In this document: positions 1 to 64,000 of the stretch, one piece after another
Position numbering within the stretch: position 1 is the first letter of the stretch
How the letters are laid out: each line of letters opens with the position of its first letter
NCBI GenBank assembly: GCA_965214705.1
Contig: CBDCCI010000002.1
Coordinates: 2,368,001 to 2,432,000 of the forward strand
Length of the DNA stretch: 64,000 nucleotides
Reading direction: 5' to 3'
Source of the DNA: Alphaproteobacteria bacterium
GTDB lineage: Bacteria; Pseudomonadota; Alphaproteobacteria; UBA828
The notes under the pieces: generated by a model
Database searches by the model: none
Told to the model about the DNA's origin: nothing
What the model saw: only the letters and a program-made list of their open reading frames with translations
Made by a program: the position numbers and the translations under genes

Positions 1-1
1 C

Positions 2-106
2 CCCACGGTGATCGCGCGGCTGCGCGAGGCCTTCCCCGACCTCCCCGACGACCCCGGCCCGCGCGAGGTCTTCCTCAAGCTCCGCGAGCTCCGCAACAGC
101 TGGTAA
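2..106 (+). CDS. 3' end of a gene entering the window, possibly hydroxyacylglutathione hydrolase (glyoxalase II-like) C-terminus
   Basis: Open frame PTVIARLREAFPDLPDDPGPREVFLKLRELRNSW* ends at TAA 104-106 and resembles GloB C-terminal helices; only 34 codons are visible. Confidence 0.4.
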   Translation, partial: PTVIARLREAFPDLPDDPGPREVFLKLRELRNSW

Positions 107-138
107 GAGCGCGCCGCCAACAGCGTCGGCCGTACCGC

Positions 139-489
139 ATGACCGACGGCCTGAAGGAGCGGCATCGCAAGGCCGTGATCGACATCATCGCGGCCAACGC
201 CAGGGTGGAGCGGGCCGTGCTGTTCGGCTCGCGCGCGACGGGGACCTTCCGCCCGGCCTCGGACGTGGACCTCGCGCTGTTCGGTGACCGCCTGTCCATG
301 AGCGATCAGGTGACCCTCACCGCCGCCATCGACGATCTGACGATCCCGCAGCGCGTCCATCTGCTCCTCTATGGAATGATCGACAGCACCGCCCTGCGCA
401 ATCAAATCGAGACGCAAGGCGTGGAGTGGTACAGGCGGCGAGACGCGGACGCAGGGGACCGGCCCGGCCGCAACGACGGAGCGGACTGA
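139..489 (+). CDS. Minimal nucleotidyltransferase (MNT, Pol-beta-like) protein
   Basis: LFGSRATGTFRPASDVDLA matches the GS-x10-DxD motif; 116 aa. Confidence 0.8.
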   Translation: MTDGLKERHRKAVIDIIAANARVERAVLFGSRATGTFRPASDVDLALFGDRLSMSDQVTLTAAIDDLTIPQRVHLLLYGMIDSTALRNQIETQGVEWYRRRDADAGDRPGRNDGAD

Positions 490-511
490 CCCCGCCGAGG
501 CGTGCCTCGCA

Positions 512-1501
512 TCACGCGAACAGCGCCTGGGCCATGAACTCCTTCGCGTCGATGTTGGTGCCGCAGACGATGACCGCGGTGCGCTTGTCCCGTAGGCGCC
601 CGGCGAGCGGACCGAGCAGCGCGGCCGTTGCCGCCGCGCCTGCCGGCTCCACGGCGAGCTTCATCTCGGCGAAGAGCAGCCCCATGGCGCGGCGCATGGC
701 CTCGTCGTCGATCGTCACCAGCTCGTCCACATAGCGCCGGCAGAGCCCGAACGAATAGGGGGCGGCATGGGGCGCGCCGAGGCTGTCAGCGATGGTGGTC
801 ACCTTGTCGATGGCCTGCGGCGAGCCTGCGGCGAAGCTGCGGTGCATGGTGTCCGCGCCCTCCGGCTCGACGCCATAGACGCGGCACTGCGGCTGCAGGG
901 TCTTGATGGCGCAGGAGACTCCGGCGCAGAGCCCGCCGCCGCCGATAGGCACGATCACCGCATCCAGCGCCGGCACCTGCCGCGCGAGCTCCAGTCCCAC
1001 CGTCGCAGTGCCGAGCGCGATAGTCCGCCCCTCGAAGGGATGGATGAACGTGCGCCCCTCGTCCGCCTCGATGGCGCGCACGGCCTCGAATGCCACGTGC
1101 ACGTCCGGCACCAGCACGAGCTCAGCGCCGTAGCGCCGCACCTGGGCGACGCGGAAGGGATCGGCGCCTTCCATCATTACCACCTTGGCCGAGGTGCCGA
1201 CGCGGTGCGCGGCGAAGGCCACCGCGATGGCGTGGTTGCCGGCGCTGACCGCCGTCACGCCGCGCTTCCGCCCCGCCTCATCGAGAGCCAATGCGTTGAG
1301 CAGCGCGCCCCGCGCCTTGAAGGTGCCGGTGCGCTGGAACAGCTCGAGCTTGAGGAAGACTGCGCTCTCCGGCCCGAGCCCGTCCGAGACCGGTGCCGCC
1401 CGCCAGCGGTGCACCGGGGTCTCCTCGATCAGATCGCCGAGGGTGAGCCGCGCCGCCTCGATCGCCGCGAGGTCCGGAGGAGCCTCGCTCTCTGGCGCCA
1501 C
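512..1501 (-). CDS. PLP-dependent threonine/serine dehydratase family protein
   Basis: FLKLELFQRTGTFKARGA (PLP Lys), SAGNHA, PIGGGGL, VEPAGA motifs; GTG start at 1501 is inferred. Confidence 0.85.
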   Translation of the reverse strand: MAPESEAPPDLAAIEAARLTLGDLIEETPVHRWRAAPVSDGLGPESAVFLKLELFQRTGTFKARGALLNALALDEAGRKRGVTAVSAGNHAIAVAFAAHRVGTSAKVVMMEGADPFRVAQVRRYGAELVLVPDVHVAFEAVRAIEADEGRTFIHPFEGRTIALGTATVGLELARQVPALDAVIVPIGGGGLCAGVSCAIKTLQPQCRVYGVEPEGADTMHRSFAAGSPQAIDKVTTIADSLGAPHAAPYSFGLCRRYVDELVTIDDEAMRRAMGLLFAEMKLAVEPAGAAATAALLGPLAGRLRDKRTAVIVCGTNIDAKEFMAQALFA

Positions 1502-1505
1502 CGGC

Positions 1506-2297
1506 CTAACGGCCCCGGAAGCGCGGCACACGCTTCTCGACGAACGCCTGCACCGCCTCGCGGTGATCGCCGGTGGAGCCGAGCACGCCGTAGGTGGCCG
1601 ACGCGCGGTCCAACCCGGCGCGAAGATCGCCGCCGATGCCGTCTCGCACCAGCCGCTTGATGGCGCGGATGGCCAAAGTCGGACCGTCCGCCAGTTGGCG
1701 CGCGAGTTCCATGGTCTGGGGCATCAGCGCGTCGTCGGCGCAGACCCGGTTGACCAGGCCGATGCGCTCCGCCTCCGCCGCGTCGATGGCCTCGCCCGTC
1801 CACAGCAGCTCAAGCGCCTTCGCCTGCCCCACCAGGCGCGGCAGCCAATGCGCACCGCCGGCGCCGGGCGCGAGCCCGACCTTGACGTAGGTCTCCGCAA
1901 ACTTGGCCGAGGCCGCGGCGAAGCGCAGGTCCATCGCCAGTGCAAGGTCGAGGCCGGCGCCGATGGCCGCGCCGTTGATCGCCGCGATCACCGGCTTGTC
2001 CATGTCGGCGAGGGTGAGCGGAATGCGATGCACATGCTCGCCGATCGTCGCCCGTTGCTCGGCCGGTGCCTGCTCCAGGCCCTCCCCCATCAGCTCCTTG
2101 ATGTCGCCGCCGCTGCAGAAGGCCTTGCCCGCCCCGGTCACCACCACCACGTTCACGTCCTCGCGGTCGCGACAGTCCGCGAGCGCTGCCGCCCAGGCAT
2201 CGATCATGGAGCGGGTGAAGGCGTTGCGCCGCTCGGGCCGGTTGAGCGTGATCGTCGCGATGCGCTCCGCGACCTCCAGGCGGATCTCGTCGCTCAC
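1506..2297 (-). CDS. Enoyl-CoA hydratase/isomerase family protein
   Basis: ITLNRPERRNA, AFCSGGD, KPVIAAINGAAIGAG crotonase motifs; GTG start overlaps the upstream stop. Confidence 0.88.
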   Translation of the reverse strand: MSDEIRLEVAERIATITLNRPERRNAFTRSMIDAWAAALADCRDREDVNVVVVTGAGKAFCSGGDIKELMGEGLEQAPAEQRATIGEHVHRIPLTLADMDKPVIAAINGAAIGAGLDLALAMDLRFAAASAKFAETYVKVGLAPGAGGAHWLPRLVGQAKALELLWTGEAIDAAEAERIGLVNRVCADDALMPQTMELARQLADGPTLAIRAIKRLVRDGIGGDLRAGLDRASATYGVLGSTGDHREAVQAFVEKRVPRFRGR

Positions 2298-3367
2298 GGG
2301 CGCTCTCCCTCTTCTACTACCGCGCTGCCGGAGGCGGCTCTTGATACCGCGCTGCCAGAGGCAGCGACCATCGCCGGCCATAGCGCCGCACCGCCGCCTT
2401 GCGCGGCGTGCGCACCGAGCCCCTGCCACCAATAGGCCTCGTTGCCGCACTCGTCGCGCCAGGCCCAGAGCCGCTTGGTCCAGTGGTGCAGGTCGTGCTC
2501 GGCGGTATAGCCGATGGCGCCATGCACCTGATGGGCGAGACGGGCGACCGTGCCCGCCGCCTGGCTCGCCCGCGCCTTGGCCGCAGCGAAGCCGAAGGTG
2601 TTCGACGCCTGCGCCGCCGCATCGACCGCAGCCCCGGTGGCCGCCGCCTCCCCGGCAATTTCGGCCAAGTAGTGCTGGATCGCCTGGAAGCGCTTGAGTG
2701 GCCGGCCGAACTGCACGCGATCACTCGCATACTGCAAGCTCATGGCGAGCACCTGCTCCATCGCGCCCCGCAGCTGGGCGGCGCGGGCGAGCGCCATGAG
2801 GGCGAAGCCGTCCACGTCCGGCGGCAGGGGAAGGAGGCGGTCCGGTCGGCCGGAGACGGCCACATCGTCGCGCGGCTCGCCGGCTAGGTTCGCACCCTCG
2901 ATCACGTTGCTGGGCGTGACGAAAGCCAGGCCATGGCCCGGCGCGCCCACCGCAAGCACAGTGGCGATTCGGGCCCACGGCACCCGCGGCAAAGTGGCAG
3001 CGACGATATCGTCCTGCACCTCCGGCTGCGGGGCCAGCGCGCCGGCCGGCGGCGCATAGAGGGTGAGCGGGCCATCAGGCGCCTCGGCCCCGGCGCGGTG
3101 GCAAAGCAGGGTTCCGATCATCGTCTCCGCGACCGGGATCGGCGCGGCATGGCGCCCTGCCGCGCGCAGCACCGCAAGCCCCGCCGCCAGACCCGCACCG
3201 CCCGCTTCCTCCGGCAATGCCGCGTGCGCCAGCCCGGTCTCGGCGAAGATCTGCCAAATCCGCTGCGGCCAGCTATTCTGGGCGAGCACCTCGCGCGCAG
3301 CCTCGCTCTCTGCCGCGAACAGGTCGTCAGCGATTTGCTCGACCAAGCGTGCCGTCTCGTCGCTCAT
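2294..3367 (-). CDS. Acyl-CoA dehydrogenase family protein (short, probable partner subunit)
   Basis: RVQFGRPLKRFQAIQH, QVHGAIGYTAEHDL motifs; ATG at 3367 (MSDETARL). Confidence 0.82.
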   Translation of the reverse strand: MSDETARLVEQIADDLFAAESEAAREVLAQNSWPQRIWQIFAETGLAHAALPEEAGGAGLAAGLAVLRAAGRHAAPIPVAETMIGTLLCHRAGAEAPDGPLTLYAPPAGALAPQPEVQDDIVAATLPRVPWARIATVLAVGAPGHGLAFVTPSNVIEGANLAGEPRDDVAVSGRPDRLLPLPPDVDGFALMALARAAQLRGAMEQVLAMSLQYASDRVQFGRPLKRFQAIQHYLAEIAGEAAATGAAVDAAAQASNTFGFAAAKARASQAAGTVARLAHQVHGAIGYTAEHDLHHWTKRLWAWRDECGNEAYWWQGLGAHAAQGGGAALWPAMVAASGSAVSRAASGSAVVEEGERP

Positions 3368-3374
3368 CGCACCT

Positions 3375-4532
3375 TCACCTGACCCCGAGGCCACGAGCGA
3401 TGATCGAGCGCAGGATCTCGTTGGTGCCGCCACGCAGGGTAAACGAGGGCAGCCCCAGCACCGTCGCACCCAGCGCGGCCTCGAGCGACGGCGCGTTGGC
3501 GCTTCCCCCCGCGACCGGCTCGACTGGCACGGCGCGGCGCAGAGTCTCGACGACCTCGGCCTCGAAGCGCGTGCCCATGTCCTTGACGATGGCGGCCTCG
3601 ACGTCCGGTAGCTCCCCCTTCTCCAGTTGGCCGGCGACCGCGAATGACATGGCCCGCAGCGCGTAGAACTCCGCCGCGAGGCGCCCGATCGCCTCGGCGA
3701 GCCGCGGCTCGGGCTCGGGGCCCGCCTCCTCGACCAGCGCGGCGAAGAGATGGAAGGTGCTGAGAATGCGCTCGGGCCCGCTCCGCTCCAGCGCAAGCTC
3801 GCCCGTCACCTGGCGCCAGCCGTCGCCCTCCTGGCCGATCAGCCGGTCGGCGGGAATCACCACGTCCTCGAAGACGCACTCGTTGAAGTCGTGCTTGCCG
3901 GCCAAGTTGACGATCGGGCTGACCTTCACGCCATCGGCTTCGAGGTCGATCAGGAACTGGCTGAGGCCCTCGTGGCGGCTCTCGCCGGCAGGTCCCGTGC
4001 GGCAGAGCGCGATCATGTACTGCGAGCGGTGCGCGTTGCTGGTCCACACCTTGGTGCCATTGATGCGCCAGCCGTCCGCCGTCCGTTCAGCGCGGGTGCG
4101 CACCGAGGCGAGGTCGGAGCCGGAATCGGGCTCGCTCATGCCGATGGCGAAGTAGCACTCGCCAGCGGCAATCCGGGGGAGGATCGTCTGGCGCTGTTCC
4201 TCGGTGCCGAAGCGCAGCAGCAGCGGGCCGCTCTGCCTGTCCGCCACCCAATGGGCGTAGACGGGCGCGCCGGCTGCCAGCAGCTCCTCGATCACGACGT
4301 AGCGCTCCAGCGCCGAGCGCTCGTGCCCGCCATAGCGCCGGGGCCAGCACATGCCGATCCAGCCCCGCGCACCGAGGGCACGGCTGAAGGTGGCCGACCA
4401 GTCCGAGCCGAAGTCGGAATCGGGCCGCCAGCCCTCGGTGGCTTGCGAGTCCGCGAGGAACGCCCGCACTTCGGCGCGCAACGCGTCCGTGCCCGGCGGC
4501 ATCGCCGGCGGCGGGAAGTCGAAGCCGGTCAC
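3375..4532 (-). CDS. Acyl-CoA dehydrogenase family protein
   Basis: IGMSEPDSGSDLAS, INGTKVWTS, LRGGTNEILR motifs. Confidence 0.9.
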   Translation of the reverse strand: MTGFDFPPPAMPPGTDALRAEVRAFLADSQATEGWRPDSDFGSDWSATFSRALGARGWIGMCWPRRYGGHERSALERYVVIEELLAAGAPVYAHWVADRQSGPLLLRFGTEEQRQTILPRIAAGECYFAIGMSEPDSGSDLASVRTRAERTADGWRINGTKVWTSNAHRSQYMIALCRTGPAGESRHEGLSQFLIDLEADGVKVSPIVNLAGKHDFNECVFEDVVIPADRLIGQEGDGWRQVTGELALERSGPERILSTFHLFAALVEEAGPEPEPRLAEAIGRLAAEFYALRAMSFAVAGQLEKGELPDVEAAIVKDMGTRFEAEVVETLRRAVPVEPVAGGSANAPSLEAALGATVLGLPSFTLRGGTNEILRSIIARGLGVR

Positions 4533-4866
4533 GGCGCGCCGCGGCCTCCGGCGCGGGGCCGGGCCTCCGGCCTGCGGCGGGCCCAGTGGGATAGTGCGAA
4601 CTTAAAATTCATGCGGGACGCGCCGGGATTAGGCGGGATAAGTGTGATGGGATGGGATTCCACGGCGACCGGCCACGCGCGCGGGATCGTACCGAGCGAG
4701 CCCGCTCATCATGCCGCCGCCGGTAGTGGTCCTATAGCGCGCGCAAGTCATGGCGCATTCGTGACGCAGCCGGCGCGCACCGTGCACCGCACCATGGTGC
4801 GGGTCGCTCGCGCCCGAAGGGTCTCGCGCACATTAGCGGGATGCATTCGAACAAGGACGCGCGCGA

Positions 4867-5919
4867 TCAGCGGCCGAAGGTCTCGGCGTAGCGCGCGAGC
4901 TTGGCCCGCCAGGCCGCATTATCGAGAATCTCGCGGTTGACGACCGCCGCAGGCGCCTCGCCTCGCATCAAGGCCTTACAGGCGACGATGTCATCGGCGC
5001 CAAGCCCGGCGAAGCACTGGTCTGTCCAGGCCAACGCGTGCGGCGCGAACACCACGTTGTCGAGCTTGAGGATGGGATCGTTCGGGTCCGGCGGCTCCGG
5101 GTCGAGCACGTCGAGGCCGGCGCCGGCGATCCGCCCTTCCTGCAACGCCGCGGTCAACGCCTTCTGGTCCACCGTGCCGCCGCGCGAGGTATTCACGAAA
5201 TAGGCCGTGGGCTTCATCAGGCCGATCAGGCGCTCATCGACGATGTGGTGGGTCTCATCGCTGAGCGGGCAGTTCACGGTCAGGATGTCCGACTCGCGAC
5301 AAACCGTGTCGAGATCGACCATCTGCACGCCAAGCTCTTCGGCCACCGCCGGCTCGGCGTAGGGGTCGCAGGCCATGAAGTTCATGTCGAAAGGCTTGGC
5401 CATGCGGAACATCTCGGCTCCGATGTTGCCGATGCCGACCGAGCCGAGCGTCTTGCCGACGAGACCCACCCCCATGTGGGCGCCCTTGCGGGCGAAGCCC
5501 GGCGGGCCCTCGATGGTCAGCTGGTGCTTGAGCAGGAGCTTGCAGGTGACCGCGAGGATCAGCGCGATGATGGCGACCGCCACCGGCCGGCGCACGCCGT
5601 TGGGCGTGATGACCAGCGCGATGTCGTTGTCGGTGCAGGCGGGCACGTCCACGCTGTCGTAGCCGACGCCGAAGCGCGCGACCATGGCGAGCCGGCCGTC
5701 GCTCGGCACGCTGGAGCGGTCGAAGCGCTGGGCCAGCAGGATCAGCGCGTCGTGACCGGCGAGCTCGGACGCGTCCACCGGCCCCTCGCCGTTCTCCAGA
5801 TAGCGCCACTCGATGTCGGGGTCGTCGTCCAGCGGCGTGCGGTCGAACATGGGGAAGAGCGGCTCGCCCTCCGCCGTGAGAAAATCCCTGCTCAGTGCAA
5901 CCCTAAACTTTTCAGCCAT
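4867..5919 (-). CDS. D-isomer-specific 2-hydroxyacid dehydrogenase
   Basis: RFGVGYDSVD, VGIGNIG Rossmann motif, VNTSRGG, GAGLDV, APH; ATG at 5919 (MAEKFRVA). Confidence 0.88.
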   Translation of the reverse strand: MAEKFRVALSRDFLTAEGEPLFPMFDRTPLDDDPDIEWRYLENGEGPVDASELAGHDALILLAQRFDRSSVPSDGRLAMVARFGVGYDSVDVPACTDNDIALVITPNGVRRPVAVAIIALILAVTCKLLLKHQLTIEGPPGFARKGAHMGVGLVGKTLGSVGIGNIGAEMFRMAKPFDMNFMACDPYAEPAVAEELGVQMVDLDTVCRESDILTVNCPLSDETHHIVDERLIGLMKPTAYFVNTSRGGTVDQKALTAALQEGRIAGAGLDVLDPEPPDPNDPILKLDNVVFAPHALAWTDQCFAGLGADDIVACKALMRGEAPAAVVNREILDNAAWRAKLARYAETFGR

Positions 5920-5935
5920 AACCCGTTGATCCCCC

Positions 5936-6736
5936 TTATCTCTTCGGCCGCCGCCGGCCGCGCTTGCATTGGGCGCGTAGACCCTCCGCGCCCTCGCGCA
6001 TCGCCTGCTGCAGCAGCCAGACATCGCCCGAATAGCAGATGAAGTCGAAGCCTTCGTTGAATAGCGCCACGCCGACATCGACGTTGGGCACCAGCCGGCC
6101 CAGGGACTTGTTGTTCCTCTTCGCCGCCTGCACCACACGCGCCACCGCCGCGATGAAGTCGGGGTGGTCGAACTGGCCCGCGATGCCCATGGAAACCGAG
6201 AGGTCGAAGTGGCCGATCCAGAGCACGTCAACGTCCTCGATCGCCGCGATGTCGTCGACGTTCTCGATGCCCTCTGCGGTCTCAATCAGGGCGACGAAGG
6301 TGCAGCGCCGGTTGGCGTCGCGCAGCTTCTTCTTCGTGTCCCCCGGCGCGTAGCGGTCGTGGGCGATCTGCAGTGCGACGCCGCGCTCTCCTTCGGGCGC
6401 ATACTTGACGTAGCTCAGCAGCTCCCGCGCCACCTTCGCCGAGCCCACCATCGGCAGCATGATGCCCTCGGCCCCCATGTCCATGGCGCGCGCCGCGTGG
6501 TGGTACTCGCGCGACGGCACGCGCACGATCGCCGGCATGTCGCCTGCCTGCATGTAGCGCAGCATCTGCTTCAGCGTGTCGAAGCCGAAGCCCGAATGCT
6601 CCATGTCGAGCAGCACGTACTCGCAGCCGGCGGCCTTCAGGATCTGGCCGATTCCCGGCGTGCTGAACTCGACCACGAAGGTGCCGACCTTGAGCCGGCC
6701 GTGGCGGGACATCTCCTTGAGGGCGTGTTCTGCCAT
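5936..6736 (-). CDS. HpcH/HpaI aldolase family protein
   Basis: LLDMEHS, ALIETAEG, WIGHFDLS motifs. Confidence 0.88.
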   Translation of the reverse strand: MAEHALKEMSRHGRLKVGTFVVEFSTPGIGQILKAAGCEYVLLDMEHSGFGFDTLKQMLRYMQAGDMPAIVRVPSREYHHAARAMDMGAEGIMLPMVGSAKVARELLSYVKYAPEGERGVALQIAHDRYAPGDTKKKLRDANRRCTFVALIETAEGIENVDDIAAIEDVDVLWIGHFDLSVSMGIAGQFDHPDFIAAVARVVQAAKRNNKSLGRLVPNVDVGVALFNEGFDFICYSGDVWLLQQAMREGAEGLRAQCKRGRRRPKR

Positions 6737-6774
6737 GTCCTTCCCTTTTTCGATCCGTCGAAATGCTCTGTCGG

Positions 6775-8754
6775 CTATGCGCCGATCTGGATGCGCGAGA
6801 CGGCAAACGGCGCCAATTCGACGCGGCCGGGGTCGCCCGGCTGGCCTGGGCTTGCAGCGAAGCCCGCCGGATCGGTCACCGCGTCCACGAAGTTGCTCGC
6901 ATCGAGCCGGCCGATGGTGGCCGTGCCGCCCGTGAGGCCCGAGACCGTCACCGTCTGAAGCGCCGGCGTGAGATTGGCGAGCCAGAGCAGGGTGCCGCCC
7001 CCGTGCTCGTAGGCAAGGCCCAGCAGGCGCGTCGCATCGCTGCTGGTCACCGTGCGGACCGCCGCCCCCTTCGCCTCCGCGAGCGCCGCCACGATGTGAT
7101 AGAGCGGCATCACCGCAGGCCCGTCGAGGTCGTCGAACCAGGGCTGCGGGTGCTCGGTCCTGCGATAGACCATGCCGAGCGCGCCGGAGGGCTGGCCAAG
7201 CGCCAGCGCCTCCAGGCCAAGCGGCGCCACCCGCGCAGCATAGCCGAGGCTGAAGGCCGCGCCGAGCAGGGCGCGGTGGCGCGGGTCCTGGCGATTGAAG
7301 GAGTAGCGCCCGTTGTCGCTGTTCTGGTGGACGTCCGGCCCGTAGGGGTTGAAGCGCATGCCGATGGCACTCGGCGCGATGCGGTAGGGCTTGCCGCCGG
7401 CGAGCGCCTTGGCCGAGGCGACGATATCCGGCAGCGTCTGCAGCGTCTCGATCACCGAGAGGTCGTCCGGCTCGTGCACCACGGCGCAGGTGGCATGGGT
7501 CAGGAAGTCGAACAGATCGGGCGTCGCGCAGTTGCGGTTGAGCTCGGTGAAGTTGGTGAAGACCCCGCCGCCCAGGCGCACGCCGGGGAACGCCGCGCGC
7601 GCCGCACCGTAGACCTCGTCGAAGTCGGGAATGCCGAGAGCCGGGATCTTCTCAAGGGTAAACTTCAGGAGCCGCGCCTGCTCCGGCACGATGGCGTCGG
7701 GCTTGAGCCCGGCACGACCCGCGATCTCGGCAGCCTGTGCCAGCTCGTCGGCCACCGGCCGCTCACAGGGCACCGTGATCTCCAGCACGACCTCGGCATC
7801 GAGGGCCTCGGCCAGTCCCCTGCCGGCGGCCAGCGCGTCTGTCGCGTGAGGGTCACGCGGGTCGCACTCGCAGACGATGTGCCCCGGCCCGAGCGCCTTG
7901 ATCAGGTCGAGCCCGTGGTCGAGATGATCGCGCTCTCGGTTGGCCACGCCGAGCCCGATCTCCGGCATGTGCGTCCCGGTCGCACCGCCGACGGCGATCT
8001 CGATCGCCCCGTCTCCGCCAGCCCCCGTCGCCACCGCCGCCGAGCCCCCCTCGATGCTGAGCGTCGCGACCTGCCGCAGCGTTTCGCCCGCCGCCAGGGT
8101 GTAGGGGAAGGGCAGCGCGAGCGGGCGGTAATAGGTCTTGTAGGAGGCGTCGGTCCAGTTGCGCTGATCCTCGGTCTCCCACGGGTCGGCGCCTTCGAAG
8201 CGGCAGGTGAGCCAGACCCCTGGCGAGACCCGGTGGCGCATGGCGGCAATGTCGTAGAAGGGCTGAAACGGGCTGATCAGGCCGGGGAAGGCAGTCTCCT
8301 CCACCGTGCCGTCGCTGTGGGTGATGGTGCAGGCCTCGCCCGCTACGCCCTCGACCGGATGCAGCACCACGAAGCCCGTGCGGCTGGTCTGGAACTCGGT
8401 CTCGGGCTCGAACTCGACCGTGAAAACCAGGCTCCGCTCGTTCTCCGCCGCGATATCGGCGCGGTAGGTGAGCACGCCATAGGGAGAGTCGATACGCCCG
8501 TCGTAGCTCACGCGAAAGCCGCCGTCTTCTTCTTCGACCTTAAGGTTGGCGATCTGCGGCGCATAGGTCTCCCAGCCGCCGCCGCGCACGACGAAGGCGA
8601 GGCCGCGCAGCGCCTCCACACCGCCGTGGCGAATCCAGCGCAGCTTGCCAGCCTCGAGCGTGGCCGTGAGCGCGCCGGCGGTGATGGTCCGCGCTTCCGG
8701 CGCCTCCTGCTCGGTGCCGTAGAGCGTGAGCGCCTCGCTCGGTGCCGTCGTCAT
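6775..8754 (-). CDS. D-apionate lactonase (ApnL)-like protein
   Basis: 659 aa; LYGT..AGALTATLEAG.LR N-terminus and EDQRNWTDASYKTY motif recall the ApnL family (recognised from memory). Confidence 0.65.
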   Translation of the reverse strand: MTTAPSEALTLYGTEQEAPEARTITAGALTATLEAGKLRWIRHGGVEALRGLAFVVRGGGWETYAPQIANLKVEEEDGGFRVSYDGRIDSPYGVLTYRADIAAENERSLVFTVEFEPETEFQTSRTGFVVLHPVEGVAGEACTITHSDGTVEETAFPGLISPFQPFYDIAAMRHRVSPGVWLTCRFEGADPWETEDQRNWTDASYKTYYRPLALPFPYTLAAGETLRQVATLSIEGGSAAVATGAGGDGAIEIAVGGATGTHMPEIGLGVANRERDHLDHGLDLIKALGPGHIVCECDPRDPHATDALAAGRGLAEALDAEVVLEITVPCERPVADELAQAAEIAGRAGLKPDAIVPEQARLLKFTLEKIPALGIPDFDEVYGAARAAFPGVRLGGGVFTNFTELNRNCATPDLFDFLTHATCAVVHEPDDLSVIETLQTLPDIVASAKALAGGKPYRIAPSAIGMRFNPYGPDVHQNSDNGRYSFNRQDPRHRALLGAAFSLGYAARVAPLGLEALALGQPSGALGMVYRRTEHPQPWFDDLDGPAVMPLYHIVAALAEAKGAAVRTVTSSDATRLLGLAYEHGGGTLLWLANLTPALQTVTVSGLTGGTATIGRLDASNFVDAVTDPAGFAASPGQPGDPGRVELAPFAVSRIQIGA

Positions 8755-8817
8755 GTCCCCTTCCTCGCCCCGGTCCGGGCCGTTATAGCAGCGCGCGCAG
8801 CCCGCAACACCCGGTGC

Positions 8818-9828
8818 TCAGGCGCCGACCTCCTCCCACCGGCCGCTCTCGCCCGAGCGCGCGAGCGCATCCAGCGCCCGCATCATCTTGACCGACTCCT
8901 CCAGGGGAAACGCCGGCGGCGCTTCGCCCCGCACCGCCGCGCAGAAGGCCTCCGCCTGCGGCACGTACTGGTTGACCCGTTCCAGGGTCTCGACCTCCTC
9001 GTTGAGCGGCTCCCAGATCTGGCGGGGCCCAAGGATCGAGATGCTGGCCTCGCGGGTCGGCGACTGGGCGAAGGGGTCGGGCAGCTCGATCCGCCCCTCG
9101 GTGCCGTGGATCGCCATGTGCTGATGGACCGCCGACAGGGTGCCGCAGGTAAAGCTCAGGATGCCGCTCGGAAACTCCAGCGTCGCGCTGGCCAGCACGT
9201 CCGTCCCCCATTCCGGGTGCCGCTCGATGGCGGCGAAGGCGCGGATCGGATCGGCCTCGAACACGTAGCGCGCGGTCAACAGCGGATAGACGCCGATGTC
9301 GAGCAGTCCGCCGCCCCCCATCTCCCGCTTGTTGCGGATGTTCTCGGGGTCGTCCAGCCAGTAGCTGACCCAGCCCTGAATCGCCCGCACGGGTCCGATG
9401 CGGCCCGCGCGCACCAGCTCCCGCACCCGCTTCCATTGCGGGTGATGGGTGACGACGTAGGCCTCCTGAATCTGCACGCCGGTCTCGTCGCGGACGGCGA
9501 TGAGCTGCGTCGCCTCGGCCGCGTCGAGCGCGATGGGCTTCTCGCAGAGCACGTGCTTGCCGGCCCGCGCCGCCTTGGCGGTCCAGGGCACGTGGAGGTG
9601 ATTGGGCAGCGGGTTGAAGACCACGTGGATGGCGGGATCGGCCAACATGGACTCGTAATCGCCATACGCCTGCGCCAGGCCGAAGCGCTCGGCCACCGCC
9701 TCTGCCTTGACCAGCTCGCGGCTCGCAATGCCGTGGACGCGGAGGCCGGCAGACTGCTGCAGCGCCGGAATCATGTGCTCGACGGCGAAGAACGAAGCGC
9801 CGAGCACGCCCCAGGAAAGTTCCGTCAT
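8818..9828 (-). CDS. Gfo/Idh/MocA family oxidoreductase
   Basis: PLPNHLH, GKHVLCEKP, GGGLLDIGVY motifs. Confidence 0.9.
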   Translation of the reverse strand: MTELSWGVLGASFFAVEHMIPALQQSAGLRVHGIASRELVKAEAVAERFGLAQAYGDYESMLADPAIHVVFNPLPNHLHVPWTAKAARAGKHVLCEKPIALDAAEATQLIAVRDETGVQIQEAYVVTHHPQWKRVRELVRAGRIGPVRAIQGWVSYWLDDPENIRNKREMGGGGLLDIGVYPLLTARYVFEADPIRAFAAIERHPEWGTDVLASATLEFPSGILSFTCGTLSAVHQHMAIHGTEGRIELPDPFAQSPTREASISILGPRQIWEPLNEEVETLERVNQYVPQAEAFCAAVRGEAPPAFPLEESVKMMRALDALARSGESGRWEEVGA

Positions 9829-9904
9829 CTCCCTACTCCCCGCCCCGGCAGAGCGCCGCCATCCTGCGGGAAGCCCCCCGCCCGCTCAAGGGACGGGAAG
9901 CGGC

Positions 9905-11029
9905 TCAAGCGGCTACGCGGCACACCGTCTCGTTGCCGCGGCCGGTAATCACGCGGCGCCAACCGGAGAGCGCCTGGTCGAGCGCGGGATCGCCAGTATC
10001 GACGTGCAGCGTGCTGTCATGCAGCGACGCGAGCTTTTCGGGCGTCGCCGCCACCAGCAGTCGGTCGAGACCCACCGCCCGCACCACGCGCGCGCCGATC
10101 TGCTGGTTGCCGCGTCCCAGAAAGTGCCCCTGGCCGCCGATGGGCGTGACCACGATCCCGCCGCCGGGCGGACTCTCCGCCAGCGTGCGCAGGATGGCCT
10201 CCTCGCTCGCGTCGGCACCGATCACCGCCCCGTCGCGCACCAGGTCGACGCCGAGCAGGGTCTTGGACAGTCCGAGCGCGTCGGCGATCGCCCGCGTGGT
10301 GGTGCCGGGCCCCAGAAGGTAGAGCCGCCCGGCCTCCATCCGGCTGGCGATCTCGGCCGCGATCCCGCTCAGCGCTACGCGGTCGCTGCTGACCCCGCCC
10401 GCCTTGACGCTTTGCATTAGATCAGGCGCGTAAGGCACTGGCAAGTAATCGTAAAGCTTCGCCGAGACGGCACCCGCGCGAAACGCTTCTTCGTCGATGT
10501 CCATGACCTCGCGAGGCCGCGCCTCAATGTCCTGGGCGAGCGCCCGGAGCGCGAGGTCGGCGGCGGCGCGGGGGCTGGTGGCGTAAACCGCCGAGTGCAT
10601 CTTCACCCCTGCGGGCACGCCGATCACCGGCACCCGGTCACCTAAGGCCGCCGCCATGTCGCGGGCGGTGCCGTCGCCGCCGGCGAAGACGATGAGCCGG
10701 GCGCCGGCAGCCGCCATGGCCTCGGCTGCGGCCCGCGTGTCCGCCGCGCCGGTCTCACCCTCGGCCGGGGCACCGACGACCGACGGGTTCAGGCCCGCCT
10801 CCCTGGCGATCCCCTCCCCCATCTCGCCGGGGGCGGCGAGCAGCCCCAGCCCTGGTCGCGCCGCGGCGAGCGCCTCCAGCACCACCGCCGCCCGCGTCGC
10901 TGCCTGCGGCCTCGCGCCGCGCGCGCGGGCCTCGCTCAGGATCGCCGCCGTGTCCGTGCCCTTGAGCCCGACGCTGCCGCCCATGCCGGCGATCGGGTTG
11001 ACGATGAGGCCGAGCGTGGGTCGGCCCAT
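9905..11029 (-). CDS. ATP-NAD kinase/AcoX-like family protein
   Basis: IVNPIAGMGG, FAGGDGTARD, GVKMHSAV, GRGNQQI motifs. Confidence 0.8.
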   Translation of the reverse strand: MGRPTLGLIVNPIAGMGGSVGLKGTDTAAILSEARARGARPQAATRAAVVLEALAAARPGLGLLAAPGEMGEGIAREAGLNPSVVGAPAEGETGAADTRAAAEAMAAAGARLIVFAGGDGTARDMAAALGDRVPVIGVPAGVKMHSAVYATSPRAAADLALRALAQDIEARPREVMDIDEEAFRAGAVSAKLYDYLPVPYAPDLMQSVKAGGVSSDRVALSGIAAEIASRMEAGRLYLLGPGTTTRAIADALGLSKTLLGVDLVRDGAVIGADASEEAILRTLAESPPGGGIVVTPIGGQGHFLGRGNQQIGARVVRAVGLDRLLVAATPEKLASLHDSTLHVDTGDPALDQALSGWRRVITGRGNETVCRVAA

Positions 11030-11039
11030 CAGGCGAGGC

Positions 11040-12638
11040 TCAGCTGTAGCCGCCCCCGTGCCCGCCCAGGCCGCGCTTGACGTTGGCCCAGTTGCCCCGC
11101 TTGCGCCGGTAGGCCCGCGAGGTGAAGGCCCAGCAATCCGGGTCCTCCGGCACGTCGCCGTCGATGGGCCGGATGGCCGCGCTGTGCGGGGCCGCCGTCA
11201 CCTGCTCCGGCGTGTCGCGGGCCTCCTCGGCGATCCGACGCAGCGCGCCGAGCACGTGGTCCATCTCCGCAATCGTGAGCGATTCGCCCGGCTCCAGAGT
11301 GAAGGGCTGCGGCACCAGCATCGGCACGTGGCTCTCCATGTAATGCTGCACGCCGAAATCGACCATGCGGTTCAGCACGTCGTGGCTGGCGACGCCGGTC
11401 TCCTCGTAGAGCGGCTCCCAGCTGTAGCGCACCTGCTCCAGCTTGGGATACGTGTTCTTGGGCCAGGGGACGGTGGTGCCGTCGATCTGCCGGATGTGGT
11501 GCAGCATGTAGTTGTTGTTGAGCACCGCCGTCTCGGCGACCGCGCGCAGGCCCTCGGCGCCCAGGCTGCGAACCCAAGCGTAGGCCTTGAGCACCGCATG
11601 CACGTTGCCGATGAAGGCGCGGATCTTCTCGATCCCCTCCCCCTGCTCGTAATCCAGGCCGTAGCGCTCGCCGTCGTAGGTGACGATGGGGCGCGGCAGG
11701 AACCGCTCCAGATGCGCCTTGACGCCGACCGCGGCGCAGCCCAGGCCGAGCGCGCCATGGGGTGCGGAGAAGGTCTTGTGCAGGTTGAATTGGCACATGT
11801 CGAAGCCGGTGTCGCCCGCGCGCACGACTCCCAGCAGCGGATTGCCGTTGGCCTGGTCGTAGGCGCAGAGCCCGCCGGCCTCGTGCACGATGTCCACGAA
11901 CGCGCGGATGTTGGGGTTGTACTGGCCGGTATCCTCGGGGTTGGTCAGCATCAGGCCGGCGGTCCGCTCGGAGACCGCGGCCTTCAGCGCATCGACCTCG
12001 GCAAAGCCCATCTCGCCCGGCATCAGCGTGATGACCTTGAAGCCCGCCACCGCAGGCGTCGCCGCGTCGGCCGGATGCGAGAAGGCGGTGGTGATGATCT
12101 CGTCCCGCGTGCCGCCTTCGCCCCGCGCGGCGTGATACGCGCGGATCAGGCAGGCGTTGGTGTAGATGCCCTGCGCCCCGCTCGCCGGCTGGAAGGTGAA
12201 GGCATCCATGCCGGCGATCTCGCACATCATGCGGTTGAAGCGGTAGAGGATCTCCAGCGTGCCCTGCAGCGTCTCCGGGTCCTGCAGGGGGTGGACGTCG
12301 GCGAAGCCGGGCAGGCGCGCGACATACTCGTGCACCTTGGGGCTGTATTTCATGGTGCAGGTGCCCATCATGTCGACGGTCACGTCGAAGCCCATGGCCA
12401 TCTGCGAGAGCCGCAGGAAGTGCCGGAGCACCCGGTGCTGCGGCAGCGCGGGCAGCGCCGGCGGTACGGCGCGCCGCACCCCATCCGGCAGCGCCGCGGC
12501 GACGTCGCCGACGGCATCGGCGATGGCGTCGTCCACCGCCGGCGGCAGCAGGCCGCGCCCGCCGTCGCCGGGGATTTCGTCGATCAGGGGCTCGTCCCAG
12601 TGCGCGGCGTGGAAGCCGCCTCCGATGCGGTCTGTCAT
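11040..12638 (-). CDS. gcvPB: Glycine dehydrogenase (P protein) subunit 2-like
   Basis: GTCTMKYSP, LMLTNP, FNLHKTFSAPHG (PLP Lys); ATG at 12638 overlaps the gcvPA stop. Confidence 0.8.
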   Translation of the reverse strand: MTDRIGGGFHAAHWDEPLIDEIPGDGGRGLLPPAVDDAIADAVGDVAAALPDGVRRAVPPALPALPQHRVLRHFLRLSQMAMGFDVTVDMMGTCTMKYSPKVHEYVARLPGFADVHPLQDPETLQGTLEILYRFNRMMCEIAGMDAFTFQPASGAQGIYTNACLIRAYHAARGEGGTRDEIITTAFSHPADAATPAVAGFKVITLMPGEMGFAEVDALKAAVSERTAGLMLTNPEDTGQYNPNIRAFVDIVHEAGGLCAYDQANGNPLLGVVRAGDTGFDMCQFNLHKTFSAPHGALGLGCAAVGVKAHLERFLPRPIVTYDGERYGLDYEQGEGIEKIRAFIGNVHAVLKAYAWVRSLGAEGLRAVAETAVLNNNYMLHHIRQIDGTTVPWPKNTYPKLEQVRYSWEPLYEETGVASHDVLNRMVDFGVQHYMESHVPMLVPQPFTLEPGESLTIAEMDHVLGALRRIAEEARDTPEQVTAAPHSAAIRPIDGDVPEDPDCWAFTSRAYRRKRGNWANVKRGLGGHGGGYS

Positions 12639-14029
12639 CGGACTGCCTCCCCGAGCGCGGAGACCAGTCTCTCGATTTCGGCCGCCCCGTGCAGCTCGGT
12701 CACGCAATAGAGCGCCGACTGGCCCAGCGCCGGGAACTCGCCGCTCAGGTCCTTGCCGCCGTGAATCTCGGCCTCCAGCAGCGCGGCGTTGACGGCTGCG
12801 ACCGTCTTGCCCGTGCCCGAGAAATCGACCACGAACTCCTTGAAGAACGGCTGGCCCAGGTGGGGCACCGCGACGCCGGGAAGCGCCGCGATCCGCTCCG
12901 CCGCGTAGCAGGCCCGCTGCATGATGCCGCGGCCGAGCTCGGCCATCCCCTCCGGCCCCATCAGCGAGAGGTAGACCGCAGCCCCGATGCCCCAGACCCA
13001 CTGGGTGGTGCCCGCGTAGTCGGTGGCGTCGTGGCGGGTGTCGTAGGAGGTGCGCTCCATAGTCGACCAGGCGAAGCCGAAGCCTTCCCCCTCCGTCGCC
13101 GGCGCGATGCTGAAAAGAATCGAGGGATATTCCGAGACAAAGCGGGATTCGTCCCGGCTCGCGATGAAGCCGCCGTTGCCGCCGCCCGCATACATGTGGA
13201 TGCCGAGGGGCTGCAGATCGCCGATCGCCAGGTCGGTGCCGTAGTCGGCGGGCGCCGCGAGCACGCCAAGCGAGATCGGGTCCACGCCGCCGATAAGCAA
13301 GGCGCCGGCCTCGTGCGCGATATCGGCGATGGCCTGAGCCTGCGTCTCGATCAGGCCGAGGTAGCCGGGGCTCTCCATCACCACGGCCGCGGTCTCGGCC
13401 GAGACCTTGGCGCGGAGGTCGGCGAGATCGATCAGCCCGGTGGCGGGGTCGCGGGCGACGGTCTCGACGGATGCAAAGGGCTTGGCGAAGCCGATGAGCT
13501 GCGAGCGCCGGTCGGCACTCATGGTCTCCGGCACCAGCACGCCGCGCCGGCCGGTGATGCGGCAGGCCATGGTCACGGCGCTGCCGGTGGCGGCGCCGGC
13601 GTCGTAGACGGGGGTCGAGACCACCTCCATGCCCACCAGCTCTCCGATCAGGCTCTGAAACTCGAAAAGCGCCTGGTTCTTGCCGTGGTCCGAGTAGGTG
13701 CCGCCGCCGTAGGCCGTGAGAAACTCGCCGCGATGGACGATCTCGTCCACGATCGCCGGCACGTAGTGCTGGGCGCAGCCGGCACCGCAGAAGTTGAGCC
13801 AGGTTCCGGTGCAGGGCTGGTTGCGGGCGACGATCTCCTCCAGATGCCGCCGCACGTCCTGCTCGCCGGGCAGCGCCGGCGGCAGGTCGAGAAGCCCCTT
13901 GACCCTGAGCGCCTCGGGAATCGCGGCGTAAAGCTCCGCCACGTCGCCCACGCCGATGGCATCCAGCAGCTTGCGCCGCGGCTCCGGCGCCGCATTCGGC
14001 ACATAAGGATGAACGTAACCGTCGCCCAT
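12635..14029 (-). CDS. gcvPA: Glycine dehydrogenase (P protein) subunit 1-like
   Basis: FCGAGCAQHYVPAIVD, EFLTAY, LFEFQSLI, VYDAG motifs; ATG at 14029. Confidence 0.8.
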   Translation of the reverse strand: MGDGYVHPYVPNAAPEPRRKLLDAIGVGDVAELYAAIPEALRVKGLLDLPPALPGEQDVRRHLEEIVARNQPCTGTWLNFCGAGCAQHYVPAIVDEIVHRGEFLTAYGGGTYSDHGKNQALFEFQSLIGELVGMEVVSTPVYDAGAATGSAVTMACRITGRRGVLVPETMSADRRSQLIGFAKPFASVETVARDPATGLIDLADLRAKVSAETAAVVMESPGYLGLIETQAQAIADIAHEAGALLIGGVDPISLGVLAAPADYGTDLAIGDLQPLGIHMYAGGGNGGFIASRDESRFVSEYPSILFSIAPATEGEGFGFAWSTMERTSYDTRHDATDYAGTTQWVWGIGAAVYLSLMGPEGMAELGRGIMQRACYAAERIAALPGVAVPHLGQPFFKEFVVDFSGTGKTVAAVNAALLEAEIHGGKDLSGEFPALGQSALYCVTELHGAAEIERLVSALGEAVR

Positions 14030-14175
14030 GATCGGCCTCCCTGCCCTTCCGGTCCCGGCCAGTCTATCCCGCCACATAGGACGCACCAACGGCGCCCGGC
14101 CGGATCGCCGATCCGCTTTGACTGCCCCGCTTCGCCCGTGCAGTGTTCCCCGCCACAGCGCAGCGGGAGCACGCC

Positions 14176-14901
14176 ATGGCGGTCACCATCAACTGCGACA
14201 TCGGCGAGGGGTACGGCCTTTACACCTTCGGCAACGATGAGCGGATCATGCCGTTCATCAGCATCGCCAATGTCGCGTGCGGCTTTCATGCCTCGGACCC
14301 GTCGGTCATGCACGCGACCGTGCGCCTTGCCCTCGAACACGGGGTCAAGGTCGGCGCGCATCCGTCCCTCCCCGACCGCCAGGGTTTCGGGCGGCGGGAG
14401 ATGCAGATGGAGCGCGACGAGCTGCGCGATCTGCTGATCTACCAGGTCGGCGCGCTCAGCGGCTTCCTTCGGGCGGCGGGCGCCACCCTCAACCACATCA
14501 AGCCCCACGGCGCGCTCTTCGGCATGACGTCCAAGTACGAGCATTGCGCCGAGGCCGCAGCCGATGCGGCGGAAGTCTTCGGGGTGCCGCTGATCGGCCA
14601 GGCCGGCACCATGCACGACACCGTCTACTCCCGGCGCGGCCTGCCCTGGTGGCCCGAGTTCTACGCCGATCTCGAATACGACCGGCACTGCAACCTCATC
14701 ATCACGCGCGAGCACGAGCCCTACGAGCCGGCGGCTGCGGCGAGGCGCACGCTCCGCGCCATCGAGGAGGGCATGGTCACCTCGGTCGAAGGTGTCGACG
14801 TGCCAATCCGGGCGGAGACGGTGTGCATCCATTCCGACACGCCGGGGATCGACGCGGTCGCCCCGGTCCTGCGTGAGGCGCTCGCGCCCCATATGGCGTG
14901 A
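14176..14901 (+). CDS. pxpA: LamB/YcsF family protein (5-oxoprolinase subunit A-like), stand-alone copy
   Basis: INCDIGEG, NVACGFHA, GAHPSLPDRQGFGRR, HIKPHGAL, CIHSDT. Confidence 0.85.
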   Translation: MAVTINCDIGEGYGLYTFGNDERIMPFISIANVACGFHASDPSVMHATVRLALEHGVKVGAHPSLPDRQGFGRREMQMERDELRDLLIYQVGALSGFLRAAGATLNHIKPHGALFGMTSKYEHCAEAAADAAEVFGVPLIGQAGTMHDTVYSRRGLPWWPEFYADLEYDRHCNLIITREHEPYEPAAAARRTLRAIEEGMVTSVEGVDVPIRAETVCIHSDTPGIDAVAPVLREALAPHMA

Positions 14902-14967
14902 GCCCGCGTCCGCCGCCGGCAATCGGGGGCACGGGCCACGCGGGGGCGGAACGATGGAGGCTTGGTG

Positions 14968-16290
14968 ATGGCGAACTCGAACCTGACGCTCGGCGAGCGT
15001 GACGACGCCGCGATCGCCGGCATTCAGAAGCTCCGCTTCAACCCGCTGGCGGCGCGCGGCGGGCACGGGTCGTACCTCACGGCCGACGACGGCCGCGCCA
15101 TCCTCGACCTCTCGGCTTCTGCGACGGCGGCGAGCCTCGGCTACGGCCATCCCGCCGTGATCGAGGCCGTGACTGAGGCGATGGCCGACATGGCAGGCGC
15201 GAGTCTGCTGATGTATCCGAACGAGTCGGCCGCAGCCCTCGCCGAGGTGCTGCTGGAGACGCTGCCTGGAGACACCGCGCGGCGCGTCTGGTACGGCCAC
15301 TCCGGCTCCGACGCCAACGACGCGGCCTCCCGTGTGCTTGAGGCGGCGACCGGCCGCCACCGCTTCATCTCCTTCATCGGCTCCTATCACGGCGGCGTCG
15401 CGGGCTCGATGAGCATCTCGGGCCACACGGCCATGACCCATACGCTGCCCCGGCCGGGCCTCGTGCTGCTGCCCTACCCCGACCCCTACCGGCCGCGCTT
15501 CAGCGCCGACGACGTGCTCGACATGCTGGATTACCAGTTCGAGACGACGTGCCCTCCTGAACAGGTGGCAGCCGTCTTCATCGAGCCGATCATGTCGGAC
15601 GGCGGCCTGATCGTGCCGCCCGCAGGCTTCCTCAAGGCCCTGGAGGAGCGCTGCCGGCGCCACGGCATCCTCACCGTCCTCGATGAGGTCAAGGTCGGCC
15701 TGGGCCGCTCGGGAGCGCTCCACGCCTTCAGCCACGAGGGGCTGGAGCCCGACATGGTCGTCCTCGGCAAGGGTCTCGGCGGCGGCCTGCCGCTGTCCGC
15801 GCTGATCGGCCCCGCTTCGATCATGGACCACCGCCCGGCCTTCGCGATCCAGACCACGGGCGGCAATCCGGTCTGCACCGCCGCCGGTCTCGCGGTGCTC
15901 CGCACCGTACTCGACGAGGATATTCCGAGCCGTGCGGAGCGCGTGGGCACGGCGCTGGCCGACGGTCTCAGGCGGCTCGCCGAGCGGCATGAGATGATCG
16001 GCGACGTGCGCGGGCGCGGTCTCGCCATCGGAGTCGACTTGGTGGAGAACCGGGAGAGCCGGACGCCCGTCCCCGCGACCACGACGGCCAAGGTGATCGT
16101 CCGCGCCTACGAGCTCGGCGCGAGCTTCATCTACGTCGGGCTGGAGGCGAACGTGTTGGAGATCACCCCGCCGCTCACCCTGAGCGATGCGGAGTGCGAG
16201 GAGGGCCTCGCCATCATCGACAAGGCGCTCGGCGATGTTGCCGCCGGGCTGGTCCCCGACGAAGCCGTCCAGGCCTACATGAACTGGTAA
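14968..16290 (+). CDS. Class III PLP aminotransferase (4-aminobutyrate aminotransferase-like)
   Basis: SGSDAND, FIEPIMSDGG, LDEVKVGLGRSG, LGKGLGGGLP. Confidence 0.88.
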   Translation: MANSNLTLGERDDAAIAGIQKLRFNPLAARGGHGSYLTADDGRAILDLSASATAASLGYGHPAVIEAVTEAMADMAGASLLMYPNESAAALAEVLLETLPGDTARRVWYGHSGSDANDAASRVLEAATGRHRFISFIGSYHGGVAGSMSISGHTAMTHTLPRPGLVLLPYPDPYRPRFSADDVLDMLDYQFETTCPPEQVAAVFIEPIMSDGGLIVPPAGFLKALEERCRRHGILTVLDEVKVGLGRSGALHAFSHEGLEPDMVVLGKGLGGGLPLSALIGPASIMDHRPAFAIQTTGGNPVCTAAGLAVLRTVLDEDIPSRAERVGTALADGLRRLAERHEMIGDVRGRGLAIGVDLVENRESRTPVPATTTAKVIVRAYELGASFIYVGLEANVLEITPPLTLSDAECEEGLAIIDKALGDVAAGLVPDEAVQAYMNW

Positions 16291-16302
16291 GGAGTTCCGC
16301 CG

Positions 16303-17292
16303 ATGCCCACCGCCTCCCGCCCCATGGGCGTCTTCATCCTCGGCGACGTCGCGCCCGCCGATATTGTGAGCCTGAGTCGGCAGGTGGAGCGTTGCGGCTT
16401 CTCCGACCTCTGGTTCGCCGAGGACTATTTCATGCTGTCGGGCTTCGCCAGCGCCGCGATGGCGCTCCAGGCCACTGAGTCAGTGGACGTGGGCATCGGC
16501 GCGGTCTCCAACCGGGCGCGTCATCCGGCTGTCACCGCCATGGAAGCCTCGACACTGGCGAATGCCTATCCGGGCCGCTTCACCCTCGGCATCGGCCATG
16601 GCGTGCCGTTCTGGGTTGCGCAAATGCATCTCACGCCGAAATCGGTGCTGGGCTCGATGCGCGAGGCGATCACCGGCGTGAAGCGCCTGTTCGCGGGCGA
16701 GACCCTCACGCAGGCGGGCGCCTACTACGGCTACGATGAGGTCTCGCTCACCCATCCCACGCCCGACCTTCAGGTGCTGGGCGCCGCCGTCGGGCCGAAG
16801 TCCGTCGATCTCTGCGCCGAGATTGCCGATGGGATGGTGCTCTCCGCGATGGCGGGCCCGCGCTACGTTGCGACCGTCCGGGAGCGGATTGCGAAGGTCC
16901 GGCGGGCGCGCGGGTTGCCGGAGGACTTCCAACTCGTCACCTATGCCATCACCAGCGTCGGCGAAGATCGTGCCGCCGCCCGCGCCAAGGTGCGCCCCTT
17001 GATCACCCTCTATCTTGGGGCCATGGGCCCGACGCTGATCACGGGCGTCTACGATGCCAACGACGCGCTCGTTGGATTGATCGACGAGGGAGGGGCAGCG
17101 GCGATCGAGGCGGGCATGCCGGACGACTGGCTGGACTGGCTCGCGGTCGCCGGCCGGCCGACCGACTGCCGCAGCGGCGTGGAGGCACTGTTCGACGCGG
17201 GCGCGACCAGGGTCGTGCTCTGCGTCGTGCCTTCCGAAGAGCTGCCGACGCAGCTGGAGATTCTGGGGAGCGAGGTGTTGCCGGGGATTTAG
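16303..17292 (+). CDS. LLM-class (luciferase-like) flavin-dependent oxidoreductase
   Basis: GFSDLWFAED, RHPAVTA, GRFTLGIGHG, AAVGPKS, ADG motifs. Confidence 0.82.
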   Translation: MPTASRPMGVFILGDVAPADIVSLSRQVERCGFSDLWFAEDYFMLSGFASAAMALQATESVDVGIGAVSNRARHPAVTAMEASTLANAYPGRFTLGIGHGVPFWVAQMHLTPKSVLGSMREAITGVKRLFAGETLTQAGAYYGYDEVSLTHPTPDLQVLGAAVGPKSVDLCAEIADGMVLSAMAGPRYVATVRERIAKVRRARGLPEDFQLVTYAITSVGEDRAAARAKVRPLITLYLGAMGPTLITGVYDANDALVGLIDEGGAAAIEAGMPDDWLDWLAVAGRPTDCRSGVEALFDAGATRVVLCVVPSEELPTQLEILGSEVLPGI

Positions 17293-17300
17293 AACTTTGT

Positions 17301-17405
17301 CGCTCACGACAGCCGGCCTGCGGCCGGCGCCTCCGCGAGGGCGCCGCAGGAGCGGCGGGCCGCGGTCGCGGCCTGTCGCGAGTCCGTCAAAGACGGACCC
17401 GCTCT
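17301..17405. repeat. Multi-hairpin intergenic repeat, copy 1
   Basis: Nearly identical to 32320-32453; stems gccggcc/ggccggc, ggcgcc..ggcgcc, ggccgcg/cgcggcc, gtccgtc/gacggac; lies between convergent genes. Confidence 0.75.
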
Positions 17406-18582
17406 AACCCGCGCCGTCGATCACCGCGAGCGTCGCCTCGACCCCCGCCCCCACGTCGGCCTTTCCGCCCAGCGACGCGACGGCGCCGCCGAGCGCGGTC
17501 ACGGCCACGGTCGCGAAGACCGGCCGCGCCACCGGCCCCATGTGGCCGATCCGCACCAGCTTGCCCAGCAGCGAGCCGCGGCCGGCGGAGAAGACCACGC
17601 CGTAGAGCCGGCGCGCCGCCTGCCGGATCGCGGCGTCCTCCAGCCCCTCCGGCACCCGCACCGTGGTCGCGGTATCGGCGCAGATGGCCTCGCGCACGGG
17701 CCAGAGGTCGAGACCCATGGCGCGCACGCCCGCGCGGCAGGCGCGCGCCGTCAGCGCGTGCCGCGCCCACACCGCCTCCGGTCCCTCGTCGAGATAGTTC
17801 TGCACCGCCGCGTCCAGCGCATGGACCTCGGAGACCGACGGCGTGTAGGGAAATAGTACATCCGCGCGCCAGGCATCCCGCCAGTCCTTGAGGCTCAGCA
17901 CGGAGTCCGTCGGCGCGGCGGGGTTGGCATCGATCTTCGCCCAGGCGCGCTCGCTGACGTGGACAATGGAAAGCCCAGTGCTGCCGCCGAGGCACTTGTT
18001 GGGGCCGGTCACGAAAATGTCGGCGTGGATGTCCTCGGGGTGAACGTCCATTCCGCCGAAGGAGGAGACTGCGTCCACGATGGTCAGCACGTCGTGATCG
18101 CGGCAGATCGCGCCGATCTCGCGCACGGGATTGACCGTGCCCGACGGCGTGTCGTGATGGCAGACGGAGAGGATTCGAATATCGGGCCGGGCCTTCAACA
18201 TGTCGCTGACCGCGTCCGGATCGATGGCGTCGTCGTAGGGCGCCACGATCTCGACCAGCTCCCGGCAATGGCGCGCGGCCCAGAATCCGAAGCCCTTGCC
18301 GTACTCGCCGGAGGCGAGGTTCAGCACCGCGTCGTCGGCGCCGATCAGGGCGGCAGCGGCGGCTTCGAGCCCGAGCACCGGCTCGCCCATCAGGATCACC
18401 GGCGGCAACGCGGTGCGCAGCGACTCGGCAGTCTTCAGGACCGTCGATTCATAAAAATTCTGGAATGAGGGGTCGAAGTCGTAGGTGACGGGCCGCGACA
18501 GCGCCCGCAGGACGACCGGATACGCGTCGACGGGCCCTGCGCTCAGCGTGATGACCGGGGGATCGTCGTCGACATTTCGCAT
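17404..18582 (-). CDS. ppaT: Pyridoxamine-pyruvate aminotransferase (class V aminotransferase)
   Basis: Closely matches Mesorhizobium PPAT as recalled: PVITLSAGPV, GEPVLGLEAAAA, HHDTPSG, VTGPNKCLG, RIGHMGP. Confidence 0.8.
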   Translation of the reverse strand: MRNVDDDPPVITLSAGPVDAYPVVLRALSRPVTYDFDPSFQNFYESTVLKTAESLRTALPPVILMGEPVLGLEAAAAALIGADDAVLNLASGEYGKGFGFWAARHCRELVEIVAPYDDAIDPDAVSDMLKARPDIRILSVCHHDTPSGTVNPVREIGAICRDHDVLTIVDAVSSFGGMDVHPEDIHADIFVTGPNKCLGGSTGLSIVHVSERAWAKIDANPAAPTDSVLSLKDWRDAWRADVLFPYTPSVSEVHALDAAVQNYLDEGPEAVWARHALTARACRAGVRAMGLDLWPVREAICADTATTVRVPEGLEDAAIRQAARRLYGVVFSAGRGSLLGKLVRIGHMGPVARPVFATVAVTALGGAVASLGGKADVGAGVEATLAVIDGAG

Positions 18583-18827
18583 TTTTGGGGCTGGCTCAAG
18601 GGCTTGGACGAGACCCTAGGATACATCGCCGGATCGCCTTCCCCAAGGCGGTGCATGGTGCAATTATAGGGCCCGAGGCTGGTCCAAATCGCGCTCACGC
18701 ACTCACGACGGCGGCCTATGACAGGTCGATTGACGCCCATGTCCTTTGTAGTACGGTTGTCATGTTGGTCTCGTGAGAATCGCGTCGCGCGACGGGCCGA
18801 ACGGTGACTCGACTGGGAGAGGGAGCC

Positions 18828-20741
18828 ATGCCGGAGACGCCGCATCTGGACCGCGTGAAGAGCCCCGAAGACCTGCGCAGCCTCTCGGTCAAGGAACTCA
18901 AGAAGGTTGCCGAGGAGCTTCGCGCCGAGACCGTCGACGCCGTCTCGGTGACCGGCGGCCATCTGGGCGCCGGGCTTGGCGTGGTCGAGCTGACGGTGGC
19001 CCTCCACCATGTATTTGACACCCCGCGCGACCGCCTGATTTGGGACGTGGGCCACCAGTCATACCCGCACAAGATCATCACCGGGCGGCGCGAACGCATC
19101 CGCACCATCCGCCAGCCGGGCGGGCTCTACGGCTTCACCAAGCGGACCGAGAGCGAGTACGACCCCTTCGGCGCGGCGCACTCGTCGACCTCCATCTCCG
19201 CCGGCCTCGGCATGGCGGTGGCGAGCGAGCTCACGGGCGAAGCGCGCAACGTCATCTGCGTCATCGGCGACGGTGCCATGTCCGGCGGCATGGCCTACGA
19301 GGCGATGAACAACGCGGGCTCGATGCCACCCCGCCTCATCGTCATCCTCAACGACAACGAGATGTCGATCGCGCCGGCGGTGGGCGCGCTCAACGCCTAC
19401 CTCTCGCGGCTGCTCTCCAGCCACCAGTTCCGCAGCCTGCGTGAGCTCGGCAAGCAGTGGGCGCGCAGACTGCCCAAGGCGATGGGCGATGCCGCGATGC
19501 GGGCCGAGGAGTATTCCCGCGGCATGGTCACCGGCGGCACCCTCTTCGAGGAGTTGGGCTTCTTCTACATCGGGCCGATCGACGGCCACAATCTCGACCA
19601 TCTAGTCCCGGTGCTGCGCAACGTGCGCAAGGACGAGACGCCGGGGCCCGTGCTGCTCCACGTCGTCACCAGCAAGGGCAAAGGCTACGAGCCCGCCGAG
19701 AACGCGCCGGACCGCGGCCACGCGCTCGGCAAGTTCGACGTGGTGACGGGCGAGCAGAAGAAGAGCAAGCCCAGGGCGCCGAGCTACACCGCCGTGTTCG
19801 CCCAGAGCCTGATCAAGGAGGCGGACCGCGACGAGAAGATCGTGGCGCTCACCGCCGCCATGCCGTCGGGCACCGGGCTCGACAAGTTCGCCAAGGCACA
19901 CCCCACGCGCTGCTTCGACGTGGGCATCGCGGAGCAGCACTGCGTCACCTTCGCGGCAGGGATGGCAACGGAGGGGCTCAGGCCTTTCGCCGCGATCTAT
20001 TCCACCTTCCTGCAGCGCGCCTATGACCAGATCGTGCACGACGTCGCGATTCAGAAACTGCCGGTCCGCTTCGCCATCGACCGCGCCGGCCTGGTCGGCG
20101 CCGACGGCCCCACGCACGCCGGCAGCTTCGACATCACCTATCTCGCGACTCTGCCGGGCTTCGTCGTCATGGCCGCGGCGGACGAGGCCGAGCTCGTCCA
20201 CATGGTGCACACGGCTGCGAAGCTCGACGACTGCCCGAGCGCCTTCCGCTATCCGCGCGGCGAGGGCGTGGGCGTGCCGCTGCCGGAGACGCCCAAGATG
20301 CTGGAGATCGGCAAGGGACGGATCGTCCGCGAGGGCACGGCCATTGCGATCCTCTCCCTCGGCGCCCGCCTGCATGAGGCCCTGGCTGCGGCCGACGAGC
20401 TGCAGACGCGTGGGCTCTCCACCACCGTCGCCGATGCCCGCTTCGCCAAGCCGCTGGACGAAGACCTGATCCGCCGGCTGGCGCGGGAGCACGAGGTGGT
20501 GATCACCATCGAGGAAGGCTCGATCGGCGGCTTCGGCGCGCATGTCATGCAGTTCCTGGCCACGGCAGGCTTCCTCGACTCCGGCCTCAAGATCCGGCCG
20601 ATGCTCCTGCCCGACCGCTTCGTGGCCCACGGGACGCCCGCCGGCATGTACGAGGACGCGGGCCTTACCGCAGGCGACATCGTCGACACCGCGCTCGGCG
20701 CTCTCGGCAGCAATTCGGCCACCCTGCCGCAACGCGCCTGA
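18828..20741 (+). CDS. dxs: 1-deoxy-D-xylulose-5-phosphate synthase
   Basis: [52 protein letters not shown]. Confidence 0.97.
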
Positions 20742-20746
20742 CGCCC

Positions 20747-22738
20747 ATGGAGGTTGCGCGCGTCGGCCCGGACCGGCGGAGTGAAACCATCGTCCGCCAG
20801 CCGTCGGACAGTCAGGACGGCCCCGTTTCCTCCCCCGACATCGAGCAGGTCATCCAGGATGCCGCCGCCGGCCTGCGCGGCCTCCAGCACGACGACGGCC
20901 ACTGGCTGTTCGAGCTCGAGGCCGATGCGACCATCCCGGCGGAGTACGTCCTCCTCAACCACTTCCTCGACGAGCTCGATCCCGAGACCGAGGCACGTCT
21001 GGGCACCTACATCCGCAGCCGCCAGGCCGAACACGGAGGCTGGCCCCTCTTCCACGGCGGCGCGTTCGACATCAGCTGCACCGTCAAGGCCTACTACGCC
21101 CTCAAGCTGATCGGCGACGCCCCTGACGCCCCGCACATGATGCGCGCCCGCGAGGCCGTGCTCGCCGCCGGCGGCGCCGCGCGCTGCAACGTGTTCACGC
21201 GGATCACGCTCGCACTCTTCGGCCAGGTGCCGTGGCGCGCCGCGCCGGCGATGCCAGTGGAGATCATAAAGCTGCCGCGCTGGTTCCCCTTCCACCTGGA
21301 CAAGGTCTCCTACTGGTCGCGCACCACCATCGTGCCGCTCACGATCCTGCTCGCGCTCAAGCCTCGCGCCAAGAACCCGCGGGGCGTCGGCATCGCGGAG
21401 CTGTTCACGACCCCGCCGGAGCAGGAATGGCACTATTTCCCGAGGGAGACCCTCACGCAGTGGTCCTTCCTTACCCTCGACCGTGCGCTCACGGTCGGCG
21501 AGAAGGCGATACCGGGCAGGGTGCGCCGCCGCGCGATCGACAAGGCGCTCGACTGGTGCATGACGCGCCTCAACGGCGAGGACGGCCTGGGCGCGATCTT
21601 CCCGCCGATGGCCAACGTGGTCATGGCCTTCGATGCCCTGGGCTACGGGCGCGATCATCCGCCGCGCCGCACCGCCCGCCGCGCGCTCGACCTGCTGCTG
21701 ACCGAGCCGGTGAACGGCAGCCAATACTGCCAGCCTTGCGTCTCGCCGGTCTGGGACACGGGGCTCGCTGCGCTGAGCCTCATGGAGTGCGACGGTGAGC
21801 AGGACCGCCGCGCGGCGGACGATTCCCTCCCCTGGCTCGCCGACCTGCAGATCTGCGATCTCGCGGGCGACTGGGCCGCCATGCGGCCGGACGCCCTGCC
21901 GGGAGGCTGGGCCTTCCAGTACCGCAACGACCATTACCCCGACGTGGACGACACGGCGGTGGTGGCGATGGCGCTCCACCGCGCCGATCCCCAGGCGCAC
22001 CGCGAGGCGATCGAGCGGGCGGCCGCGTGGATCATCGCCATGCAGAACGAGAACGGCGGCTGGGGCTCCTTCGACGCCGAGAACGAGCACTACGCGCTCA
22101 ACCACATTCCCTTCGCCGACCACGGCGCCCTGCTCGACCCCGCGACCGCCGATGTCAGCGCGCGCTGCGTGAGCTTCCTCTGTCAGATCGGCTATTCGCG
22201 CGAGCACGAGACCGTCGCCAAGGGGCTCGCCTATCTCCTCGCGGAGCAGGAGGAGAACGGCTCCTGGTTCGGCCGCTGGGGCACCAACTACATCTACGGC
22301 ACCTGGTCGGTGCTCTGCGCCCTGAACGCCGCCGGCGAAGACCCGGCCTCGCCCGCCGTCCGCAAGGCGGTCGCCTGGCTCGAAGCCAAGCAGCGCGCCG
22401 ATGGCGGCTGGGGCGAGACCGGCGACAGCTACTATGCCGAGCGCATCGAGACCGCGTTCGACGTGGTCTCGACCCCGTCGCAGACCGCGTGGGCGCTGCT
22501 CGCGCTCATGGCTGCGGGCGAAGTGCGGAGCGACGCGGTGCAGCGCGGCATCGACTATCTCTGCGGCGCCGAGCGCGAGGGGGCGAAGTGGCTGGAGGAC
22601 GACTACACCGCGGTCGGCTTCCCCCGCGTCTTCTACCTCCGCTATCACGGCTACAGCGCCTACTTCCCGCTGTGGGCACTGGCGCGCTACCGCTCGCTCA
22701 CGCGCGGCAACGACCACCGCCCGCGCTACGGCATGTAG
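20747..22738 (+). CDS. shc: Squalene-hopene cyclase
   Basis: YPDVDDTA (DXDD), ELEADATIP, multiple QW repeats, GRWGTNYIYGTW, GFPRVFYLRYH; start position uncertain. Confidence 0.95.
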   Translation: MEVARVGPDRRSETIVRQPSDSQDGPVSSPDIEQVIQDAAAGLRGLQHDDGHWLFELEADATIPAEYVLLNHFLDELDPETEARLGTYIRSRQAEHGGWPLFHGGAFDISCTVKAYYALKLIGDAPDAPHMMRAREAVLAAGGAARCNVFTRITLALFGQVPWRAAPAMPVEIIKLPRWFPFHLDKVSYWSRTTIVPLTILLALKPRAKNPRGVGIAELFTTPPEQEWHYFPRETLTQWSFLTLDRALTVGEKAIPGRVRRRAIDKALDWCMTRLNGEDGLGAIFPPMANVVMAFDALGYGRDHPPRRTARRALDLLLTEPVNGSQYCQPCVSPVWDTGLAALSLMECDGEQDRRAADDSLPWLADLQICDLAGDWAAMRPDALPGGWAFQYRNDHYPDVDDTAVVAMALHRADPQAHREAIERAAAWIIAMQNENGGWGSFDAENEHYALNHIPFADHGALLDPATADVSARCVSFLCQIGYSREHETVAKGLAYLLAEQEENGSWFGRWGTNYIYGTWSVLCALNAAGEDPASPAVRKAVAWLEAKQRADGGWGETGDSYYAERIETAFDVVSTPSQTAWALLALMAAGEVRSDAVQRGIDYLCGAEREGAKWLEDDYTAVGFPRVFYLRYHGYSAYFPLWALARYRSLTRGNDHRPRYGM

Positions 22739-22761
22739 CAACCCAGACGACCGGGCACGCC

Positions 22762-23544
22762 ATGGCTGACCGGTCCCGCATTGGCATCGTCACGGGCCTC
22801 GTGGCGGAGGCCGCGACCCTGCCCAAGGACGATTTCCGGATCGCGGTCTCGGCGGCCGACCCCGCGCGCGCGGCACAGGCGGCCGGTGCGATGGTCGCGG
22901 GCGGCGTGCGGCTGCTGGTGAGCTACGGCCTCGCCGCCGGGATCGATCCGCGCCTCGGCCCCGGCACTCTGCTTCTGCCTGAGTCGGTGATTGCCCACGA
23001 GGGGGAGGTCGAGGCGCCCGACCGCGGCGGCGTGCGCGACCAGCTCCAGCGGATGACCTCCTTCAGGCGAGAGGAGGGGCGAGGCCCGCCGGAGCCGCCG
23101 CCGGAGGAGGACTACCTGCCGGTGGATGCAACCTTGCGCGAGGTACTTTCCCAGGGTCTCGGGGAACGCGCCGAAGGCGGTGCGCTCGCCGGCGTGGACC
23201 ACCCGTTGACGTACGGCGACCAGAAGCTCTCGCTCTTCGCGCAGACTCGCGCCAGGGCCGCGGACATGGAGAGCCACGTCGTCGCCCGCGCTGCGGCGGC
23301 GGCTGGCGTGCCCTTCGTCGTGATCCGCGTCGTCAGCGACCCGAGCAACCGAGCGCTTCCGCGAGCGGCCATCGTCGGGGTCACCGAGGACGGGCGCATC
23401 AGCGGCGGAGCGGTCGCGGGCGCGCTGCTGCGGCGCCCGTGGGAATGCATGGATATGCTGACGCTCGCGCTCGACGGAGCGCAGGCGATGCGCCGGCTAC
23501 GCCGCGTTGGTCGCCGGTTGGCGCCCCTTCTCGCGAGCCTGTGA
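22762..23544 (+). CDS. hpnG: Hopanoid-associated nucleoside phosphorylase
   Basis: IVTGLVAEA, SYGLAAG, ADMESH, RVVSDP; directly after shc. Confidence 0.8.
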   Translation: MADRSRIGIVTGLVAEAATLPKDDFRIAVSAADPARAAQAAGAMVAGGVRLLVSYGLAAGIDPRLGPGTLLLPESVIAHEGEVEAPDRGGVRDQLQRMTSFRREEGRGPPEPPPEEDYLPVDATLREVLSQGLGERAEGGALAGVDHPLTYGDQKLSLFAQTRARAADMESHVVARAAAAAGVPFVVIRVVSDPSNRALPRAAIVGVTEDGRISGGAVAGALLRRPWECMDMLTLALDGAQAMRRLRRVGRRLAPLLASL

Positions 23545-24669
23545 GGCTGCCTCTTCGGCCAGGCGTATCTCGCGCAGCTTATCCTGCACGTGCCGGTCGA
23601 ACATGTACTGGGCGGGGCGGGCCTTGGTCAGGTCGATCTCCGGCACCATCGGCCCGGTCGTCCTGATCCCGCGCAGCTTGACCATCAGCGCCGCCCAGGG
23701 CCGCGACAAGGAGTGCTCCGCCGCCGTCGGCTCGTAGCCGCAGTGGACCATGCAGTCCGCACACTTCTCGTAGCGGCCAGTGCCGTAGGAGTCCCAGTCG
23801 GTCTCCTCCATCAGCGCGCGGAAGCTCTCGGTATAGCCTTCGCCGATCAGGTAGCAGGGCTTTTGCCAGCCGAAGACGTTGCGGGTCGGGTTGCCCCAGG
23901 GCGTGCATTGGAAATCCTGGTTGCCGGCCAGGAAGTCCAGGAACAGGCTCGACTGGCTGAAGCGCCACTTCTTGCCCGCGCCGCGCGCGAAGATGTCGCG
24001 GAACAGCGCCTTGGTCTTGCTGCGGTTGAGGAAGTGCTGCTGGTCGGGCGCCCGCTCGTAGGAATAGCCGGGCGAGACCGTGATCGCCTCCACGCCCAGC
24101 TCGTCCGTCGCGAAGTCGAAGAATTCCGCAAGCCGCTCCGCCGGGTGGCCGTCAAAGACGGTGGCGTTGACGTTGACCCGGAAGCCCCGGCTGCGCGCCT
24201 CCTTGATCGCCGCCACGGCGCGCTTGAACGTACCGGGCTGATCGACCGCGTGGTCGTGCTCCTCCTCCAGCCCGTCGAGGTGGACCGAGAAGGTCAGGTA
24301 CTTGGTCGGCGTGAAGAGATCGAGCTTCTTCTTGAGCAGCAGCGCGTTCGTGCAGAGATAGACGAATTTCTTGCGCGCGATGATTTCGGAGACGATCTCG
24401 CCGATCTCGGGATGGATCAGCGGCTCGCCGCCGGGGATCGAGACCATCGGCGCACCGCACTCGTCCACCGCCTGCAGGCACTCGTCCAGGCTCAGGCGCT
24501 GGTTCAGGATTTCGGGCGGGTAGTCGATCTTGCCGCAGCCGGGGCACGCGAGGTTGCAGCGGAACAGCGGTTCCAGCATGAGCACGAGCGGATAGCGCTT
24601 CTCGCCCGCGAGCTTCTTGCCGACGATGTAGGCGCCGACGCGAATCTTCTGGATCAGCGGGACGGACAT
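23497..24669 (-). CDS. hpnH: Adenosylhopane synthase, radical SAM
   Basis: YPLVLMLEPLFRCNLACPGCGK (CxxxCxxC), CTPWGNPTRN, CADCMVHCGYE. Confidence 0.95.
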   Translation of the reverse strand: MSVPLIQKIRVGAYIVGKKLAGEKRYPLVLMLEPLFRCNLACPGCGKIDYPPEILNQRLSLDECLQAVDECGAPMVSIPGGEPLIHPEIGEIVSEIIARKKFVYLCTNALLLKKKLDLFTPTKYLTFSVHLDGLEEEHDHAVDQPGTFKRAVAAIKEARSRGFRVNVNATVFDGHPAERLAEFFDFATDELGVEAITVSPGYSYERAPDQQHFLNRSKTKALFRDIFARGAGKKWRFSQSSLFLDFLAGNQDFQCTPWGNPTRNVFGWQKPCYLIGEGYTESFRALMEETDWDSYGTGRYEKCADCMVHCGYEPTAAEHSLSRPWAALMVKLRGIRTTGPMVPEIDLTKARPAQYMFDRHVQDKLREIRLAEEAASQAREKGRQPATNAA

Positions 24670-24675
24670 GAGCCC

Positions 24676-25653
24676 CTACTCGGCAGGCGCCGCACCGGCG
24701 GCCGGCTCCTGCGCCTTGCCGTTGCCGCTCGCCTCGACCAGCTCGGCCGGCAGCTTGAAGCGCACCCGCTCCTTGATCCCGTCCTGGATCTGCAGCTCGA
24801 CCGCGTTGATCTCGCGCAGCCGGGCGACCAGGTCCTGCACCAGCTCTTCCGGCGCCGACGCGCCGGCGGTCACGCCCACGCGGCGCACGCCGTCGAACCA
24901 CGTCGGGTCGAGGTCGCGAGCGTCGTCGATCAGGTGGGTCGGCACGCCCATCTCCTCGCCGATCTCGCGCAGGCGGTTGGAGTTGGAGCTGTTGCGCGCG
25001 CCCACGACGAGGATCAGCTCCACGTCTTCCGCCAGCTTGCGCACCGAAGCCTGGCGGTTCTGCGTCGCGTAGCAGATGTCCTTCACGTCGGGGCCGGAGA
25101 TGCTGGGGAAGCGCGAGGTCAGCGCTTCGATCACGTCGCGCGTGTCGTCGACGCTGAGCGTGGTCTGGGTGACGTAGGCCACCTTGTCCGGGTTGGCCAC
25201 CTCCAGCTTGGCCACGTCGTCGGGCGTGGCGACGATATGCACCCCGTTCTTCACGCGGCCGCTGGTACCCTCGACCTCGGGATGTCCGTCGTGGCCGATC
25301 AGGATGATCTCGCGGCCCTCGCGCTCGTAGCGCCTGGCCTCAATGTGCACCTTGGCGACCAGCGGGCAGGTGGCGTCGATCACCGGCAGGTTCCGACCCG
25401 CGGCCTCGCTCTCCACCTTCTCCGAGACGCCGTGGGCGCTGAAGATGGTGACCGCGCCCTCGGGCACCTCGTCGATCTCCTCGACGAAGACCGCGCCCTT
25501 CTTGCGCAGGTCGTCCACCACCCGCTTGTTGTGCACGATTTCGTGGCGGACGTAGACCGGCGGGCCGAATACTTCGAGCGCCCGCTCGACGATCTCGATT
25601 GCCCGCTCGACGCCTGCGCAGAAGCCTCGGGGCTCCGCCAGGATGACCTGCAT
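24676..25653 (-). CDS. ispH: 4-hydroxy-3-methylbut-2-enyl diphosphate reductase
   Basis: [46 protein letters not shown]; ATG at 25653. Confidence 0.96.
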
Positions 25654-25879
25654 GCTGCCGTTGTCGCCCACGTTAGGCCCTCGCTTAATCATGGGGGTGC
25701 TCGGGGCGGGACCGTCGACTCCGCACCCAGAGCCACCACTGCACCCTATCGCAGACCTGTGATTCCGACAACACGCAGGTTCCCCGTCCGTTTTCGGCAC
25801 CGGCCTCCCGAAAAGGCGGGCCGCCGGCCTGGGATTTTTGGCAAGAAACACACTTTTTTTGAGTCGGCACGAGCCGGGA

Positions 25880-26359
25880 TCATGCGGGATTCCCGTCTAC
25901 GTCCAAAGGATTCCGTCCCATGCTCCGGTCAGCGCTGACGGGGCGGGGCATCCGCTCGCGCTCCGCAAGCAGCTTGCCCGCGCCTTCGATGCGCAGCAGC
26001 GCAAGGGCGAGGCGGGCGATCTCAATCGGCTCCACCGGTTCTCCGTCTCTGTCGAGCGTGGCCACCGTCATCGCCGCCGCCGCGCCCACGGCTTCGAGCG
26101 CGACTGGCCGGGTGCCGTCCCTGGCACTCTCGACGATGGCGGCCGCCCAGGTCTTGGCGGCGCGGTCGATCTCGCGCCGCCGGTGGATCTGCTCGCGCCT
26201 GCGCTTGACGTAGCGGCCCACGGACGAGCGCGAGCACGCGGCGCCGTGTGCGCGAATCACCGCCGCGATGGCGTCGATGGTGGCGCCGTCCTCGATCGCC
26301 ACGTCCACGGCGGCGCGGATCTCGGGCGGCAACAGCTCAATTGTGGAACGCCGGCTCAT
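25880..26359 (-). CDS. DUF3486 / phage Mu gp27-like protein, isolated
   Basis: [19 protein letters not shown]...SRSSVGRY N-terminus is typical of this family. Confidence 0.6.
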
Positions 26360-26553
26360 ATCGCTCCCTCTCGCGTTGTGTGGCGCGATGCTGAAGCGGG
26401 CGCCGGAGGCTGTGCACCGCACCATGGTCCGGTGACTCGCGAGTGACGAGGCTACGCTCCCCTCTCCTTATGGTGCCGCTGGACCATTCGTCCGCCGCGC
26501 GCGGCGTGCTGTATCGTCAGGCAAGCACACGGAAACCACGCGAGGGCCAAGGG

Positions 26554-26895
26554 ATGACGCACGTCGCCGTATGCGTGACCGCCCCGAGCCGGGCCGAGGC
26601 CGAGGCCATCGGCCGCGCCCTGGTCGAAGCGCGCCTTGCGGCATCGGTCAATGTCGTGCCGGCCGTCTCATCCTTCTACTGGTGGGAGGGTGCGCTCCGC
26701 GAAGGCGACGAGGCCATGCTCTGGGCGAAGACCCGCGCCGATCTCGTCGGGCCGCTCACGGCCAAGGTCAAGGCGCTGCACAGCTACGCCTGCCCCTGCG
26801 TCATCGCCCTCCCGATCACGGGCGGTAACGCGGACTACCTCGCCTGGATCGACGCCGAAACGTCGCCTCCGCCCACCGATCCCGACAAGGCGTAA
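26554..26895 (+). CDS. cutA: Divalent-cation tolerance protein CutA
   Basis: LVEARLAASVN, SFYWWEG, HSYACPCVIALP, YLAWI. Confidence 0.9.
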   Translation: MTHVAVCVTAPSRAEAEAIGRALVEARLAASVNVVPAVSSFYWWEGALREGDEAMLWAKTRADLVGPLTAKVKALHSYACPCVIALPITGGNADYLAWIDAETSPPPTDPDKA

Positions 26896-26952
26896 CCCAC
26901 CGGTGACGGGACAGGCTCTACGGAACAGACCTACAGGTATCGGGAGGTGGTC

Positions 26953-27201
26953 TCACGTTTTCTCGCCACCGCCGTCGAACGCTGCCTGCAGATCGTGGGG
27001 GAGCGGCTCGAAGAAGGCGGCGGGAATGGTCATCCCCCGATCTATGCCCACCGGGCGTGGCTCGCGTGCCGGTTTGGGGAGCGCGCGAATCTCGGCGATC
27101 GGTACGTTGCGCCGGCACACGACAACCGTCTCACCTTGCTCGACGCTCTTGAGGTAACGCGAGAGGTGCGCCTTGGCCTCCGCTACACTGACTCGGATCA
27201 T
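26953..27201 (-). CDS. Phd/YefM family antitoxin (toxin partner decayed)
   Basis: MIRVSVAEAKAHLSRYL..VEQGE..RRNVPIAEI. Confidence 0.8.
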   Translation of the reverse strand: MIRVSVAEAKAHLSRYLKSVEQGETVVVCRRNVPIAEIRALPKPAREPRPVGIDRGMTIPAAFFEPLPHDLQAAFDGGGEKT

Positions 27202-27232
27202 CGTCCCCTCACCAACCAACTTCCTAATTTAG

Positions 27233-28434
27233 GGAAGGTCTGATCAAGTCGGGTGTGCCATGATTTTCGTAGGAGTCGCAGATTGGATGATCGGGTCATG
27301 GCACAGGCGAGCTTTTCGGAACTGGAGCACGACTTGAAGAAGCGCCGGACGCGGCGCGAGCTGTTCCTGGAGAAGATGGACAAGCTGGTTCCCTGGGAGC
27401 GGCTGGAACGGCGGATCGAGCCGTTCTATCCGAAGGCGGGGCGCGGTCGGCGCCCGTACCCGCTTGCGGTGATGCTGCGCGTTCACTGCGTGCAGCTGTT
27501 CTACAACCTGAGCGATCCGGGGATGGAGGACCTGCTCTACGAGGTGGAGTCGGTGCGGCGTTTCGTGGGGCTGCGGCTGGCGGAGGCGTTGCCTGACGAG
27601 ACCACCATCCTGAACTTCCGGCATCTTCTGGAGAAGCACGGCCTGGGCGAGGGTCTGTTCGAGGAGATCAATGCGCACCTGGCGTCGCGCGGCCATTGGC
27701 TGCGCACGGGGACGATCGTTGACGCGAGCATCATCGAGGCGCCGTCGTCGACGAAGAACCGGCGCCGCGCACGGGACCCTGAGATGCGTCAGACGAGGAA
27801 GGGCAAGCAGTGGTATTTCGGGATGAAGGCGCACATCGGGGTGGACGCCGGGTCGGGTCTGGCACACAGCGTGGTGACGACGGCGGCCAACGCAAGCGAC
27901 GTGACGCAGGCGGGAGCGCTGCTGCATGGCGCTGAGACGACGGCGTGGGGCGACGCGGGCTACCAGGGGGTGGAGAAGCGTCCCGAGCACCGGGATGGCG
28001 GTGTCGAGTGGCGTGTGGCGATGAAGCCGGGGCGGCGCCGGCTGCTGGCCGGGGGTGGCGCCGAAGCGGCGGCCGAGACGCGCAAGGCGTCGGTGCGGGC
28101 GAAGGTGGAGCATCCGTTCCTGTACGTGAAGCGGCACTTCGGCTACGCCAAGGTGCGCTACCGGGGCGTGGCGAAGAACAGGCAGCGCATCGCGTTGCTG
28201 CTGGGGTTCTCGAACCTGCTGATCGCCGGCCGCTACGCGACGCAATGACAGGGGAGCAGTCCGCCCGCCGCCGGCGGGACGACGGGGAATGCGGCGGATC
28301 GACGCGGATATCGCCCGTTCGCTCCGTATCCCGCGACAAAAGCAGCCCCCGGCCTGCCGGCAATATCGTCGAGCTTCAAATCCAAGCCCCCTCTCCCCCT
28401 CGAAGCCGCCAAGATGGGGTTGTTCAGACTTTCC
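27233..28434 (+). mobile_element. Complete IS5-family insertion sequence (about 1.2 kb)
   Basis: IRs GGAAGGTCTGATCAA / TTGTTCAGACTTTCC; TTAG target duplication at 27229-27232 and 28435-28438. Confidence 0.92.
27298..28248 (+). CDS. IS5-family transposase
   Basis: PDETTILNFRH, IVDASII, WYFGMKAHIGVD, GDAGY, RAKVEHPF. Confidence 0.93.
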   Translation: MAQASFSELEHDLKKRRTRRELFLEKMDKLVPWERLERRIEPFYPKAGRGRRPYPLAVMLRVHCVQLFYNLSDPGMEDLLYEVESVRRFVGLRLAEALPDETTILNFRHLLEKHGLGEGLFEEINAHLASRGHWLRTGTIVDASIIEAPSSTKNRRRARDPEMRQTRKGKQWYFGMKAHIGVDAGSGLAHSVVTTAANASDVTQAGALLHGAETTAWGDAGYQGVEKRPEHRDGGVEWRVAMKPGRRRLLAGGGAEAAAETRKASVRAKVEHPFLYVKRHFGYAKVRYRGVAKNRQRIALLLGFSNLLIAGRYATQ

Positions 28435-28466
28435 TTAGTTCAATCAGCACGACGCGCACTGGTTAA

Positions 28467-28615
28467 GGAACCTCTGATTTATCAGGGGTTCCCGTGGCAC
28501 AGGGATGTGCCACCATTTTCGGTGGCTGTAAGTCACTGAAAATGTGAGCAAAGCGGAAAGCGCGCTTCCGCCTTGCGCGTCTGAGAAATGCAGGAGGCAC
28601 TTATTCAGACCTTCC
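28467..28615. mobile_element. 149-bp IS5-type MITE, copy 1
   Basis: Ends GGAACCTCTGATTTA / TTATTCAGACCTTCC; TTAA duplication; differs from 32158-32306 by one base. Confidence 0.88.
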
Positions 28616-28634
28616 TTAACGCATCCAGCGCCAG

Positions 28635-29012
28635 TCACCACTGCCGCGCCACGCCGACGGCGTCGAAGACCTCGTCGACCGAGACCAGCGCGCAGTTCTC
28701 CAGCCGCGCCTGGGCCGCAAGCAGGCGGTCCCACGGGTCGCGGTGGTCCCAGTCGAGCTGGGCCGCGTAGTCGGCGTGGTCGTGGGTGATGGCGAGGTCG
28801 TCCACGCCGTTGCGCCTGAGCGCGGCCCGCAGCTCTTGCGACGGCAAGGCGATGCGGCTGCGCTGCGCCTTCCACTCAAGCTCGTAGATCGAGACCGCGC
28901 TGACCAGCACGGCGTTCTTGCGATCGAGAATCAGCCCCCTGGCGGTCGCAGACAGTCTCCGACTGCCCGCGACCCACCAGTAGACGGCATGGCTATCGAG
29001 AAGCAGCCTCAC
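28635..29012 (-). CDS. vapC: VapC/PIN-domain toxin
   Basis: VRLLLDSHAVYWW, SAVSIYE, HRDPWDRLLAAQA, LVSVD. Confidence 0.88.
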   Translation of the reverse strand: MRLLLDSHAVYWWVAGSRRLSATARGLILDRKNAVLVSAVSIYELEWKAQRSRIALPSQELRAALRRNGVDDLAITHDHADYAAQLDWDHRDPWDRLLAAQARLENCALVSVDEVFDAVGVARQW

Positions 29013-29290
29013 GAAGCCTTCGGCGGGCCGCGCCAAATGCCGAGGGTGTCGCTGTAGCTGCCCGCGTCGATCATGGCCTGTTCCGGCTCCTCACGGTCGA
29101 AGAAGTCATCGGGCAGGTTGAGGTGCTTGAGCGGCGCGGCTTCCCGCTGCCCGACTTCGGCCGGCGGGACGATGCGCGCCTGCGGTTCGCTGCCCTTGGT
29201 GATCATGATCTCTTCGCCCTCCTTGGCGCGCGCCAGGAGGCTGGAGAAGCTGGCACGGGCCTCGGCTACCTTGAAAATCTTGGTCGGCAT
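29009..29290 (-). CDS. Phd/YefM family antitoxin
   Basis: FKVAEARASFSSLLARAKEGEEIMIT; its stop overlaps the vapC start. Confidence 0.85.
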   Translation of the reverse strand: MPTKIFKVAEARASFSSLLARAKEGEEIMITKGSEPQARIVPPAEVGQREAAPLKHLNLPDDFFDREEPEQAMIDAGSYSDTLGIWRGPPKAS

Positions 29291-29467
29291 GGCCCGATTT
29301 CCCCATTCGTATCAGCGACGAACACCATGCTCGCCCCCTTCCAACCAGTATGTACAACATAGATGGTCATATTGTAAGTAGAAACCGAATTCACATCCGC
29401 CGCAGCAGGCAGTTTGACGCCGTCCGCAGGGTGCCCATGATGGCGGGGCGAAAACGGCGGGGGCGGC

Positions 29468-30340
29468 ATGGTCTACGACGAGCCGGTCTTCAAGACACTG
29501 GGCGACACCGCGATCAACGTCGAGTTCGGCGACGAGTCGAGCATCCCCATCAACTTCCGCATCCTGGCACTCGATTTCGCGCTCCGGGAGGAGCCACCGA
29601 AGGGGTTGGTCGAGACCAACCCGCAGGTGCGCACCCTCGGCCTCGTCTTCAACCCGCTCGCGACCACCCGCGCACGCATCGTCGACCACGTGAAGGCGCT
29701 GATCGCTGCCCAGGGCACGGTGGAGACGCTGCCGAGCCGCCGGGTAATCATCCCGGCGCTCTACGACGACCCTTGGTCGCGCGAGTGCGCCGAAGCCTTC
29801 GGGGTGCGCAACAACATCGAATACATCGCCGAGTTCAACGACATGACGGTGGCGCAAGTCATCGAGACCCACACCGGCTGCGACTACTGGGTCACCGGCG
29901 TGGGCTTCGTCCCCGGCGCTTTCATGTCCTACGCCATGGACCCCACCAAGCGCTTCGGCGCACCGCTCTACCGCACGCCCCGCACCTGGACCCACGCCCG
30001 GCTGCTCAACTTCGGCGGGCTCACCTCCACCATCTATCCGATCCGGATACCGGGCGGCGGGCAGCTCTTCGGCCGCACCCCCATCGAAATCTTCGATCTG
30101 AGGGAAATCAGTCCGGCCTTCGCCGACGGCCCGGTGCTCGCCCGCGCCGGCGACCGGCACCGCTACGAATCGATCGGGCGCGAGGAATACGATGCGATTC
30201 GCGCCGAGGTCGAGGCCGGCACCTACGAATACCGGGTCGAGGAGGACAGCTTCGACTGCGCGGGCTACGAGGCGTGGCTCGCCGGGACCGGGGAGCCGGC
30301 GGAGAAGCGCGACCCCGACAGCACATGGGGGCCGTTCTGA
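29468..30340 (+). CDS. Carboxyltransferase/allophanate hydrolase subunit 1 family (PxpB-like)
   Basis: LGDTAINVEFG, GFVPG, PRTWT, IYP..PGG.QLFGRTP motifs. Confidence 0.78.
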   Translation: MVYDEPVFKTLGDTAINVEFGDESSIPINFRILALDFALREEPPKGLVETNPQVRTLGLVFNPLATTRARIVDHVKALIAAQGTVETLPSRRVIIPALYDDPWSRECAEAFGVRNNIEYIAEFNDMTVAQVIETHTGCDYWVTGVGFVPGAFMSYAMDPTKRFGAPLYRTPRTWTHARLLNFGGLTSTIYPIRIPGGGQLFGRTPIEIFDLREISPAFADGPVLARAGDRHRYESIGREEYDAIRAEVEAGTYEYRVEEDSFDCAGYEAWLAGTGEPAEKRDPDSTWGPF

Positions 30341-31353
30341 TGCCAGAAGTCATCGACGGCGGCCTGCGCACCACAGTGCAGGACATGGGGCGGCGCGGCG
30401 GGCAGGCTCTCGGGATTCCGCCCTCCGGCGCGCAGGACGGCTTCGCGCTCAGGATCGCCAATCTGCTCGTCGGCAACCCACCCGGCGGGCCGCTGGTGGT
30501 GCGCGACGACCCCGGCGCGGCGGGCCTCGAAATGACCCTCGGCCGGTTGAAGCTGAAGGCTCAACAAGACCACGTGCTTGCCCTCACCGGCGCGGACACG
30601 GGCGCGACCGTGGACGGCGAGCCCGTGCCCTGCTGGGCGAGCTTCGTGCTGCGCGAGGGCCAGACGCTCGCCTGCGGATTGGCGCAGAGCGGCGCGCGGG
30701 CCTACCTCGCGGTCCACGGCGGCATCGACGTGCCGCTCTACCGGGGCAGCCGCGCCACGCATGTCAGCGGCGGCTTCGGCGGGCTGGAGGGGCGCCCGCT
30801 CGCGAAGGGTGATCGCCTGCCGGTGGGCGGGGCGACGGCAGCGGCGGCGGACCTCGCCGGGCGCCGGCTCCGTCCCGATCTGGTTCCGGCCTATGCGCCG
30901 CCCATGCAGGTGCGCACCGTCGCCGGGCCAGAGGAGCATCACTTCACCGCGGAGAGCGTCGAGGCCTTCTACGCCACCGCCTGGAAGCTCAACCCCAAGG
31001 CGGACCGCACGGGCATGCGCTTCATCGGCCCAGAACTCTCCTTCAAGCCGGGGCGCCCGCACTACCTGATCGAGGACGCGGGCAAGGACCCCTCCAACAT
31101 CGTCATCGACCCCGGCGCGCCGGTCGGCACCGTGCAGGTGCCATCGGGCGTCGAGCCGATCGTGCTCTGCGTCGATTCGCCGAGCATCGGCGGTTATGCG
31201 CGGATCGCCGTCGTGATCACCACCGACATGGCGCGCGTCGGCCAGGTCCGCCCGTTCGAGGAGACCCGATTCGTGCGCATCTCCCACGAGGACGCGGTGG
31301 CGGCGCTCGCCGAACAGGAAGCGCTGATCGCGGACCCGGACACCATCATCTGA
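30340..31353 (+). CDS. Biotin-dependent carboxyltransferase family (PxpC-like)
   Basis: TTVQDMGR.G...GIPPSGAQD, GARAYLAVHGG, DRTGMR, GGY; ATGA overlap with upstream gene. Confidence 0.82.
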   Translation: MPEVIDGGLRTTVQDMGRRGGQALGIPPSGAQDGFALRIANLLVGNPPGGPLVVRDDPGAAGLEMTLGRLKLKAQQDHVLALTGADTGATVDGEPVPCWASFVLREGQTLACGLAQSGARAYLAVHGGIDVPLYRGSRATHVSGGFGGLEGRPLAKGDRLPVGGATAAAADLAGRRLRPDLVPAYAPPMQVRTVAGPEEHHFTAESVEAFYATAWKLNPKADRTGMRFIGPELSFKPGRPHYLIEDAGKDPSNIVIDPGAPVGTVQVPSGVEPIVLCVDSPSIGGYARIAVVITTDMARVGQVRPFEETRFVRISHEDAVAALAEQEALIADPDTII

Positions 31354-31380
31354 ACGCCAGCAGCGCGGGAGGCGCATGAC

Positions 31381-32157
31381 ATGCAGCGAGCGATGGACAT
31401 TAACAGCGACGTGGGCGAGAGCTTCGGCAACTACTCTTTCGGGGCCGACGCCGAGATTATTCCGCATCTCTCCTCGGTCAACGTGGCCTGCGGCTTCCAC
31501 GCGGGCGATCCCGTGCACATGGAACGCACGGTGACGCTGGCCAAGGAGAACGACGTCGCCGTCGGCGTGCACTGGGGCCTGCCGGACGTCAACGGCTTCG
31601 GCCGGCGCGAGATGAAGATTTCCACCGACGAGGCGCGCTGCCTCACCCTCTACCAGATCGGCGCGCTGCGCCAGATCGCGTCATCGGTGGGCGCCACCAT
31701 CGACCACCTGGTCCCCCACGGCGCGCTCTACCCGATGCTGGCGCGGGACGAGAAGATCGGCGGCGCCATGGTCGATGCGATCAACAGCGTCGGCGAGCCC
31801 TGGGTGCTCTACTGGCCGACGCCGCTGGAGCGCCACCGCTTCTACGAGATCGCCGGGCGCGAGGGCATCCCCATCGTCCACGAAATCTGCATCGACCTGG
31901 ACTACCGCGCCGACGGCTCGCTGATCGTCGAGCGCGTCAAGCAGGCCAGGGATCCGAGTTACATCGCCGACCGGGTGCAGCGCTTCGTCGAGGAGGGCAA
32001 GCTCGGCACCGTCGACGACACCGACCTTGAGTTCGAGGCCCAGGCGATCCTGCTCCACGGCGACGGCCCCAACGCGACCGAGGTAGTCAGCGCCGTGCGG
32101 ACCACGCTCGAGCGCATGCAGGTCGCCGTCCAGCCCGCCAGCACGCTGGTGCATTAG
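31381..32157 (+). CDS. pxpA: LamB/YcsF family (PxpA-like), second copy
   Basis: DINSDVGESFG, NVACGFHAGDP, GFGRR, PHGALY, LHGD. Confidence 0.82.
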   Translation: MQRAMDINSDVGESFGNYSFGADAEIIPHLSSVNVACGFHAGDPVHMERTVTLAKENDVAVGVHWGLPDVNGFGRREMKISTDEARCLTLYQIGALRQIASSVGATIDHLVPHGALYPMLARDEKIGGAMVDAINSVGEPWVLYWPTPLERHRFYEIAGREGIPIVHEICIDLDYRADGSLIVERVKQARDPSYIADRVQRFVEEGKLGTVDDTDLEFEAQAILLHGDGPNATEVVSAVRTTLERMQVAVQPASTLVH

Positions 32158-32306
32158 GGAACCTCTGATTTATCAGGGGTTCCCGTGGCACAGGGATGTG
32201 CCACCATTTTCGGTGGCTGTAAGTCACTGAAAATGTGAGCAAAGTGGAAAGCGCGCTTCCGCCTTGCGCGTCTGAGAAATGCAGGAGGCACTTATTCAGA
32301 CCTTCC
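32158..32306. mobile_element. 149-bp IS5-type MITE, copy 2
   Basis: Same sequence as 28467-28615; TTAG duplication at 32154-32157 and 32307-32310, the left copy containing the pxpA stop codon. Confidence 0.88.
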
Positions 32307-32319
32307 TTAGCTCTTTAAT

Positions 32320-32453
32320 CGCTCACGGCAGCCGGCCGTCGCGCGATCTCGCGCGCCTACGGGCGCGACGGCCGGCGCCTCCGCGAGGGCGCCGCTGGCG
32401 CGGCGGGCCGCGGTCGCGGCCTATCGCGAGTCCGTCGAAGACGGACTCGCTCT
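32320..32453. repeat. Multi-hairpin intergenic repeat, copy 2
   Basis: Matches 17301-17405 with an extra hairpin inserted in the first loop. Confidence 0.75.
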
Positions 32454-32463
32454 CCGTCGTCGG

Positions 32464-32503
32464 AAACAAAAACCCCGGCGCCCGCAGTCCTGAGCGCCGG
32501 GGT
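32464..32503 (-). terminator. Intrinsic terminator of amiE
   Basis: Minus strand stem CCCCGGCG...CGCCGGGG followed by TTTTTGTTT, about 40 nt after the stop. Confidence 0.7.
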
Positions 32504-32541
32504 CCGAAAAAGCTTCAGAGAGCCTGAAGCGGGGTCGCCCC

Positions 32542-33582
32542 CTACTCGGCCGCCATCTTCTGCGGCTCGGGGATGCCGTCGATGGGGCAGCCCGTGACGC
32601 CGATGGAGTCGCGGGTGATGGATTCGACCATCTGCTGCGCCCGGCGCGGGTCCTGCACCCAGGTGCGGTAGAAGTCGAACGGGCACTCGGCCACGCCCTT
32701 GTCGCCGTCGCCCGAGGCATAAACGCCCGTGTAGCCCCGGTGCATCAGCTTGAAGAGGTGGTTCTGCGCCTGATCGTTGGCACGGGAATCGCGGATCTGC
32801 GAGACGGAGAGCTGGGCGTACTGGATGCCGTTCTCCTCCTCGCCGCACTCGCCGAGCGTGCGGCCATCGAAACCGACGATCGCCGAGTGGCCGAAGTAGG
32901 TGTAGACGCCGTCGTTGCCGGCGGCGTTGGCGACCGCCACGTAGCAGCAGTTGGACCAGGCCATCGCCTTCGCCATCATGATCTGCTGGTCCTTCGCCGG
33001 GTACATGTAGCCCTGGCAGCGGACGATCAGCTCGGCGCCCTTGACCGCGCAGTCGCGCCAGATCTCGGGATAGTTGCCGTCATCGCAGATGATGAGGCTG
33101 ATCTTCATCCCCTTGGGCCCGGTGCTGACATAGGTGTTGTTGCCGGGATACCAGCCTTCGATCGGGCACCAGGGCAGGATCTTCCGGTACTTCTGGACGA
33201 TCTCACCCTCGTTGTTCATCAGGATGAGGGTGTTGTACGGGTTCTTGTTGGGGTGATCCTCGTGCACCTCGCCGGTGAGCGAGAAGACGCCCCAGGTGTT
33301 CGCCTCGCGGCAGGCCTCGGCGAAGATGTCGGTCTCCGGCCCTGGGATCGAGGACGCCGTGTCGAACATCTCCTGGCGGTCGTACATGATCCCGTGCGTG
33401 CTGTATTCGGGGAAGATCGCGAGATCCATCCCCGGTAGCCCGACCTTCGCGCCGACGATGAGATCGGCGATCTTCTTCGAGTTGTCGATCACCTCCTGGC
33501 GCGTGTGCAGGCGCGGCATCTTGTACTGAAAGACCGCGCAACCCACGGTATCCGGGCTGCTGACGATATCGCCGTGTCTCAT
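32542..33582 (-). CDS. amiE: Aliphatic amidase (nitrilase superfamily)
   Basis: [44 protein letters not shown] (E-K-C triad). Confidence 0.95.
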
Positions 33583-33618
33583 GGCTTGGCCTCCCTAGCC
33601 GTCCGTATCCTGCGCGTG

Positions 33619-33647
33619 TTTATACCGCGCCCCAGACCGGAAACCAA
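33619..33647 (-). promoter_or_regulatory. Possible sigma70-type promoter for amiE
   Basis: TTGGTT-17 nt-TATAAA upstream of the GGAGG RBS. Confidence 0.4.
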
Positions 33648-33703
33648 ACACAGGCTAAGCTTGCCGCGGCTGCAATCGAGAGACGGCGGCGCCCGGATCG
33701 TCG

Positions 33704-34399
33704 CTAAACGGTCATGTGCTTGCGCACGATGTCGTCGGTCAACGCGTCGATCGCGCCGCTCGCCGCGATCTCGCCTCTCTCGATAATGCAGAAGTGCTGG
33801 GACGCCGCCCTCGCAAATTTTACGTTTTGCTCGACCAGCACGATCGTCAGGCCGACCTCTTTGTTGAGCCGCTGAATCGTGTCCTCGATCTGCTCCACGA
33901 TGTTGGGCTGAATACCCTCCGTGGGCTCATCGAGCAGCAGGATGCGCGGCTCGGACGCCAGCGCCCGCGCGATCGCCAGCTGCTGCTGCTGGCCGCCCGA
34001 CAACAGTCCGGCTCTGCGGCCGAGGTTATCGCGCAAGTAGGGAAACAAGTCCCTGACCAGGTCGGGCACCAAACGCCTGCGGTCGGTCCGCCCGTAACAT
34101 CCCATCAGAATATTGTCGCGAATCGAAAAATCTGGAATCAGCTCCCGTCCCTGGGGCACGTAACCGATCCCGGCGCGGGCGCGAAGATAGGTCGGCCTGC
34201 CGGTGATATCCTTGCCGTCCAACGTGATCGTGCCGAGCGTGCGAACCTCCAGCCCCAGAATGCTCTTGAGGAGCGTTGTCTTGCCGACACCGTTCCGCCC
34301 CAAAATACTAACGATTTCGCCGCTCTGAACTGACAAATCTATATCGCGCAAGACGTGGCTCGCACCGTAGTAGACATCCACTTGTGAGAGTTCAAGCAT
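33704..34399 (-). CDS. urtE: Urea/amide ABC transporter ATP-binding subunit
   Basis: GRNGVGKTT, YVPQGRE, LSGGQQQQLAIAR, LDEPTEGIQP. Confidence 0.88.
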   Translation of the reverse strand: MLELSQVDVYYGASHVLRDIDLSVQSGEIVSILGRNGVGKTTLLKSILGLEVRTLGTITLDGKDITGRPTYLRARAGIGYVPQGRELIPDFSIRDNILMGCYGRTDRRRLVPDLVRDLFPYLRDNLGRRAGLLSGGQQQQLAIARALASEPRILLLDEPTEGIQPNIVEQIEDTIQRLNKEVGLTIVLVEQNVKFARAASQHFCIIERGEIAASGAIDALTDDIVRKHMTV

Positions 34400-35147
34400 G
34401 GGTGATGCCGCCGCTTCCTAGATAGGCATCGATCACCGCCTGGTCATTTTCGATTTGCTCGACCGTCCCTTCTGCGAGCTTCTTTCCCAAATGCATGACG
34501 GTAATGACCTCGCAAATGGAACGCACGAACGTCATGTCATGCTCGACGACGATGATGGAGTGTTCGCTCTTGAGGCCGTTGATGATCTCAGAGGTCTTCT
34601 CGGTTTCGAGGGCCGTCATGCCCGCCGTGGGTTCGTCCAGCAGCACGAGTTTGGGCGATTGCACCAATACCATGCCAAGCTCGAGCCATTGGGTCTGCCC
34701 GTGCGACAGGCTGCCGGCGAGTGTGGCGCTCTCATCTGCGAGGCTGGTGAGCTCCATCGCACGCTCGATCTGGCTGTTGCGCTGGCGCGGCTTCGCGCTC
34801 ACCGAGAGGTTCCGCCATACTGACAGGCTGCGGGTATGGGCCACCTCGAAGTTTTCGCGCACCGTCAGGTCCTTGAAGACGCTCGGCACCTGAAATTTTC
34901 GTCCGATCCCTCGGCGCGCAATCTTGTGCTCCTGCCAGTTTGTAATGTTGTCTCCCGCAAATGACACCTTGCCGGCGGTCGACTTGGTGCGACCCGTGAT
35001 GAGATCCATGAGCGTCGTCTTGCCCGCGCCGTTGGCCCCGATCAGGACTCGCAGCTCTCCTTCCTCGACGGCCATATCGAACCCATCCACGGCGCGAAAG
35101 CCGCGGAAGTTCACCTCAAGGTTCTCGATCTCCAGAATTGTCGGCAT
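34392..35147 (-). CDS. urtD: Urea/amide ABC transporter ATP-binding subunit
   Basis: GANGAGKTT, IGRKFQ, LSHGQTQWLELGM, VEHDM. Confidence 0.88.
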   Translation of the reverse strand: MPTILEIENLEVNFRGFRAVDGFDMAVEEGELRVLIGANGAGKTTLMDLITGRTKSTAGKVSFAGDNITNWQEHKIARRGIGRKFQVPSVFKDLTVRENFEVAHTRSLSVWRNLSVSAKPRQRNSQIERAMELTSLADESATLAGSLSHGQTQWLELGMVLVQSPKLVLLDEPTAGMTALETEKTSEIINGLKSEHSIIVVEHDMTFVRSICEVITVMHLGKKLAEGTVEQIENDQAVIDAYLGSGGITHA

Positions 35148-35214
35148 TACGTACCGTTTCCCTCTCCGATCTCCGAACCTTCAAGCACCGGCCTCATTCT
35201 TTCGGGCCATCGCC

Positions 35215-36345
35215 TCACCGGGCCCGTCGTTCCTTGGCCGCCTTGTGGAGCCGTTCCAGCGCCAAATCCGCGGCTCCCTGGAAGAAGCCCGCGAGCCCGC
35301 GCGGCATCACCAGAACGACGAACAGGAAGATCGCGCCGATGATGAGCTGCCAGGCCTCCACCAGCATTTCCGTTTCGCTGACCGTGGCTTCGACCACGTT
35401 CAACATGATCGCGCCGAGGCAAGCACCCAACAGCGACCAGCGGCCGCCGACGGCCGCCCACACCACCATCGAAATACTGAAGCCGATATTCATGTAGGTG
35501 GGCGAGGCAAACTCGGCTGCGATCACATAGAGCATGCCTGCCAACCCGGCGATGGCTGCGGAGACGCAGAAGAAGAACACTTTGTAAATGGCAACGTCGT
35601 AACCCAGGTAGCGCACGCGCTCTTCGTTGTCGCGAATGGCCTGCAGGATCACGCCCACCTTGGTGTTGACCAGCCAACGTGCGCCGATCAGCACCAGGCA
35701 GGTGATGATCGCGATGAGATAGTAGGTCTCCACCAAGTAAGGATCGAACTCCAGGCCGCCGACCGTGAACCAGCCGAGATCGGTCAGTCCGTTGAAGCCG
35801 TTGATGAGCGGCTGCGCGTCGATCACCAGGAGCCGGACCAGCAGGCACAAGGCGAGCGTCAGAATTGCGACGTAGACACCGGCGATGCGCGCGCGGAACA
35901 TCGCGTAACCCAAGACGAGCGCGATGAGCGTCGGCATGACCAGCCCCATGGCCACGCCGAACCACTGTTCCTTGAAGGGAATCCAGAGGAACGACCCCTG
36001 GTTGATGCAGCAGAGGTCGATGGGCGCGCCCGGCTCCGACGTCCACAGCATGAAATCGGGAACCGGTTCGTCGGCGGACCCCTGTTGCAGGCTTGTCGGG
36101 CTCGCGAGCTTCAGCGACATCGCCAGCATGTAGGCGCCGAAGCCGAAGAAGAGGCCCTGGCCCAGATTGAGGATTCCGGCGTAGCCCCAGGACATGCTGA
36201 TGGCGATGCCGAGCATGCCGAACACCAGATACTTGGAAATCCGGTTTAGCCAGAAAACGTCCATGACGAGCGGGAGAAGCATGACGACGACGATGAACAA
36301 CCCGTAAGCGGCGAGCTGCAGATTGGTCCGGGTCAAGAGCTGCAT
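35215..36345 (-). CDS. urtC: Urea/amide ABC transporter permease
   Basis: WGYAGILNLGQG.FFG.GAY, PDFMLW, AIRDNE.RVRYLGY, AAVGGR. Confidence 0.85.
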   Translation of the reverse strand: MQLLTRTNLQLAAYGLFIVVVMLLPLVMDVFWLNRISKYLVFGMLGIAISMSWGYAGILNLGQGLFFGFGAYMLAMSLKLASPTSLQQGSADEPVPDFMLWTSEPGAPIDLCCINQGSFLWIPFKEQWFGVAMGLVMPTLIALVLGYAMFRARIAGVYVAILTLALCLLVRLLVIDAQPLINGFNGLTDLGWFTVGGLEFDPYLVETYYLIAIITCLVLIGARWLVNTKVGVILQAIRDNEERVRYLGYDVAIYKVFFFCVSAAIAGLAGMLYVIAAEFASPTYMNIGFSISMVVWAAVGGRWSLLGACLGAIMLNVVEATVSETEMLVEAWQLIIGAIFLFVVLVMPRGLAGFFQGAADLALERLHKAAKERRAR

Positions 36346-36347
36346 CG

Positions 36348-37241
36348 TCAACGTCCTCGGCGGGAGAACAGGCCTTGGGGCCGCAGGATGATGACGACGA
36401 TGATGACGCCAAACACGATCGCCCTGGCGAGGACGTCATTCAGCAGGCTCGCGACCCAGCCCTGGACCTCGCCCAGGATCACGGCCGAGCCGAGCGTGCC
36501 GAAGAGGCTGCCCACACCACCCATGACCACGACGAGGAAACCGTCGATCACGAACGGCGTTCCCATGCTGGGCGAGACGGTCTTGAAGCCGGCCAGCATC
36601 ACCCCGGCGGCGCCGGCCAGCGCGGAGCCATAGGCAAAGGTCCACGCGTTGATCTTCTTGTCGTCGATGCCGCAGCAGGACGCGATGCCGCGATTGCGCG
36701 AGACCGCGCGGAGCTGCATGCCGAAGGAGGTATGGAAGATCAGCCACCAAGTCAGGATGAACAGCCCGATGGTGAGCACGATGATGAAGGTGCGGTAGGG
36801 CTGCACCACGAAGTCGCCGACCAGGAAAGTCTCGCGGAAGAACGAGGGGATCGGGACGTTCTGCAGGCCGGGGCCGAGCCCGTCGATGTGCAGGCCCGCG
36901 AACGCGGCGCCGAACTCGAGGCGGATGGCCTGCTGAATGATGATCGCAAGCCCCCACGTCGCGAGCAGCGTATCCAGCAGGCGGCCGTACAATCGTCGCA
37001 CGATGAAGCGCTCGATGGCGTAGCCGAACGCACCGGTGACGACGAAGGCGACGGGAATGGTGGCGAGAAAGTGCAGTCCGAAATGGGTCTGGCAGAGAAC
37101 GGTGACGTAGGCGCCGATCATGACGAGCTCGCCATGCGCCATGTTGATGACACCCATGGTGCCGTAGGTGATGGCGAGCCCGAGAGCGACCAACAGCAAA
37201 ATGGACGAAAGACTCAGCCCAATGAAAATTACGTCGGCCAT
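36348..37241 (-). CDS. urtB: Urea/amide ABC transporter permease
   Basis: LGLAITYGTMGVINMAHGE, DTLLATWG, FLVVVMGGVG. Confidence 0.87.
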   Translation of the reverse strand: MADVIFIGLSLSSILLLVALGLAITYGTMGVINMAHGELVMIGAYVTVLCQTHFGLHFLATIPVAFVVTGAFGYAIERFIVRRLYGRLLDTLLATWGLAIIIQQAIRLEFGAAFAGLHIDGLGPGLQNVPIPSFFRETFLVGDFVVQPYRTFIIVLTIGLFILTWWLIFHTSFGMQLRAVSRNRGIASCCGIDDKKINAWTFAYGSALAGAAGVMLAGFKTVSPSMGTPFVIDGFLVVVMGGVGSLFGTLGSAVILGEVQGWVASLLNDVLARAIVFGVIIVVIILRPQGLFSRRGR

Positions 37242-37329
37242 ACTATGTGAGCCGTTTCGGTTCCGACGATGCGTGACTCCAGGCTGACGGGGGCCGGCGT
37301 CGAGACGCCAGCCCCCGCACCGTCAACGG

Positions 37330-38604
37330 TTAGGTCTTGAGCTTGCTGGAATCCAGGCCAGCCTGCGTGCAGAAGAGATTGTCGGGCGCTTCGCCGTATG
37401 CCGAATAGGGAAGCGGCATCAGCGGCTCCGCGTATTCGTCGACAATCTCGGCCTGCCCGTCCGGGCCCCACACGCCGATGCGCGGCGTCAGCCAGCAATG
37501 CAGGTTCTCGGGCTCGATTCTCACGCGCCCTTCCGGCGCATCGACCTCTTGTCCCTTGGACGCTTCGCGTACCGAAAGAGGATCGACCTCGCCAGCCTTC
37601 TCCACCGATTGCGCCCACAGGAATACTTGGAAATAGGCGCATTCCATGGCGTGATAGGTGACGGTATCGGCACCCATCGTGCTCTTCACGTCTTCCACGA
37701 ACTTCTCGTTCGCCGGATTGCTCACAGACTGAAAATAGGGGAAGGACGTGACACTGCCCGCGGCATAATCGGCACCCATCGCCTGCACTTCGATTTCCGA
37801 GCATACGGTGGCAAAGATGGGGAACCTGTCGTAGCTCAGGCCCTGGTTGATGAACTCACGGCGGAAGGCGACAATCGAGTCGCCGACCACGTTGGAATAA
37901 ACGCAGTCGCACTCGCCGGCTTCCCACATGGTCTTCATCTTGTTGACCATCGAACCCCATTCTGTGTGACCGAGTTCCAGGTACTCGTCAGCCACCCAGG
38001 AGCCGCCTTCTCTCTCCACCAGGATCTTGCAAACCTTGGCCATCTCACGCGGGTAGATGTAGTTCGATCCGACAATGAAGAACTTGTTGTAGCCCTGATT
38101 GGTGATCCAGGGGACGAAGTTCTCCTGCTGCTGGTTGGGAACGGCGCCCGTGTATATGACGTTCTTCGAGCACTCGAACCCTTCGTAGAACGTGGGATAC
38201 CAGTACAGATTCTTGCGCTTCTCGAACACCGGCAACGCTGCCTTGCGGCTCGCCGACGTGTAGGAGCCGAAGACGGACGGCACCCGGTCCCGCACGACGA
38301 GCTTGTTGGCTTTCTCGTTGAACGTGCGCGGGTCGGAGGCCGGGTCTTCGATGATCGGCACCACCTTCTTGCCGAGAACGCCACCGTTGGCATTGATCTG
38401 GTCGATGGCCATCTCGGTAACTTTACTCAACTGCTTTTCGACGATCGCCGTCGTACCTGTCAGCGAATAAAGAACGCCGACCTCGATCTCGTCATCGTCG
38501 GCCCAGGCAAACTGATAGTCCTTTACCCAGACATGCGGGAACGTCGTCAGCCCAGCCGCACCGAGCGCGATACCGGATTTCTTCAAGAAGTCTCGACGTT
38601 TCAT
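37330..38604 (-). CDS. Urea/short-chain amide ABC substrate-binding protein (UrtA/AmiC-like), Tat signal
   Basis: MKRRDFLK twin-arginine; SLTGTTA, YTSASRKA, YPTFYEGFE, GAVPNQQ, GSNYIYPR. Confidence 0.88.
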   Translation of the reverse strand: MKRRDFLKKSGIALGAAGLTTFPHVWVKDYQFAWADDDEIEVGVLYSLTGTTAIVEKQLSKVTEMAIDQINANGGVLGKKVVPIIEDPASDPRTFNEKANKLVVRDRVPSVFGSYTSASRKAALPVFEKRKNLYWYPTFYEGFECSKNVIYTGAVPNQQQENFVPWITNQGYNKFFIVGSNYIYPREMAKVCKILVEREGGSWVADEYLELGHTEWGSMVNKMKTMWEAGECDCVYSNVVGDSIVAFRREFINQGLSYDRFPIFATVCSEIEVQAMGADYAAGSVTSFPYFQSVSNPANEKFVEDVKSTMGADTVTYHAMECAYFQVFLWAQSVEKAGEVDPLSVREASKGQEVDAPEGRVRIEPENLHCWLTPRIGVWGPDGQAEIVDEYAEPLMPLPYSAYGEAPDNLFCTQAGLDSSKLKT

Positions 38605-38669
38605 AGCTCCCTCCTCCCTGTGATTTGTGCACGCACAAAGGGCAGTCTACGGTCGTCATTTGTACGATT

Positions 38670-38840
38670 GATGGCCGGAATCTGGCCGGCCTTCAGCACC
38701 GCCAAAAAAGTCAGGTGGACAAGCAAGGTCGAACGAAATGGACCCACCTACTTCTCCCTGACGGTGCTCATAGACTTGCCCGTTTCGCCCCGGCCCCAAT
38801 CGGAGAACGGGGTGTCTCGCGGCATCCAGCCTAGACACGT
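38670..38840 (-). promoter_or_regulatory. Structured 5' leader of the urt operon (candidate cis-regulatory RNA)
   Basis: Stems at 38812-38838, 38779-38811 and 38695-38768; the long stem needs G.U pairs on the minus strand. Confidence 0.5.
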
Positions 38841-38847
38841 CGCAAGT

Positions 38848-38876
38848 ATCGTATGGGCGCCCCTACCCACCGTCAA
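38848..38876 (-). promoter_or_regulatory. Sigma70-type promoter of the urt operon
   Basis: Minus strand TTGACG-17 nt-TACGAT. Confidence 0.6.
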
Positions 38877-39132
38877 GCAGCGGCGGTCCCGGCGCGGCCC
38901 AGGCGATCGATCATGTGTCAGGGGTAAAAGGGGCACTCCCTCTGGTTATCGGCCAGCCACGAACAGGAGCACCCCGATGCCACGGCGCTCTTCGACGATT
39001 GAGAGCCCACCGATGGCCTTTGCCCTGGTGAAGGAAATGCAAGCCGACCAACGAGACGCTGGACCCCCCGGCACGAACGCGCCCATACTTCGAGGCAACG
39101 AATAAATTTCACGACAGGGAATGGAGGGAACG

Positions 39133-40499
39133 ATGGATCTGATTCTGGCGAACGGCAAAATCGTGACCGCCCACGAAAGCTACGACGCCGATATCGGCAT
39201 CGAGAACGGCGTCATCAAGCAGATCGGCCACGGCCTCGGCCCGGCCGGCCGCACGATCGATTGCAGCGGCAAGATCCTGTTCCCCGGCGGAGTCGACGTG
39301 CACACCCACGTCGAGTTCGAGCTGATGGGGCAGGAGACCGCCGACGACTTCCACTCGTCCACGGTGGCCGCTGCCTGCGGCGGGATCACGACGATCTGCG
39401 ACTACGCCTTCCCGGAGCCCGGCCAGTCGCTGCAGGACTGCCTGGTCCGCTGGAACCAGCGCGGCGAGAAGTCGGTTATCGACTACGGCCTGCACCCGAC
39501 CATCTTCCAGCCCGGCGAGCACACGCTCTCCGAGATGCGGGACTGCGTGGCCGACGGCTACACCAGCTTCAAGATCTTCATGATCGGCTTCGCCGAGTTC
39601 GACAAGTATGCGGCCGAGTACCTGCGCTGCATGGAGGAGGCCGGCAAGCTCGGCGCGATGGTCAACATCCACTGCGAAGACCAGTGCTGCATCTCCTACA
39701 TGACCCAGAAGCTCGAGGAGGAGAACAACTCCAACGTCCGCACGTTCCCCGATTCCAGGCCGCGCATCTCGGAGGGGCTCGCCGCCCGCCGCGCGCTCTG
39801 GATGGCCCACGTGGCCGACGTGCCCGCCTACCTCGTCCACCTCTCCTGTCAGGAGGGGCTGGATGCGCTCAACGACGCGCGCGGCCGCGGCCAGACCTGC
39901 TACGGCGAGACCCGGCCGATCTACCTCCACCTCTCCCGCGAGCGCTTCAACGAGGAGGTAGACCCCGAGCGCTACGTCGGCTGGCCGCCGCTGCGCGAGA
40001 GGCCGACCAGATGGAGGTGATGTGGCAGGCGCTGGACAGTAACGTGCTCCAGACCGTCGCCACCGACCACGTCGGCTGGAACATGAAGCAGAAGAAGGCG
40101 AGCGTGACCGTGGACGAGCTGCTGCCCGGCATGTCGAACCTGGAGACGGTGCTGCCCATGCTCTATTCCGAGGGCGTGCGCGAGGGTCGGCTCTCGCCCC
40201 ACCGCTTCGTCGACGTGAGCGCCACCAAGCCGGCCAAGCTCATGGGCATGTATCCGCAGAAGGGCACCATCGCCGTGGGCTCCGACGCCGACGTCATGGT
40301 GTTCGACCCCGACAAGCCCGTCACCATCCGCCAGCGCGACATGCACTCGAAGCAGGACTGGGAGCTGCACGAGGGCTTCGAGGTCACCGGCTGGCCAACC
40401 ATGACCATCTCCCGCGGTGACATCATCGTGGAGAACGGCAAGGTCAACGCGGAGCCCGGCCGCGGCAAGCTGGTCAAGCGGCGCACCTACACCTCCTGA
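39133..40499 (+). pseudogene. Dihydropyrimidinase/D-hydantoinase copy 1, frameshifted
   Basis: PGGVDVHTH, SFKIFM, HCE, HLS, ATDH; two extra bases at GAGAG 39997-40001 relative to the collinear copy 2 (real mutation or sequencing error). Confidence 0.8.
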
Positions 40500-40576
40500 C
40501 CGGCGGAAGCGCCTGCCCGATCCCGCCCATGCTCTAAGGTGAAGGACAAGAATCAACGACGAGACAGGAGGGGACC

Positions 40577-41941
40577 ATGGATCTGATCCTGGCGAACGGC
40601 GACATCGTGACCGCGCACGAGAGCTATCGCGCCGATATCGGGATCGAGAACGGCGTCATCAAGCAGATCGGCCACGGCCTCGGCCCGGCCGGGCGCACGA
40701 TCGATTGCAGCGGCAAGATCCTGTTCCCCGGCGGCGTCGACGTGCACACCCACGTCGAGTTCGAGTGGATGGGACACGAGACCACCGACGACTTCCACTC
40801 GTCCACGGTGGCCGCTGCCTGCGGCGGGATCACCACGATCTGCGACTACGCGGTCCCCGCGCCCGGCCAGTCGCTGCAGGACTGCCTCGCCACCTGGAAC
40901 AAGCGGGGCGAGAAGTCGGTGGTCGACTACGGCCTGCACCCGACCATCTTCCAGCCCGGCGAGCACACGCTCTCCGAGATGCGGGACTGCGTCGCCGACG
41001 GCTACACCAGCTTCAAGATCTTCATGACCGAGCTGTCCCAGTTCGACCACTACGCGCCCCAGTACCTGCGCTGCATGGAGGAAGCCGGCAAGCTCGGCGC
41101 GATGATCAACATTCACTGCGAGGACCAGTGCTGCATCAGCTACATGACCCAGAAGCTCGCGGAGGAGAACAACTCCAACGTCCGCACCTTCCCCGATTCA
41201 CGGCCGCGCATCTCCGAGGGGATCGCCGCCCAGCGTGCGCTCTGGATGGCCCACGTGGCCGATGTGCCGGCCTACCTCGTCCACCTCTCATGCCAGGAGG
41301 GGCTGGACGCGCTCAACGATGCGCGCGCCCGCGGCCAGACCTGCTACGGCGAGACCCGGCCGATCTACCTCCACCTCTCGCGCGACCGCTTCAACGAGGA
41401 GGTGTTTCCCGAGCAATACGTCGGCTGGCCGCCGCTGCGCGACGCCGACCAGATGGAGGTGCTCTGGCAGGCGCTCGACAGCAACGTGCTCCAGGTGGTC
41501 GCCACCGACCATGTCGGCTGGAGCACGAAGCAGAAGACGGAGGGCAAGACCGTGGACGAGCTGCTGCCCGGCATGTCGAACCTGGAGACGGTGCTGCCCA
41601 TGCTCTACTCCGAGGGCGTGCGCAAGGGCCGGCTCACCGCCAACCGCTTCGTCGAGGTCAGCGCCACCACGCCAGCCAAGCTCTTCGGCCTCTATCCGCA
41701 GAAGGGGACGATCGCGGTGGGCTCGGACGCCGACATCACGGTGTTCGACCCGCAGAAGCCCGTCACCATCCGCCAGCGCGACATGCACTCCAAGCAGGAC
41801 TGGGAGCTGCACGAGGGCTTCGAGGTTACCGGCTGGCCGGCAATGACGATCTCGCGCGGCGACATCATCGTGGAGAACGGCAAGGTGAATGCCGAAGCCG
41901 GACGCGGCAAGCTGGTCAAGCGCCGCACGTTCACCTCGTAG
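40577..41941 (+). CDS. Dihydropyrimidinase/D-hydantoinase copy 2, intact
   Basis: DVHTH metal ligands, carboxylatable Lys in SFKIFM, ATDH, KGTIAVGSDAD. Confidence 0.88.
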   Translation: MDLILANGDIVTAHESYRADIGIENGVIKQIGHGLGPAGRTIDCSGKILFPGGVDVHTHVEFEWMGHETTDDFHSSTVAAACGGITTICDYAVPAPGQSLQDCLATWNKRGEKSVVDYGLHPTIFQPGEHTLSEMRDCVADGYTSFKIFMTELSQFDHYAPQYLRCMEEAGKLGAMINIHCEDQCCISYMTQKLAEENNSNVRTFPDSRPRISEGIAAQRALWMAHVADVPAYLVHLSCQEGLDALNDARARGQTCYGETRPIYLHLSRDRFNEEVFPEQYVGWPPLRDADQMEVLWQALDSNVLQVVATDHVGWSTKQKTEGKTVDELLPGMSNLETVLPMLYSEGVRKGRLTANRFVEVSATTPAKLFGLYPQKGTIAVGSDADITVFDPQKPVTIRQRDMHSKQDWELHEGFEVTGWPAMTISRGDIIVENGKVNAEAGRGKLVKRRTFTS

Positions 41942-41961
41942 CCGCGAGCGGAGCCGGCCGG

Positions 41962-42786
41962 GTGGCGCAGGCGCTCGGGATCGCTAACCCGCTAGACGAG
42001 GCACGGGCGGAGCCCGGCGCCGCGCTCCGAGTGGACGACCTCTACAAAAGCTTCGGCGACCTGGAGGTGCTCAGGGGCGTCTCGTTGACCGCCCACGAGC
42101 ACGACGTCATCGCCATTCTGGGCGCCAGCGGCTCCGGCAAGAGCACCCTGCTCCGCTGCATCAACCTGCTGGAGGTCCCCGACTCAGGCGAGGTTCACGT
42201 CGGCGGCGAGCTGATCCGCATGAAGCGCGACCGGCGCGGCCGCGCGTTGCCGGCGGACCGGCGCCAGGTGGATCGCATCCGCGCCCGGCTCGGCATGGTG
42301 TTCCAGCAGTTCAACCTGTGGTCTCACCTGACCGTGCTCCAGAACGTCATCGAAGCGCCGGTCCACGTGCTCAAGCTGCCCCGGCGCAAGGCAGTGGACC
42401 GCGCACGGGCGCTGCTCGACAAGGTCGGCCTCGCGGACAAGCACGACTACTTTCCCGCCCACCTCTCCGGCGGGCAGGAGCAGCGCGCGGCGATCGCCCG
42501 CGCGCTCGCGATGGAGCCCGACGTCATGCTTTTCGACGAGCCCACCTCGGCGCTCGACCCCGAACTCGTCGGCGAGGTGCTGAGGGTCATCCGCGATCTC
42601 GCCGAAGAGGGGCGGACCATGCTGATCGTCACCCACGAGGTCGGCTTCGCCCGCGAGGTCTCTTCGCGCACCGTATTTCTGCACGACGGGCAGATCGAGG
42701 AGGAAGGCGTGTCCAAGGCGCTGCTCGACGATCCGCAATCGCCGAGGCTCAGGCAATTCCTTTCGGGCCAGCGCGGCGACGCTTAG
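41962..42786 (+). CDS. Polar amino-acid ABC transporter ATP-binding protein (HisP/AotP-like)
   Basis: GASGSGKST, MVFQQFNLWSH, LSGGQEQR, FDEPTSALDPE; GTG start inferred. Confidence 0.9.
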   Translation: MAQALGIANPLDEARAEPGAALRVDDLYKSFGDLEVLRGVSLTAHEHDVIAILGASGSGKSTLLRCINLLEVPDSGEVHVGGELIRMKRDRRGRALPADRRQVDRIRARLGMVFQQFNLWSHLTVLQNVIEAPVHVLKLPRRKAVDRARALLDKVGLADKHDYFPAHLSGGQEQRAAIARALAMEPDVMLFDEPTSALDPELVGEVLRVIRDLAEEGRTMLIVTHEVGFAREVSSRTVFLHDGQIEEEGVSKALLDDPQSPRLRQFLSGQRGDA

Positions 42787-42828
42787 CCGATGTAAACGAC
42801 TCAACCACCAACGAGGGAGAACGGAGAA

Positions 42829-43605
42829 ATGAAAAAACTCACATTCTTAGGCGTGTTCGCGGCACTCGCGCTCGCGGCCGGCACAGCGGCGGCCGATATG
42901 AAGAAGGTCACGCTCGGCACCGAAGGCGCCTACCCGCCCTTCAACTGGATCGACGAGAACGGCGACCTCCAGGGCTTCGACGTCGAGATCGGCAACGCGC
43001 TCTGCGCGGCGGCGAACCTGGAGTGCACCTGGGCGGTGCAGGACTGGGACGGCATCATCCCCGGCCTGCTGGCCAAGAAGTACGACGCCATCGTCGCCTC
43101 GATGTCGATCACCGAGGAGCGCAAGAAGAAGGTCGACTTCACCGGCAAGTACTACACCACGCCAGCCAAGTTCGTGCGCATGAAGGGCTCGGACATCGAG
43201 ATCACGAACGAAGGCCTGGACGGCCTGGCCGTCGGCGTGCAGCGGGCGACCATCCACGAGAACTTCCTGCGCGACAATTACGGCGACATCGTCACCATCA
43301 GGGCCTACGCCACCCAGGACGAGGCCAACCTCGACTTCGTCGCAGGCCGCGTCGATCTGTTGCTCGCGGATTCGATGGCCCTGCAGGGGGGCTTCCTCGA
43401 CACGCCCGACGGCGCGGACGCGGAATTCGTGGGGCCCGACTTCACCGATCCGCGCTGGTTCGGCGACGGCGCCGGGATCGCGGTGCGCAAGGGCGAGGGC
43501 GATCTTCTCGACGCGCTCAACGGCGCCATCACGGCCATCCGCGCCGACGGCACCTACAAGACGATCAACGACAAGTACTTCGATTTCGACGTCTACGGCG
43601 ACTGA
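42829..43605 (+). CDS. Polar amino-acid ABC substrate-binding protein (ArgT/HisJ-like)
   Basis: Signal peptide; TEGAYPPFN, WDGIIPGL, SMSITEER. Confidence 0.9.
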   Translation: MKKLTFLGVFAALALAAGTAAADMKKVTLGTEGAYPPFNWIDENGDLQGFDVEIGNALCAAANLECTWAVQDWDGIIPGLLAKKYDAIVASMSITEERKKKVDFTGKYYTTPAKFVRMKGSDIEITNEGLDGLAVGVQRATIHENFLRDNYGDIVTIRAYATQDEANLDFVAGRVDLLLADSMALQGGFLDTPDGADAEFVGPDFTDPRWFGDGAGIAVRKGEGDLLDALNGAITAIRADGTYKTINDKYFDFDVYGD

Positions 43606-43730
43606 TCGCCACCGACGCATGGGCGGGCGGCTGTTCCACGCCGCCCGCTCCCGCCGACTGAAGTGAGCCTGACCGTATTGGACCCGCGACCGTTCGCGGC
43701 CGCGGCCCACTGCTCCGGCCGCCCCCCCAC

Positions 43731-43750
43731 CGTCATGCCCGGACTTGTTC
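43731..43750. repeat. Left part of an alphaproteobacterial REP-like palindrome split by IS4
   Basis: CGTCATGCCCGGACTTGTTC continues after the IS as GACTTGTTCCGGGCATC...GATGGCCGGAACGAGTCCGGCCATGACG at 46183-46257. Confidence 0.75.
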
Positions 43751-44334
43751 CATTGCTGTCCGGTTTAGATTTTGGCGAAGGGGATTTGGAGCTGGTCATG
43801 GGCTTGCGGTGTGTCAGGCGGTGGTTCGAAGAGGTCGGTGAGGGCCCGGCGTTGGAAGGTCGTCTTGGCGACGAGGCGGGCGATGGCCTGGAGGCCGAGC
43901 CCGGTTCCGGTTCCGATCTGCGCCAGCCGCAGCAGCAGGTAGGCGATCAGCGCGGTGACGATCTGGATGCGCACGGCATTTTCGCTGGTGCCGAGGAAGT
44001 GTCTGATCTTGAGGTTCTGCTTGATCCACTTGAAGAACAGCTCGACCTGCCAGCGCTGCTTGTAGAGCGCCGCGATCTCTTCGGCCGGGGCATTGAGGTC
44101 GTTGCTGACCAGCGTGATCTCCCTGCCGCTGTCGATGCGCACGTCGACCAGACGCACCGGCTTGTCGAAGGGGTTCTTGCGGCTCGCCGCCAGGTGCTTC
44201 GACAGCAAGGCGACGCGGTCGGCCACGACCGGGCCGTCCGGCTTGACCGGGCGGGTCTCGATCAGGCTTGTGGGCGAGTTCTTCTTCAGGCGGGTGACGA
44301 AGCGGCTCCCCTTGGCGTCGATGTCTGCCCAGAA

Positions 44335-45503
44335 GGATTCCTCTGCGAAATCGGCTCAGCGGGATGTTTTGGGAAGGTTTTGGCATTGGGCGGTGTTGAT
44401 GGAGGCGCGTGTGCCGCCGTCGTTGGACGATCTTGTGTCTGAAACGGCGGTTTGCGGGCGCACTGGTCGGTCAGCAGCCCGCAATCAGGCTGGCGCGGCG
44501 CAGGTTGTAGGCGGTGGCAGCGGCGTAGAGGCGGGCGGTGTTCCTCTCGAACACGCAACTCCTGGCTCGCCTCAGCCCGTAGAGGCGCTTCAGCGCCGAA
44601 AAGACCGCTTCCACCGGCGCCCGGCGCCTCGCAATGAGATCGTTGCGGCGCTGCTGCCAGGGCGGCAGCGAGGCCATGTGTTTGTTGCGCCGGTGCATGA
44701 TGCGGTCCTTGATGCCGGCAGCCCTGAGCCTCGCCCGTCTCGGCTTGCTTTCGTAGGCGCGATCGCCATAGACCGCCCCCTCGTCGCCGCAGATCAGCCG
44801 ATCGGCCACCTCGCTCTCGTAAGTCTTGGCCGAGCTCAGCGCCACGCGCCGGATCAGCCCGGAGCCTTGGTCGACCCCCAGATGCGCCTTGTAGCCGAAG
44901 AAGCCGCGGCCCTTCTTCCGCGTCCAGCCCGCGCCCGGCTCCCGTGGGTGCCCAGCACCTGCGCCCGCCTTGTAGGGCGGAGGCCGCGAGGCCGAGGCCA
45001 CCAGCGTCGCGTCCATCAGCGTGCCCTTACGCAGGATCAGGCCGGCGGCGTCCAGCTGGCGGTTGATCTCCTCGAACGCCGCCTCCAGAACCGCGCCCGC
45101 GTCCGCGCGAAAGCGGCAGATCGTGGTCTCGTCCGGCGTGCCCCCATCCAGCGCAAAGCCGCAGAAACGCCGGAACGACAGACGATCCAGCAGCGTCTCC
45201 TCCAGGCCGGGGTCCGAAAGGTCGTAAAGCGCCTGAAGATAGAGCGCCTTCAGCATCGCCAAAGGCGCATACGGCGGACGACCCCGCCGCCCCTCGCGCA
45301 CGCGCGCGGCCAGACGCTCGAGAGGAGCCCAGTCGATCAAGGCGTCCAGACGCTCCAGCTTCCGGTTCGACCCCAGCCCCGGAGACATGAATGCTTCTGC
45401 AAATCCCAGCTGACCCGTGCCGCTCATCGACTCGACCTCCCCATCGCTGCAGCAACGAATCACATGCCAACCAATCCGCAAACCCACTTTCGCAGAGGAA
45501 TCC
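44335..45503 (-). mobile_element. Complete IS5-family element nested in IS4
   Basis: IRs GGATTCCTCTGCGAAA / TTTCGCAGAGGAATCC; AGAA duplication (CAGAAG if the ends are read 1 bp shorter). Confidence 0.9.
44471..45427 (-). CDS. IS5-family transposase
   Basis: LSDPGLEE, PDETTICRFR, MDATLV, FGYKAHLGVD, GDRAY, RAPVEAVF; ATG at 45427. Confidence 0.9.
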   Translation of the reverse strand: MSGTGQLGFAEAFMSPGLGSNRKLERLDALIDWAPLERLAARVREGRRGRPPYAPLAMLKALYLQALYDLSDPGLEETLLDRLSFRRFCGFALDGGTPDETTICRFRADAGAVLEAAFEEINRQLDAAGLILRKGTLMDATLVASASRPPPYKAGAGAGHPREPGAGWTRKKGRGFFGYKAHLGVDQGSGLIRRVALSSAKTYESEVADRLICGDEGAVYGDRAYESKPRRARLRAAGIKDRIMHRRNKHMASLPPWQQRRNDLIARRRAPVEAVFSALKRLYGLRRARSCVFERNTARLYAAATAYNLRRASLIAGC

Positions 45504-46182
45504 AGAAGGTGAAGTCGTAATAGCCTCTGTCGAAGACGTAAGTCGCGCCGGGCTCGATGGGGAGGCGCTTGGCCGGCGTGATGTCGTTGACCCTGGCCGA
45601 GGTCACGGCAAAGCAGACAGGCGCATCTGCGTCCGGGTCGTAGACCACGTGCAGCTTGACGGCACCGTCGGCCTCCCAGCTCTCGATCCGCTTGCCAACC
45701 AGGACCCGGGTCGCATCGACGAGGCGCAGCATCTCCCGCCCGCGCTGGCCCGCAGATGCGCCCAGCCGGGCGACCAGGGCTTCCAGCACGTCCTCGAACA
45801 GGGCCGCCGGACGTACCCGGTTGGCATCCGCGAGCGTAGACCGCCGCACCGGCGCCAGACCCAGATGGGCGTGGACGCCCGGAAAGCGTTCCAGCGCACC
45901 GACCGCCTCGCGCAAGGAGCGCGAGCCCGACAGCTGGGCGAACACCATCGCCTGGAACTGGCTCCACGACGAAAGGCGCCGGACCCGGTAGTCCGCTCCG
46001 TGGCGCTCTGCCAGCTTGTCGAAGCGCCAGCGCGGAAACGCCTTCATCAGTTCGCCGAAAACCGTATCCTGGTAGGGCATGGCTTGGGCTCCATTGCGAG
46101 CTTCGATTCAACAGGTCTTGCAAAAACCAAGTTGAATCCAAGCCATGCACCTTGTCTACCCAAGCTAAACCGGACAGCAGTG

Positions 46183-46257
46183 GACTTGTTCCGGGCATCT
46201 CCATCAGCCGTGCACGACGGAGAGACGTGGATGGCCGGAACGAGTCCGGCCATGACG
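46183..46257. repeat. Right part of the REP-like palindrome
   Basis: GACTTGTTCCGGGCATC...GATGGCCGGAACGAGTCCGGCCATGACG, inverted with respect to CGTCATGCCCGG. Confidence 0.75.
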
Positions 46258-46326
46258 AGAAGAGGACACTGCGCCGAGCCATGCGTACCCCCGAAACCGG
46301 GCGCTAACGGATAAAGGGTCGGGCCG

Positions 46327-47016
46327 ATGCTCGATCTCAGGGGCTACGGCTGGATGCTGTGGCAGGGCCTCGAGCTCACCATCCTGGTCGGGCTCGGGGC
46401 CATGGCGGTGGCCTTGGCGCTTGGCCTCATCGGCGCCTGGGGCAAGCTCTCGCGCGCATGGGCCGGCCGCTGGGCCGCAGGCACCTACACCACTGTCATC
46501 CGCGGGGTGCCTGAGCTGCTGCTCATCCTGCTCGTCTATTACGGCGTGCCCACGCTGATCCAGGACATCGCCGAAGGCGCGGGCTACGAGATCATCGTCG
46601 ACCTCAACCCCTTCGTCGCCGGTGTCGTCACCATCGGCTTCATTTACGGCGCTTTCGCCACCGAGGTCTTCCGCGGCGCCTTCCTCGCCGTGCCGCGCGG
46701 CCAGATCGAGGCGGCGCGCGCCATCGGCATGAGCCGCGCGCTGACCTTCCGCCGCATCGTGCTGCCGCAGATGTGGCGCTTCGCGCTGCCCGGCCTCGGC
46801 AACGTGTGGATGGTGCTGATCAAGGCCACGGCGCTGATCTCGGTGATCCAGCTCCCGGAGCTCATGCGCAACGCCCAGATCGCCATGGGCGCGACCAAGC
46901 TGCCGTTCACCTTCTTCTTCGTGGCCTCGCTCTTCTACCTCGGCATCACCATCGTCTCGATGGTGGTGCAGCGGCGCGCCGAGGCGTGGGCCAACCGCGG
47001 CGTACGCCGGGCCTGA
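46327..47016 (+). CDS. Polar amino-acid ABC permease (HisQ-like)
   Basis: YTTVIRGVPEL, EVFRGA..VPRGQIEAARAIGM (EAA loop). Confidence 0.9.
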   Translation: MLDLRGYGWMLWQGLELTILVGLGAMAVALALGLIGAWGKLSRAWAGRWAAGTYTTVIRGVPELLLILLVYYGVPTLIQDIAEGAGYEIIVDLNPFVAGVVTIGFIYGAFATEVFRGAFLAVPRGQIEAARAIGMSRALTFRRIVLPQMWRFALPGLGNVWMVLIKATALISVIQLPELMRNAQIAMGATKLPFTFFFVASLFYLGITIVSMVVQRRAEAWANRGVRRA

Positions 47017-47027
47017 GGCGATCGGCG

Positions 47028-47741
47028 ATGGACCTCGCGATCATATGGGAGAGCCTGCCCCGCCTGCTGGACGGCGCGGCGCTTACGGTCGAGATCACCG
47101 TCATCAGCCTGGCGATCGGCCTGGCGCTGGCGGTGCCGCTCGCGATCATGCGGCTTTCGTCCAACCCGCTGCTGTGGATGCCGGTCTACGGCTACATCTT
47201 CTATTTCCGCGGGACCCCGCTGCTGGTGCAGCTCTTCCTGGTCTATTACGGCTCCGGCCAGTTCCGGCCCTTCCTCGACTCGATCGGGCTCTGGGTGCTG
47301 TTCCGCGAGGCCTATTTCTGCGCCGTGCTGACGCTCACCCTCAACACCGCCGCCTACACCGCCGAGATTCTGCGGGGTGCGATCCAGGGCGTGCCGCGCG
47401 GCGATATCGAGGCGGCGCGGGCGCTCGGGTATTCGGGCACGCTGCTCTACCGGCGCATCGTGCTGCCGAAGGCCTTCCGCCTCGCGCTGCCGGCCTACAC
47501 CAACGAGGTCGTATTCCTGCTCCAGGCGACCTCGCTGGTCTCGATCATCACGCTGCTGGATCTCACGGGCGTCGCCCGCATCATCGTCGCCCGCAGCTTC
47601 GAGCCCTACAAGCTCTACATCACGGCCGGCCTGATGTACCTGGTGATGAGCTACTTCTTCATCCTGCTCTCGCGCTTCATCGAGCACCGACTCTCCGGTC
47701 ACATGCGCGAGCGCCCGGCCAGTGGTAGCGCCATACGCTGA
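47028..47741 (+). CDS. Polar amino-acid ABC permease (HisM-like)
   Basis: FRGTPLLVQ, LNTAAYTAEILRG, EAARALG; ATG at 47028. Confidence 0.9.
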   Translation: MDLAIIWESLPRLLDGAALTVEITVISLAIGLALAVPLAIMRLSSNPLLWMPVYGYIFYFRGTPLLVQLFLVYYGSGQFRPFLDSIGLWVLFREAYFCAVLTLTLNTAAYTAEILRGAIQGVPRGDIEAARALGYSGTLLYRRIVLPKAFRLALPAYTNEVVFLLQATSLVSIITLLDLTGVARIIVARSFEPYKLYITAGLMYLVMSYFFILLSRFIEHRLSGHMRERPASGSAIR

Positions 47742-47774
47742 CGAAATTCCTCAAAGATGCCTACCTCCCCCTGT

Positions 47775-49138
47775 CCCCATAAGCGCTAACTTGTTTGTCA
47801 TGTCGGCACTCCGTATTGTGGGTTGGTGCGCGCTGCGGGGAGGCTTGGCGGATGGACGAGGAGTGGGAAGTGGTGTCGTTGTTTCTGCCCGAGGGCTGGC
47901 GGGAGTTGGCACGGGAGACCGGGGCCTTGAAGGGTCTGCGCAAGGACAAGTCGGTCGATGCCCTGCTGCGCACGCTGTTGCTGCATCTGGCCTGCGGACA
48001 CTCGCTGCGCGAGACCGTGGTGCGTGCCCGGAAGGCGAACCTGGCCGATCTGTCCGACGTGGCCTTGTTGAAGCGGCTGAGGAAGTCGGGGGATTGGCTT
48101 CACGCGTTGTGCGTCGCGCTGTTTCGCGAACGGGGGATGGCGATGTCGGCCGCTGGCGGGTTCCAGGTCAGGGCCTTCGACGCGACGACGGTGAAGGAGC
48201 CGGGCCGGACCGGGGCGCTGTGGCGCCTGCACTACAGCGTGCGCCTTCCGTCGCTGGCGTGCGACTTCTTCAAGCTCACGGCGAGCGAGGGACGGGGCAC
48301 GGGCGAGGCGTTCTCGCAGTTCCCGGTCGGCGAGGGCGACTTTGTGCTCGCCGACCGGGCGTACTCGACTGCTGCGGGCCTCCACCACGTGGTGTCTGCG
48401 GGGGGTCACGTCACCGTGCGCGTGAACACCGGGTCGCTGTCGCTTCGAACGCGCGACGGCGCGCCGTTCGACCTGCTTGCACACGTCACGACGCTGAAGC
48501 GGGTCGGCAGCGTGCGATCCTGGCCCGTGCTGGCGGTCGGCGACGGCATCGCGGTGCCGGGGCGCGTGTGCGCGATCAGAAAGACGCAGGAAGCCATCAG
48601 GCTGGCGCAGCGCAAGCTGCGCAAGGAGGCCGGGCGCAAGGGCAAGCAGGTTCGGCCGCGAACCCTGGAGTTCGCGCGCTACGTCATCGTGTTCACGACC
48701 TTTCCCGAAGCGGCCTTCAGCGCGGCGCAGGTCCTGGAGTGGGATCGCACCCGCTGGCAGGTCGAACTGGTCTTCAAGCGCTTCAAGTCTCTGGCGCAGT
48801 TGGGGCATCTGCCCAAATACGACGACGAGAGCGCCAAGGCGTGGCTCTACGGCAAACTCCTGGTGGCGCTGCTGGTGGAAAAGCTGATCCGTCATGCCGG
48901 CACGGTTTCCCCCTGGGGATACAGCCTGGAGGCGCTGCCGGCCGCACAGCGCCTGGCGTGACTTCAGGTTCATGCTCAACCAGGGCGTGCGAGCCATCGA
49001 ACCCCATTTGTCCCTCGCCGAGGTGATCGACCAATGGAACCAGATCTCCAAATCCCTCTCCGAACCGTCCCGACGGCGCCTGACCCAAACCGCGGAACGC
49101 TTCATCGAAGAACCGCAAACAAGTTAGCGAATGTGGGG
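47775..49138 (+). mobile_element. IS4-family insertion sequence
   Basis: IRs CCCCATAAGCGCTAACTTGTTTG / CAAACAAGTTAGCGAATGTGGGG; no clear target duplication seen. Confidence 0.8.
47852..48961 (+). CDS. IS4-family transposase
   Basis: SDVALLKRLRK, FDATTV, LADRAY, RWQVELVFKRFKS. Confidence 0.85.
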   Translation: MDEEWEVVSLFLPEGWRELARETGALKGLRKDKSVDALLRTLLLHLACGHSLRETVVRARKANLADLSDVALLKRLRKSGDWLHALCVALFRERGMAMSAAGGFQVRAFDATTVKEPGRTGALWRLHYSVRLPSLACDFFKLTASEGRGTGEAFSQFPVGEGDFVLADRAYSTAAGLHHVVSAGGHVTVRVNTGSLSLRTRDGAPFDLLAHVTTLKRVGSVRSWPVLAVGDGIAVPGRVCAIRKTQEAIRLAQRKLRKEAGRKGKQVRPRTLEFARYVIVFTTFPEAAFSAAQVLEWDRTRWQVELVFKRFKSLAQLGHLPKYDDESAKAWLYGKLLVALLVEKLIRHAGTVSPWGYSLEALPAAQRLA

Positions 49139-49235
49139 AGGTGGGGCCCCTCCTCGCCAAAGACTTCTGGCCGTTCTACCTGCTGGCCAGAGCGCTGGGG
49201 CCGGTAGGATTGTCGGTCTGGCAGTTCGGGAAAGC

Positions 49236-49567
49236 GAAGCTTGAGGTTGTCGTACCAGAGCTCGCCCGGCACGCCTTGCCACGCCTCGAAGGCCGCGACG
49301 TGGCCGCGCAGGAAGCTGCTCATGCCGGCGTCGAGCTAGAAGCGCAGGAAGAGCCGCTGCGAGTAGTTCAGCACCATCACGAAGGCCATCAAGCGGCGCA
49401 CCGCGCGACCGATCCTCACCGTGCAGAAGTGGGCCCAGTCGACCTGGGCCTGCTCGCCGGGAAGGGTCTTGAGGCGTAGATAGGCCTCGGCCGCTCGCGG
49501 GCGACGAGGCGGCGGAAGTGGCTCTGACTCCCTCGATAGTCGGCGGCGGTGATCAGCTTTCGGAGCC
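49236..49567 (-). pseudogene. IS21-family IstA fragment
   Basis: [19 protein letters not shown]...FVMVLNYS...[21 protein letters not shown], with an internal stop and a frameshift. Confidence 0.75.
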
Positions 49568-49995
49568 TAGAGCACAATCCTATCTGACTGAATCGAAAGG
49601 GATTCCCAAGGCGTCTGGTTTGTGCTTCACACTGTCTGCCGGGAGGGAGGCCGGCAGACATGTCGAAAGCGCTTTCCCTTGATCTTCGGGTTCGGGTCCC
49701 TGAGGCGGTGGCCGAGGGCGTGAGCCACCGCGCCGTTGCGGCGCGCTTTGGTGTGAGTGCGGCGAGTGTCAGCCGTTGGTGCAGGCGGGCACGTGTTGAG
49801 GGCGAGTCTCGCCCGAGAGCACTGGGCGGAGACCGTCGCTCCGCTCGCATCGAAGCGCATCGTGCGCTGATCCTCGACGTGCTGGCTGAGACCCCCGACG
49901 TCACCATCGAGGAGTTGCGCCGCCTGCTCGCCGGGCGCGGGCTCGACTTCGGCTATGGCACGATCCAGCGCTTCCTCGTCCGCCAGGATATGGCC
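49568..49995 (+). mobile_element. Truncated IS630-family element (left end plus HTH part of transposase)
   Basis: TA-GAGC end; MSKALSLDLRVRV...AARFGVSAASVSRW...PDVTIEEL from 49660; no DDE part. Confidence 0.75.
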
Positions 49996-50049
49996 TGCAG
50001 CGCGACAGTGGCGGAAAGTATCGACATACAGGGTGCCGGAACCGGCGAT

Positions 50050-50457
50050 ACGGCACCGAAACCGCGCGTGGTCGTGGTGGACTACGGGGTCAAGGGAAAC
50101 ATCGTCGACAACCTCGTTCGCAGGGATATCGACGTCACCGTCGTGCCGGCAGAAGCCTCCTCGAGGGACATTCTGGCGCACGATCCCGACGGTATTCTGC
50201 TGTCCAACGGTCCCGGCGATCCGATGGCCGTGGCGCCGTACACCGTTCCCATGATCGAGACCCTGCTCGAGCGGAAGCTGCCGTTCTTCGGCATCTGCCT
50301 GGGGCATCAACTCCTGTCCCTGGCGCTTGGCGGAAAGGTGACCAAGATGCCTTTCAGCCATCATGGCGCCAATCATCCGGTTCTGGAGAAGGCCAGCGGC
50401 CGTGTGGTGATCACCAGCCAGAATCACGGTTTCGTCGTCGACCGCGACACCTTCCCT
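50050..50457 (+). pseudogene. carA: Fragment of carbamoyl-phosphate synthase small subunit (GATase domain)
   Basis: VDYGVKGNI, LSNGPGDP, FGICLGHQLL, HHGANHPV, ITSQNHGF; N-domain and HPE motif missing. Confidence 0.82.
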
Positions 50458-53318
50458 CGCATCGCGCCACGCGCCGTCCGAGACGTAGTCGAGCGCCGCC
50501 TCCTTGGGCTCGGAGCGCGACCAGCGCTCGCCAAGGTAAGCCCTGATGTCACTGTCCAGGACCGGGCGCTCCACCTCGTCCTCGGGCCGTCTTCCCGCGA
50601 TGTCGAAGGCGAGCTGCGACCAGTTGACATAGACGTCGATTCCCTCGCGATGCCGAGTCGCGGCGGGATAGATCGTCTCTCGCGCCGGACGGTCGTCCAC
50701 CAGCAGGAAGGCGCGGTCTACGGTCAGCCCCTGGGCCGAGGCGATGGTCATCGCATAGCCGTAGTCGAGCCGGACGTTGTCGTGCCAGTCGCGGATCTCG
50801 TCGTGGCGGAACGCGACACGCCTGCCGTCGTCCGTGCGCGCCGTGATGTGGACGGAAGGCTCAGCCTTCGACTCGTTCCCCGAACTCTCGGACGCGCTCG
50901 TCTTGCCGTCCCTGCGTCCGCCGGCTAGCCGGTTCCGGGCCTTGCGTGACACTGCGGTGTCGTCGCCACGCCGGACTTCGAGGTCTTCCACCGTGACGAC
51001 GGTGCCGTTGAAGAGCTGCTTCTCCCACTGCGTGGAGCCGATGCGGATGCGATCGCCCACGGCGATCTCCAGCGGCTCCGTCACGCGCCCGTCAAGGCCC
51101 CGGCTCACCTCGATCACGGCACGCTTCGCATCGGGCGTCTGCGCAAGCACCCGCAGCCGCATGAGCCAAGACAGCGCCCGCGCCTCGGCCCGCGTGCGAG
51201 CCAGCACCACCGTCGAGGCATCGGGCTCCGCACGCACATGCCGTTCCCAGTCCTCGACGAGCTTGGTCAGGGTCTTCTCTTCGTCGTGGCAGAGATGGAA
51301 GCGGTTGCGCAGATGCCACGCCTCGATCGCCTGCTCTGCCTCTCCGTCCCTGAGCGCCTCCGACACCGCCACCTGCCACGGCGTGAACAGGGGTTTCTTC
51401 TCCATCGCCTCGTAGTCGGCGAGAATCGCGTCGCGCTCCTGGGGATTGGTCAGCCCTGCCCGGAAGCGCGCCTGTTCCGGCGTCTCCTTGTGGACGTGGA
51501 CGAGAACGTCCTCGAGGTCCGCCTTCTGGCGCCTGATGCGGTCGACGCGGACGCTACCGGCGATGTCCCGGATCAGCCTGAGTCCCGGCCCTGCCTCCAC
51601 CGGCTGCTGTTGCCGCGTGTCGCCAGCGAACACCACCTTCGCCTCGTGGCGCTCCGAGAGCTGCAGGATATGATGCGCCTGTCGCGTGGACAGCATCCCC
51701 GCCTCGTCCACCACGATCAGCGTGCGCTTGCCGATCTCCACCTGGTCCTTCGCCGCGAGCTTCAGCAGCTTGTCCACGCAATAGGCACGCGCATCGCAGT
51801 CGTCGCCGAGGGCCACGGCGGTGCGCCAGGCCACGGCGGTCGGCACGATCTCGTAGCCGTGCTCCTTGTGAAGGTCGGTGATGGGCCTGAGCGTCGTGGT
51901 CTTGCCCGAGCCCGCAGCGCCCTCGATTACTGCCACCCGTCCGCCCTTCACCGTGGCATGGTGGATCGTCAGCGACTGCTCTTGGCTCAGCGGATATCCC
52001 TGCTCCAGCAGGGTCTCCAACCTCTCCTTCACCGCCCCTTCCGGCAGGCCGTGGCCGGTATCTTCGGCCATGGCCTCGGCCATGTCGCGCACCGCCTGCT
52101 CGAGGCCGAGATTGTGGCGCGTGGAATAGACCTCCGTGTGGGCCATGCCGGCGCGGGACTCGGCCGTCGGCTTCTTGGGCTCCAGCCGCTCGATCTCCGG
52201 ATTACGGCGCAGCCGCTCGATGGCCGTCCCCACCGCCTCCCGGCCCATCAGACCGGCCGCCGCGTTCGCCGCCGCCTCCACCATGTCCGGGCGCCGGAAC
52301 ACCGCCTCCTCGCGAGCGAGATGGGCGGGGAGATCGTCGAGCCGGTCGGTCAGCTCCCGGATTTCTTCACGGTCGATCCTCACCTCATGGCCGGTCACCG
52401 AGGCGATCAGCGCCTCGCGCTCGCAGAAACCCTCGGCCTCGCCGCGCCAGCGGCGGTGCCTCACCTCCGGGTCATTGTCGTGCGACTTCCCCTCGCGCGT
52501 GAGCTTGTTCACCCCCGCCATGCGGGCAGCATTGCCCAATGACGGGATGCCCAGCTCCCCCGCCCTGGCGACGATCGCCTTCCTGCGCTTCGACCAGAAG
52601 GATTGCAGGTCCTCCGGCATGCCCACGATGCGCGTGAACTCCACGTTGGGACCGTACTGCTGCATCCTGACGCCCAGGTTCTGTTGCAGCTCCCACGCCA
52701 CATAGGCCCGGAACAGGGCGCCCGCCGCCTTCTTCCAGTTGTAGACCGGGTACTGGTGATGCGCCCGCCACTTGCCGTCCTCGCGGGTCCTCGCGAGATT
52801 GAAGATCGTGCAGTGGACGTGAAGCTGCGGGTCGTTCTCCCTGCTGGTACCGTGGACGAAGGTCGCGCCCATCAAGTCCGCCTCCAACGGCCGGGTCACC
52901 CCCTTCTCGCTCACGCGGGTGTAGCTGCAATGCTTCAGCACCGAGTCGTCGAGTGCCGCCCTGGCGGCGGCCACGGCCATTGTCTCGATCCGTTCGCGCA
53001 TCTCCGGCTCTGCGATGGCCCACAGTGCCGACACGCTCTTGTCCACCGAGAACGTCATGTCGATGCCGGGGGAGCGGTCCGGGTTGCCGGCGCGCTGCAC
53101 CAGCTTGCCGGATCCATCAGGAGCGAAGCCCGAGTAGAGGCGATGGAAGTGGCCGCTGTCGACCTTTGCCCCATCCTCCAGACCGAACAGGCCCTTCGGG
53201 TTGAACCAGGTGCCGTCCGGCTCCTCGGCCGCCGTGTAGTACTCGTTGGGGTGCCGGAACGAGCGTTGCTCTCCAGGTAGTATTCGGCAGACGCCATCTG
53301 ACCGATGGTCGCTACCAT
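50458..53318 (-). pseudogene. MOB-F (TrwC/TraI-like) relaxase-helicase, frameshifted and C-terminally truncated
   Basis: EYY..EYY Tyr pairs, DMTFSVDKSVS, HGTSRENDPQLHVH (HUH), FWSKRR, GAAGSGKTT, VDEAGM, YAMTIASAQG; frameshift near 53268. Confidence 0.85.
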
Positions 53319-53500
53319 GGCGGCAGGTTCCCGAACCGTTGGGCGAACGCGTTCATGACCGCCGGGGCCTGACCAGCAATACCCGACGCCGGCAGCCTTT
53401 CATGGCCAGCTGCGACTGCGTGAAGGGGCACGCCAAGTCCTTGTACAGGTGTTATATCGTTCGGCCTCCATGGCCAGTCAGGCGGCTCCGTTTCGCTCCC

Positions 53501-53530
53501 GCAAGCGTCAGCTTGCACAGGTGTGGCGGG
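53501..53530 (+). other. Candidate oriT (inverted repeat + nic-like site)
   Basis: GCAAGC-GTCA-GCTTGC then ACAGGTGT^GG, similar in layout to F oriT (IR then GGGGTGT^GG); about 180 bp upstream of the relaxase. Confidence 0.5.
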
Positions 53531-54062
53531 TTACTTTCTCTCTCGCGTGCTTCACTCACCACGAGATACATCATGTAGCGAGTCGCTCGGCGGGAATAAC
53601 AAGAGATAGTATCGGTCCGGGCGCTTCACCTGAACGGTGCACCTTCCTGGATGGCAAGGTGGGGCGGCATGGCGCTTATTCGTAGCTGCTTGAGAGTGTC
53701 GAGATAATCGGGGCGCGGGGAGAGAGTGGCGAAGCGCTCCGATTCAGCGGGGATGAGCGACAAGGCGATGGCGGCCGCCTTGGCGAATCCGGTGCGAACC
53801 ACCATGAGCGCCATCGATGCGCAGACCGGGTGCGAGAGCGCAGGCTCGAGCGATCATTCGAGGGCGTAGCGCTGACAATTGGCGTCTGGCGGTGCAGTGG
53901 CGAAGTGACACGGAAGGGCGTTGGCCACAGGCAGGGAGGGCGGAGCGCGGGCGATGGCGGAGCGCAGCAACGCTTGACGTATCGCGACACGATACGGGAA
54001 GGATGATGCTGGCGCATAGCGCCGAGCGCGGGATGGCGATGCCGTCCGCCCCGCCGTCCGAC

Positions 54063-54504
54063 AATCAAGGGTCGCAAACGCCACATCCTCACCGACACCG
54101 GCGGCCTGTTGGTTGCCGCTCAGGTCCACGCCGCCAACATCCAGGATCGCGACGGCGCTCCCTCGGTGCTTGCGTCCATCCGCCACGCCTTCCCCTGGCT
54201 GCGTCACGTCTTCGCCGATGGTGCCTATGCCGGCCTCAGGCTCGCGGCGGCTCTGGAGCGGATCGGTCGGTGGACCCTGGAGATTGTCCAGCCCCGGCTG
54301 GTACGCGAGGGTTCGATATCCTGCCGCGCCGCTGGGTGGTCGAGCGCACACTGGCTTGGTTGAACCGCAATCGACGGCTCGCCAAGGACTTCGAGGCCAC
54401 CGTCGCCACCGCCCAAGCGTGGCTCTTCATCGCCAGTGTTCAACTCCTCACCAGAAGACTGGTAAGATACTGAAAATCAATATCTTATTATAGGCCAGAC
54501 TCTT
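54063..54504 (+). pseudogene. IS5-family (IS1031-like) transposase 3' remnant with right end
   Basis: [50 protein letters not shown] across frameshifts; ends ..AGACTC-TTA. Confidence 0.8.
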
Positions 54505-54615
54505 AGACTATACTCTTCGCGGTCGTTGTCTGCTGGGACATTCGCTGTGAGACAACACCTGGAGTCATGGCGAGATCAGCGGCCTTGATCGGTGTCTTCG
54601 CGGGCGAACCCCTGA

Positions 54616-55350
54616 TCAATAGCCGAGAACGCTGTAGTCGCCGTTCACGATCAGGCGAATCGAGACGTAGAGGCCCAGCAGGGCGAACAGCACCCACGGG
54701 CAATTCAGCGCCCAGATATAGATGTACATATCCTTTCGGCCGAGGCGGCTTTGTCGATTGGCCACGAAGAAGCTGACCCAGTAGACCGACGTCGCGTAGG
54801 TCAACTGCCAGAATATCATCGCTCCCATAATGCCGGCGACGAGGGCGGGCAAGAAATCGACGGTGAAGGCGGCAAAGAGGATCAGCGTCGGTACCGGCGT
54901 TACGAAGCCGTTGGCGATATCTACGTTGTAACCGTATGTGCGCCGGTCCGCGTAGGAACTGTCGAACTGGGAATACGTGGCCCAGACGTCCGCCCACATC
55001 GTCGACGACAATATTCGCGTCAAGGGAACCCTTCCAGTAAGGAATTCGGCGGCTGGTGTCCGGCCCGTTTCCCGCCGGCGTTCGCGCCAGTATTGGGCGC
55101 GCTTCTCGATGTAGTCGCGGTTGAAGAACAGGCATATCTCCCAATGGCAGATCACCAGATTGATGGAAAAGAAGAGGATCAGCAGTGCATGAATGACGTC
55201 GAAATCCCCGCGGACGCCGTAGCGCGCACCGATGCCGGACGCTGTCAGAATTGCGATGACCAGCCCCGTGAATACGACCGGCGCAATCGCCAACCGAGTC
55301 CGGTGGGTGTCGCGACCCGAACGGGTTTGCGCGGCTTGCTTTTCGGCCAT
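54616..55350 (-). CDS. EXPERA/EBP-like membrane protein, candidate sterol Delta8-Delta7 isomerase
   Basis: Multi-TM; VWATYSQFDSSY resembles EBP LWKEYAKGDSRY; ALNCPW resembles EBP MNALW; sterol-gene context; ATG at 55350. Confidence 0.62.
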   Translation of the reverse strand: MAEKQAAQTRSGRDTHRTRLAIAPVVFTGLVIAILTASGIGARYGVRGDFDVIHALLILFFSINLVICHWEICLFFNRDYIEKRAQYWRERRRETGRTPAAEFLTGRVPLTRILSSTMWADVWATYSQFDSSYADRRTYGYNVDIANGFVTPVPTLILFAAFTVDFLPALVAGIMGAMIFWQLTYATSVYWVSFFVANRQSRLGRKDMYIYIWALNCPWVLFALLGLYVSIRLIVNGDYSVLGY

Positions 55351-55538
55351 GTGGTCCCATCCTCTCTGGCGCTGCGGCGTTGCCTCTCGCCCCATTGTAC
55401 CCTGTGGAAAGTTCGACGCCCCGAACAAGGGCGCTACGCCTGGGACTCCGTGGATATCGGCGTCATGAAGCGAGGCATCGGAGTTTCCCATGGCTTTCCG
55501 GTCTTGGGGACGACGTGCGGCTCTGGCAGAATGTGCCC

Positions 55539-56570
55539 ATGAATCGCACCTCCGCCACCCGATCGAAAGCGCGCTCCCTCGCGGGCCTCGCCCCGGACGA
55601 AGTAAAGTCCACGGTCGATGGATACACCGAAATCTTTGACGCCGGCCTGGAGCACAGGAAAGAGCATTATCGCTCGTTCGTGAGTCGCTACTACGACCTG
55701 GCGACCGACTTCTACGAGTTCGGTTGGGGCCAATCCTTTCACTTCGCACCCCGCAGCCGGGGCGAGAGCTTCAAGGCATCGCTGCTCAGACACCAGCATT
55801 TTCTCGCTGAAAAGCTGTCCCTGAAGCCGGGTATGCAAGTAATCGATCTGGGATGCGGGGTCGGCGGACCGATGGGCAATCTGGCCCGTCATTTCGGGGC
55901 GAGCTTTGTCGGCGTCAACAACAACGCCTACCAGATCGAGCGCGCAAGACTGCACACTCGGGATGTCCAGTCGTTATGTCGCTTTATTCACAGTGACTAC
56001 ATGGAGATTCCCGACGACGACGACCGCTACGATGCCGCCATGGCGATCGAGTCCATGCCCCACGCACCCGACAAGACAGCGGCGTTCCGCGAGGTCTTGC
56101 GCGTGCTGCGTCCGGGGGCCTGTTTCGCGGGCTACGAGTGGTGCGTTACCGACATATTTGATACCGGCAAGACGGAGCACCGGCGAATAAAAAACGATAT
56201 CATGGCCGGGAATGGGCTGCCGGATATCGCGACCACGTCGGAAGTTTCCGCCGCATTGCAGACGGCTGGATTCGAGCTCCTGGAAGCGCGCGACCGCGCA
56301 CCCGAAGCGGACCCGGAGATGCCGTGGTACCGTTCCTTGCAGGGCCGCGACCTCAGTCTTTCGAGTATTCCGCGCACGCCGGTCGGCCGCGTTCTGACTA
56401 ATTTCACTTTGCGGGTGGGAGAACGGCTGCGGCTCTTTCCCGAGGGCGCCCGCGCAGTCAGCACGCTCCTGAATGCGGGAGCGGACGCGCTGGTGGACGG
56501 CGGCAAGTCCGGCGTCTTCACGCCGATGTTCTTTTTCCTGGCCCGCAAACCCGGGCGCCCGCGCGACTGA
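55539..56570 (+). CDS. Sterol C24-methyltransferase (SMT/ERG6-like)
   Basis: YYDLATDFYEFGWGQSFHFA (region I), IDLGCGVGGP (SAM), AIESMPHAP, LRPG..FAGYEW, C-terminal GVFTPMF. Confidence 0.9.
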   Translation: MNRTSATRSKARSLAGLAPDEVKSTVDGYTEIFDAGLEHRKEHYRSFVSRYYDLATDFYEFGWGQSFHFAPRSRGESFKASLLRHQHFLAEKLSLKPGMQVIDLGCGVGGPMGNLARHFGASFVGVNNNAYQIERARLHTRDVQSLCRFIHSDYMEIPDDDDRYDAAMAIESMPHAPDKTAAFREVLRVLRPGACFAGYEWCVTDIFDTGKTEHRRIKNDIMAGNGLPDIATTSEVSAALQTAGFELLEARDRAPEADPEMPWYRSLQGRDLSLSSIPRTPVGRVLTNFTLRVGERLRLFPEGARAVSTLLNAGADALVDGGKSGVFTPMFFFLARKPGRPRD

Positions 56571-56629
56571 ACGAAGCGGGCCTTCGTCCGCGCGGCGCTG
56601 CGCGAGACCACCCATACTCTGGACGGGGA

Positions 56630-59600
56630 TCAGGCGGCAGCCGCTTCGGGCGGGGGTGGCGACGTGTCGGCGGCACACGGAGCGTGGGCGGCGAGACCCA
56701 GCCGCTGGCGGCGGCGCTGCTCGTAGAGGGCGAGCGCGTGCAGCGGGAAATACTGTCGATACAGCACGTAATCCAGGAGCGCCGTGCGGAAGAAGACGCC
56801 CGCCATGTCCTGCTTGGGCCATGTCCCGTCCGCGTCCTGTGCGTCGAGCAGAAAGCGGGCGCCCCGCGAAATCGCGGTCCAGTTCGATTCGCCCGCCTCG
56901 AGGAGCGCGATCAACGCCCACGCGGTCTGGATGACCTGGCTTTCGTCGTGCGGGACATACCGGCCGGTCAGGCATCCGCTGTGGTGCTCGCCCCATCCGC
57001 CGTCTTCTCGCTGGCGCTCCAGCAGCCAGCGGCAGGCCGAGCGAAGCGCCGGATCGCCGGGGCCGGCCCTGGCGGCAAGAAGACCCCTGACCCCGAAGAG
57101 GGTGCCGTAAATGAATTGAACTCCCCATACGCCGCGCCACGACCCGTCGCTTGCCTGGGTCCAGCGAAGCCAGGCACCGGCCCTGGACATGGCGCCCGTC
57201 ACCGCTCCGTTCGCGATTTGCGGAACGTCCTCCATACAGGCGGCGAGCGCCGCGAGGCAGGACGCGGTGCACTCGACATAGGATTGCTCGGTCATCGAAT
57301 CGCCGAACATCTCGGCCGGATTCATCCACTCCAGACCGAAAGCCGAGCGTCGCGCCTCGTAGCTGCCGAAGCCGCCATCGCGGTTCTGGCAGCGCAGCAT
57401 GAACCCGACCGCATCGCGCAACGCGCTTGCGTGCGCAGCACCGCGACCGGCGGCGTGAAGTCCGAGCACCGCTTCCGCAGTGCAGTCGCTCACCGGCCAG
57501 CCGTGCCATCCTCCGGCAAAGCACCAGCCGCCCCTGGGGTCGGTTCGATAGGCCTCGCGAAACCCTTCGAAGCTGGCGGCGATCTGTTCCCCGAGCAGGA
57601 AGTCGGCGCCGCGCTGCAGCGCGTCCCCTACCCCGCCGAACGCGGGCACCGCCGCCAGCGCCTGCAAGGCGAAGCCGCTGTCCCACGAGGCGCTTCTCGC
57701 GCCGACGACACGCGCACCCTCTTCCTCGTCTTCCCAGATCCAGTCGTCCAGCTTCGCGAGCGCCTGGCGCAGATCGGCGTCGTCCGGATCGCGCAGCCAC
57801 AGGGCAAGCATGTTGAGAAGGCCGCTCACCGGAGAGATGCTCGTATGGCTGGTGGTCTGCAGCTCCCATCTGATCTGCCGGACGATCGCCTCCGTGCATC
57901 GGGCACGCAGGCGTTTGCCGTGGAGCCGATTGAACACGCGCGCAATCTTGTATCCAACCTTGAGCCACACGCTCGGCCGCGCGTAGAGGTCGGCCTCCCG
58001 CAGGCGATTGCGGGCGGCGGAGAAATCGACCTCGGCAAAGCCATGGGGGTACAGCTCCTCCCGCAACGACGCGATCGCGGGCGTGACGGGCGCCTGGAAG
58101 CGGTGCGGGTAGATCGCCGCCATGGCCATGTAGATGAGCCGGGTATGGCAGTACCAATTCGAAGGATGCAGGGGCAAGCGGCGCGGCAGGCTCCACAGTT
58201 CCGGCAGAACGGCGTTGACCCCGCGCCAGTCGTAGAGGTTCAGCAGCGCCAGCCAGAACTTTCCCCAGCTCGGAATGCCCACGATCCCCTCGGCCTGGAT
58301 GAAGCGCCGGGCCGGCTCGACCAGCGGATCGTCCCGCTCGACCCCGAGCAGCCTGGCCGCGACGTAGACCAGGGCGGTGACGAAGAGGTGGGGCGAAGAG
58401 TGCTCGTGCAGACCCCACGAGCCCGCTTCGAGACGGGTCCGTTCGAACGAGCGCAGCACGCGCCGGCGCCGGCCGGGCTCGAGCGGCCGCCCGATGATGT
58501 GGTGCAGCAGCACATATTGCGCGGTGAGCATGGGGCACCAGACCATCTCGCCCTCCCAGCCGCCATCCTCGCCCTGGAGGCTCAGGAGGTGCGCGGTCGT
58601 GCTCCCCAGAGCCGGACCGGCATCGGGCGCCTCGGAGTCCTTCGGCCGGCCGGACCCGGAAGCGTGGGGCCGCGGCGGCATGGAGTGCAAAAGTGCGCGG
58701 GCCAGGCTGTCCAGGGCTCGCTCGTCATTCCGCCCGCCCTGGCGTCTCGACTGGCGTAACTGCAGAGCCCAGCGCAGGAGCCACAAGAGACGAACGGTGA
58801 GAGCCCCGAAGATCTTCAGGCCCCGACGCGGAGCGAACCGGCGCAAGGAGAGCGGAATCTCCACGGCCGCCGCACGGGCCGCCGTTGCGAAAAACGCGAG
58901 ACCCATCTCGAGCGCGGATCGGTCTTCGCAGGCGAGTATCCGCGTGGTCCGGTCCCGGTAATAGGAGTTTGTCCGCAATCCTCGGTAGACCGCGTGTCTC
59001 ATCGCCACCGCCTCGGCCCGATGATCGGCAAAGACCTCGTAGAGCCCCATGGCGAGCAGCTCCGGCACTTGGGTGGCCCGGAAACGCCCGGCGGCGAACT
59101 CGCGAAAGCTGCCGCTCTCGGCGAGGGCAAGCGCGTCACCGAAACCGAGGGTCATGCCGACCGCCGTCATGGGATGGTAGTGCCCGGCCGCGTCGCCGAT
59201 CAGCACACGACGCGGGGTACCGTATGTGACTCGCGGCCGCAGCTGATTGGCCGCAACGTGGAATTGCCCCGCCCGCACCGCTTCGACGAACCCCGGCCTG
59301 AGAGCTTCCGGCAGCAGAACGGCATGGGATTCGGTCAGGAAGCCGATCCGGTCCTGGCGTGTCCAGCGGTCCAGCGGAACGTCGACGATGATCCGGACGC
59401 AACCCTTTGCCAAACCGTATGCGAGAATCGGCCCCGGCCCGCCGAGCAGCACATGCCCGTGACCCTCGAAGGGCAGGCTCACGTCGCTCACCGTGATCCC
59501 CAGCATCCGCGAGCAGAGCATCGGGTCTGTCGACAGGCCCAGGGATTGGCGCACGATCGACGCCCGGCCGTCGGCGCCGACAATCCGCGCGGCGTCGAGG

Positions 59601-60043
59601 GTGTGAACCGTGCCGTTGTTGCTGTAGGACAGCCGCTCGTCTTCGACCGCATTCACCCGCGCATGGGTGAAGAAATCCACATCCGCCTCCTTCTCGACGG
59701 CTTCCCGCAGTGTCGAGACGAGCAAGGCGTGTTCGCAAGCCAGACCCTGCGAGCCATTCGTGTAGGGAAGGACGATCGGCTCCGAGCCGTCTTCCGGGAA
59801 CACCACGAAACCCCTGCCCGTGGCGCTGCGGGGCAGGGTGTCGAGCCCGATCCCGATGTCCTGCAGTATCTGTACCCCAGGTGGATGCAGCCATTCGCCC
59901 GCCAGGCGCTCTGACCCCTTGGGATTCGCTTCGAGCAGAACCACCCGGGCGCCCTTCCGCGCGTGAGCGAGCGCGCACAGGCTCCCGACCGGCCCCGCGC
60001 CGACAATGGCCACGTCGTAACGCCGCGACGCGGCGCCGCTCAT
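56630..60043 (-). CDS. Squalene epoxidase-oxidosqualene cyclase fusion (1137 aa)
   Basis: N-half: IVGAGPVG, RLAGEWLHPPG, GDAAGHYHPMTAVGMT. C-half: PSWGKFWLALL, WYCHTR, HGWPVSDCTAEA, YVECTAS, QW repeats. One uninterrupted frame. Confidence 0.9.
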   Translation of the reverse strand: MSGAASRRYDVAIVGAGPVGSLCALAHARKGARVVLLEANPKGSERLAGEWLHPPGVQILQDIGIGLDTLPRSATGRGFVVFPEDGSEPIVLPYTNGSQGLACEHALLVSTLREAVEKEADVDFFTHARVNAVEDERLSYSNNGTVHTLDAARIVGADGRASIVRQSLGLSTDPMLCSRMLGITVSDVSLPFEGHGHVLLGGPGPILAYGLAKGCVRIIVDVPLDRWTRQDRIGFLTESHAVLLPEALRPGFVEAVRAGQFHVAANQLRPRVTYGTPRRVLIGDAAGHYHPMTAVGMTLGFGDALALAESGSFREFAAGRFRATQVPELLAMGLYEVFADHRAEAVAMRHAVYRGLRTNSYYRDRTTRILACEDRSALEMGLAFFATAARAAAVEIPLSLRRFAPRRGLKIFGALTVRLLWLLRWALQLRQSRRQGGRNDERALDSLARALLHSMPPRPHASGSGRPKDSEAPDAGPALGSTTAHLLSLQGEDGGWEGEMVWCPMLTAQYVLLHHIIGRPLEPGRRRRVLRSFERTRLEAGSWGLHEHSSPHLFVTALVYVAARLLGVERDDPLVEPARRFIQAEGIVGIPSWGKFWLALLNLYDWRGVNAVLPELWSLPRRLPLHPSNWYCHTRLIYMAMAAIYPHRFQAPVTPAIASLREELYPHGFAEVDFSAARNRLREADLYARPSVWLKVGYKIARVFNRLHGKRLRARCTEAIVRQIRWELQTTSHTSISPVSGLLNMLALWLRDPDDADLRQALAKLDDWIWEDEEEGARVVGARSASWDSGFALQALAAVPAFGGVGDALQRGADFLLGEQIAASFEGFREAYRTDPRGGWCFAGGWHGWPVSDCTAEAVLGLHAAGRGAAHASALRDAVGFMLRCQNRDGGFGSYEARRSAFGLEWMNPAEMFGDSMTEQSYVECTASCLAALAACMEDVPQIANGAVTGAMSRAGAWLRWTQASDGSWRGVWGVQFIYGTLFGVRGLLAARAGPGDPALRSACRWLLERQREDGGWGEHHSGCLTGRYVPHDESQVIQTAWALIALLEAGESNWTAISRGARFLLDAQDADGTWPKQDMAGVFFRTALLDYVLYRQYFPLHALALYEQRRRQRLGLAAHAPCAADTSPPPPEAAAA

Positions 60044-61449
60044 CGGAAGACGCTCGGCTGCGCGCAGCGACGGTAGCGGACCCGGCACGGTCTCTCGGGT
60101 CCCGTCACCCAGCTGCCGTAGTTCGGACGCGGAAACGCGCCGCTGGGAGTGAAGTCGAAACGATCGAGCAGAACGGTCCAGATCGCCTTGAGCTGCATGT
60201 AGGCGAAGTTCTTACCCATGCACGCGTGCTTGCCGCCGCCGAAGCCGATCAGGGCGTAGCGGTGTTGCCTGTCCTCGCTGGCGGGAGGCGCGAAACGGTC
60301 GGGGAAGAAGCGCTCCGGGTCGGCGAATATGTGGGGCAAGCGGTGAGAGACCGCCGGCGACACCATGGCCATGGAGCCGGCGGGCACGACACGGCCTCCG
60401 TAGCGCAGGGGTTCGAGCACCTTGCGGATCAGCAATATCAGCGGCGGGTGCAGCCGCTCGCACTCGCGGACGGCATTCTCCAGAGCCGGCTGGCGCTGGA
60501 GACTGTCGATGCTCATGCTCCCCGCTTCGCGATAGACGTCCTGCACCTCGTCTCTTACCCGCGCCAGGTACGCCGGCGCCCGGAGCAGCTCCAGACCGGT
60601 CCAGGTCGCGAGCACCGCACTGGTGTGCTGGCCCGCGAACAGCACCGTCAGCAGGATCCCCGTGATCTCGTCGTCGCTCAGGGCGCGGCCGCTCTTGTAG
60701 CGGGCGTTCATGAGCGTCTGCATGAAGTCGTCGGGGCTGGCCCCCGCATTCCGGCGCGCCGCCATGATCCCGCCGAAGAGCTCCGCCACCCGTCGCCGGG
60801 CCCTGTCGCGCTTTCGATGCGACGCAACGGGAAGCCTGGGAAGAAAGAATCCCAGGGTGTTAATGCCCTTCTGCAGGTCGTGGTAGGTCTCGGCAAAGCC
60901 GGTATCCACCCGATCGCGGACTTCCTGTCCGATCAGGCAGCGGCTGGCGATCTTGACCGTGAGCTCGTTCATCGCGTGCGGCAGATCGATTTCCCCATCC
61001 TCGCCCAGGGCGTCGGCGAACTGCCGCGCCTCATCGAACATGACGAGGGCGAACCTGCGCATTGCCGCCTCACGGAGCGCTGGAAAGAGAAAGCCCAGCT
61101 GCTCCGCCATGATGTCGGGGGAGGTGTCGTAGGCCACGCCGCGCCCGAAGATGGGCACGGTGAAGCGGTAGACGGCCTTGGCGTTCAACTGCTCCTCGGG
61201 CGTCCTGAAATAGAAGTCGTGGGCTTGGGGACCGGAGAAGAGAACGAAAGCGCGGGTACCGAGCCGGAAGCGGAAGAGCTCACCGTGCTCGCGCCAGCCG
61301 CGGCTCAACATGGCGACCGGATCTCTCTGGAACTCCGGCAAATGGCCGATCAGCGGCCAGCGGCCCGCAAGCTCGGGAAGGGGCTCGTCTGCCCGCGGCG
61401 GCAGATTCGCCGTAGGCAGGGTCGCCATGCTGTCGGTTCGGTTGGCCAT
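60040..61449 (-). CDS. cyp51: Cytochrome P450, sterol 14-alpha-demethylase type
   Basis: YRFTVPIFGRGVAYD, FAGQHTS, ExxR (ECERLHPP), FGGGKHACMG heme motif. Confidence 0.9.
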   Translation of the reverse strand: MANRTDSMATLPTANLPPRADEPLPELAGRWPLIGHLPEFQRDPVAMLSRGWREHGELFRFRLGTRAFVLFSGPQAHDFYFRTPEEQLNAKAVYRFTVPIFGRGVAYDTSPDIMAEQLGFLFPALREAAMRRFALVMFDEARQFADALGEDGEIDLPHAMNELTVKIASRCLIGQEVRDRVDTGFAETYHDLQKGINTLGFFLPRLPVASHRKRDRARRRVAELFGGIMAARRNAGASPDDFMQTLMNARYKSGRALSDDEITGILLTVLFAGQHTSAVLATWTGLELLRAPAYLARVRDEVQDVYREAGSMSIDSLQRQPALENAVRECERLHPPLILLIRKVLEPLRYGGRVVPAGSMAMVSPAVSHRLPHIFADPERFFPDRFAPPASEDRQHRYALIGFGGGKHACMGKNFAYMQLKAIWTVLLDRFDFTPSGAFPRPNYGSWVTGPERPCRVRYRRCAQPSVFR

Positions 61450-61457
61450 CTCCGCTC

Positions 61458-62558
61458 TCAATGGATGAAGGGCAGCATCGCGAAGCGCGCCCGCTGCGTG
61501 TAGCGCTCCCACAGCTCGCCGTACTTGGCGCGGCAGCGGCGCTCGTCGCGTCTCGAACGGTGCCACAGCAAGCCCGCTAGCCACGCCGGCAACAGGAAGG
61601 GAGCCCAGGACGTAAGCCCGGTGGTCAGGGCGAAGGCGAGGTAGACGCAGATCTCGCCGGTGTAGTTGAGGTGCCGGCCGATGCCCCAGAACCCGGAGAC
61701 CAGGAGGCGCCCGTCCAGGGTACGGGCGGGCTTGCCCCAGATCCTAACGTTGGAATCGCGCTTGAAGCGGTGCTTCTGCTGATTGGACCCGCGGAAGAGC
61801 CAGAAGCCGAAAACGAAGAGCACGACGATCCCGGCGGCGGCGGCCGGAGACAAGGGCTCCGGTGCGTGAACCAGCCACCAGCCGGGGAGACAGTAGAAGA
61901 AGGGCACCAGCACGTAATCGCCCCAGACCAGCATCCATCCGAAGCGCTCGCGGACGATGTCCCAGGTATGGATCATCCCCTGTTCGAACTGGAAGTAGTT
62001 GAGCACGTAGAGGAAGGTGAAGGTCTGGTAGAGCATCATCGCCAGGGTCAGCTCGCCGTAGGTCTCGTACTGCACGGCGGCAAACGATGCGTTGAAGAGC
62101 GCTAGGCCGATGAGGGAGGGGCAGTAGCTGAAGAGCTTGATATCCAGCCCGAGCCAGGATGGAGCGGCGTCCACCCCGTAGAAGAAGTCCCGCCATGATC
62201 TGGGCGATGCATGAGGCTTTCGCACCCCGCGCAGGTAGAGCCAGCCGGAGAGGGCGAACGCGAATCCGTTCGCCACGACGAACAGGGCGAGCAAGTGGGT
62301 ATGCAGCACCGAAAGGGAGAGCACGCCGGAGGCTTGCGCGCCGCACGCCGCAATCATGACGATCAGATAGAGCGCGAGGCCGTTGAGCTTGTAGACGCGC
62401 TCGTTCCCGTCGGCATCCGGGCCCGTGATCCGACGACCCGGCAGCAGCAGCGAAGCCACGAAGAGGAGGGCGATGAACCCCAGCACCATCGCCGCCGCCT
62501 CGAGCAGGGTCTCGCCCGAGAGCGCCGACGAGAGGTTGAGCGCTTCAGGCGGCGGCAT
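61458..62558 (-). CDS. ERG4/ERG24-family sterol reductase (probably Delta14)
   Basis: WDIVRERFGWMLVWGD, FRGSNQQKHRF, LLVSGFWGIGRHLNYTGE, RDERRCRAKYG. Confidence 0.88.
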   Translation of the reverse strand: MPPPEALNLSSALSGETLLEAAAMVLGFIALLFVASLLLPGRRITGPDADGNERVYKLNGLALYLIVMIAACGAQASGVLSLSVLHTHLLALFVVANGFAFALSGWLYLRGVRKPHASPRSWRDFFYGVDAAPSWLGLDIKLFSYCPSLIGLALFNASFAAVQYETYGELTLAMMLYQTFTFLYVLNYFQFEQGMIHTWDIVRERFGWMLVWGDYVLVPFFYCLPGWWLVHAPEPLSPAAAAGIVVLFVFGFWLFRGSNQQKHRFKRDSNVRIWGKPARTLDGRLLVSGFWGIGRHLNYTGEICVYLAFALTTGLTSWAPFLLPAWLAGLLWHRSRRDERRCRAKYGELWERYTQRARFAMLPFIH

Positions 62559-63642
62559 CGCCGCTCTCCGACCCGCGCGCCAGATGTTCCTGCCACTTGC
62601 GCACGGTCACTTTCTGAAAGGCCCTGACCACCGGATTGAACTCGACAGGACGGGCGTCCCAGTGTCTTTCGTATCCCTCCTGCTCCGCCTCCAGCGCGAA
62701 CCGGTCCTGGGTGAGCAGGGGGGCGATGAGCAGGCGATTGGAGACCTTCATGACCGCGGTCATGGCGAAACGGGGAATGCGCACCGGCAGCAGAGGTACT
62801 TTCAGCGACTTGAAATAGAACAGGAAGAACACCCGGCTGGTGCGCTCGTCGACCGGCAGCACGAAGAGCCAGTGCTTTATTGCGTCGTCGGTGTTCGACC
62901 ACTGGTAGGGGTACTCGTAGCAAAGCTCCATGCGGTTGGTGTTGAGCCGCCGATGATCGACGAAGAGGCCCGAGATGCGCCCGCGCCCCACGTGCGTGTC
63001 GTAGGCGAGATGCACGTTGTCGCCGAGGGTCTCGCAGCGGGTGAGGGTGGCCCCGTCGAAGGGCCGGTAGCGGCGGTGCAGGTGTGCGTGGGTGAAGTCG
63101 CTCACATTGTCGATCACCATCGAGTGGTGTGCCGACCAGGTGAAACAGAGCGGCACGCAGGCCCAGCGGCCGGATCCCTCGAGCTCAGGAATGTCCGGAA
63201 TCCGGCGCTCCTCCGCCAGCGCCGGATCTCCCGGGAAGAGCCAGATCAGACCGTAGCGGACCTTCACCGGATAGGTCTTGAGCGCAAGATTCGGAAAGCT
63301 TCGCCCCTCGCGATCATGGGGCACCCCGGCGGGACGCCCCTTCCCGCCATACTCCCAGCCATGGTAGGCGCAGACGAGCCGGCATCCCTGCACGTCGCCC
63401 AGGGAGAGCTTGAGCTGGCGATGCGCGCAGCGATCCTCGACCGCCTGGAAGGTGCCGTCCTTTCCCCGGAAGAGCGCGATGGAACGCTTCCAGAAGACGA
63501 CCTCGATCACCGTCTCCGGCTTGATCCGGCGCAATTCCTCGACCGGATACCAGTAATTCGGGTCCATGCCCGCGGCGCGAGCCTGCTGGCGCAGGTTGCC
63601 GGCGTCCTCGAAGCCGGGCGGCGCGGCGGGCGCCGCCCTCAT
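62545..63642 (-). CDS. Rieske non-heme iron oxygenase, SdmA-like sterol C-4 methyl oxidase candidate
   Basis: CAH..CAYH Rieske ligands, DNVSDFTHAHLH Fe site; operon context. Confidence 0.75.
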   Translation of the reverse strand: MRAAPAAPPGFEDAGNLRQQARAAGMDPNYWYPVEELRRIKPETVIEVVFWKRSIALFRGKDGTFQAVEDRCAHRQLKLSLGDVQGCRLVCAYHGWEYGGKGRPAGVPHDREGRSFPNLALKTYPVKVRYGLIWLFPGDPALAEERRIPDIPELEGSGRWACVPLCFTWSAHHSMVIDNVSDFTHAHLHRRYRPFDGATLTRCETLGDNVHLAYDTHVGRGRISGLFVDHRRLNTNRMELCYEYPYQWSNTDDAIKHWLFVLPVDERTSRVFFLFYFKSLKVPLLPVRIPRFAMTAVMKVSNRLLIAPLLTQDRFALEAEQEGYERHWDARPVEFNPVVRAFQKVTVRKWQEHLARGSESGDAAA

Positions 63643-63960
63643 GGCGCGCTCCCGCCTGCCATCATCCGCATGCCCTGGTCCGGCGCGGGATCACCCTCCT
63701 CACGCGTAACATGCCGACTCGCGGCGTCCTCGCACGGGCGCTTCGCGTGCGGGTTCGCGATCTTGTTGCGGCCGTAGTGGAACGCATAGGCCTCATGAAC
63801 CGCGGCACGGAGGCCGGTCGGCCGATAGCCGAGCTCCCGTTTCGCCTTGGAGATGTCGGCGTGGCGGCACTTTCGCAACAGGCGTATGGCGCCGGGGGTG
63901 AAGCGCTGGGGAAAGCCCGGGTGAACCCGACTCAGATAGAAGCTCGCGATTTCGGCAAAG
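63639..63960 (-). CDS. C-terminal part of an NAD-dependent epimerase/3-beta-HSD-type SDR, SdmB-like candidate (partial)
   Basis: Frame reads FAEIASFYLSRVHPGFPQRFTPGAIRLLRKCRHADISKAKRELGYRPT; ATGA overlap with the Rieske gene; 5' part not visible. Confidence 0.6.
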
Positions 63961-63968
63961 GTTAAGGG

Positions 63969-64000
63969 TTGGGCAGGCTCTCTCTCGAGAGCCTGCCCAA
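63969..64000. repeat. Perfect hairpin at window edge (possible IS end or REP)
   Basis: TTGGGCAGGCTCTC-TCTC-GAGAGCCTGCCCAA, with TTAA at 63962-63965. Confidence 0.6.

Follow-up and report, generated by a model that had tools for sequence, protein, structure and literature searches.

An intact bacterial sterol C-24 methyltransferase gene of the MsbF type with a clade-typical region III, in a sterol cluster whose sdmB gene is split by an insertion element

A gene read as a bacterial sterol C-24 methyltransferase (SMT) lies in the 64,000-nucleotide stretch of DNA analysed here (the window). The preliminary description pointed out that its region III departs from the canonical motif and suggested that its side-chain products may be atypical. 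The locus thus raises the question of whether the gene encodes a working sterol methyltransferase, and whether the variant region III sets this enzyme apart from its relatives. The reading preferred here, with a probability of roughly 80%, is that the SMT is intact, probably active and a member of the MsbF-type clade, with ordinary C28 and perhaps C29 products predicted from its sequence, and that the pathway has recently been damaged upstream. The features of the locus are collected in Table 1.

Table 1. Features of the sterol locus and its surroundings (positions in the window).
Feature	Position	Strand	Basis
MobF/TrwC-type relaxase-helicase, flanking the cluster	49627..53100	-	Pfam TrwC (E 1.3e-56) and AAA_30
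DDE (IS5-like) transposase remnant, between relaxase and sterol cluster	53817..54473	+	weak Pfam matches
244-aa membrane protein, predicted EBP/EXPERA fold, divergently transcribed	54616..55350	-	AF2, Foldseek, VIA-align
Sterol C-24 methyltransferase gene, MsbF-type, 'SMT-A' clade	55539..56570	+	ORF, translation, Pfam, IQ-TREE
Region I YEFGWGQSFHF, aa 59-69 (Tyr and Phe at yeast positions 81 and 83)	55713..55745	+	
Region II DLGCGVGGP, SAM-binding, aa 103-111	55845..55871	+	motif DxGxGxxGP
Region III AMAIESMPHAP, aa 167-177	56037..56069	+	
Asn225 codon, equivalent of yeast position 249	56211..56213	+	
Sterol_MT_C domain, aa 279-338	56373..56552	+	Pfam
Fused squalene epoxidase/oxidosqualene cyclase (MsbE-type)	56630..60088	-	
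Cytochrome P450, candidate CYP51-type sterol 14-demethylase (MsbD-type)	60040..61584	-	Pfam p450 (E 1.3e-57); syntenic in relatives
ERG4/ERG24-family sterol reductase, candidate C-14 reductase (MsbC-type)	61458..62558	-	Pfam ERG4_ERG24 (E 6.2e-68)
Rieske oxygenase, SdmA/MsbB-type, C-4 demethylation	62545..63642	-	Pfam Rieske and VanA_C
sdmB 3' fragment, aa ~279-385	63639..63960	-	tblastn

The SMT gene is a single open frame of 343 amino acids plus a stop codon. The ATG at 55539 is taken as its start, and not the upstream in-frame TTG at 55380, because the homologues begin alike (MNRT/MSRT...) and are also 343 amino acids long. The protein matches the Pfam family Sterol_MT_C (PF08498) with an E-value of 1.3e-20, its 73.6 bits exceeding the cut-off of 21.7. 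The class-I methyltransferase domains Methyltransf_25 and Methyltransf_11 are likewise found above cut-off, with Sterol_MT_C C-terminal to them. A library of 1.84 billion proteins yielded 391 homologous representatives at E<=1e-30. Over the full length, identity reaches 46% with a cycloartenol C-24-methyltransferase-like protein of rice (P0127) and 39% with Cladosporium ERG6 (P0317); these eukaryotic SMT1/ERG6 proteins have the same four regions and the C-terminal domain. Compared with them, the bacterial protein is shorter at the N-terminus and is without the fungal 7-residue insert before the C-terminal domain. Searching the PDB returned no solved true SMT: the best match was MitM (1.9e-19), and the match to entry 6f5z, named '24-sterol C-methyltransferase', was limited to the methyltransferase core.

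In the IQ-TREE phylogeny the SMT is one of 37 rows in a clade with SH-aLRT 99, in which the SMT of a Theonella swinhoei symbiont is also found, and FastTree gave the SMT grouping a support of 99. It is 84% identical to the protein of contig LXNJ01014139.1 from P. ficiformis, 74% to that of LXNI01004480.1 from Sarcotragus foetidus and 72% to the T. swinhoei enzyme (L034). Assayed SMTs are stated to come from each of these three contigs (Brown et al. 2023, PMC10070321). The assayed sponge-symbiont enzymes are 341-344 amino acids long, share the string YEFGWGQSFHF and likewise adjoin a fused epoxidase/cyclase. The existence of functional bacterial SMTs known from metagenomes, which the preliminary description mentioned, agrees with what that study reports (PMC10070321). 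Domain content and phylogeny together identify the gene as encoding an intact bacterial sterol C-24 methyltransferase, as had been proposed; the grouping with non-sterol methyltransferases that would have spoken against this was looked for and did not appear, the protein clustering with assayed SMTs.

The gene stands at the end of a sterol cluster. Its neighbour on the opposite strand encodes a protein with N-terminal SE and FAD_binding_3 domains and C-terminal SQHop_cyclase_N and SQHop_cyclase_C domains, which is full length in 64 of the 80 related loci; this fusion of epoxidase and cyclase has already been published (PMC7074536; Methods of PMC10070321). Beyond it come CYP51, ERG24, the Rieske gene in the position that sdmA holds in published clusters, and sdmB, so that the order and content are those of an msb-type cluster with the SMT on the opposite strand. 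Synteny of the whole cluster extends to 62 of the 80 loci. The same gene set was described for the msb locus of a gammaproteobacterial symbiont of Melophlus sarasinorum: an NAD(P) oxidoreductase, a Rieske oxygenase, a sterol reductase, a C-14 demethylase, a bifunctional epoxidase/cyclase and a SAM-dependent sterol methyltransferase (Mohanty et al. 2020, PMC7074536). The order matches too, provided that the letters A to F of the msb genes follow their sequence on the map in that description (PMC7074536). The present locus differs from msb in that an insertion sequence (IS) interrupts sdmB, which corresponds to msbA, and that a gene with an EBP-like fold lies beyond the SMT, whereas the msb flanks, as far as that account describes them, are unlike sterol genes (PMC7074536). 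Gene content and position identify the SMT as MsbF-type and as part of the sterol cluster already published from sponge symbionts.

The 'clusters of steroid genes' of Ircinia symbionts share the ERG24-CYP51-LSS core with the locus (Kelly et al. 2022, PMC9531527). Common to both are also a DFR and a hypothetical protein upstream and an SMT downstream on the opposite strand (PMC9531527). The Ircinia clusters were reported from 10 phyla, and their gene trees conflict with the genome tree (PMC9531527), and many of the 80 related loci share the MAG naming pattern jk18x.../p16x... with the MAGs of that study (PMC9531527). Close copies of the SMT, with 62-100% identity, turn up in MAGs that bear the labels of many bacterial phyla. 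Earlier publications cover both the cluster and its transfer from phylum to phylum (PMC7074536, PMC9531527). The main text of the Ircinia paper is without the terms 'mobile', 'transposase', 'plasmid' and 'conjugati-' (PMC9531527), whereas here the cluster is bordered by a MobF relaxase and remnants of IS elements.

These surroundings include transposase genes and fragments around the sterol cluster. The best plasmid matches of the relaxase are annotated MobF relaxases, at no more than 29% identity. Between it and the cluster, the DDE_Tnp_1 and DDE_Tnp_1_2 matches cover only the C-terminal part of the transposase remnant and stay below cut-off; the local GC content is 0.605 against about 0.67. 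No type IV secretion or coupling protein genes were found among the window ORFs scanned, and no tRNA genes in the 64-kb window. The relaxase is regarded as an orphan, and an intact ICE is not claimed, because the scanned ORFs hold no type IV secretion or coupling gene.

The cluster itself is not intact throughout. An IS91-type insertion cuts sdmB from window position 63961 and extends past the window end. The intact 386-amino-acid SdmB of a near relative (locus L001) corresponds to two pieces here by tblastn, and collinearity with the DNA of this relative is interrupted by 2,663 bp encoding an IS91 Y2 transposase and a tyrosine recombinase. The junctions of the insertion were found in contigs of run X1, and the uninterrupted site was found in a relative in run X8. 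The insertion is considered recent because both L001 and the run X8 contig have the uninterrupted site. About 68 near-full copies of this IS91-type element, 97.8-100% identical, are present in 7.9 Mb. The pathway damage would lie in C-4 demethylation, and, if the cluster still runs, its sterols would therefore probably keep their C-4 methyl groups.

Such a state might mean that the SMT is intact but idle and on its way to becoming a pseudogene, with the sterol pathway being lost in an IS burst. The recent splitting of sdmB, the many IS copies and the transposase remains around the cluster all favour this view, and the broken sdmB together with the IS burst may indicate that selection on the pathway has lapsed in the lineage. 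It is nevertheless an unlikely reading, as the other six cluster genes are full length with 96-100% identity to those of L001 and have no stops, and every conserved residue is kept in the SMT. In addition, an SdmB-like paralogue, 35% identical, is present on contig C1. Methylation at C-24 can, moreover, precede C-4 demethylation: plant SMT1 acts on cycloartenol, that is, before the C-4 methyl groups are removed. In a coral metatranscriptome (X18), short contigs, mostly 90-95% alike, lie over parts of the cluster, with none in one SMT bin; these RNA contigs do not show transcription of the SMT gene. An intact and probably active SMT remains the preferred reading.

The catalytic regions of the protein are consistent with an active enzyme. 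Region I, described earlier as SMT1-like on the strength of YEFGWG, is indeed present; it agrees with the aromatic motif [YF]E[YFW]GWGxxFHF and is identical as the whole string YEFGWGQSFHF in 100 of 121 close homologues. Residues D103, G105, G107, G110 and P111 of region II are invariant in the alignment with the eukaryotic proteins (A1). The protein has all 25 residues reported as conserved among functional SMTs (Brown and Welander 2025, preprint); their positions were assigned from motifs and constant offsets and then checked in A1 against Cladosporium ERG6 and the plant SMT1-like protein, not against S. cerevisiae itself. By analogy with the family, the enzyme would transfer the methyl group of SAM onto the delta-24 double bond of a sterol that the enzymes encoded next to it produce. 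The cation would be stabilised by the aromatic region I, and deprotonation would give a 24-methylene or a 24-methyl-delta-25 sterol.

Region III is the part that had drawn attention. Alignment A1 confirms that it departs from the canonical (Y)AIEATCHAP, reading AMAIESMPHAP where rice has AYAIEATCHAP and Cladosporium VYAIEATVHAP. With respect to YAIEATCHAP, the string MAIESMPHAP has four substitutions: Met stands for yeast Tyr192 and Ser-Met-Pro for Ala-Thr-Cys, while Glu195 is kept (Glu171 here). The difference from the eukaryotic pattern YAIEAT[CV]HAP is therefore real, but it does not single out this gene, since ESMP is the consensus of the clade (98 of 121 close homologues) and is also found in most of the 80 genome loci. 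Furthermore, ESMPHAP occurs in LXNI01004480.1 and in the 444,506-bp contig of the T. swinhoei symbiont, i.e., in two of the three contigs from which assayed enzymes came; only the P. ficiformis enzyme has EATAHAP in its place. According to the legend of Fig. 3 of the source study, both ESMPHAP contigs are drawn among clusters 'including functional' SMTs (PMC10070321). As the homologue comparison indicates, ESMPHAP is an ancestral, conserved state of the clade and not a peculiarity of the SMT gene. Within region III, Glu195 is the only residue listed as conserved throughout the functional SMTs (Brown and Welander 2025, preprint), and the canonical region III is accordingly typical but not required.

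The sites reported to determine how many methylations take place lie outside region III, at residue 249 and residues 81/83 (Brown and Welander 2025, preprint). All known propylating SMTs carry Gly at yeast position 249; this residue is necessary for C30 products, and G249N mutants make no C30 but still C28 and C29 (Brown and Welander 2025, preprint). Phe at 81 and/or 83 is neither necessary nor sufficient for propylation (same preprint). The mapping of position 249 used here agrees with the numbering of the preprint, in which G249 corresponds to G225 in the SMT of the A. aerophoba symbiont. The present protein has Tyr81 and Phe83, and thus Phe at one of the two positions, but Asn225 in place of Gly249. 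The propylating SMTs from a Chlamydiae MAG and the A. aerophoba symbiont share Phe83 with it and differ in having Gly249 (preprint). Asn is also the residue of the P. ficiformis and T. swinhoei enzymes, whereas that of S. foetidus has Asp; among the 121 homologues, Asp is found in 81, Asn in 32, Thr in 5 and Gly in 3. The gene of the propylating A. aerophoba enzyme adjoins a fused epoxidase/cyclase gene, in a cluster of the type seen here; its contig, JGIcombinedJ30088_10000835, was absent among the 80 loci from the metagenome scan.

Activity in vitro, with desmosterol as the methylated substrate, has been reported for symbiont SMTs from these clusters (PMC10070321). Of the ten that were assayed, according to that study, only three went beyond C28, two of them from A. 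aerophoba (PMC10070321). Formation of 24-methyl, perhaps 24-ethyl, sterols is predicted because the 25 residues are kept and position 249 is Asn and not Gly. The products should accordingly be C28 and perhaps C29, and C30 or otherwise atypical chemistry is not expected from the sequence. Such rules are not sufficient in themselves, because four SMTs with every conserved residue were inactive in assays (Brown and Welander 2025, preprint).

The opposite proposal is that the altered region III (Met168, Ser172, Met173 and Pro174) reshapes the sterol pocket, so that a third methylation (C30), an odd olefin or attack at another carbon results. Region III is implicated in sterol binding, and the Y192F change in yeast ERG6 permits a second methylation (Brown and Welander 2025, preprint). 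The Tyr192 position is Phe or Ile in the assayed sponge-symbiont relatives and Met in the SMT. Met is a minority state, the three commonest strings among the 121 homologues having Phe (66), Ile (23) and Met (5, the SMT included), and given the yeast mutant it may affect the number of products. In addition, none of the three Gly249 proteins has ESMP, compared with 98 of the other 118 that do, which hints that region III helps to set the product number; with three independent pairs (sign test, p 0.25), this link is a hint and not a result. Against the proposal stand the conservation of ESMP across the clade and its presence in assayed relatives, the absence of the Gly249 needed for C30, and the small share of assayed symbiont SMTs that go beyond C28. 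Atypical products thus appear improbable, and of the earlier account the sterol SMT and the non-canonical region III stood, while the idea that the variant marks out this gene or forecasts unusual chemistry is not supported. That the protein is no sterol enzyme but a member of the same superfamily that methylates another lipid, such as a hopanoid or a different triterpenoid, is a far more remote option still: hopanoid genes (squalene-hopene cyclase, HpnH) lie 33 kb away in the same window and an NCBIfam search gave no equivalog, only weak cyclopropane-fatty-acid and other methyltransferase matches far below cut-offs, but Sterol_MT_C scores above its cut-off, identity to plant and fungal SMTs is 39-46%, the clade is that of assayed sterol methyltransferases and the position beside the oxidosqualene cyclase fusion is conserved.

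On its other side, the SMT gene is flanked by the divergent gene for the 244-amino-acid membrane protein. No Pfam family, EBP included, matched this protein even at E 10, where only noise was returned; a genome-wide search with PF05241 (EBP) found nothing, and a profile search of the PDB with the protein gave no EBP. Its AF2 model (pLDDT 82), by comparison, has human EBP as the top Foldseek match (TM 0.55/0.62), all other rows except a second EBP entry being at 0.29 or less. VIA-align placed EBP (6oht_A) first with Z 15.2 and an rmsd of 2.6 A over 178 of 206 residues, followed by the sigma-2 receptor TMEM97 (7m93_A, Z 10.4) and a next match at 7.7. The model is thus alike in fold to human EBP, the delta8-delta7 sterol isomerase, and to TMEM97, with 12-14% identity in the structural alignment and no match at the sequence level. 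In protein-atlas features, 22 of 30 matches belong to an EBP-bearing set. Of the 80 related loci, 33 have the gene, and in 20 it lies directly next to the SMT gene in divergent orientation. The predicted fold makes the protein a candidate sterol double-bond isomerase. No publication describing an EBP fold for a sterol-cluster neighbour was found. Hoshino and Gaucher reportedly inferred in 2021 that the EBP/EXPERA-type sterol isomerase arose inside eukaryotes. It is conceivable, though short of probable, that the SMT and this neighbour, as an EBP/EXPERA-fold delta8-delta7 isomerase, form a two-gene tailoring module of a mobile sterol island, in which region III (ESMP versus EAT[VA]) and residue 249 would jointly gate one to three methylations.

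For the sterane-biomarker debate the SMT is one more example and brings nothing new beyond that, as earlier papers have already reported bacterial SMTs of this clade, the cluster that holds them and how it has spread among sponge symbionts. ESMPHAP is to be read as what region III normally looks like in this bacterial clade and should not be taken to signal unusual chemistry. The rare Gly249 proteins of this clade are candidates for 24-isopropyl sterol synthesis, and their common lack of ESMP refines the published sequence rule in a way that would be cheap to test. The cluster has been caught beside conjugation and IS genes and in the middle of decay, which bears on the movement of the pathway between symbionts and on its stability. 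If the EBP-fold neighbour is an isomerase, bacterial sterol tailoring would gain one eukaryote-like step.

Judged by its sequence, the gene encodes a genuine, intact sterol C-24 methyltransferase (SMT), is safely assigned to this family and is probably active. In Pfam, the Sterol_MT_C domain lies C-terminal to class-I methyltransferase domains and scores 73.6 bits against a cut-off of 21.7 (E 1.3e-20). Searched exhaustively with HMMER, 1.84 billion representatives yielded 391 proteins at E<=1e-30, the named members of which include a rice cycloartenol C-24-methyltransferase-like protein (46% identity) and Cladosporium ERG6 (39%). No equivalog for the protein is present in NCBIfam, and PDB holds no solved close relative. 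The identity as a bacterial sterol methyltransferase proposed in the preliminary description is thus borne out by the domain score and the 39-46% identity to fungal and plant enzymes. Its observation of region I YEFGWG together with a divergent region III, AIESMPHAP, also stands in the translated frame.

Features of the SMT gene and of the surrounding sterol cluster
Feature	Position	Strand	Remarks
MobF/TrwC relaxase-helicase	49627-53100	-	1,157 aa; left of sterol cluster
DDE-transposase remnant	53817-54473	+	left of sterol cluster
Membrane protein	54616-55350	-	244 aa; divergent from SMT, starts 188 bp from SMT start
SMT	55539-56570	+	single open frame, 343 codons and stop
SMT region I, YEFGWGQSFHF	aa 59-69
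SMT SAM motif, DLGCGVGGP	aa 103-111
SMT region III, AMAIESMPHAP	aa 167-177
Fused squalene epoxidase/oxidosqualene cyclase	downstream of SMT	-	1,152 aa
P450	downstream, after fusion	-
ERG4/ERG24 reductase	downstream, after P450	-
Rieske/VanA_C oxygenase	downstream, after ERG4/ERG24	-
sdmB	beyond Rieske gene	-	epimerase/3-beta-HSD-type

Region III had been taken for a peculiarity of this gene that could lead to atypical side-chain products. Neither part of the proposal is supported. In an alignment of the query with 120 clusters of close homologues (74-99% identity, word-index search), the four residues following Ile170 are ESMP in 98 of 121 rows, the query included. The complete strings are AFAIESMPHAP (66 rows), AIAIESMPHAP (23) and AMAIESMPHAP (5, the query among them), and the genes of 80 genome loci agree with this pattern. 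The ESMP-type region III is therefore a conserved trait and the norm of one bacterial clade; the query departs from the majority only in having Met where yeast has Tyr192. In 150 remoter representatives, the canonical AYAIEATCHAP (15) and VYAIEATCHAP (10) are the most frequent strings. Nothing points to atypical products, and the published sequence rules argue against C30.

According to the preprint of Brown & Welander 2025, all functional SMTs keep 25 residues, C30 formation requires Gly at position 249 and is raised by Phe at position 81 or 83 (yeast ERG6 numbering), and C29 sterols are still formed by the G249A, S, N and T mutants. The query keeps 25 of these 25 residues and carries Tyr at 81, Phe at 83 and Asn225 at the equivalent of 249. 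Asn225 was mapped through an alignment with Cladosporium ERG6 and the rice protein, where the fungal ERG6 has Asp and the Nitrospira-type locus L014 has Gly; this agrees with the preprint, in which G249 corresponds to G225 of the A. aerophoba symbiont enzyme. The query is predicted to form C28 products, perhaps C29 as well, and no C30. Such residue-based rules are imperfect: assays in the preprint showed no activity for four SMTs that keep every conserved residue. Of the 121 clade proteins, 81 have Asp at position 249, 32 have Asn, 5 have Thr and 3 have Gly. The three Gly249 proteins (P0023, P0077 and P0113) have EATV, ESTA and EATA in region III, so that ESMP occurs in 0 of 3 as against 98 of 118 others; on the tree, this association amounts to three independent pairs (sign test p 0.25), too few for significance. 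The earlier suggestion that region III influences the products thus retains one hint that it may still matter for SMT behaviour, although the direction is opposite for the query, as ESMP accompanies the non-propylating states. Phe81, Phe83 and Gly249 (FEFGWG..., IMVGGGLP) occur with region III ESTAHAP in Nitrospira-type members of the clade (L014:10001-11029, L093 and L094, 6001-7014), which would be the best candidates for 24-isopropyl sterol formation by the preprint's rule.

The neighbourhood is the published sterol cluster of sponge symbionts (msbA-F, or the "cluster of steroid genes"). Within it, msbE was described as a bifunctional epoxidase/cyclase and msbF as a sterol methyltransferase (Mohanty et al. 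2020, PMC7074536). Kelly et al. 2022 (PMC9531527) reported the cluster in 115 of 537 Ircinia MAGs from 10 phyla, with the SMT on the opposite strand, low omega values and gene trees indicating horizontal transfer. The same arrangement with the fusion was described in symbionts of A. aerophoba, P. ficiformis, S. foetidus and T. swinhoei (Brown et al. 2023, PMC10070321). In that work, desmosterol was a substrate for 8 of 10 symbiont SMTs; three went on to 24-ethyl sterols, and C30 was formed by two of the three, each from A. aerophoba. The legend of its Fig. 3 describes the clusters as "including functional sterol methyltransferases", and according to the preprint legend the clusters from A. aerophoba, P. 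ficiformis and T. swinhoei all contain a functional SMT. Three related loci correspond to SMT sources that Brown et al. 2023 give in their Supplementary Tables 2 and 4. The P. ficiformis SMT (L092, LXNJ01014139.1) is 84% identical to the query, with region III AFEIEATAHAP and Asn249; that of S. foetidus (L095, LXNI01004480.1) is 74% identical, with AFAIESMPHAP and Asp249; and that of Ca. Porisulfidus TsSOB (L034, a 444,506-bp contig) is 72% identical, with AIAIESMPHAP and Asn249. The last is a candidate source of the assayed "T. swinhoei-associated Chromatiales sp. 1 of 2" SMT, and its gene order agrees.

When prokaryotic species were scanned with one genome each, 165 relatives were detected; identity to the query is 62-100% in the best 80. 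Among these 80, a full-length epoxidase/cyclase fusion is present in 64 loci, and 62 combine the fusion with the P450, reductase and Rieske genes. The MAGs of the best 80 are labelled as Alphaproteobacteria, Defluviicoccus and Rhodospirillales; Nitrospirales and Nitrospinaceae; Binatia; Gammaproteobacteria including Ca. Porisulfidus, Arenicellales and Ca. Poriferihabitaceae; Rhodothermales; Bryobacterales, Terriglobia and Vicinamibacteraceae; Gemmatimonadota (Ca. Palauibacter); and Thermodesulfobacteriota. All cluster-linked SMT copies fall into one 37-row clade of a 74-row IQ-TREE phylogeny (SH-aLRT 99), with short internal branches as against the long ones of eukaryotic and other bacterial SMTs, and FastTree recovered the same clade from 205 rows (support 99). 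The query is placed with the Alphaproteobacteria MAGs L003-L006 (84-86% identity). A near-identical MAG, L001, shares 99.7-100% identity in the SMT and 96-98% in the other cluster genes. One Alphaproteobacteria MAG has three tandem SMT genes (L010:1162-4345; 80%, 47% and 47% identity to the query). The query is an ordinary member of a clade already described, assayed and shown to move among sponge symbionts.

The 244-aa membrane protein encoded beside the SMT belongs to no Pfam family. Of the best 80 of 165 related loci, 33 have its gene, which directly adjoins the SMT in divergent orientation in 20; the protein family has 677 members at E<=1e-3, the top 120 of which are all unnamed or "hypothetical". 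The AlphaFold2 model of the protein (21 homologues, pLDDT 82, pTM 0.77) has the same fold as EBP, a eukaryotic sterol isomerase, and as the sigma-2 receptor. The only clear Foldseek matches were human EBP 8w0r_A (probability 1.00, TM 0.55/0.62) and EBP 6oht_A (TM 0.48/0.56), all remaining rows having TM of 0.29 or less. An independent all-against-all structural search also ranked EBP highest, with Z 15.2 and an rmsd of 2.6 A over 178 of 206 residues, followed by the sigma-2 receptor (Z 10.4) and a next match at 7.7, and 22 of 30 matches by language-model features fell in an EBP-bearing set. The relationship was invisible to sequence profiles (Pfam, a genome-wide EBP profile and a PDB profile search). 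Fold and context suggest a candidate sterol isomerase. EBP was inferred to have arisen within eukaryotes by Hoshino & Gaucher 2021 (PMC8237579), who also noted three uncharacterised genes often accompanying bacterial SMT genes; a full-text literature search for EXPERA, bacteria and sterol returned nothing relevant.

The genome assembly comprises 7.92 Mb in three contigs (98.5% complete, 8.7% contamination), and the window corresponds to C3:2368001-2432000. L001 encodes an unbroken SdmB of 386 aa; relative to L001, this genome carries a 2,663-bp insertion at C3:2431961-2434623 (L082:961-3623), beginning at window position 63961 and interrupting sdmB near codon 280-300. The insert encodes an IS91 Y2 transposase and a tyrosine recombinase. 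The 68 near-full-length copies of this IS91-type element in the genome are 97.8-100% identical, which indicates a recent IS burst. At either junction, contigs of sequencing run X1 reach 22-24 bp into the element, and a contig of X8, another sponge metagenome, runs uninterrupted across the site, which establishes the insertion as genuine and strain-specific. All other cluster genes align to L001 over their full length, and a 35%-identical SdmB-like gene and HpnC/D-type squalene synthase genes are found elsewhere in the genome. Hopanoid-related genes lie at window positions 18777-25896 (DXP synthase, squalene-hopene cyclase at 20378-22738, an HpnH-type radical SAM protein at 23497-24675 and IspH), so that the organism encodes both cyclases within about 35 kb. 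A second, 381-aa ERG4/ERG24-family reductase, flanked by an SDR and a 397-aa class-I methyltransferase (L090, G000:C1:2183972-2188042), may mark a further sterol-tailoring locus. A second SMT paralogue of 343 aa (G000:C1:854358-855389; L085:1495-2526, minus strand) adjoins a transposase-like gene and has an aberrant region I, MQFGWGESLHF, with region III GYAIESTCHAP. It belongs to a separate clade (IQ-TREE, SH-aLRT 100), recurring as a second SMT in Nitrospirota, Binatia and Arenicellales loci, and its substrate may differ because it lacks Phe89, a residue conserved in functional SMTs.

The relaxase is at most 29% identical to plasmid relaxases. In L002, a close relative, the relaxase gene (88% identity) likewise adjoins the cluster, and L001 retains the 5' end of the gene. 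The region is surrounded by further transposases, a toxin-antitoxin pair, and integrase and Druantia DruA fragments. Just past sdmB are two adjacent DruA gene fragments and a partial tyrosine-integrase gene (L082:4981-5874, minus strand; L082:6998-7657, plus strand), followed by a low-GC stretch (0.54-0.61) at C3:2446-2457 kb; these surroundings look like a genomic-island setting. The relaxase region is at most the relic of a mobilisable element, since no type IV secretion genes were found around the cluster in the window and flanking ORFs and no tRNA gene within the 64 kb; no coupling genes were seen beside the relaxase. The main text of Kelly et al. 2022 (PMC9531527) is silent on mobile elements. 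The SMT itself offers little that is new, and the EBP-fold neighbour, the link between region III and residue 249, the IS-split sdmB and the adjacent relaxase are modest leads.

Follow-up and report, generated by a model that had tools for sequence, protein, structure and literature searches.

The architecture in which a squalene epoxidase (SE) is fused to an oxidosqualene cyclase (OSC) is already known, being in print as an annotation in the available text of two papers (PMC7074536, PMC10070321). The first describes the msb cluster of a gamma-proteobacterial symbiont of the sponge Melophlus sarasinorum, whose MsbE is of the same fused kind and was annotated only. As far as that text goes, msbA (NAD(P) oxidoreductase), msbB (Rieske), msbC (sterol reductase), msbD (demethylase) and msbF (sterol methyltransferase, SMT) correspond one for one to genes of the locus analyzed here (PMC7074536). 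In the available part of the second, Brown et al. 2023 mention "fused SMO/OSC homologs", with the same architecture as ours, only as a data-handling step in which they were trimmed for an OSC tree; these homologs belong to sterol clusters with sdmA, sdmB and SMT genes (PMC10070321). The steroid clusters of Ircinia sponge symbionts have the gene order ERG24-CYP51-LSS, also as in our locus; upstream of it come a reductase and a hypothetical gene, and the opposite strand carries SMT or FDFT1. According to the text available, they occur in 10 phyla of symbionts, with horizontal transfer and purifying selection, and their cyclase is named lanosterol synthase, that text making no mention of an epoxidase half (PMC9531527).

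Both the gene family and the cluster have thus been described. Neither "fused" nor "fusion" occurs in PMC7306690, and in PMC8237579 "fused" occurs in a reference title only. Within the openly available main texts searched, we found annotation-level mentions and no biochemical study of a fused SE-OSC enzyme.

A Fusion Gene in a Bacterial Sterol Operon

We analyzed a stretch of 64,000 nucleotides, hereafter the window. An SE-OSC fusion gene is present at positions 56630..60043 on the minus strand, encoding 1137 amino acids plus a stop codon without interruption and recognized by domain, profile and PDB matches. The full open reading frame (56630..60088, minus strand) encodes 1152 residues from a GTG. 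The ATG at 60043, which yields the 1137-residue protein, shares the sequence ATGA with the stop codon of the P450 gene upstream and is therefore the likely start. The GC3 of the fusion frame is 0.83. In the 1152-residue numbering, Pfam detects FAD_binding_3 at 24-323 (85.8 bits), SE (PF08491) at 170-406 (84.8 bits, gathering score 20.1), SQHop_cyclase_N at 497-788 (172 bits) and SQHop_cyclase_C at 799-1123 (173 bits), so that the SE half is N-terminal and the OSC half C-terminal in one open reading frame. The AlphaFold2 model of the 1137-residue protein has a mean pLDDT of 86.6 and a pTM of 0.79. The original prediction of a single polypeptide that combines an SE with a DCTAE cyclase is therefore borne out by Pfam, NCBIfam, PDB sequence matches and Foldseek.

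The genes upstream on the same strand encode a CYP51-type sterol 14-demethylase (60040..61449, probable ATG at 61449; Pfam p450, best PDB matches all CYP51, 6mcw with E 5.5e-103), an ERG4/ERG24-family sterol reductase (61458..62558; PF01222, 229.9 bits) and an SdmA-like Rieske oxygenase of sterol C-4 demethylation (62545..63642; Rieske and VanA_C domains, with 401 bits for the SdmA model NF052579, under its cutoff of 600). The window end cuts the next gene, leaving at 63639..64000, also on the minus strand, the C-terminal piece of an SdmB-like reductase, which matches NF052578 (SdmB) weakly (E 1.2e-4) and is conserved upstream across loci at 58-98% identity. Divergent from this operon, an SMT gene with an uncertain start codon lies at 55380..56570 on the plus strand (Sterol_MT_C, 73.1 bits, and methyltransferase domains). 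For the gene beside it, the minus-strand frame 54503-55360 was rejected because of its GC3 of 0.48 and Arg-rich translation; the real frame is 54616-55320. The cluster order is thus reductase-Rieske-ERG24-CYP51-fusion with a divergent SMT. Among the 80 best genome loci, 60 have Rieske-ERG24-CYP51-fusion in colinear order, 65 contain all three neighbours, and 55 have an SMT at ≥60% identity. No reductase or ferredoxin for the SE flavin was seen in the operon.

As had been predicted, the cell also has a squalene-hopene cyclase (SHC), encoded in the same window at 20747..22738 on the plus strand, 34 kb from the fusion, and neighboured by DXS, HpnH and IspH (TIGR01507, 769.7 bits; cutoff 431.1). 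This SHC competes for squalene. None of the 80 loci has an SHC within 10 kb of the fusion.

Connector and Possible Coupling of the Two Halves

The two halves are joined by a flexible connector of approximately 18 residues (58637..58690, minus strand; residues 452-469), which is P/G/S-rich and predicted to be disordered. A longer basic, Pro-rich linker had been proposed at 58850-58620. This stretch corresponds to residues 398-475, and these 78 residues do include 16 K/R and 6 P, but most of it belongs to the C-terminal helical domain of the SE itself: AlphaFold2 places helices at 377-401, 405-435 and 439-451, and within the stretch pLDDT falls below 50 only at 455-469. The helix at 405-435 is basic and Trp/Leu-rich, with a family mean of 7.1 K+R in residues 401-430, and its amphipathicity is no more than moderate (muH 0.34-0.41; mean of the protein, 0.23). 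A transmembrane linker is ruled out, given that the family's most hydrophobic 19-residue windows average 1.0-1.4 on the Kyte-Doolittle scale and that none of them lies in 400-480.

Substrate channelling in the fusion is plausible. In its strict form, the two halves would dock in a fixed arrangement and let 2,3-oxidosqualene pass straight between their active sites, shielding it from a second epoxidation and from the SHC, which would convert it to hopanols. The claim that SHCs can accept oxidosqualene agrees with the available text of a study in which the hopene cyclases tested also used it (PMC12324236), and the presence of an SHC in the window adds to the appeal of such a mechanism. The same applies to the shortness of the connector, to the pTM of the whole model, which exceeds the roughly 0.6 that, by our estimate, two domains of this size would give if placed independently, and to the spacing between the GD motif of the SE and the first cyclase motif, which amounts to 207-211 residues across 119 close-family proteins, 109 of them having exactly 210. 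However, no interface between the halves was observed, and in the wider fused clade the spacing varies between 178 and 221 residues (in 50 proteins; a further 49 had no pattern match). The helices adjoining the connector have pLDDT values of only 53-72, and substitutions in the linker region show little bias towards third codon positions, the SE and OSC cores showing more (a comparison from which the mis-registered L004 cyclase row was left out). Moreover, some bacteria have an SHC while their SE and OSC are unfused, which counts against channelling. The lipid substrates of both enzymes can be reached from the bilayer, and a tunnel is therefore not needed. On balance we consider direct hand-over possible but doubtful. 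In its most elaborate version, which we regard as unlikely, the protein would be a fixed, docked machine with a membrane-facing portal shared by the helical domain and the cyclase; the epoxide would stay inside throughout, as in a natural epoxidase-cyclase channel. If this were true, a cell that makes hopanoids could acquire sterols while keeping oxidosqualene from its SHC, and the packing of both committed steps in one open reading frame would account for how the sterol cassette could reach nine or more phyla of sponge symbionts.

The Cyclase Half and Its Product

The OSC domain spans 56684..58636 on the minus strand (residues 470-1120). It passes TIGR01787 (500.3 bits, cutoff 322.7), and TIGR03463 (2,3-oxidosqualene cyclase), although under its cutoff of 851 with 742.9 bits, is still by far the best model, the hopene cyclase model reaching 271 bits. 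Human OSC (1w6k) is matched by sequence (E 2e-127) and by Foldseek (TMt 0.84). The DCTAE motif (57473..57487, minus strand; D853-E857) follows V851 within VSDCTAE. In the 81 sequences over which conservation was scored, V851, D853, C854 and the T of this motif are present in all, and A856 and E857 in 80 each. The catalytic Asp is D853; its Cys partners C854 and C925, the H633/Y895 pair, and W973, F1084 and Y1092 are likewise kept in 81/81.

These features suggest that the OSC half is of the lanosterol type and that its product is probably lanosterol. The alternative that it yields cycloartenol, parkeol or another triterpenol deserves attention, since human C449 is replaced by H847, a cycloartenol-type residue according to the available text of PMC4919349, and human T381 by A782, which fits neither scheme; the T381 and C/Q449 of eukaryotic lanosterol synthases are both absent. 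In addition, human Y98 aligns with an invariant M, and metagenomic bacterial OSCs made lanosterol, parkeol, cycloartenol, isoarborinol or eudoraenol (PMC12324236, text available). Against this, the invariant V851 is the counterpart of human V453, which is I in cycloartenol synthases. In the accessible part of PMC4919349, position 453 tracked lanosterol production in the bacteria tested and was the only position to hold in bacteria, and the authors of the msbE study, as far as their text was available, also called lanosterol from the valine (PMC7074536). A product other than lanosterol therefore seems improbable.

The Epoxidase Half

The FAD- and substrate-binding part of the SE (59108..60043, minus strand; residues 1-312) has an N-terminal GxGxxG Rossmann FAD site, GAGPVG at 15-20, whose three glycines (G15, G17 and G20) are kept in 81/81 sequences. 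E38, D158-G159 and D284 are invariant in the same set; D158-G159 and G283-D284 are the DG and GD flavin-binding motifs. Residues 313-451 (58691..59107, minus strand) form, according to the AlphaFold2 helices and Foldseek, a C-terminal helical domain. The corresponding domain is the membrane-associated part of human SE, and in the fusion it is likewise predicted to be membrane-associated and to complete the substrate pocket. Foldseek aligns the model with human SQLE (6c6r) over 475 columns, covering the whole 451-residue target with a TMt of 0.84.

Could the N-terminal half be a flavin monooxygenase acting on another substrate? In Foldseek it is only 22-23% identical to human SQLE, many UbiH-type NCBIfam models match it too, and human Y195 and Q168 align with F79 and H53, which are present in 81/81 sequences. 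In the human enzyme this hydrogen-bonded pair is required for activity, and Y195F lowers activity by more than 90% (PMC6327030). The UbiH-type matches, however, are all far under their cutoffs, whereas the Pfam SE score (84.8 bits) exceeds its gathering threshold of 20.1, and SQLE is the closest solved relative by both sequence (2.7e-26; next flavoenzyme, 9.3e-9) and fold (others reaching a TMt of 0.73-0.78). As to the replaced pair, bacterial SE-type representatives, fused or unfused, have H in 54/54 and F in 53/54, which makes F79/H53 a family trait and not a defect of the fusion; the alignments indicate that the Y195-Q168 pair marks the eukaryotic SE and not the bacterial branch. Members of this bacterial SE family are fused to OSC (9 clusters scanned, and P0010) or to squalene synthase (16 clusters), i.e., to an enzyme that uses the product of SE or one that makes its substrate, which argues that the SE acts on squalene. 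A different substrate is thus very hard to defend.

Distribution of the Fused Form

The original prediction took SE and OSC to be normally separate proteins, and so overlooked how common the fused form is. It occurs in all 80 of the best genome loci and all 120 of the best protein clusters, and further fused clusters are found at 38-51% identity. The closest matches are 98% identical (cluster P0002, 1137 aa, and loci L001 and L003), and the 80 loci, at 67-98% identity, belong to nine named phyla. The genome search picked out 399 related genomes. The fused form is common among bacteria living in sponges, and a sponge-related word appears in the titles of 8 of the 80 related records. In an OSC tree, a single clade contains all 18 of the fused rows as well as four rows of unfused length. 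Other natural pathway fusions found are SE-SQS and SQS-OSC. An apparent SE-OSC-P450 triple fusion in L039 is ruled out, since the tblastn alignment had run through a stop codon at 13345 and the in-frame ORF is a separate one.

The fusion gene is thus real: a missed stop, frameshift or chimeric assembly joining two genes is ruled out, as each of the 80 loci, from separate assemblies of which several are titled whole chromosomes, gives a single tblastn alignment across the junction, and both halves are present in every one of the 120 clusters.

Discussion

The reading that we strongly favour is that the gene is truly bifunctional and belongs to a bacterial sterol operon, encoding an SE with its own helical domain, a connector of about 18 residues and a lanosterol-type OSC; the protein would probably convert squalene to lanosterol. 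Both halves would lie on the surface of the cytoplasmic membrane, where the SE half would take squalene out of the bilayer and epoxidise it, and the OSC half would take up 2,3-oxidosqualene and cyclise it, probably to lanosterol. CYP51, ERG24, SdmA/B and SMT may then modify the cyclase product. The tether guarantees 1:1 amounts of the two active sites and keeps them within nanometres of each other, with whatever kinetic benefit this may bring. Fusion also turns both committed steps into one portable unit of a cassette that has moved between phyla.

If both halves are active, a single gene provides the oxygen-dependent, committed entry into sterol synthesis, and would be a compact part for triterpenoid engineering. 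Because the fusion adjoins a sterol side-chain methyltransferase gene, it also bears on whether bacteria could be the source of the sterols and sterane biomarkers credited to their sponge hosts.

Unlike the gamma-proteobacterial host of MsbE, the nearest relatives of the window are titled Alphaproteobacteria (98%), and the likeness to MsbE is one of published description. Another fusion in the pathway, the CYP51-ferredoxin of Methylococcus capsulatus, has other partners (PMC7947880, text available). Unfused bacterial representatives are 41-50% (SE) and 43-52% (OSC) identical to the fusion, and the H/F pair is common to both forms. Human SE (6c6n) and human lanosterol synthase (1w6k) are two separate ER proteins, whereas the window encodes one polypeptide in which both folds are recovered (TMt 0.84 each). 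Relative to human lanosterol synthase, the cyclase half is missing the ~78 N-terminal residues, the alignment beginning at human residue 79, and the fusion differs from the human proteins at Y98, T381 and C449 of the cyclase and at the Y195/Q168 pair of the SE, which is F/H. Human cyclase residues D455, C456, C533, H232, Y503, W581, F696 and Y704 are, in contrast, all kept.

A fused squalene epoxidase–oxidosqualene cyclase gene

A single open frame is present at positions 56630..60088 (-) of the window. The original prediction of one polypeptide of 1137 residues, whose numbering is used here, holds, as the frame is uninterrupted from the start ATG at 60043, which overlaps the stop codon (TGA) of the P450 gene upstream as ATGA. 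As predicted, the protein combines a flavin monooxygenase having squalene epoxidase (SE) features (Pfam FAD-binding and squalene epoxidase domains, first 400 residues) with a cyclase (both squalene-hopene-cyclase-type Pfam domains, last 640 residues). The top NCBIfam model is 2,3-oxidosqualene cyclase (OSC; 742.9 bits, under the strict cutoff of 851), and the score for the wider squalene/oxidosqualene cyclase model is above cutoff. The closest solved structures are human squalene epoxidase (SQLE) for the N-terminal half (E 2.7e-26; next flavoenzyme 9.3e-9) and human lanosterol synthase for the C-terminal half (E 2e-127).

The fusion is a real gene. A word-indexed protein search gave 1207 significant proteins, and the architecture check proposed with the prediction bore it out: SE and cyclase Pfam domains are present in 120/120 of the best 120, which span 70-98% identity and 996-1168 residues. 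A genome search with one genome per species detected 399 stretches encoding a relative, of which the best 80 were retained. In all 80 loci the match begins no later than query residue 23 and extends at least to residue 1119, with one tblastn alignment spanning the junction in each, and for two of them DNA identity to the window is about 97% over roughly 10 kb.

The junction between the two halves

An AlphaFold2 model based on a 68-row alignment had a mean pLDDT of 86.6 and a pTM of 0.79. Residues 313-451 are helical, the helices at 377-451 having pLDDT values of 53-72; values <50 are limited to residues 455-469, and the cyclase fold begins near residue 470. Most of the basic, proline-rich linker originally proposed falls within this predicted helical part of the epoxidase half. 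In Foldseek searches of solved structures, the match for the N-terminal half extends over the entire 451-residue SQLE chain (TMt 0.84, 475 columns); human OSC matches the C-terminal half, also at TMt 0.84, and none of the entries spans both halves. No segment of the fusion reaches the hydrophobicity expected of a transmembrane helix.

Two anchor motifs flanking the junction are separated by a nearly constant 207-211 residues in the close family (n=119 proteins), and by 178-221 residues in the wider fused clade (50 proteins matched the search pattern; 49 did not). Substitutions were compared by codon position, leaving out the row of locus L004; their third-position bias is small in the linker compared with the cores (locus L006: linker 28/20/23, cyclase 60/50/178). 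Judged by these patterns, the junction is translated yet weakly constrained.

Conserved residues and predicted product

In the alignment of the window and the 80 loci, the flavin motifs are invariant or near-invariant, as is the cyclase catalytic set mapped from the human alignment (D853 and C854 of DCTAE, C925, H633, Y895, W973, F1084 and Y1092). F79 and H53 are the counterparts of SQLE Y195 and Q168, both needed by the human enzyme; Y195F is reported to lose >90% of activity (PMC6327030). Among bacterial representatives (27 unfused, 10 fused to OSC and 17 fused to squalene synthase), H is present in 54/54 and F in 53/54; therefore, these residues are a trait of the bacterial branch.

V851, corresponding to human V453, is invariant in the window and the 80 loci; Wei et al. 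report that position 453 tracked lanosterol versus cycloartenol in the bacteria tested (PMC4919349). At residues 500, 782 and 847, human OSC Y98, T381 and C449 are replaced by M, A and H, all three invariant. Because of these three residues we stop short of certainty, and predict lanosterol as the likely product.

Proposed tethering or channelling

The original prediction envisaged possible channelling of 2,3-oxidosqualene, of use to a cell carrying squalene-hopene cyclase (SHC) as well. Passages in PMC12324236 support its premise that oxidosqualene is a substrate SHCs can take. A defined arrangement of the two modelled domains is hinted at by the pTM of 0.79; by our own estimate, independent domains would give about 0.6. 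Tethering is the best-supported account, and would provide co-localisation, stoichiometry and portability. A true substrate channel between the halves is a minority possibility.

Genetic context

Upstream of the fusion, on the same strand, are genes for CYP51 (best PDB matches all CYP51), an ERG24-family reductase and a Rieske oxygenase (top NCBIfam model SdmA), and the end of an SdmB-like gene; the sterol methyltransferase (SMT) gene is divergently transcribed. The Rieske, ERG24 and CYP51 genes are all present in 65/80 loci (colinear in 60/80), all absent from 11/80 and partially present in 4/80. In L039, an ORF directly after the fused gene (13382-15403 (+)) joins a GPP34 (Golgi phosphoprotein 3) domain to a cytochrome P450.

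Evolutionary history may differ between the SMT end of the cluster and the rest. G+C is lower across 53100-56600 (0.605 for 54001-56000), and GC3 is 0.73 in SMT versus 0.83-0.88 in the fusion, CYP51, ERG24 and SdmA genes. Adjoining SMT, 54616-55320 (-) encodes a protein of roughly 234-244 aa, whose translation has hydrophobic stretches resembling membrane spans. It has no match in Pfam, NCBIfam or PDB, and is kept in 29/80 loci (56-96% identity, 43 invariant columns). SMT genes are reported often to occur with three uncharacterised genes (PMC8237579).

Mobile-element debris lies near the cluster at 43765-54473 and 25880-29290, including several DDE transposase pieces, a PIN/Phd toxin-antitoxin pair and a Mu Gp27-like gene. 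Beyond SMT there are fragments of transposases, and 49627-53100 encodes a TrwC relaxase with helicase domains, which is shared with just 1/80 loci; DNA similarity to L001, the closest locus, stops just beyond the relaxase start.

The window also contains a hopanoid locus (18804-25851) encoding DXS, SHC (TIGR01507, above cutoff), HpnH (TIGR03470, 557 bits, above cutoff) and IspH. Therefore, the organism probably also makes hopanoids. Neither squalene synthase nor HpnCDE was recognised within the 64-kb window.

Distribution and origin

The 80 loci are titled from 9 named phyla (Alpha- and Gammaproteobacteria, Nitrospirota, Binatota, Actinomycetota, Thermodesulfobacteriota, Verrucomicrobiota, Acidobacteriota, Nitrospinota and Gemmatimonadota), and their fusion proteins are 67-98% identical, which by sequence is far too alike for vertical descent. 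The close family forms one cluster at 50% clustering; nine more SE-OSC clusters (38-51% identity) were confirmed by Pfam. A search started from one of these gave 120/120 fused proteins among the matches listed, which include Myxococcota or Myxococcales MAGs and one Polyangium sp. 15x6.

A FastTree phylogeny of the cyclase domains comprised 88 rows: 78/150 representatives, selected for coverage of 560 or more domain residues, plus 8 loci, the window and, as outgroup, its SHC. The 18 fused rows all group in a single clade (support 100) together with 4 rows of unfused length, a topology compatible with a single origin of the fusion followed by splits or fragments. Other architectures among the 150 best representative clusters (proteins P0193-P0266 and P0213) are SE followed by about 100 to 470 Pfam-free residues and squalene synthase (16), a squalene synthase-OSC fusion (1) and OSCs with long unexplained N-terminal extensions (8).

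Comparison with published systems

Multi-phylum horizontal spread of this cluster has already been published: passages of PMC9531527 describe ERG24-CYP51-LSS clusters, horizontally transferred and under purifying selection, in 115/537 symbiont MAGs that represent 10 phyla. [quoted passage not shown] Our full-text literature search found no assay of a fused SE-OSC enzyme. Thus, the window fusion is another copy of a known, unassayed kind, the fused SE-OSC architecture having been known before this window.
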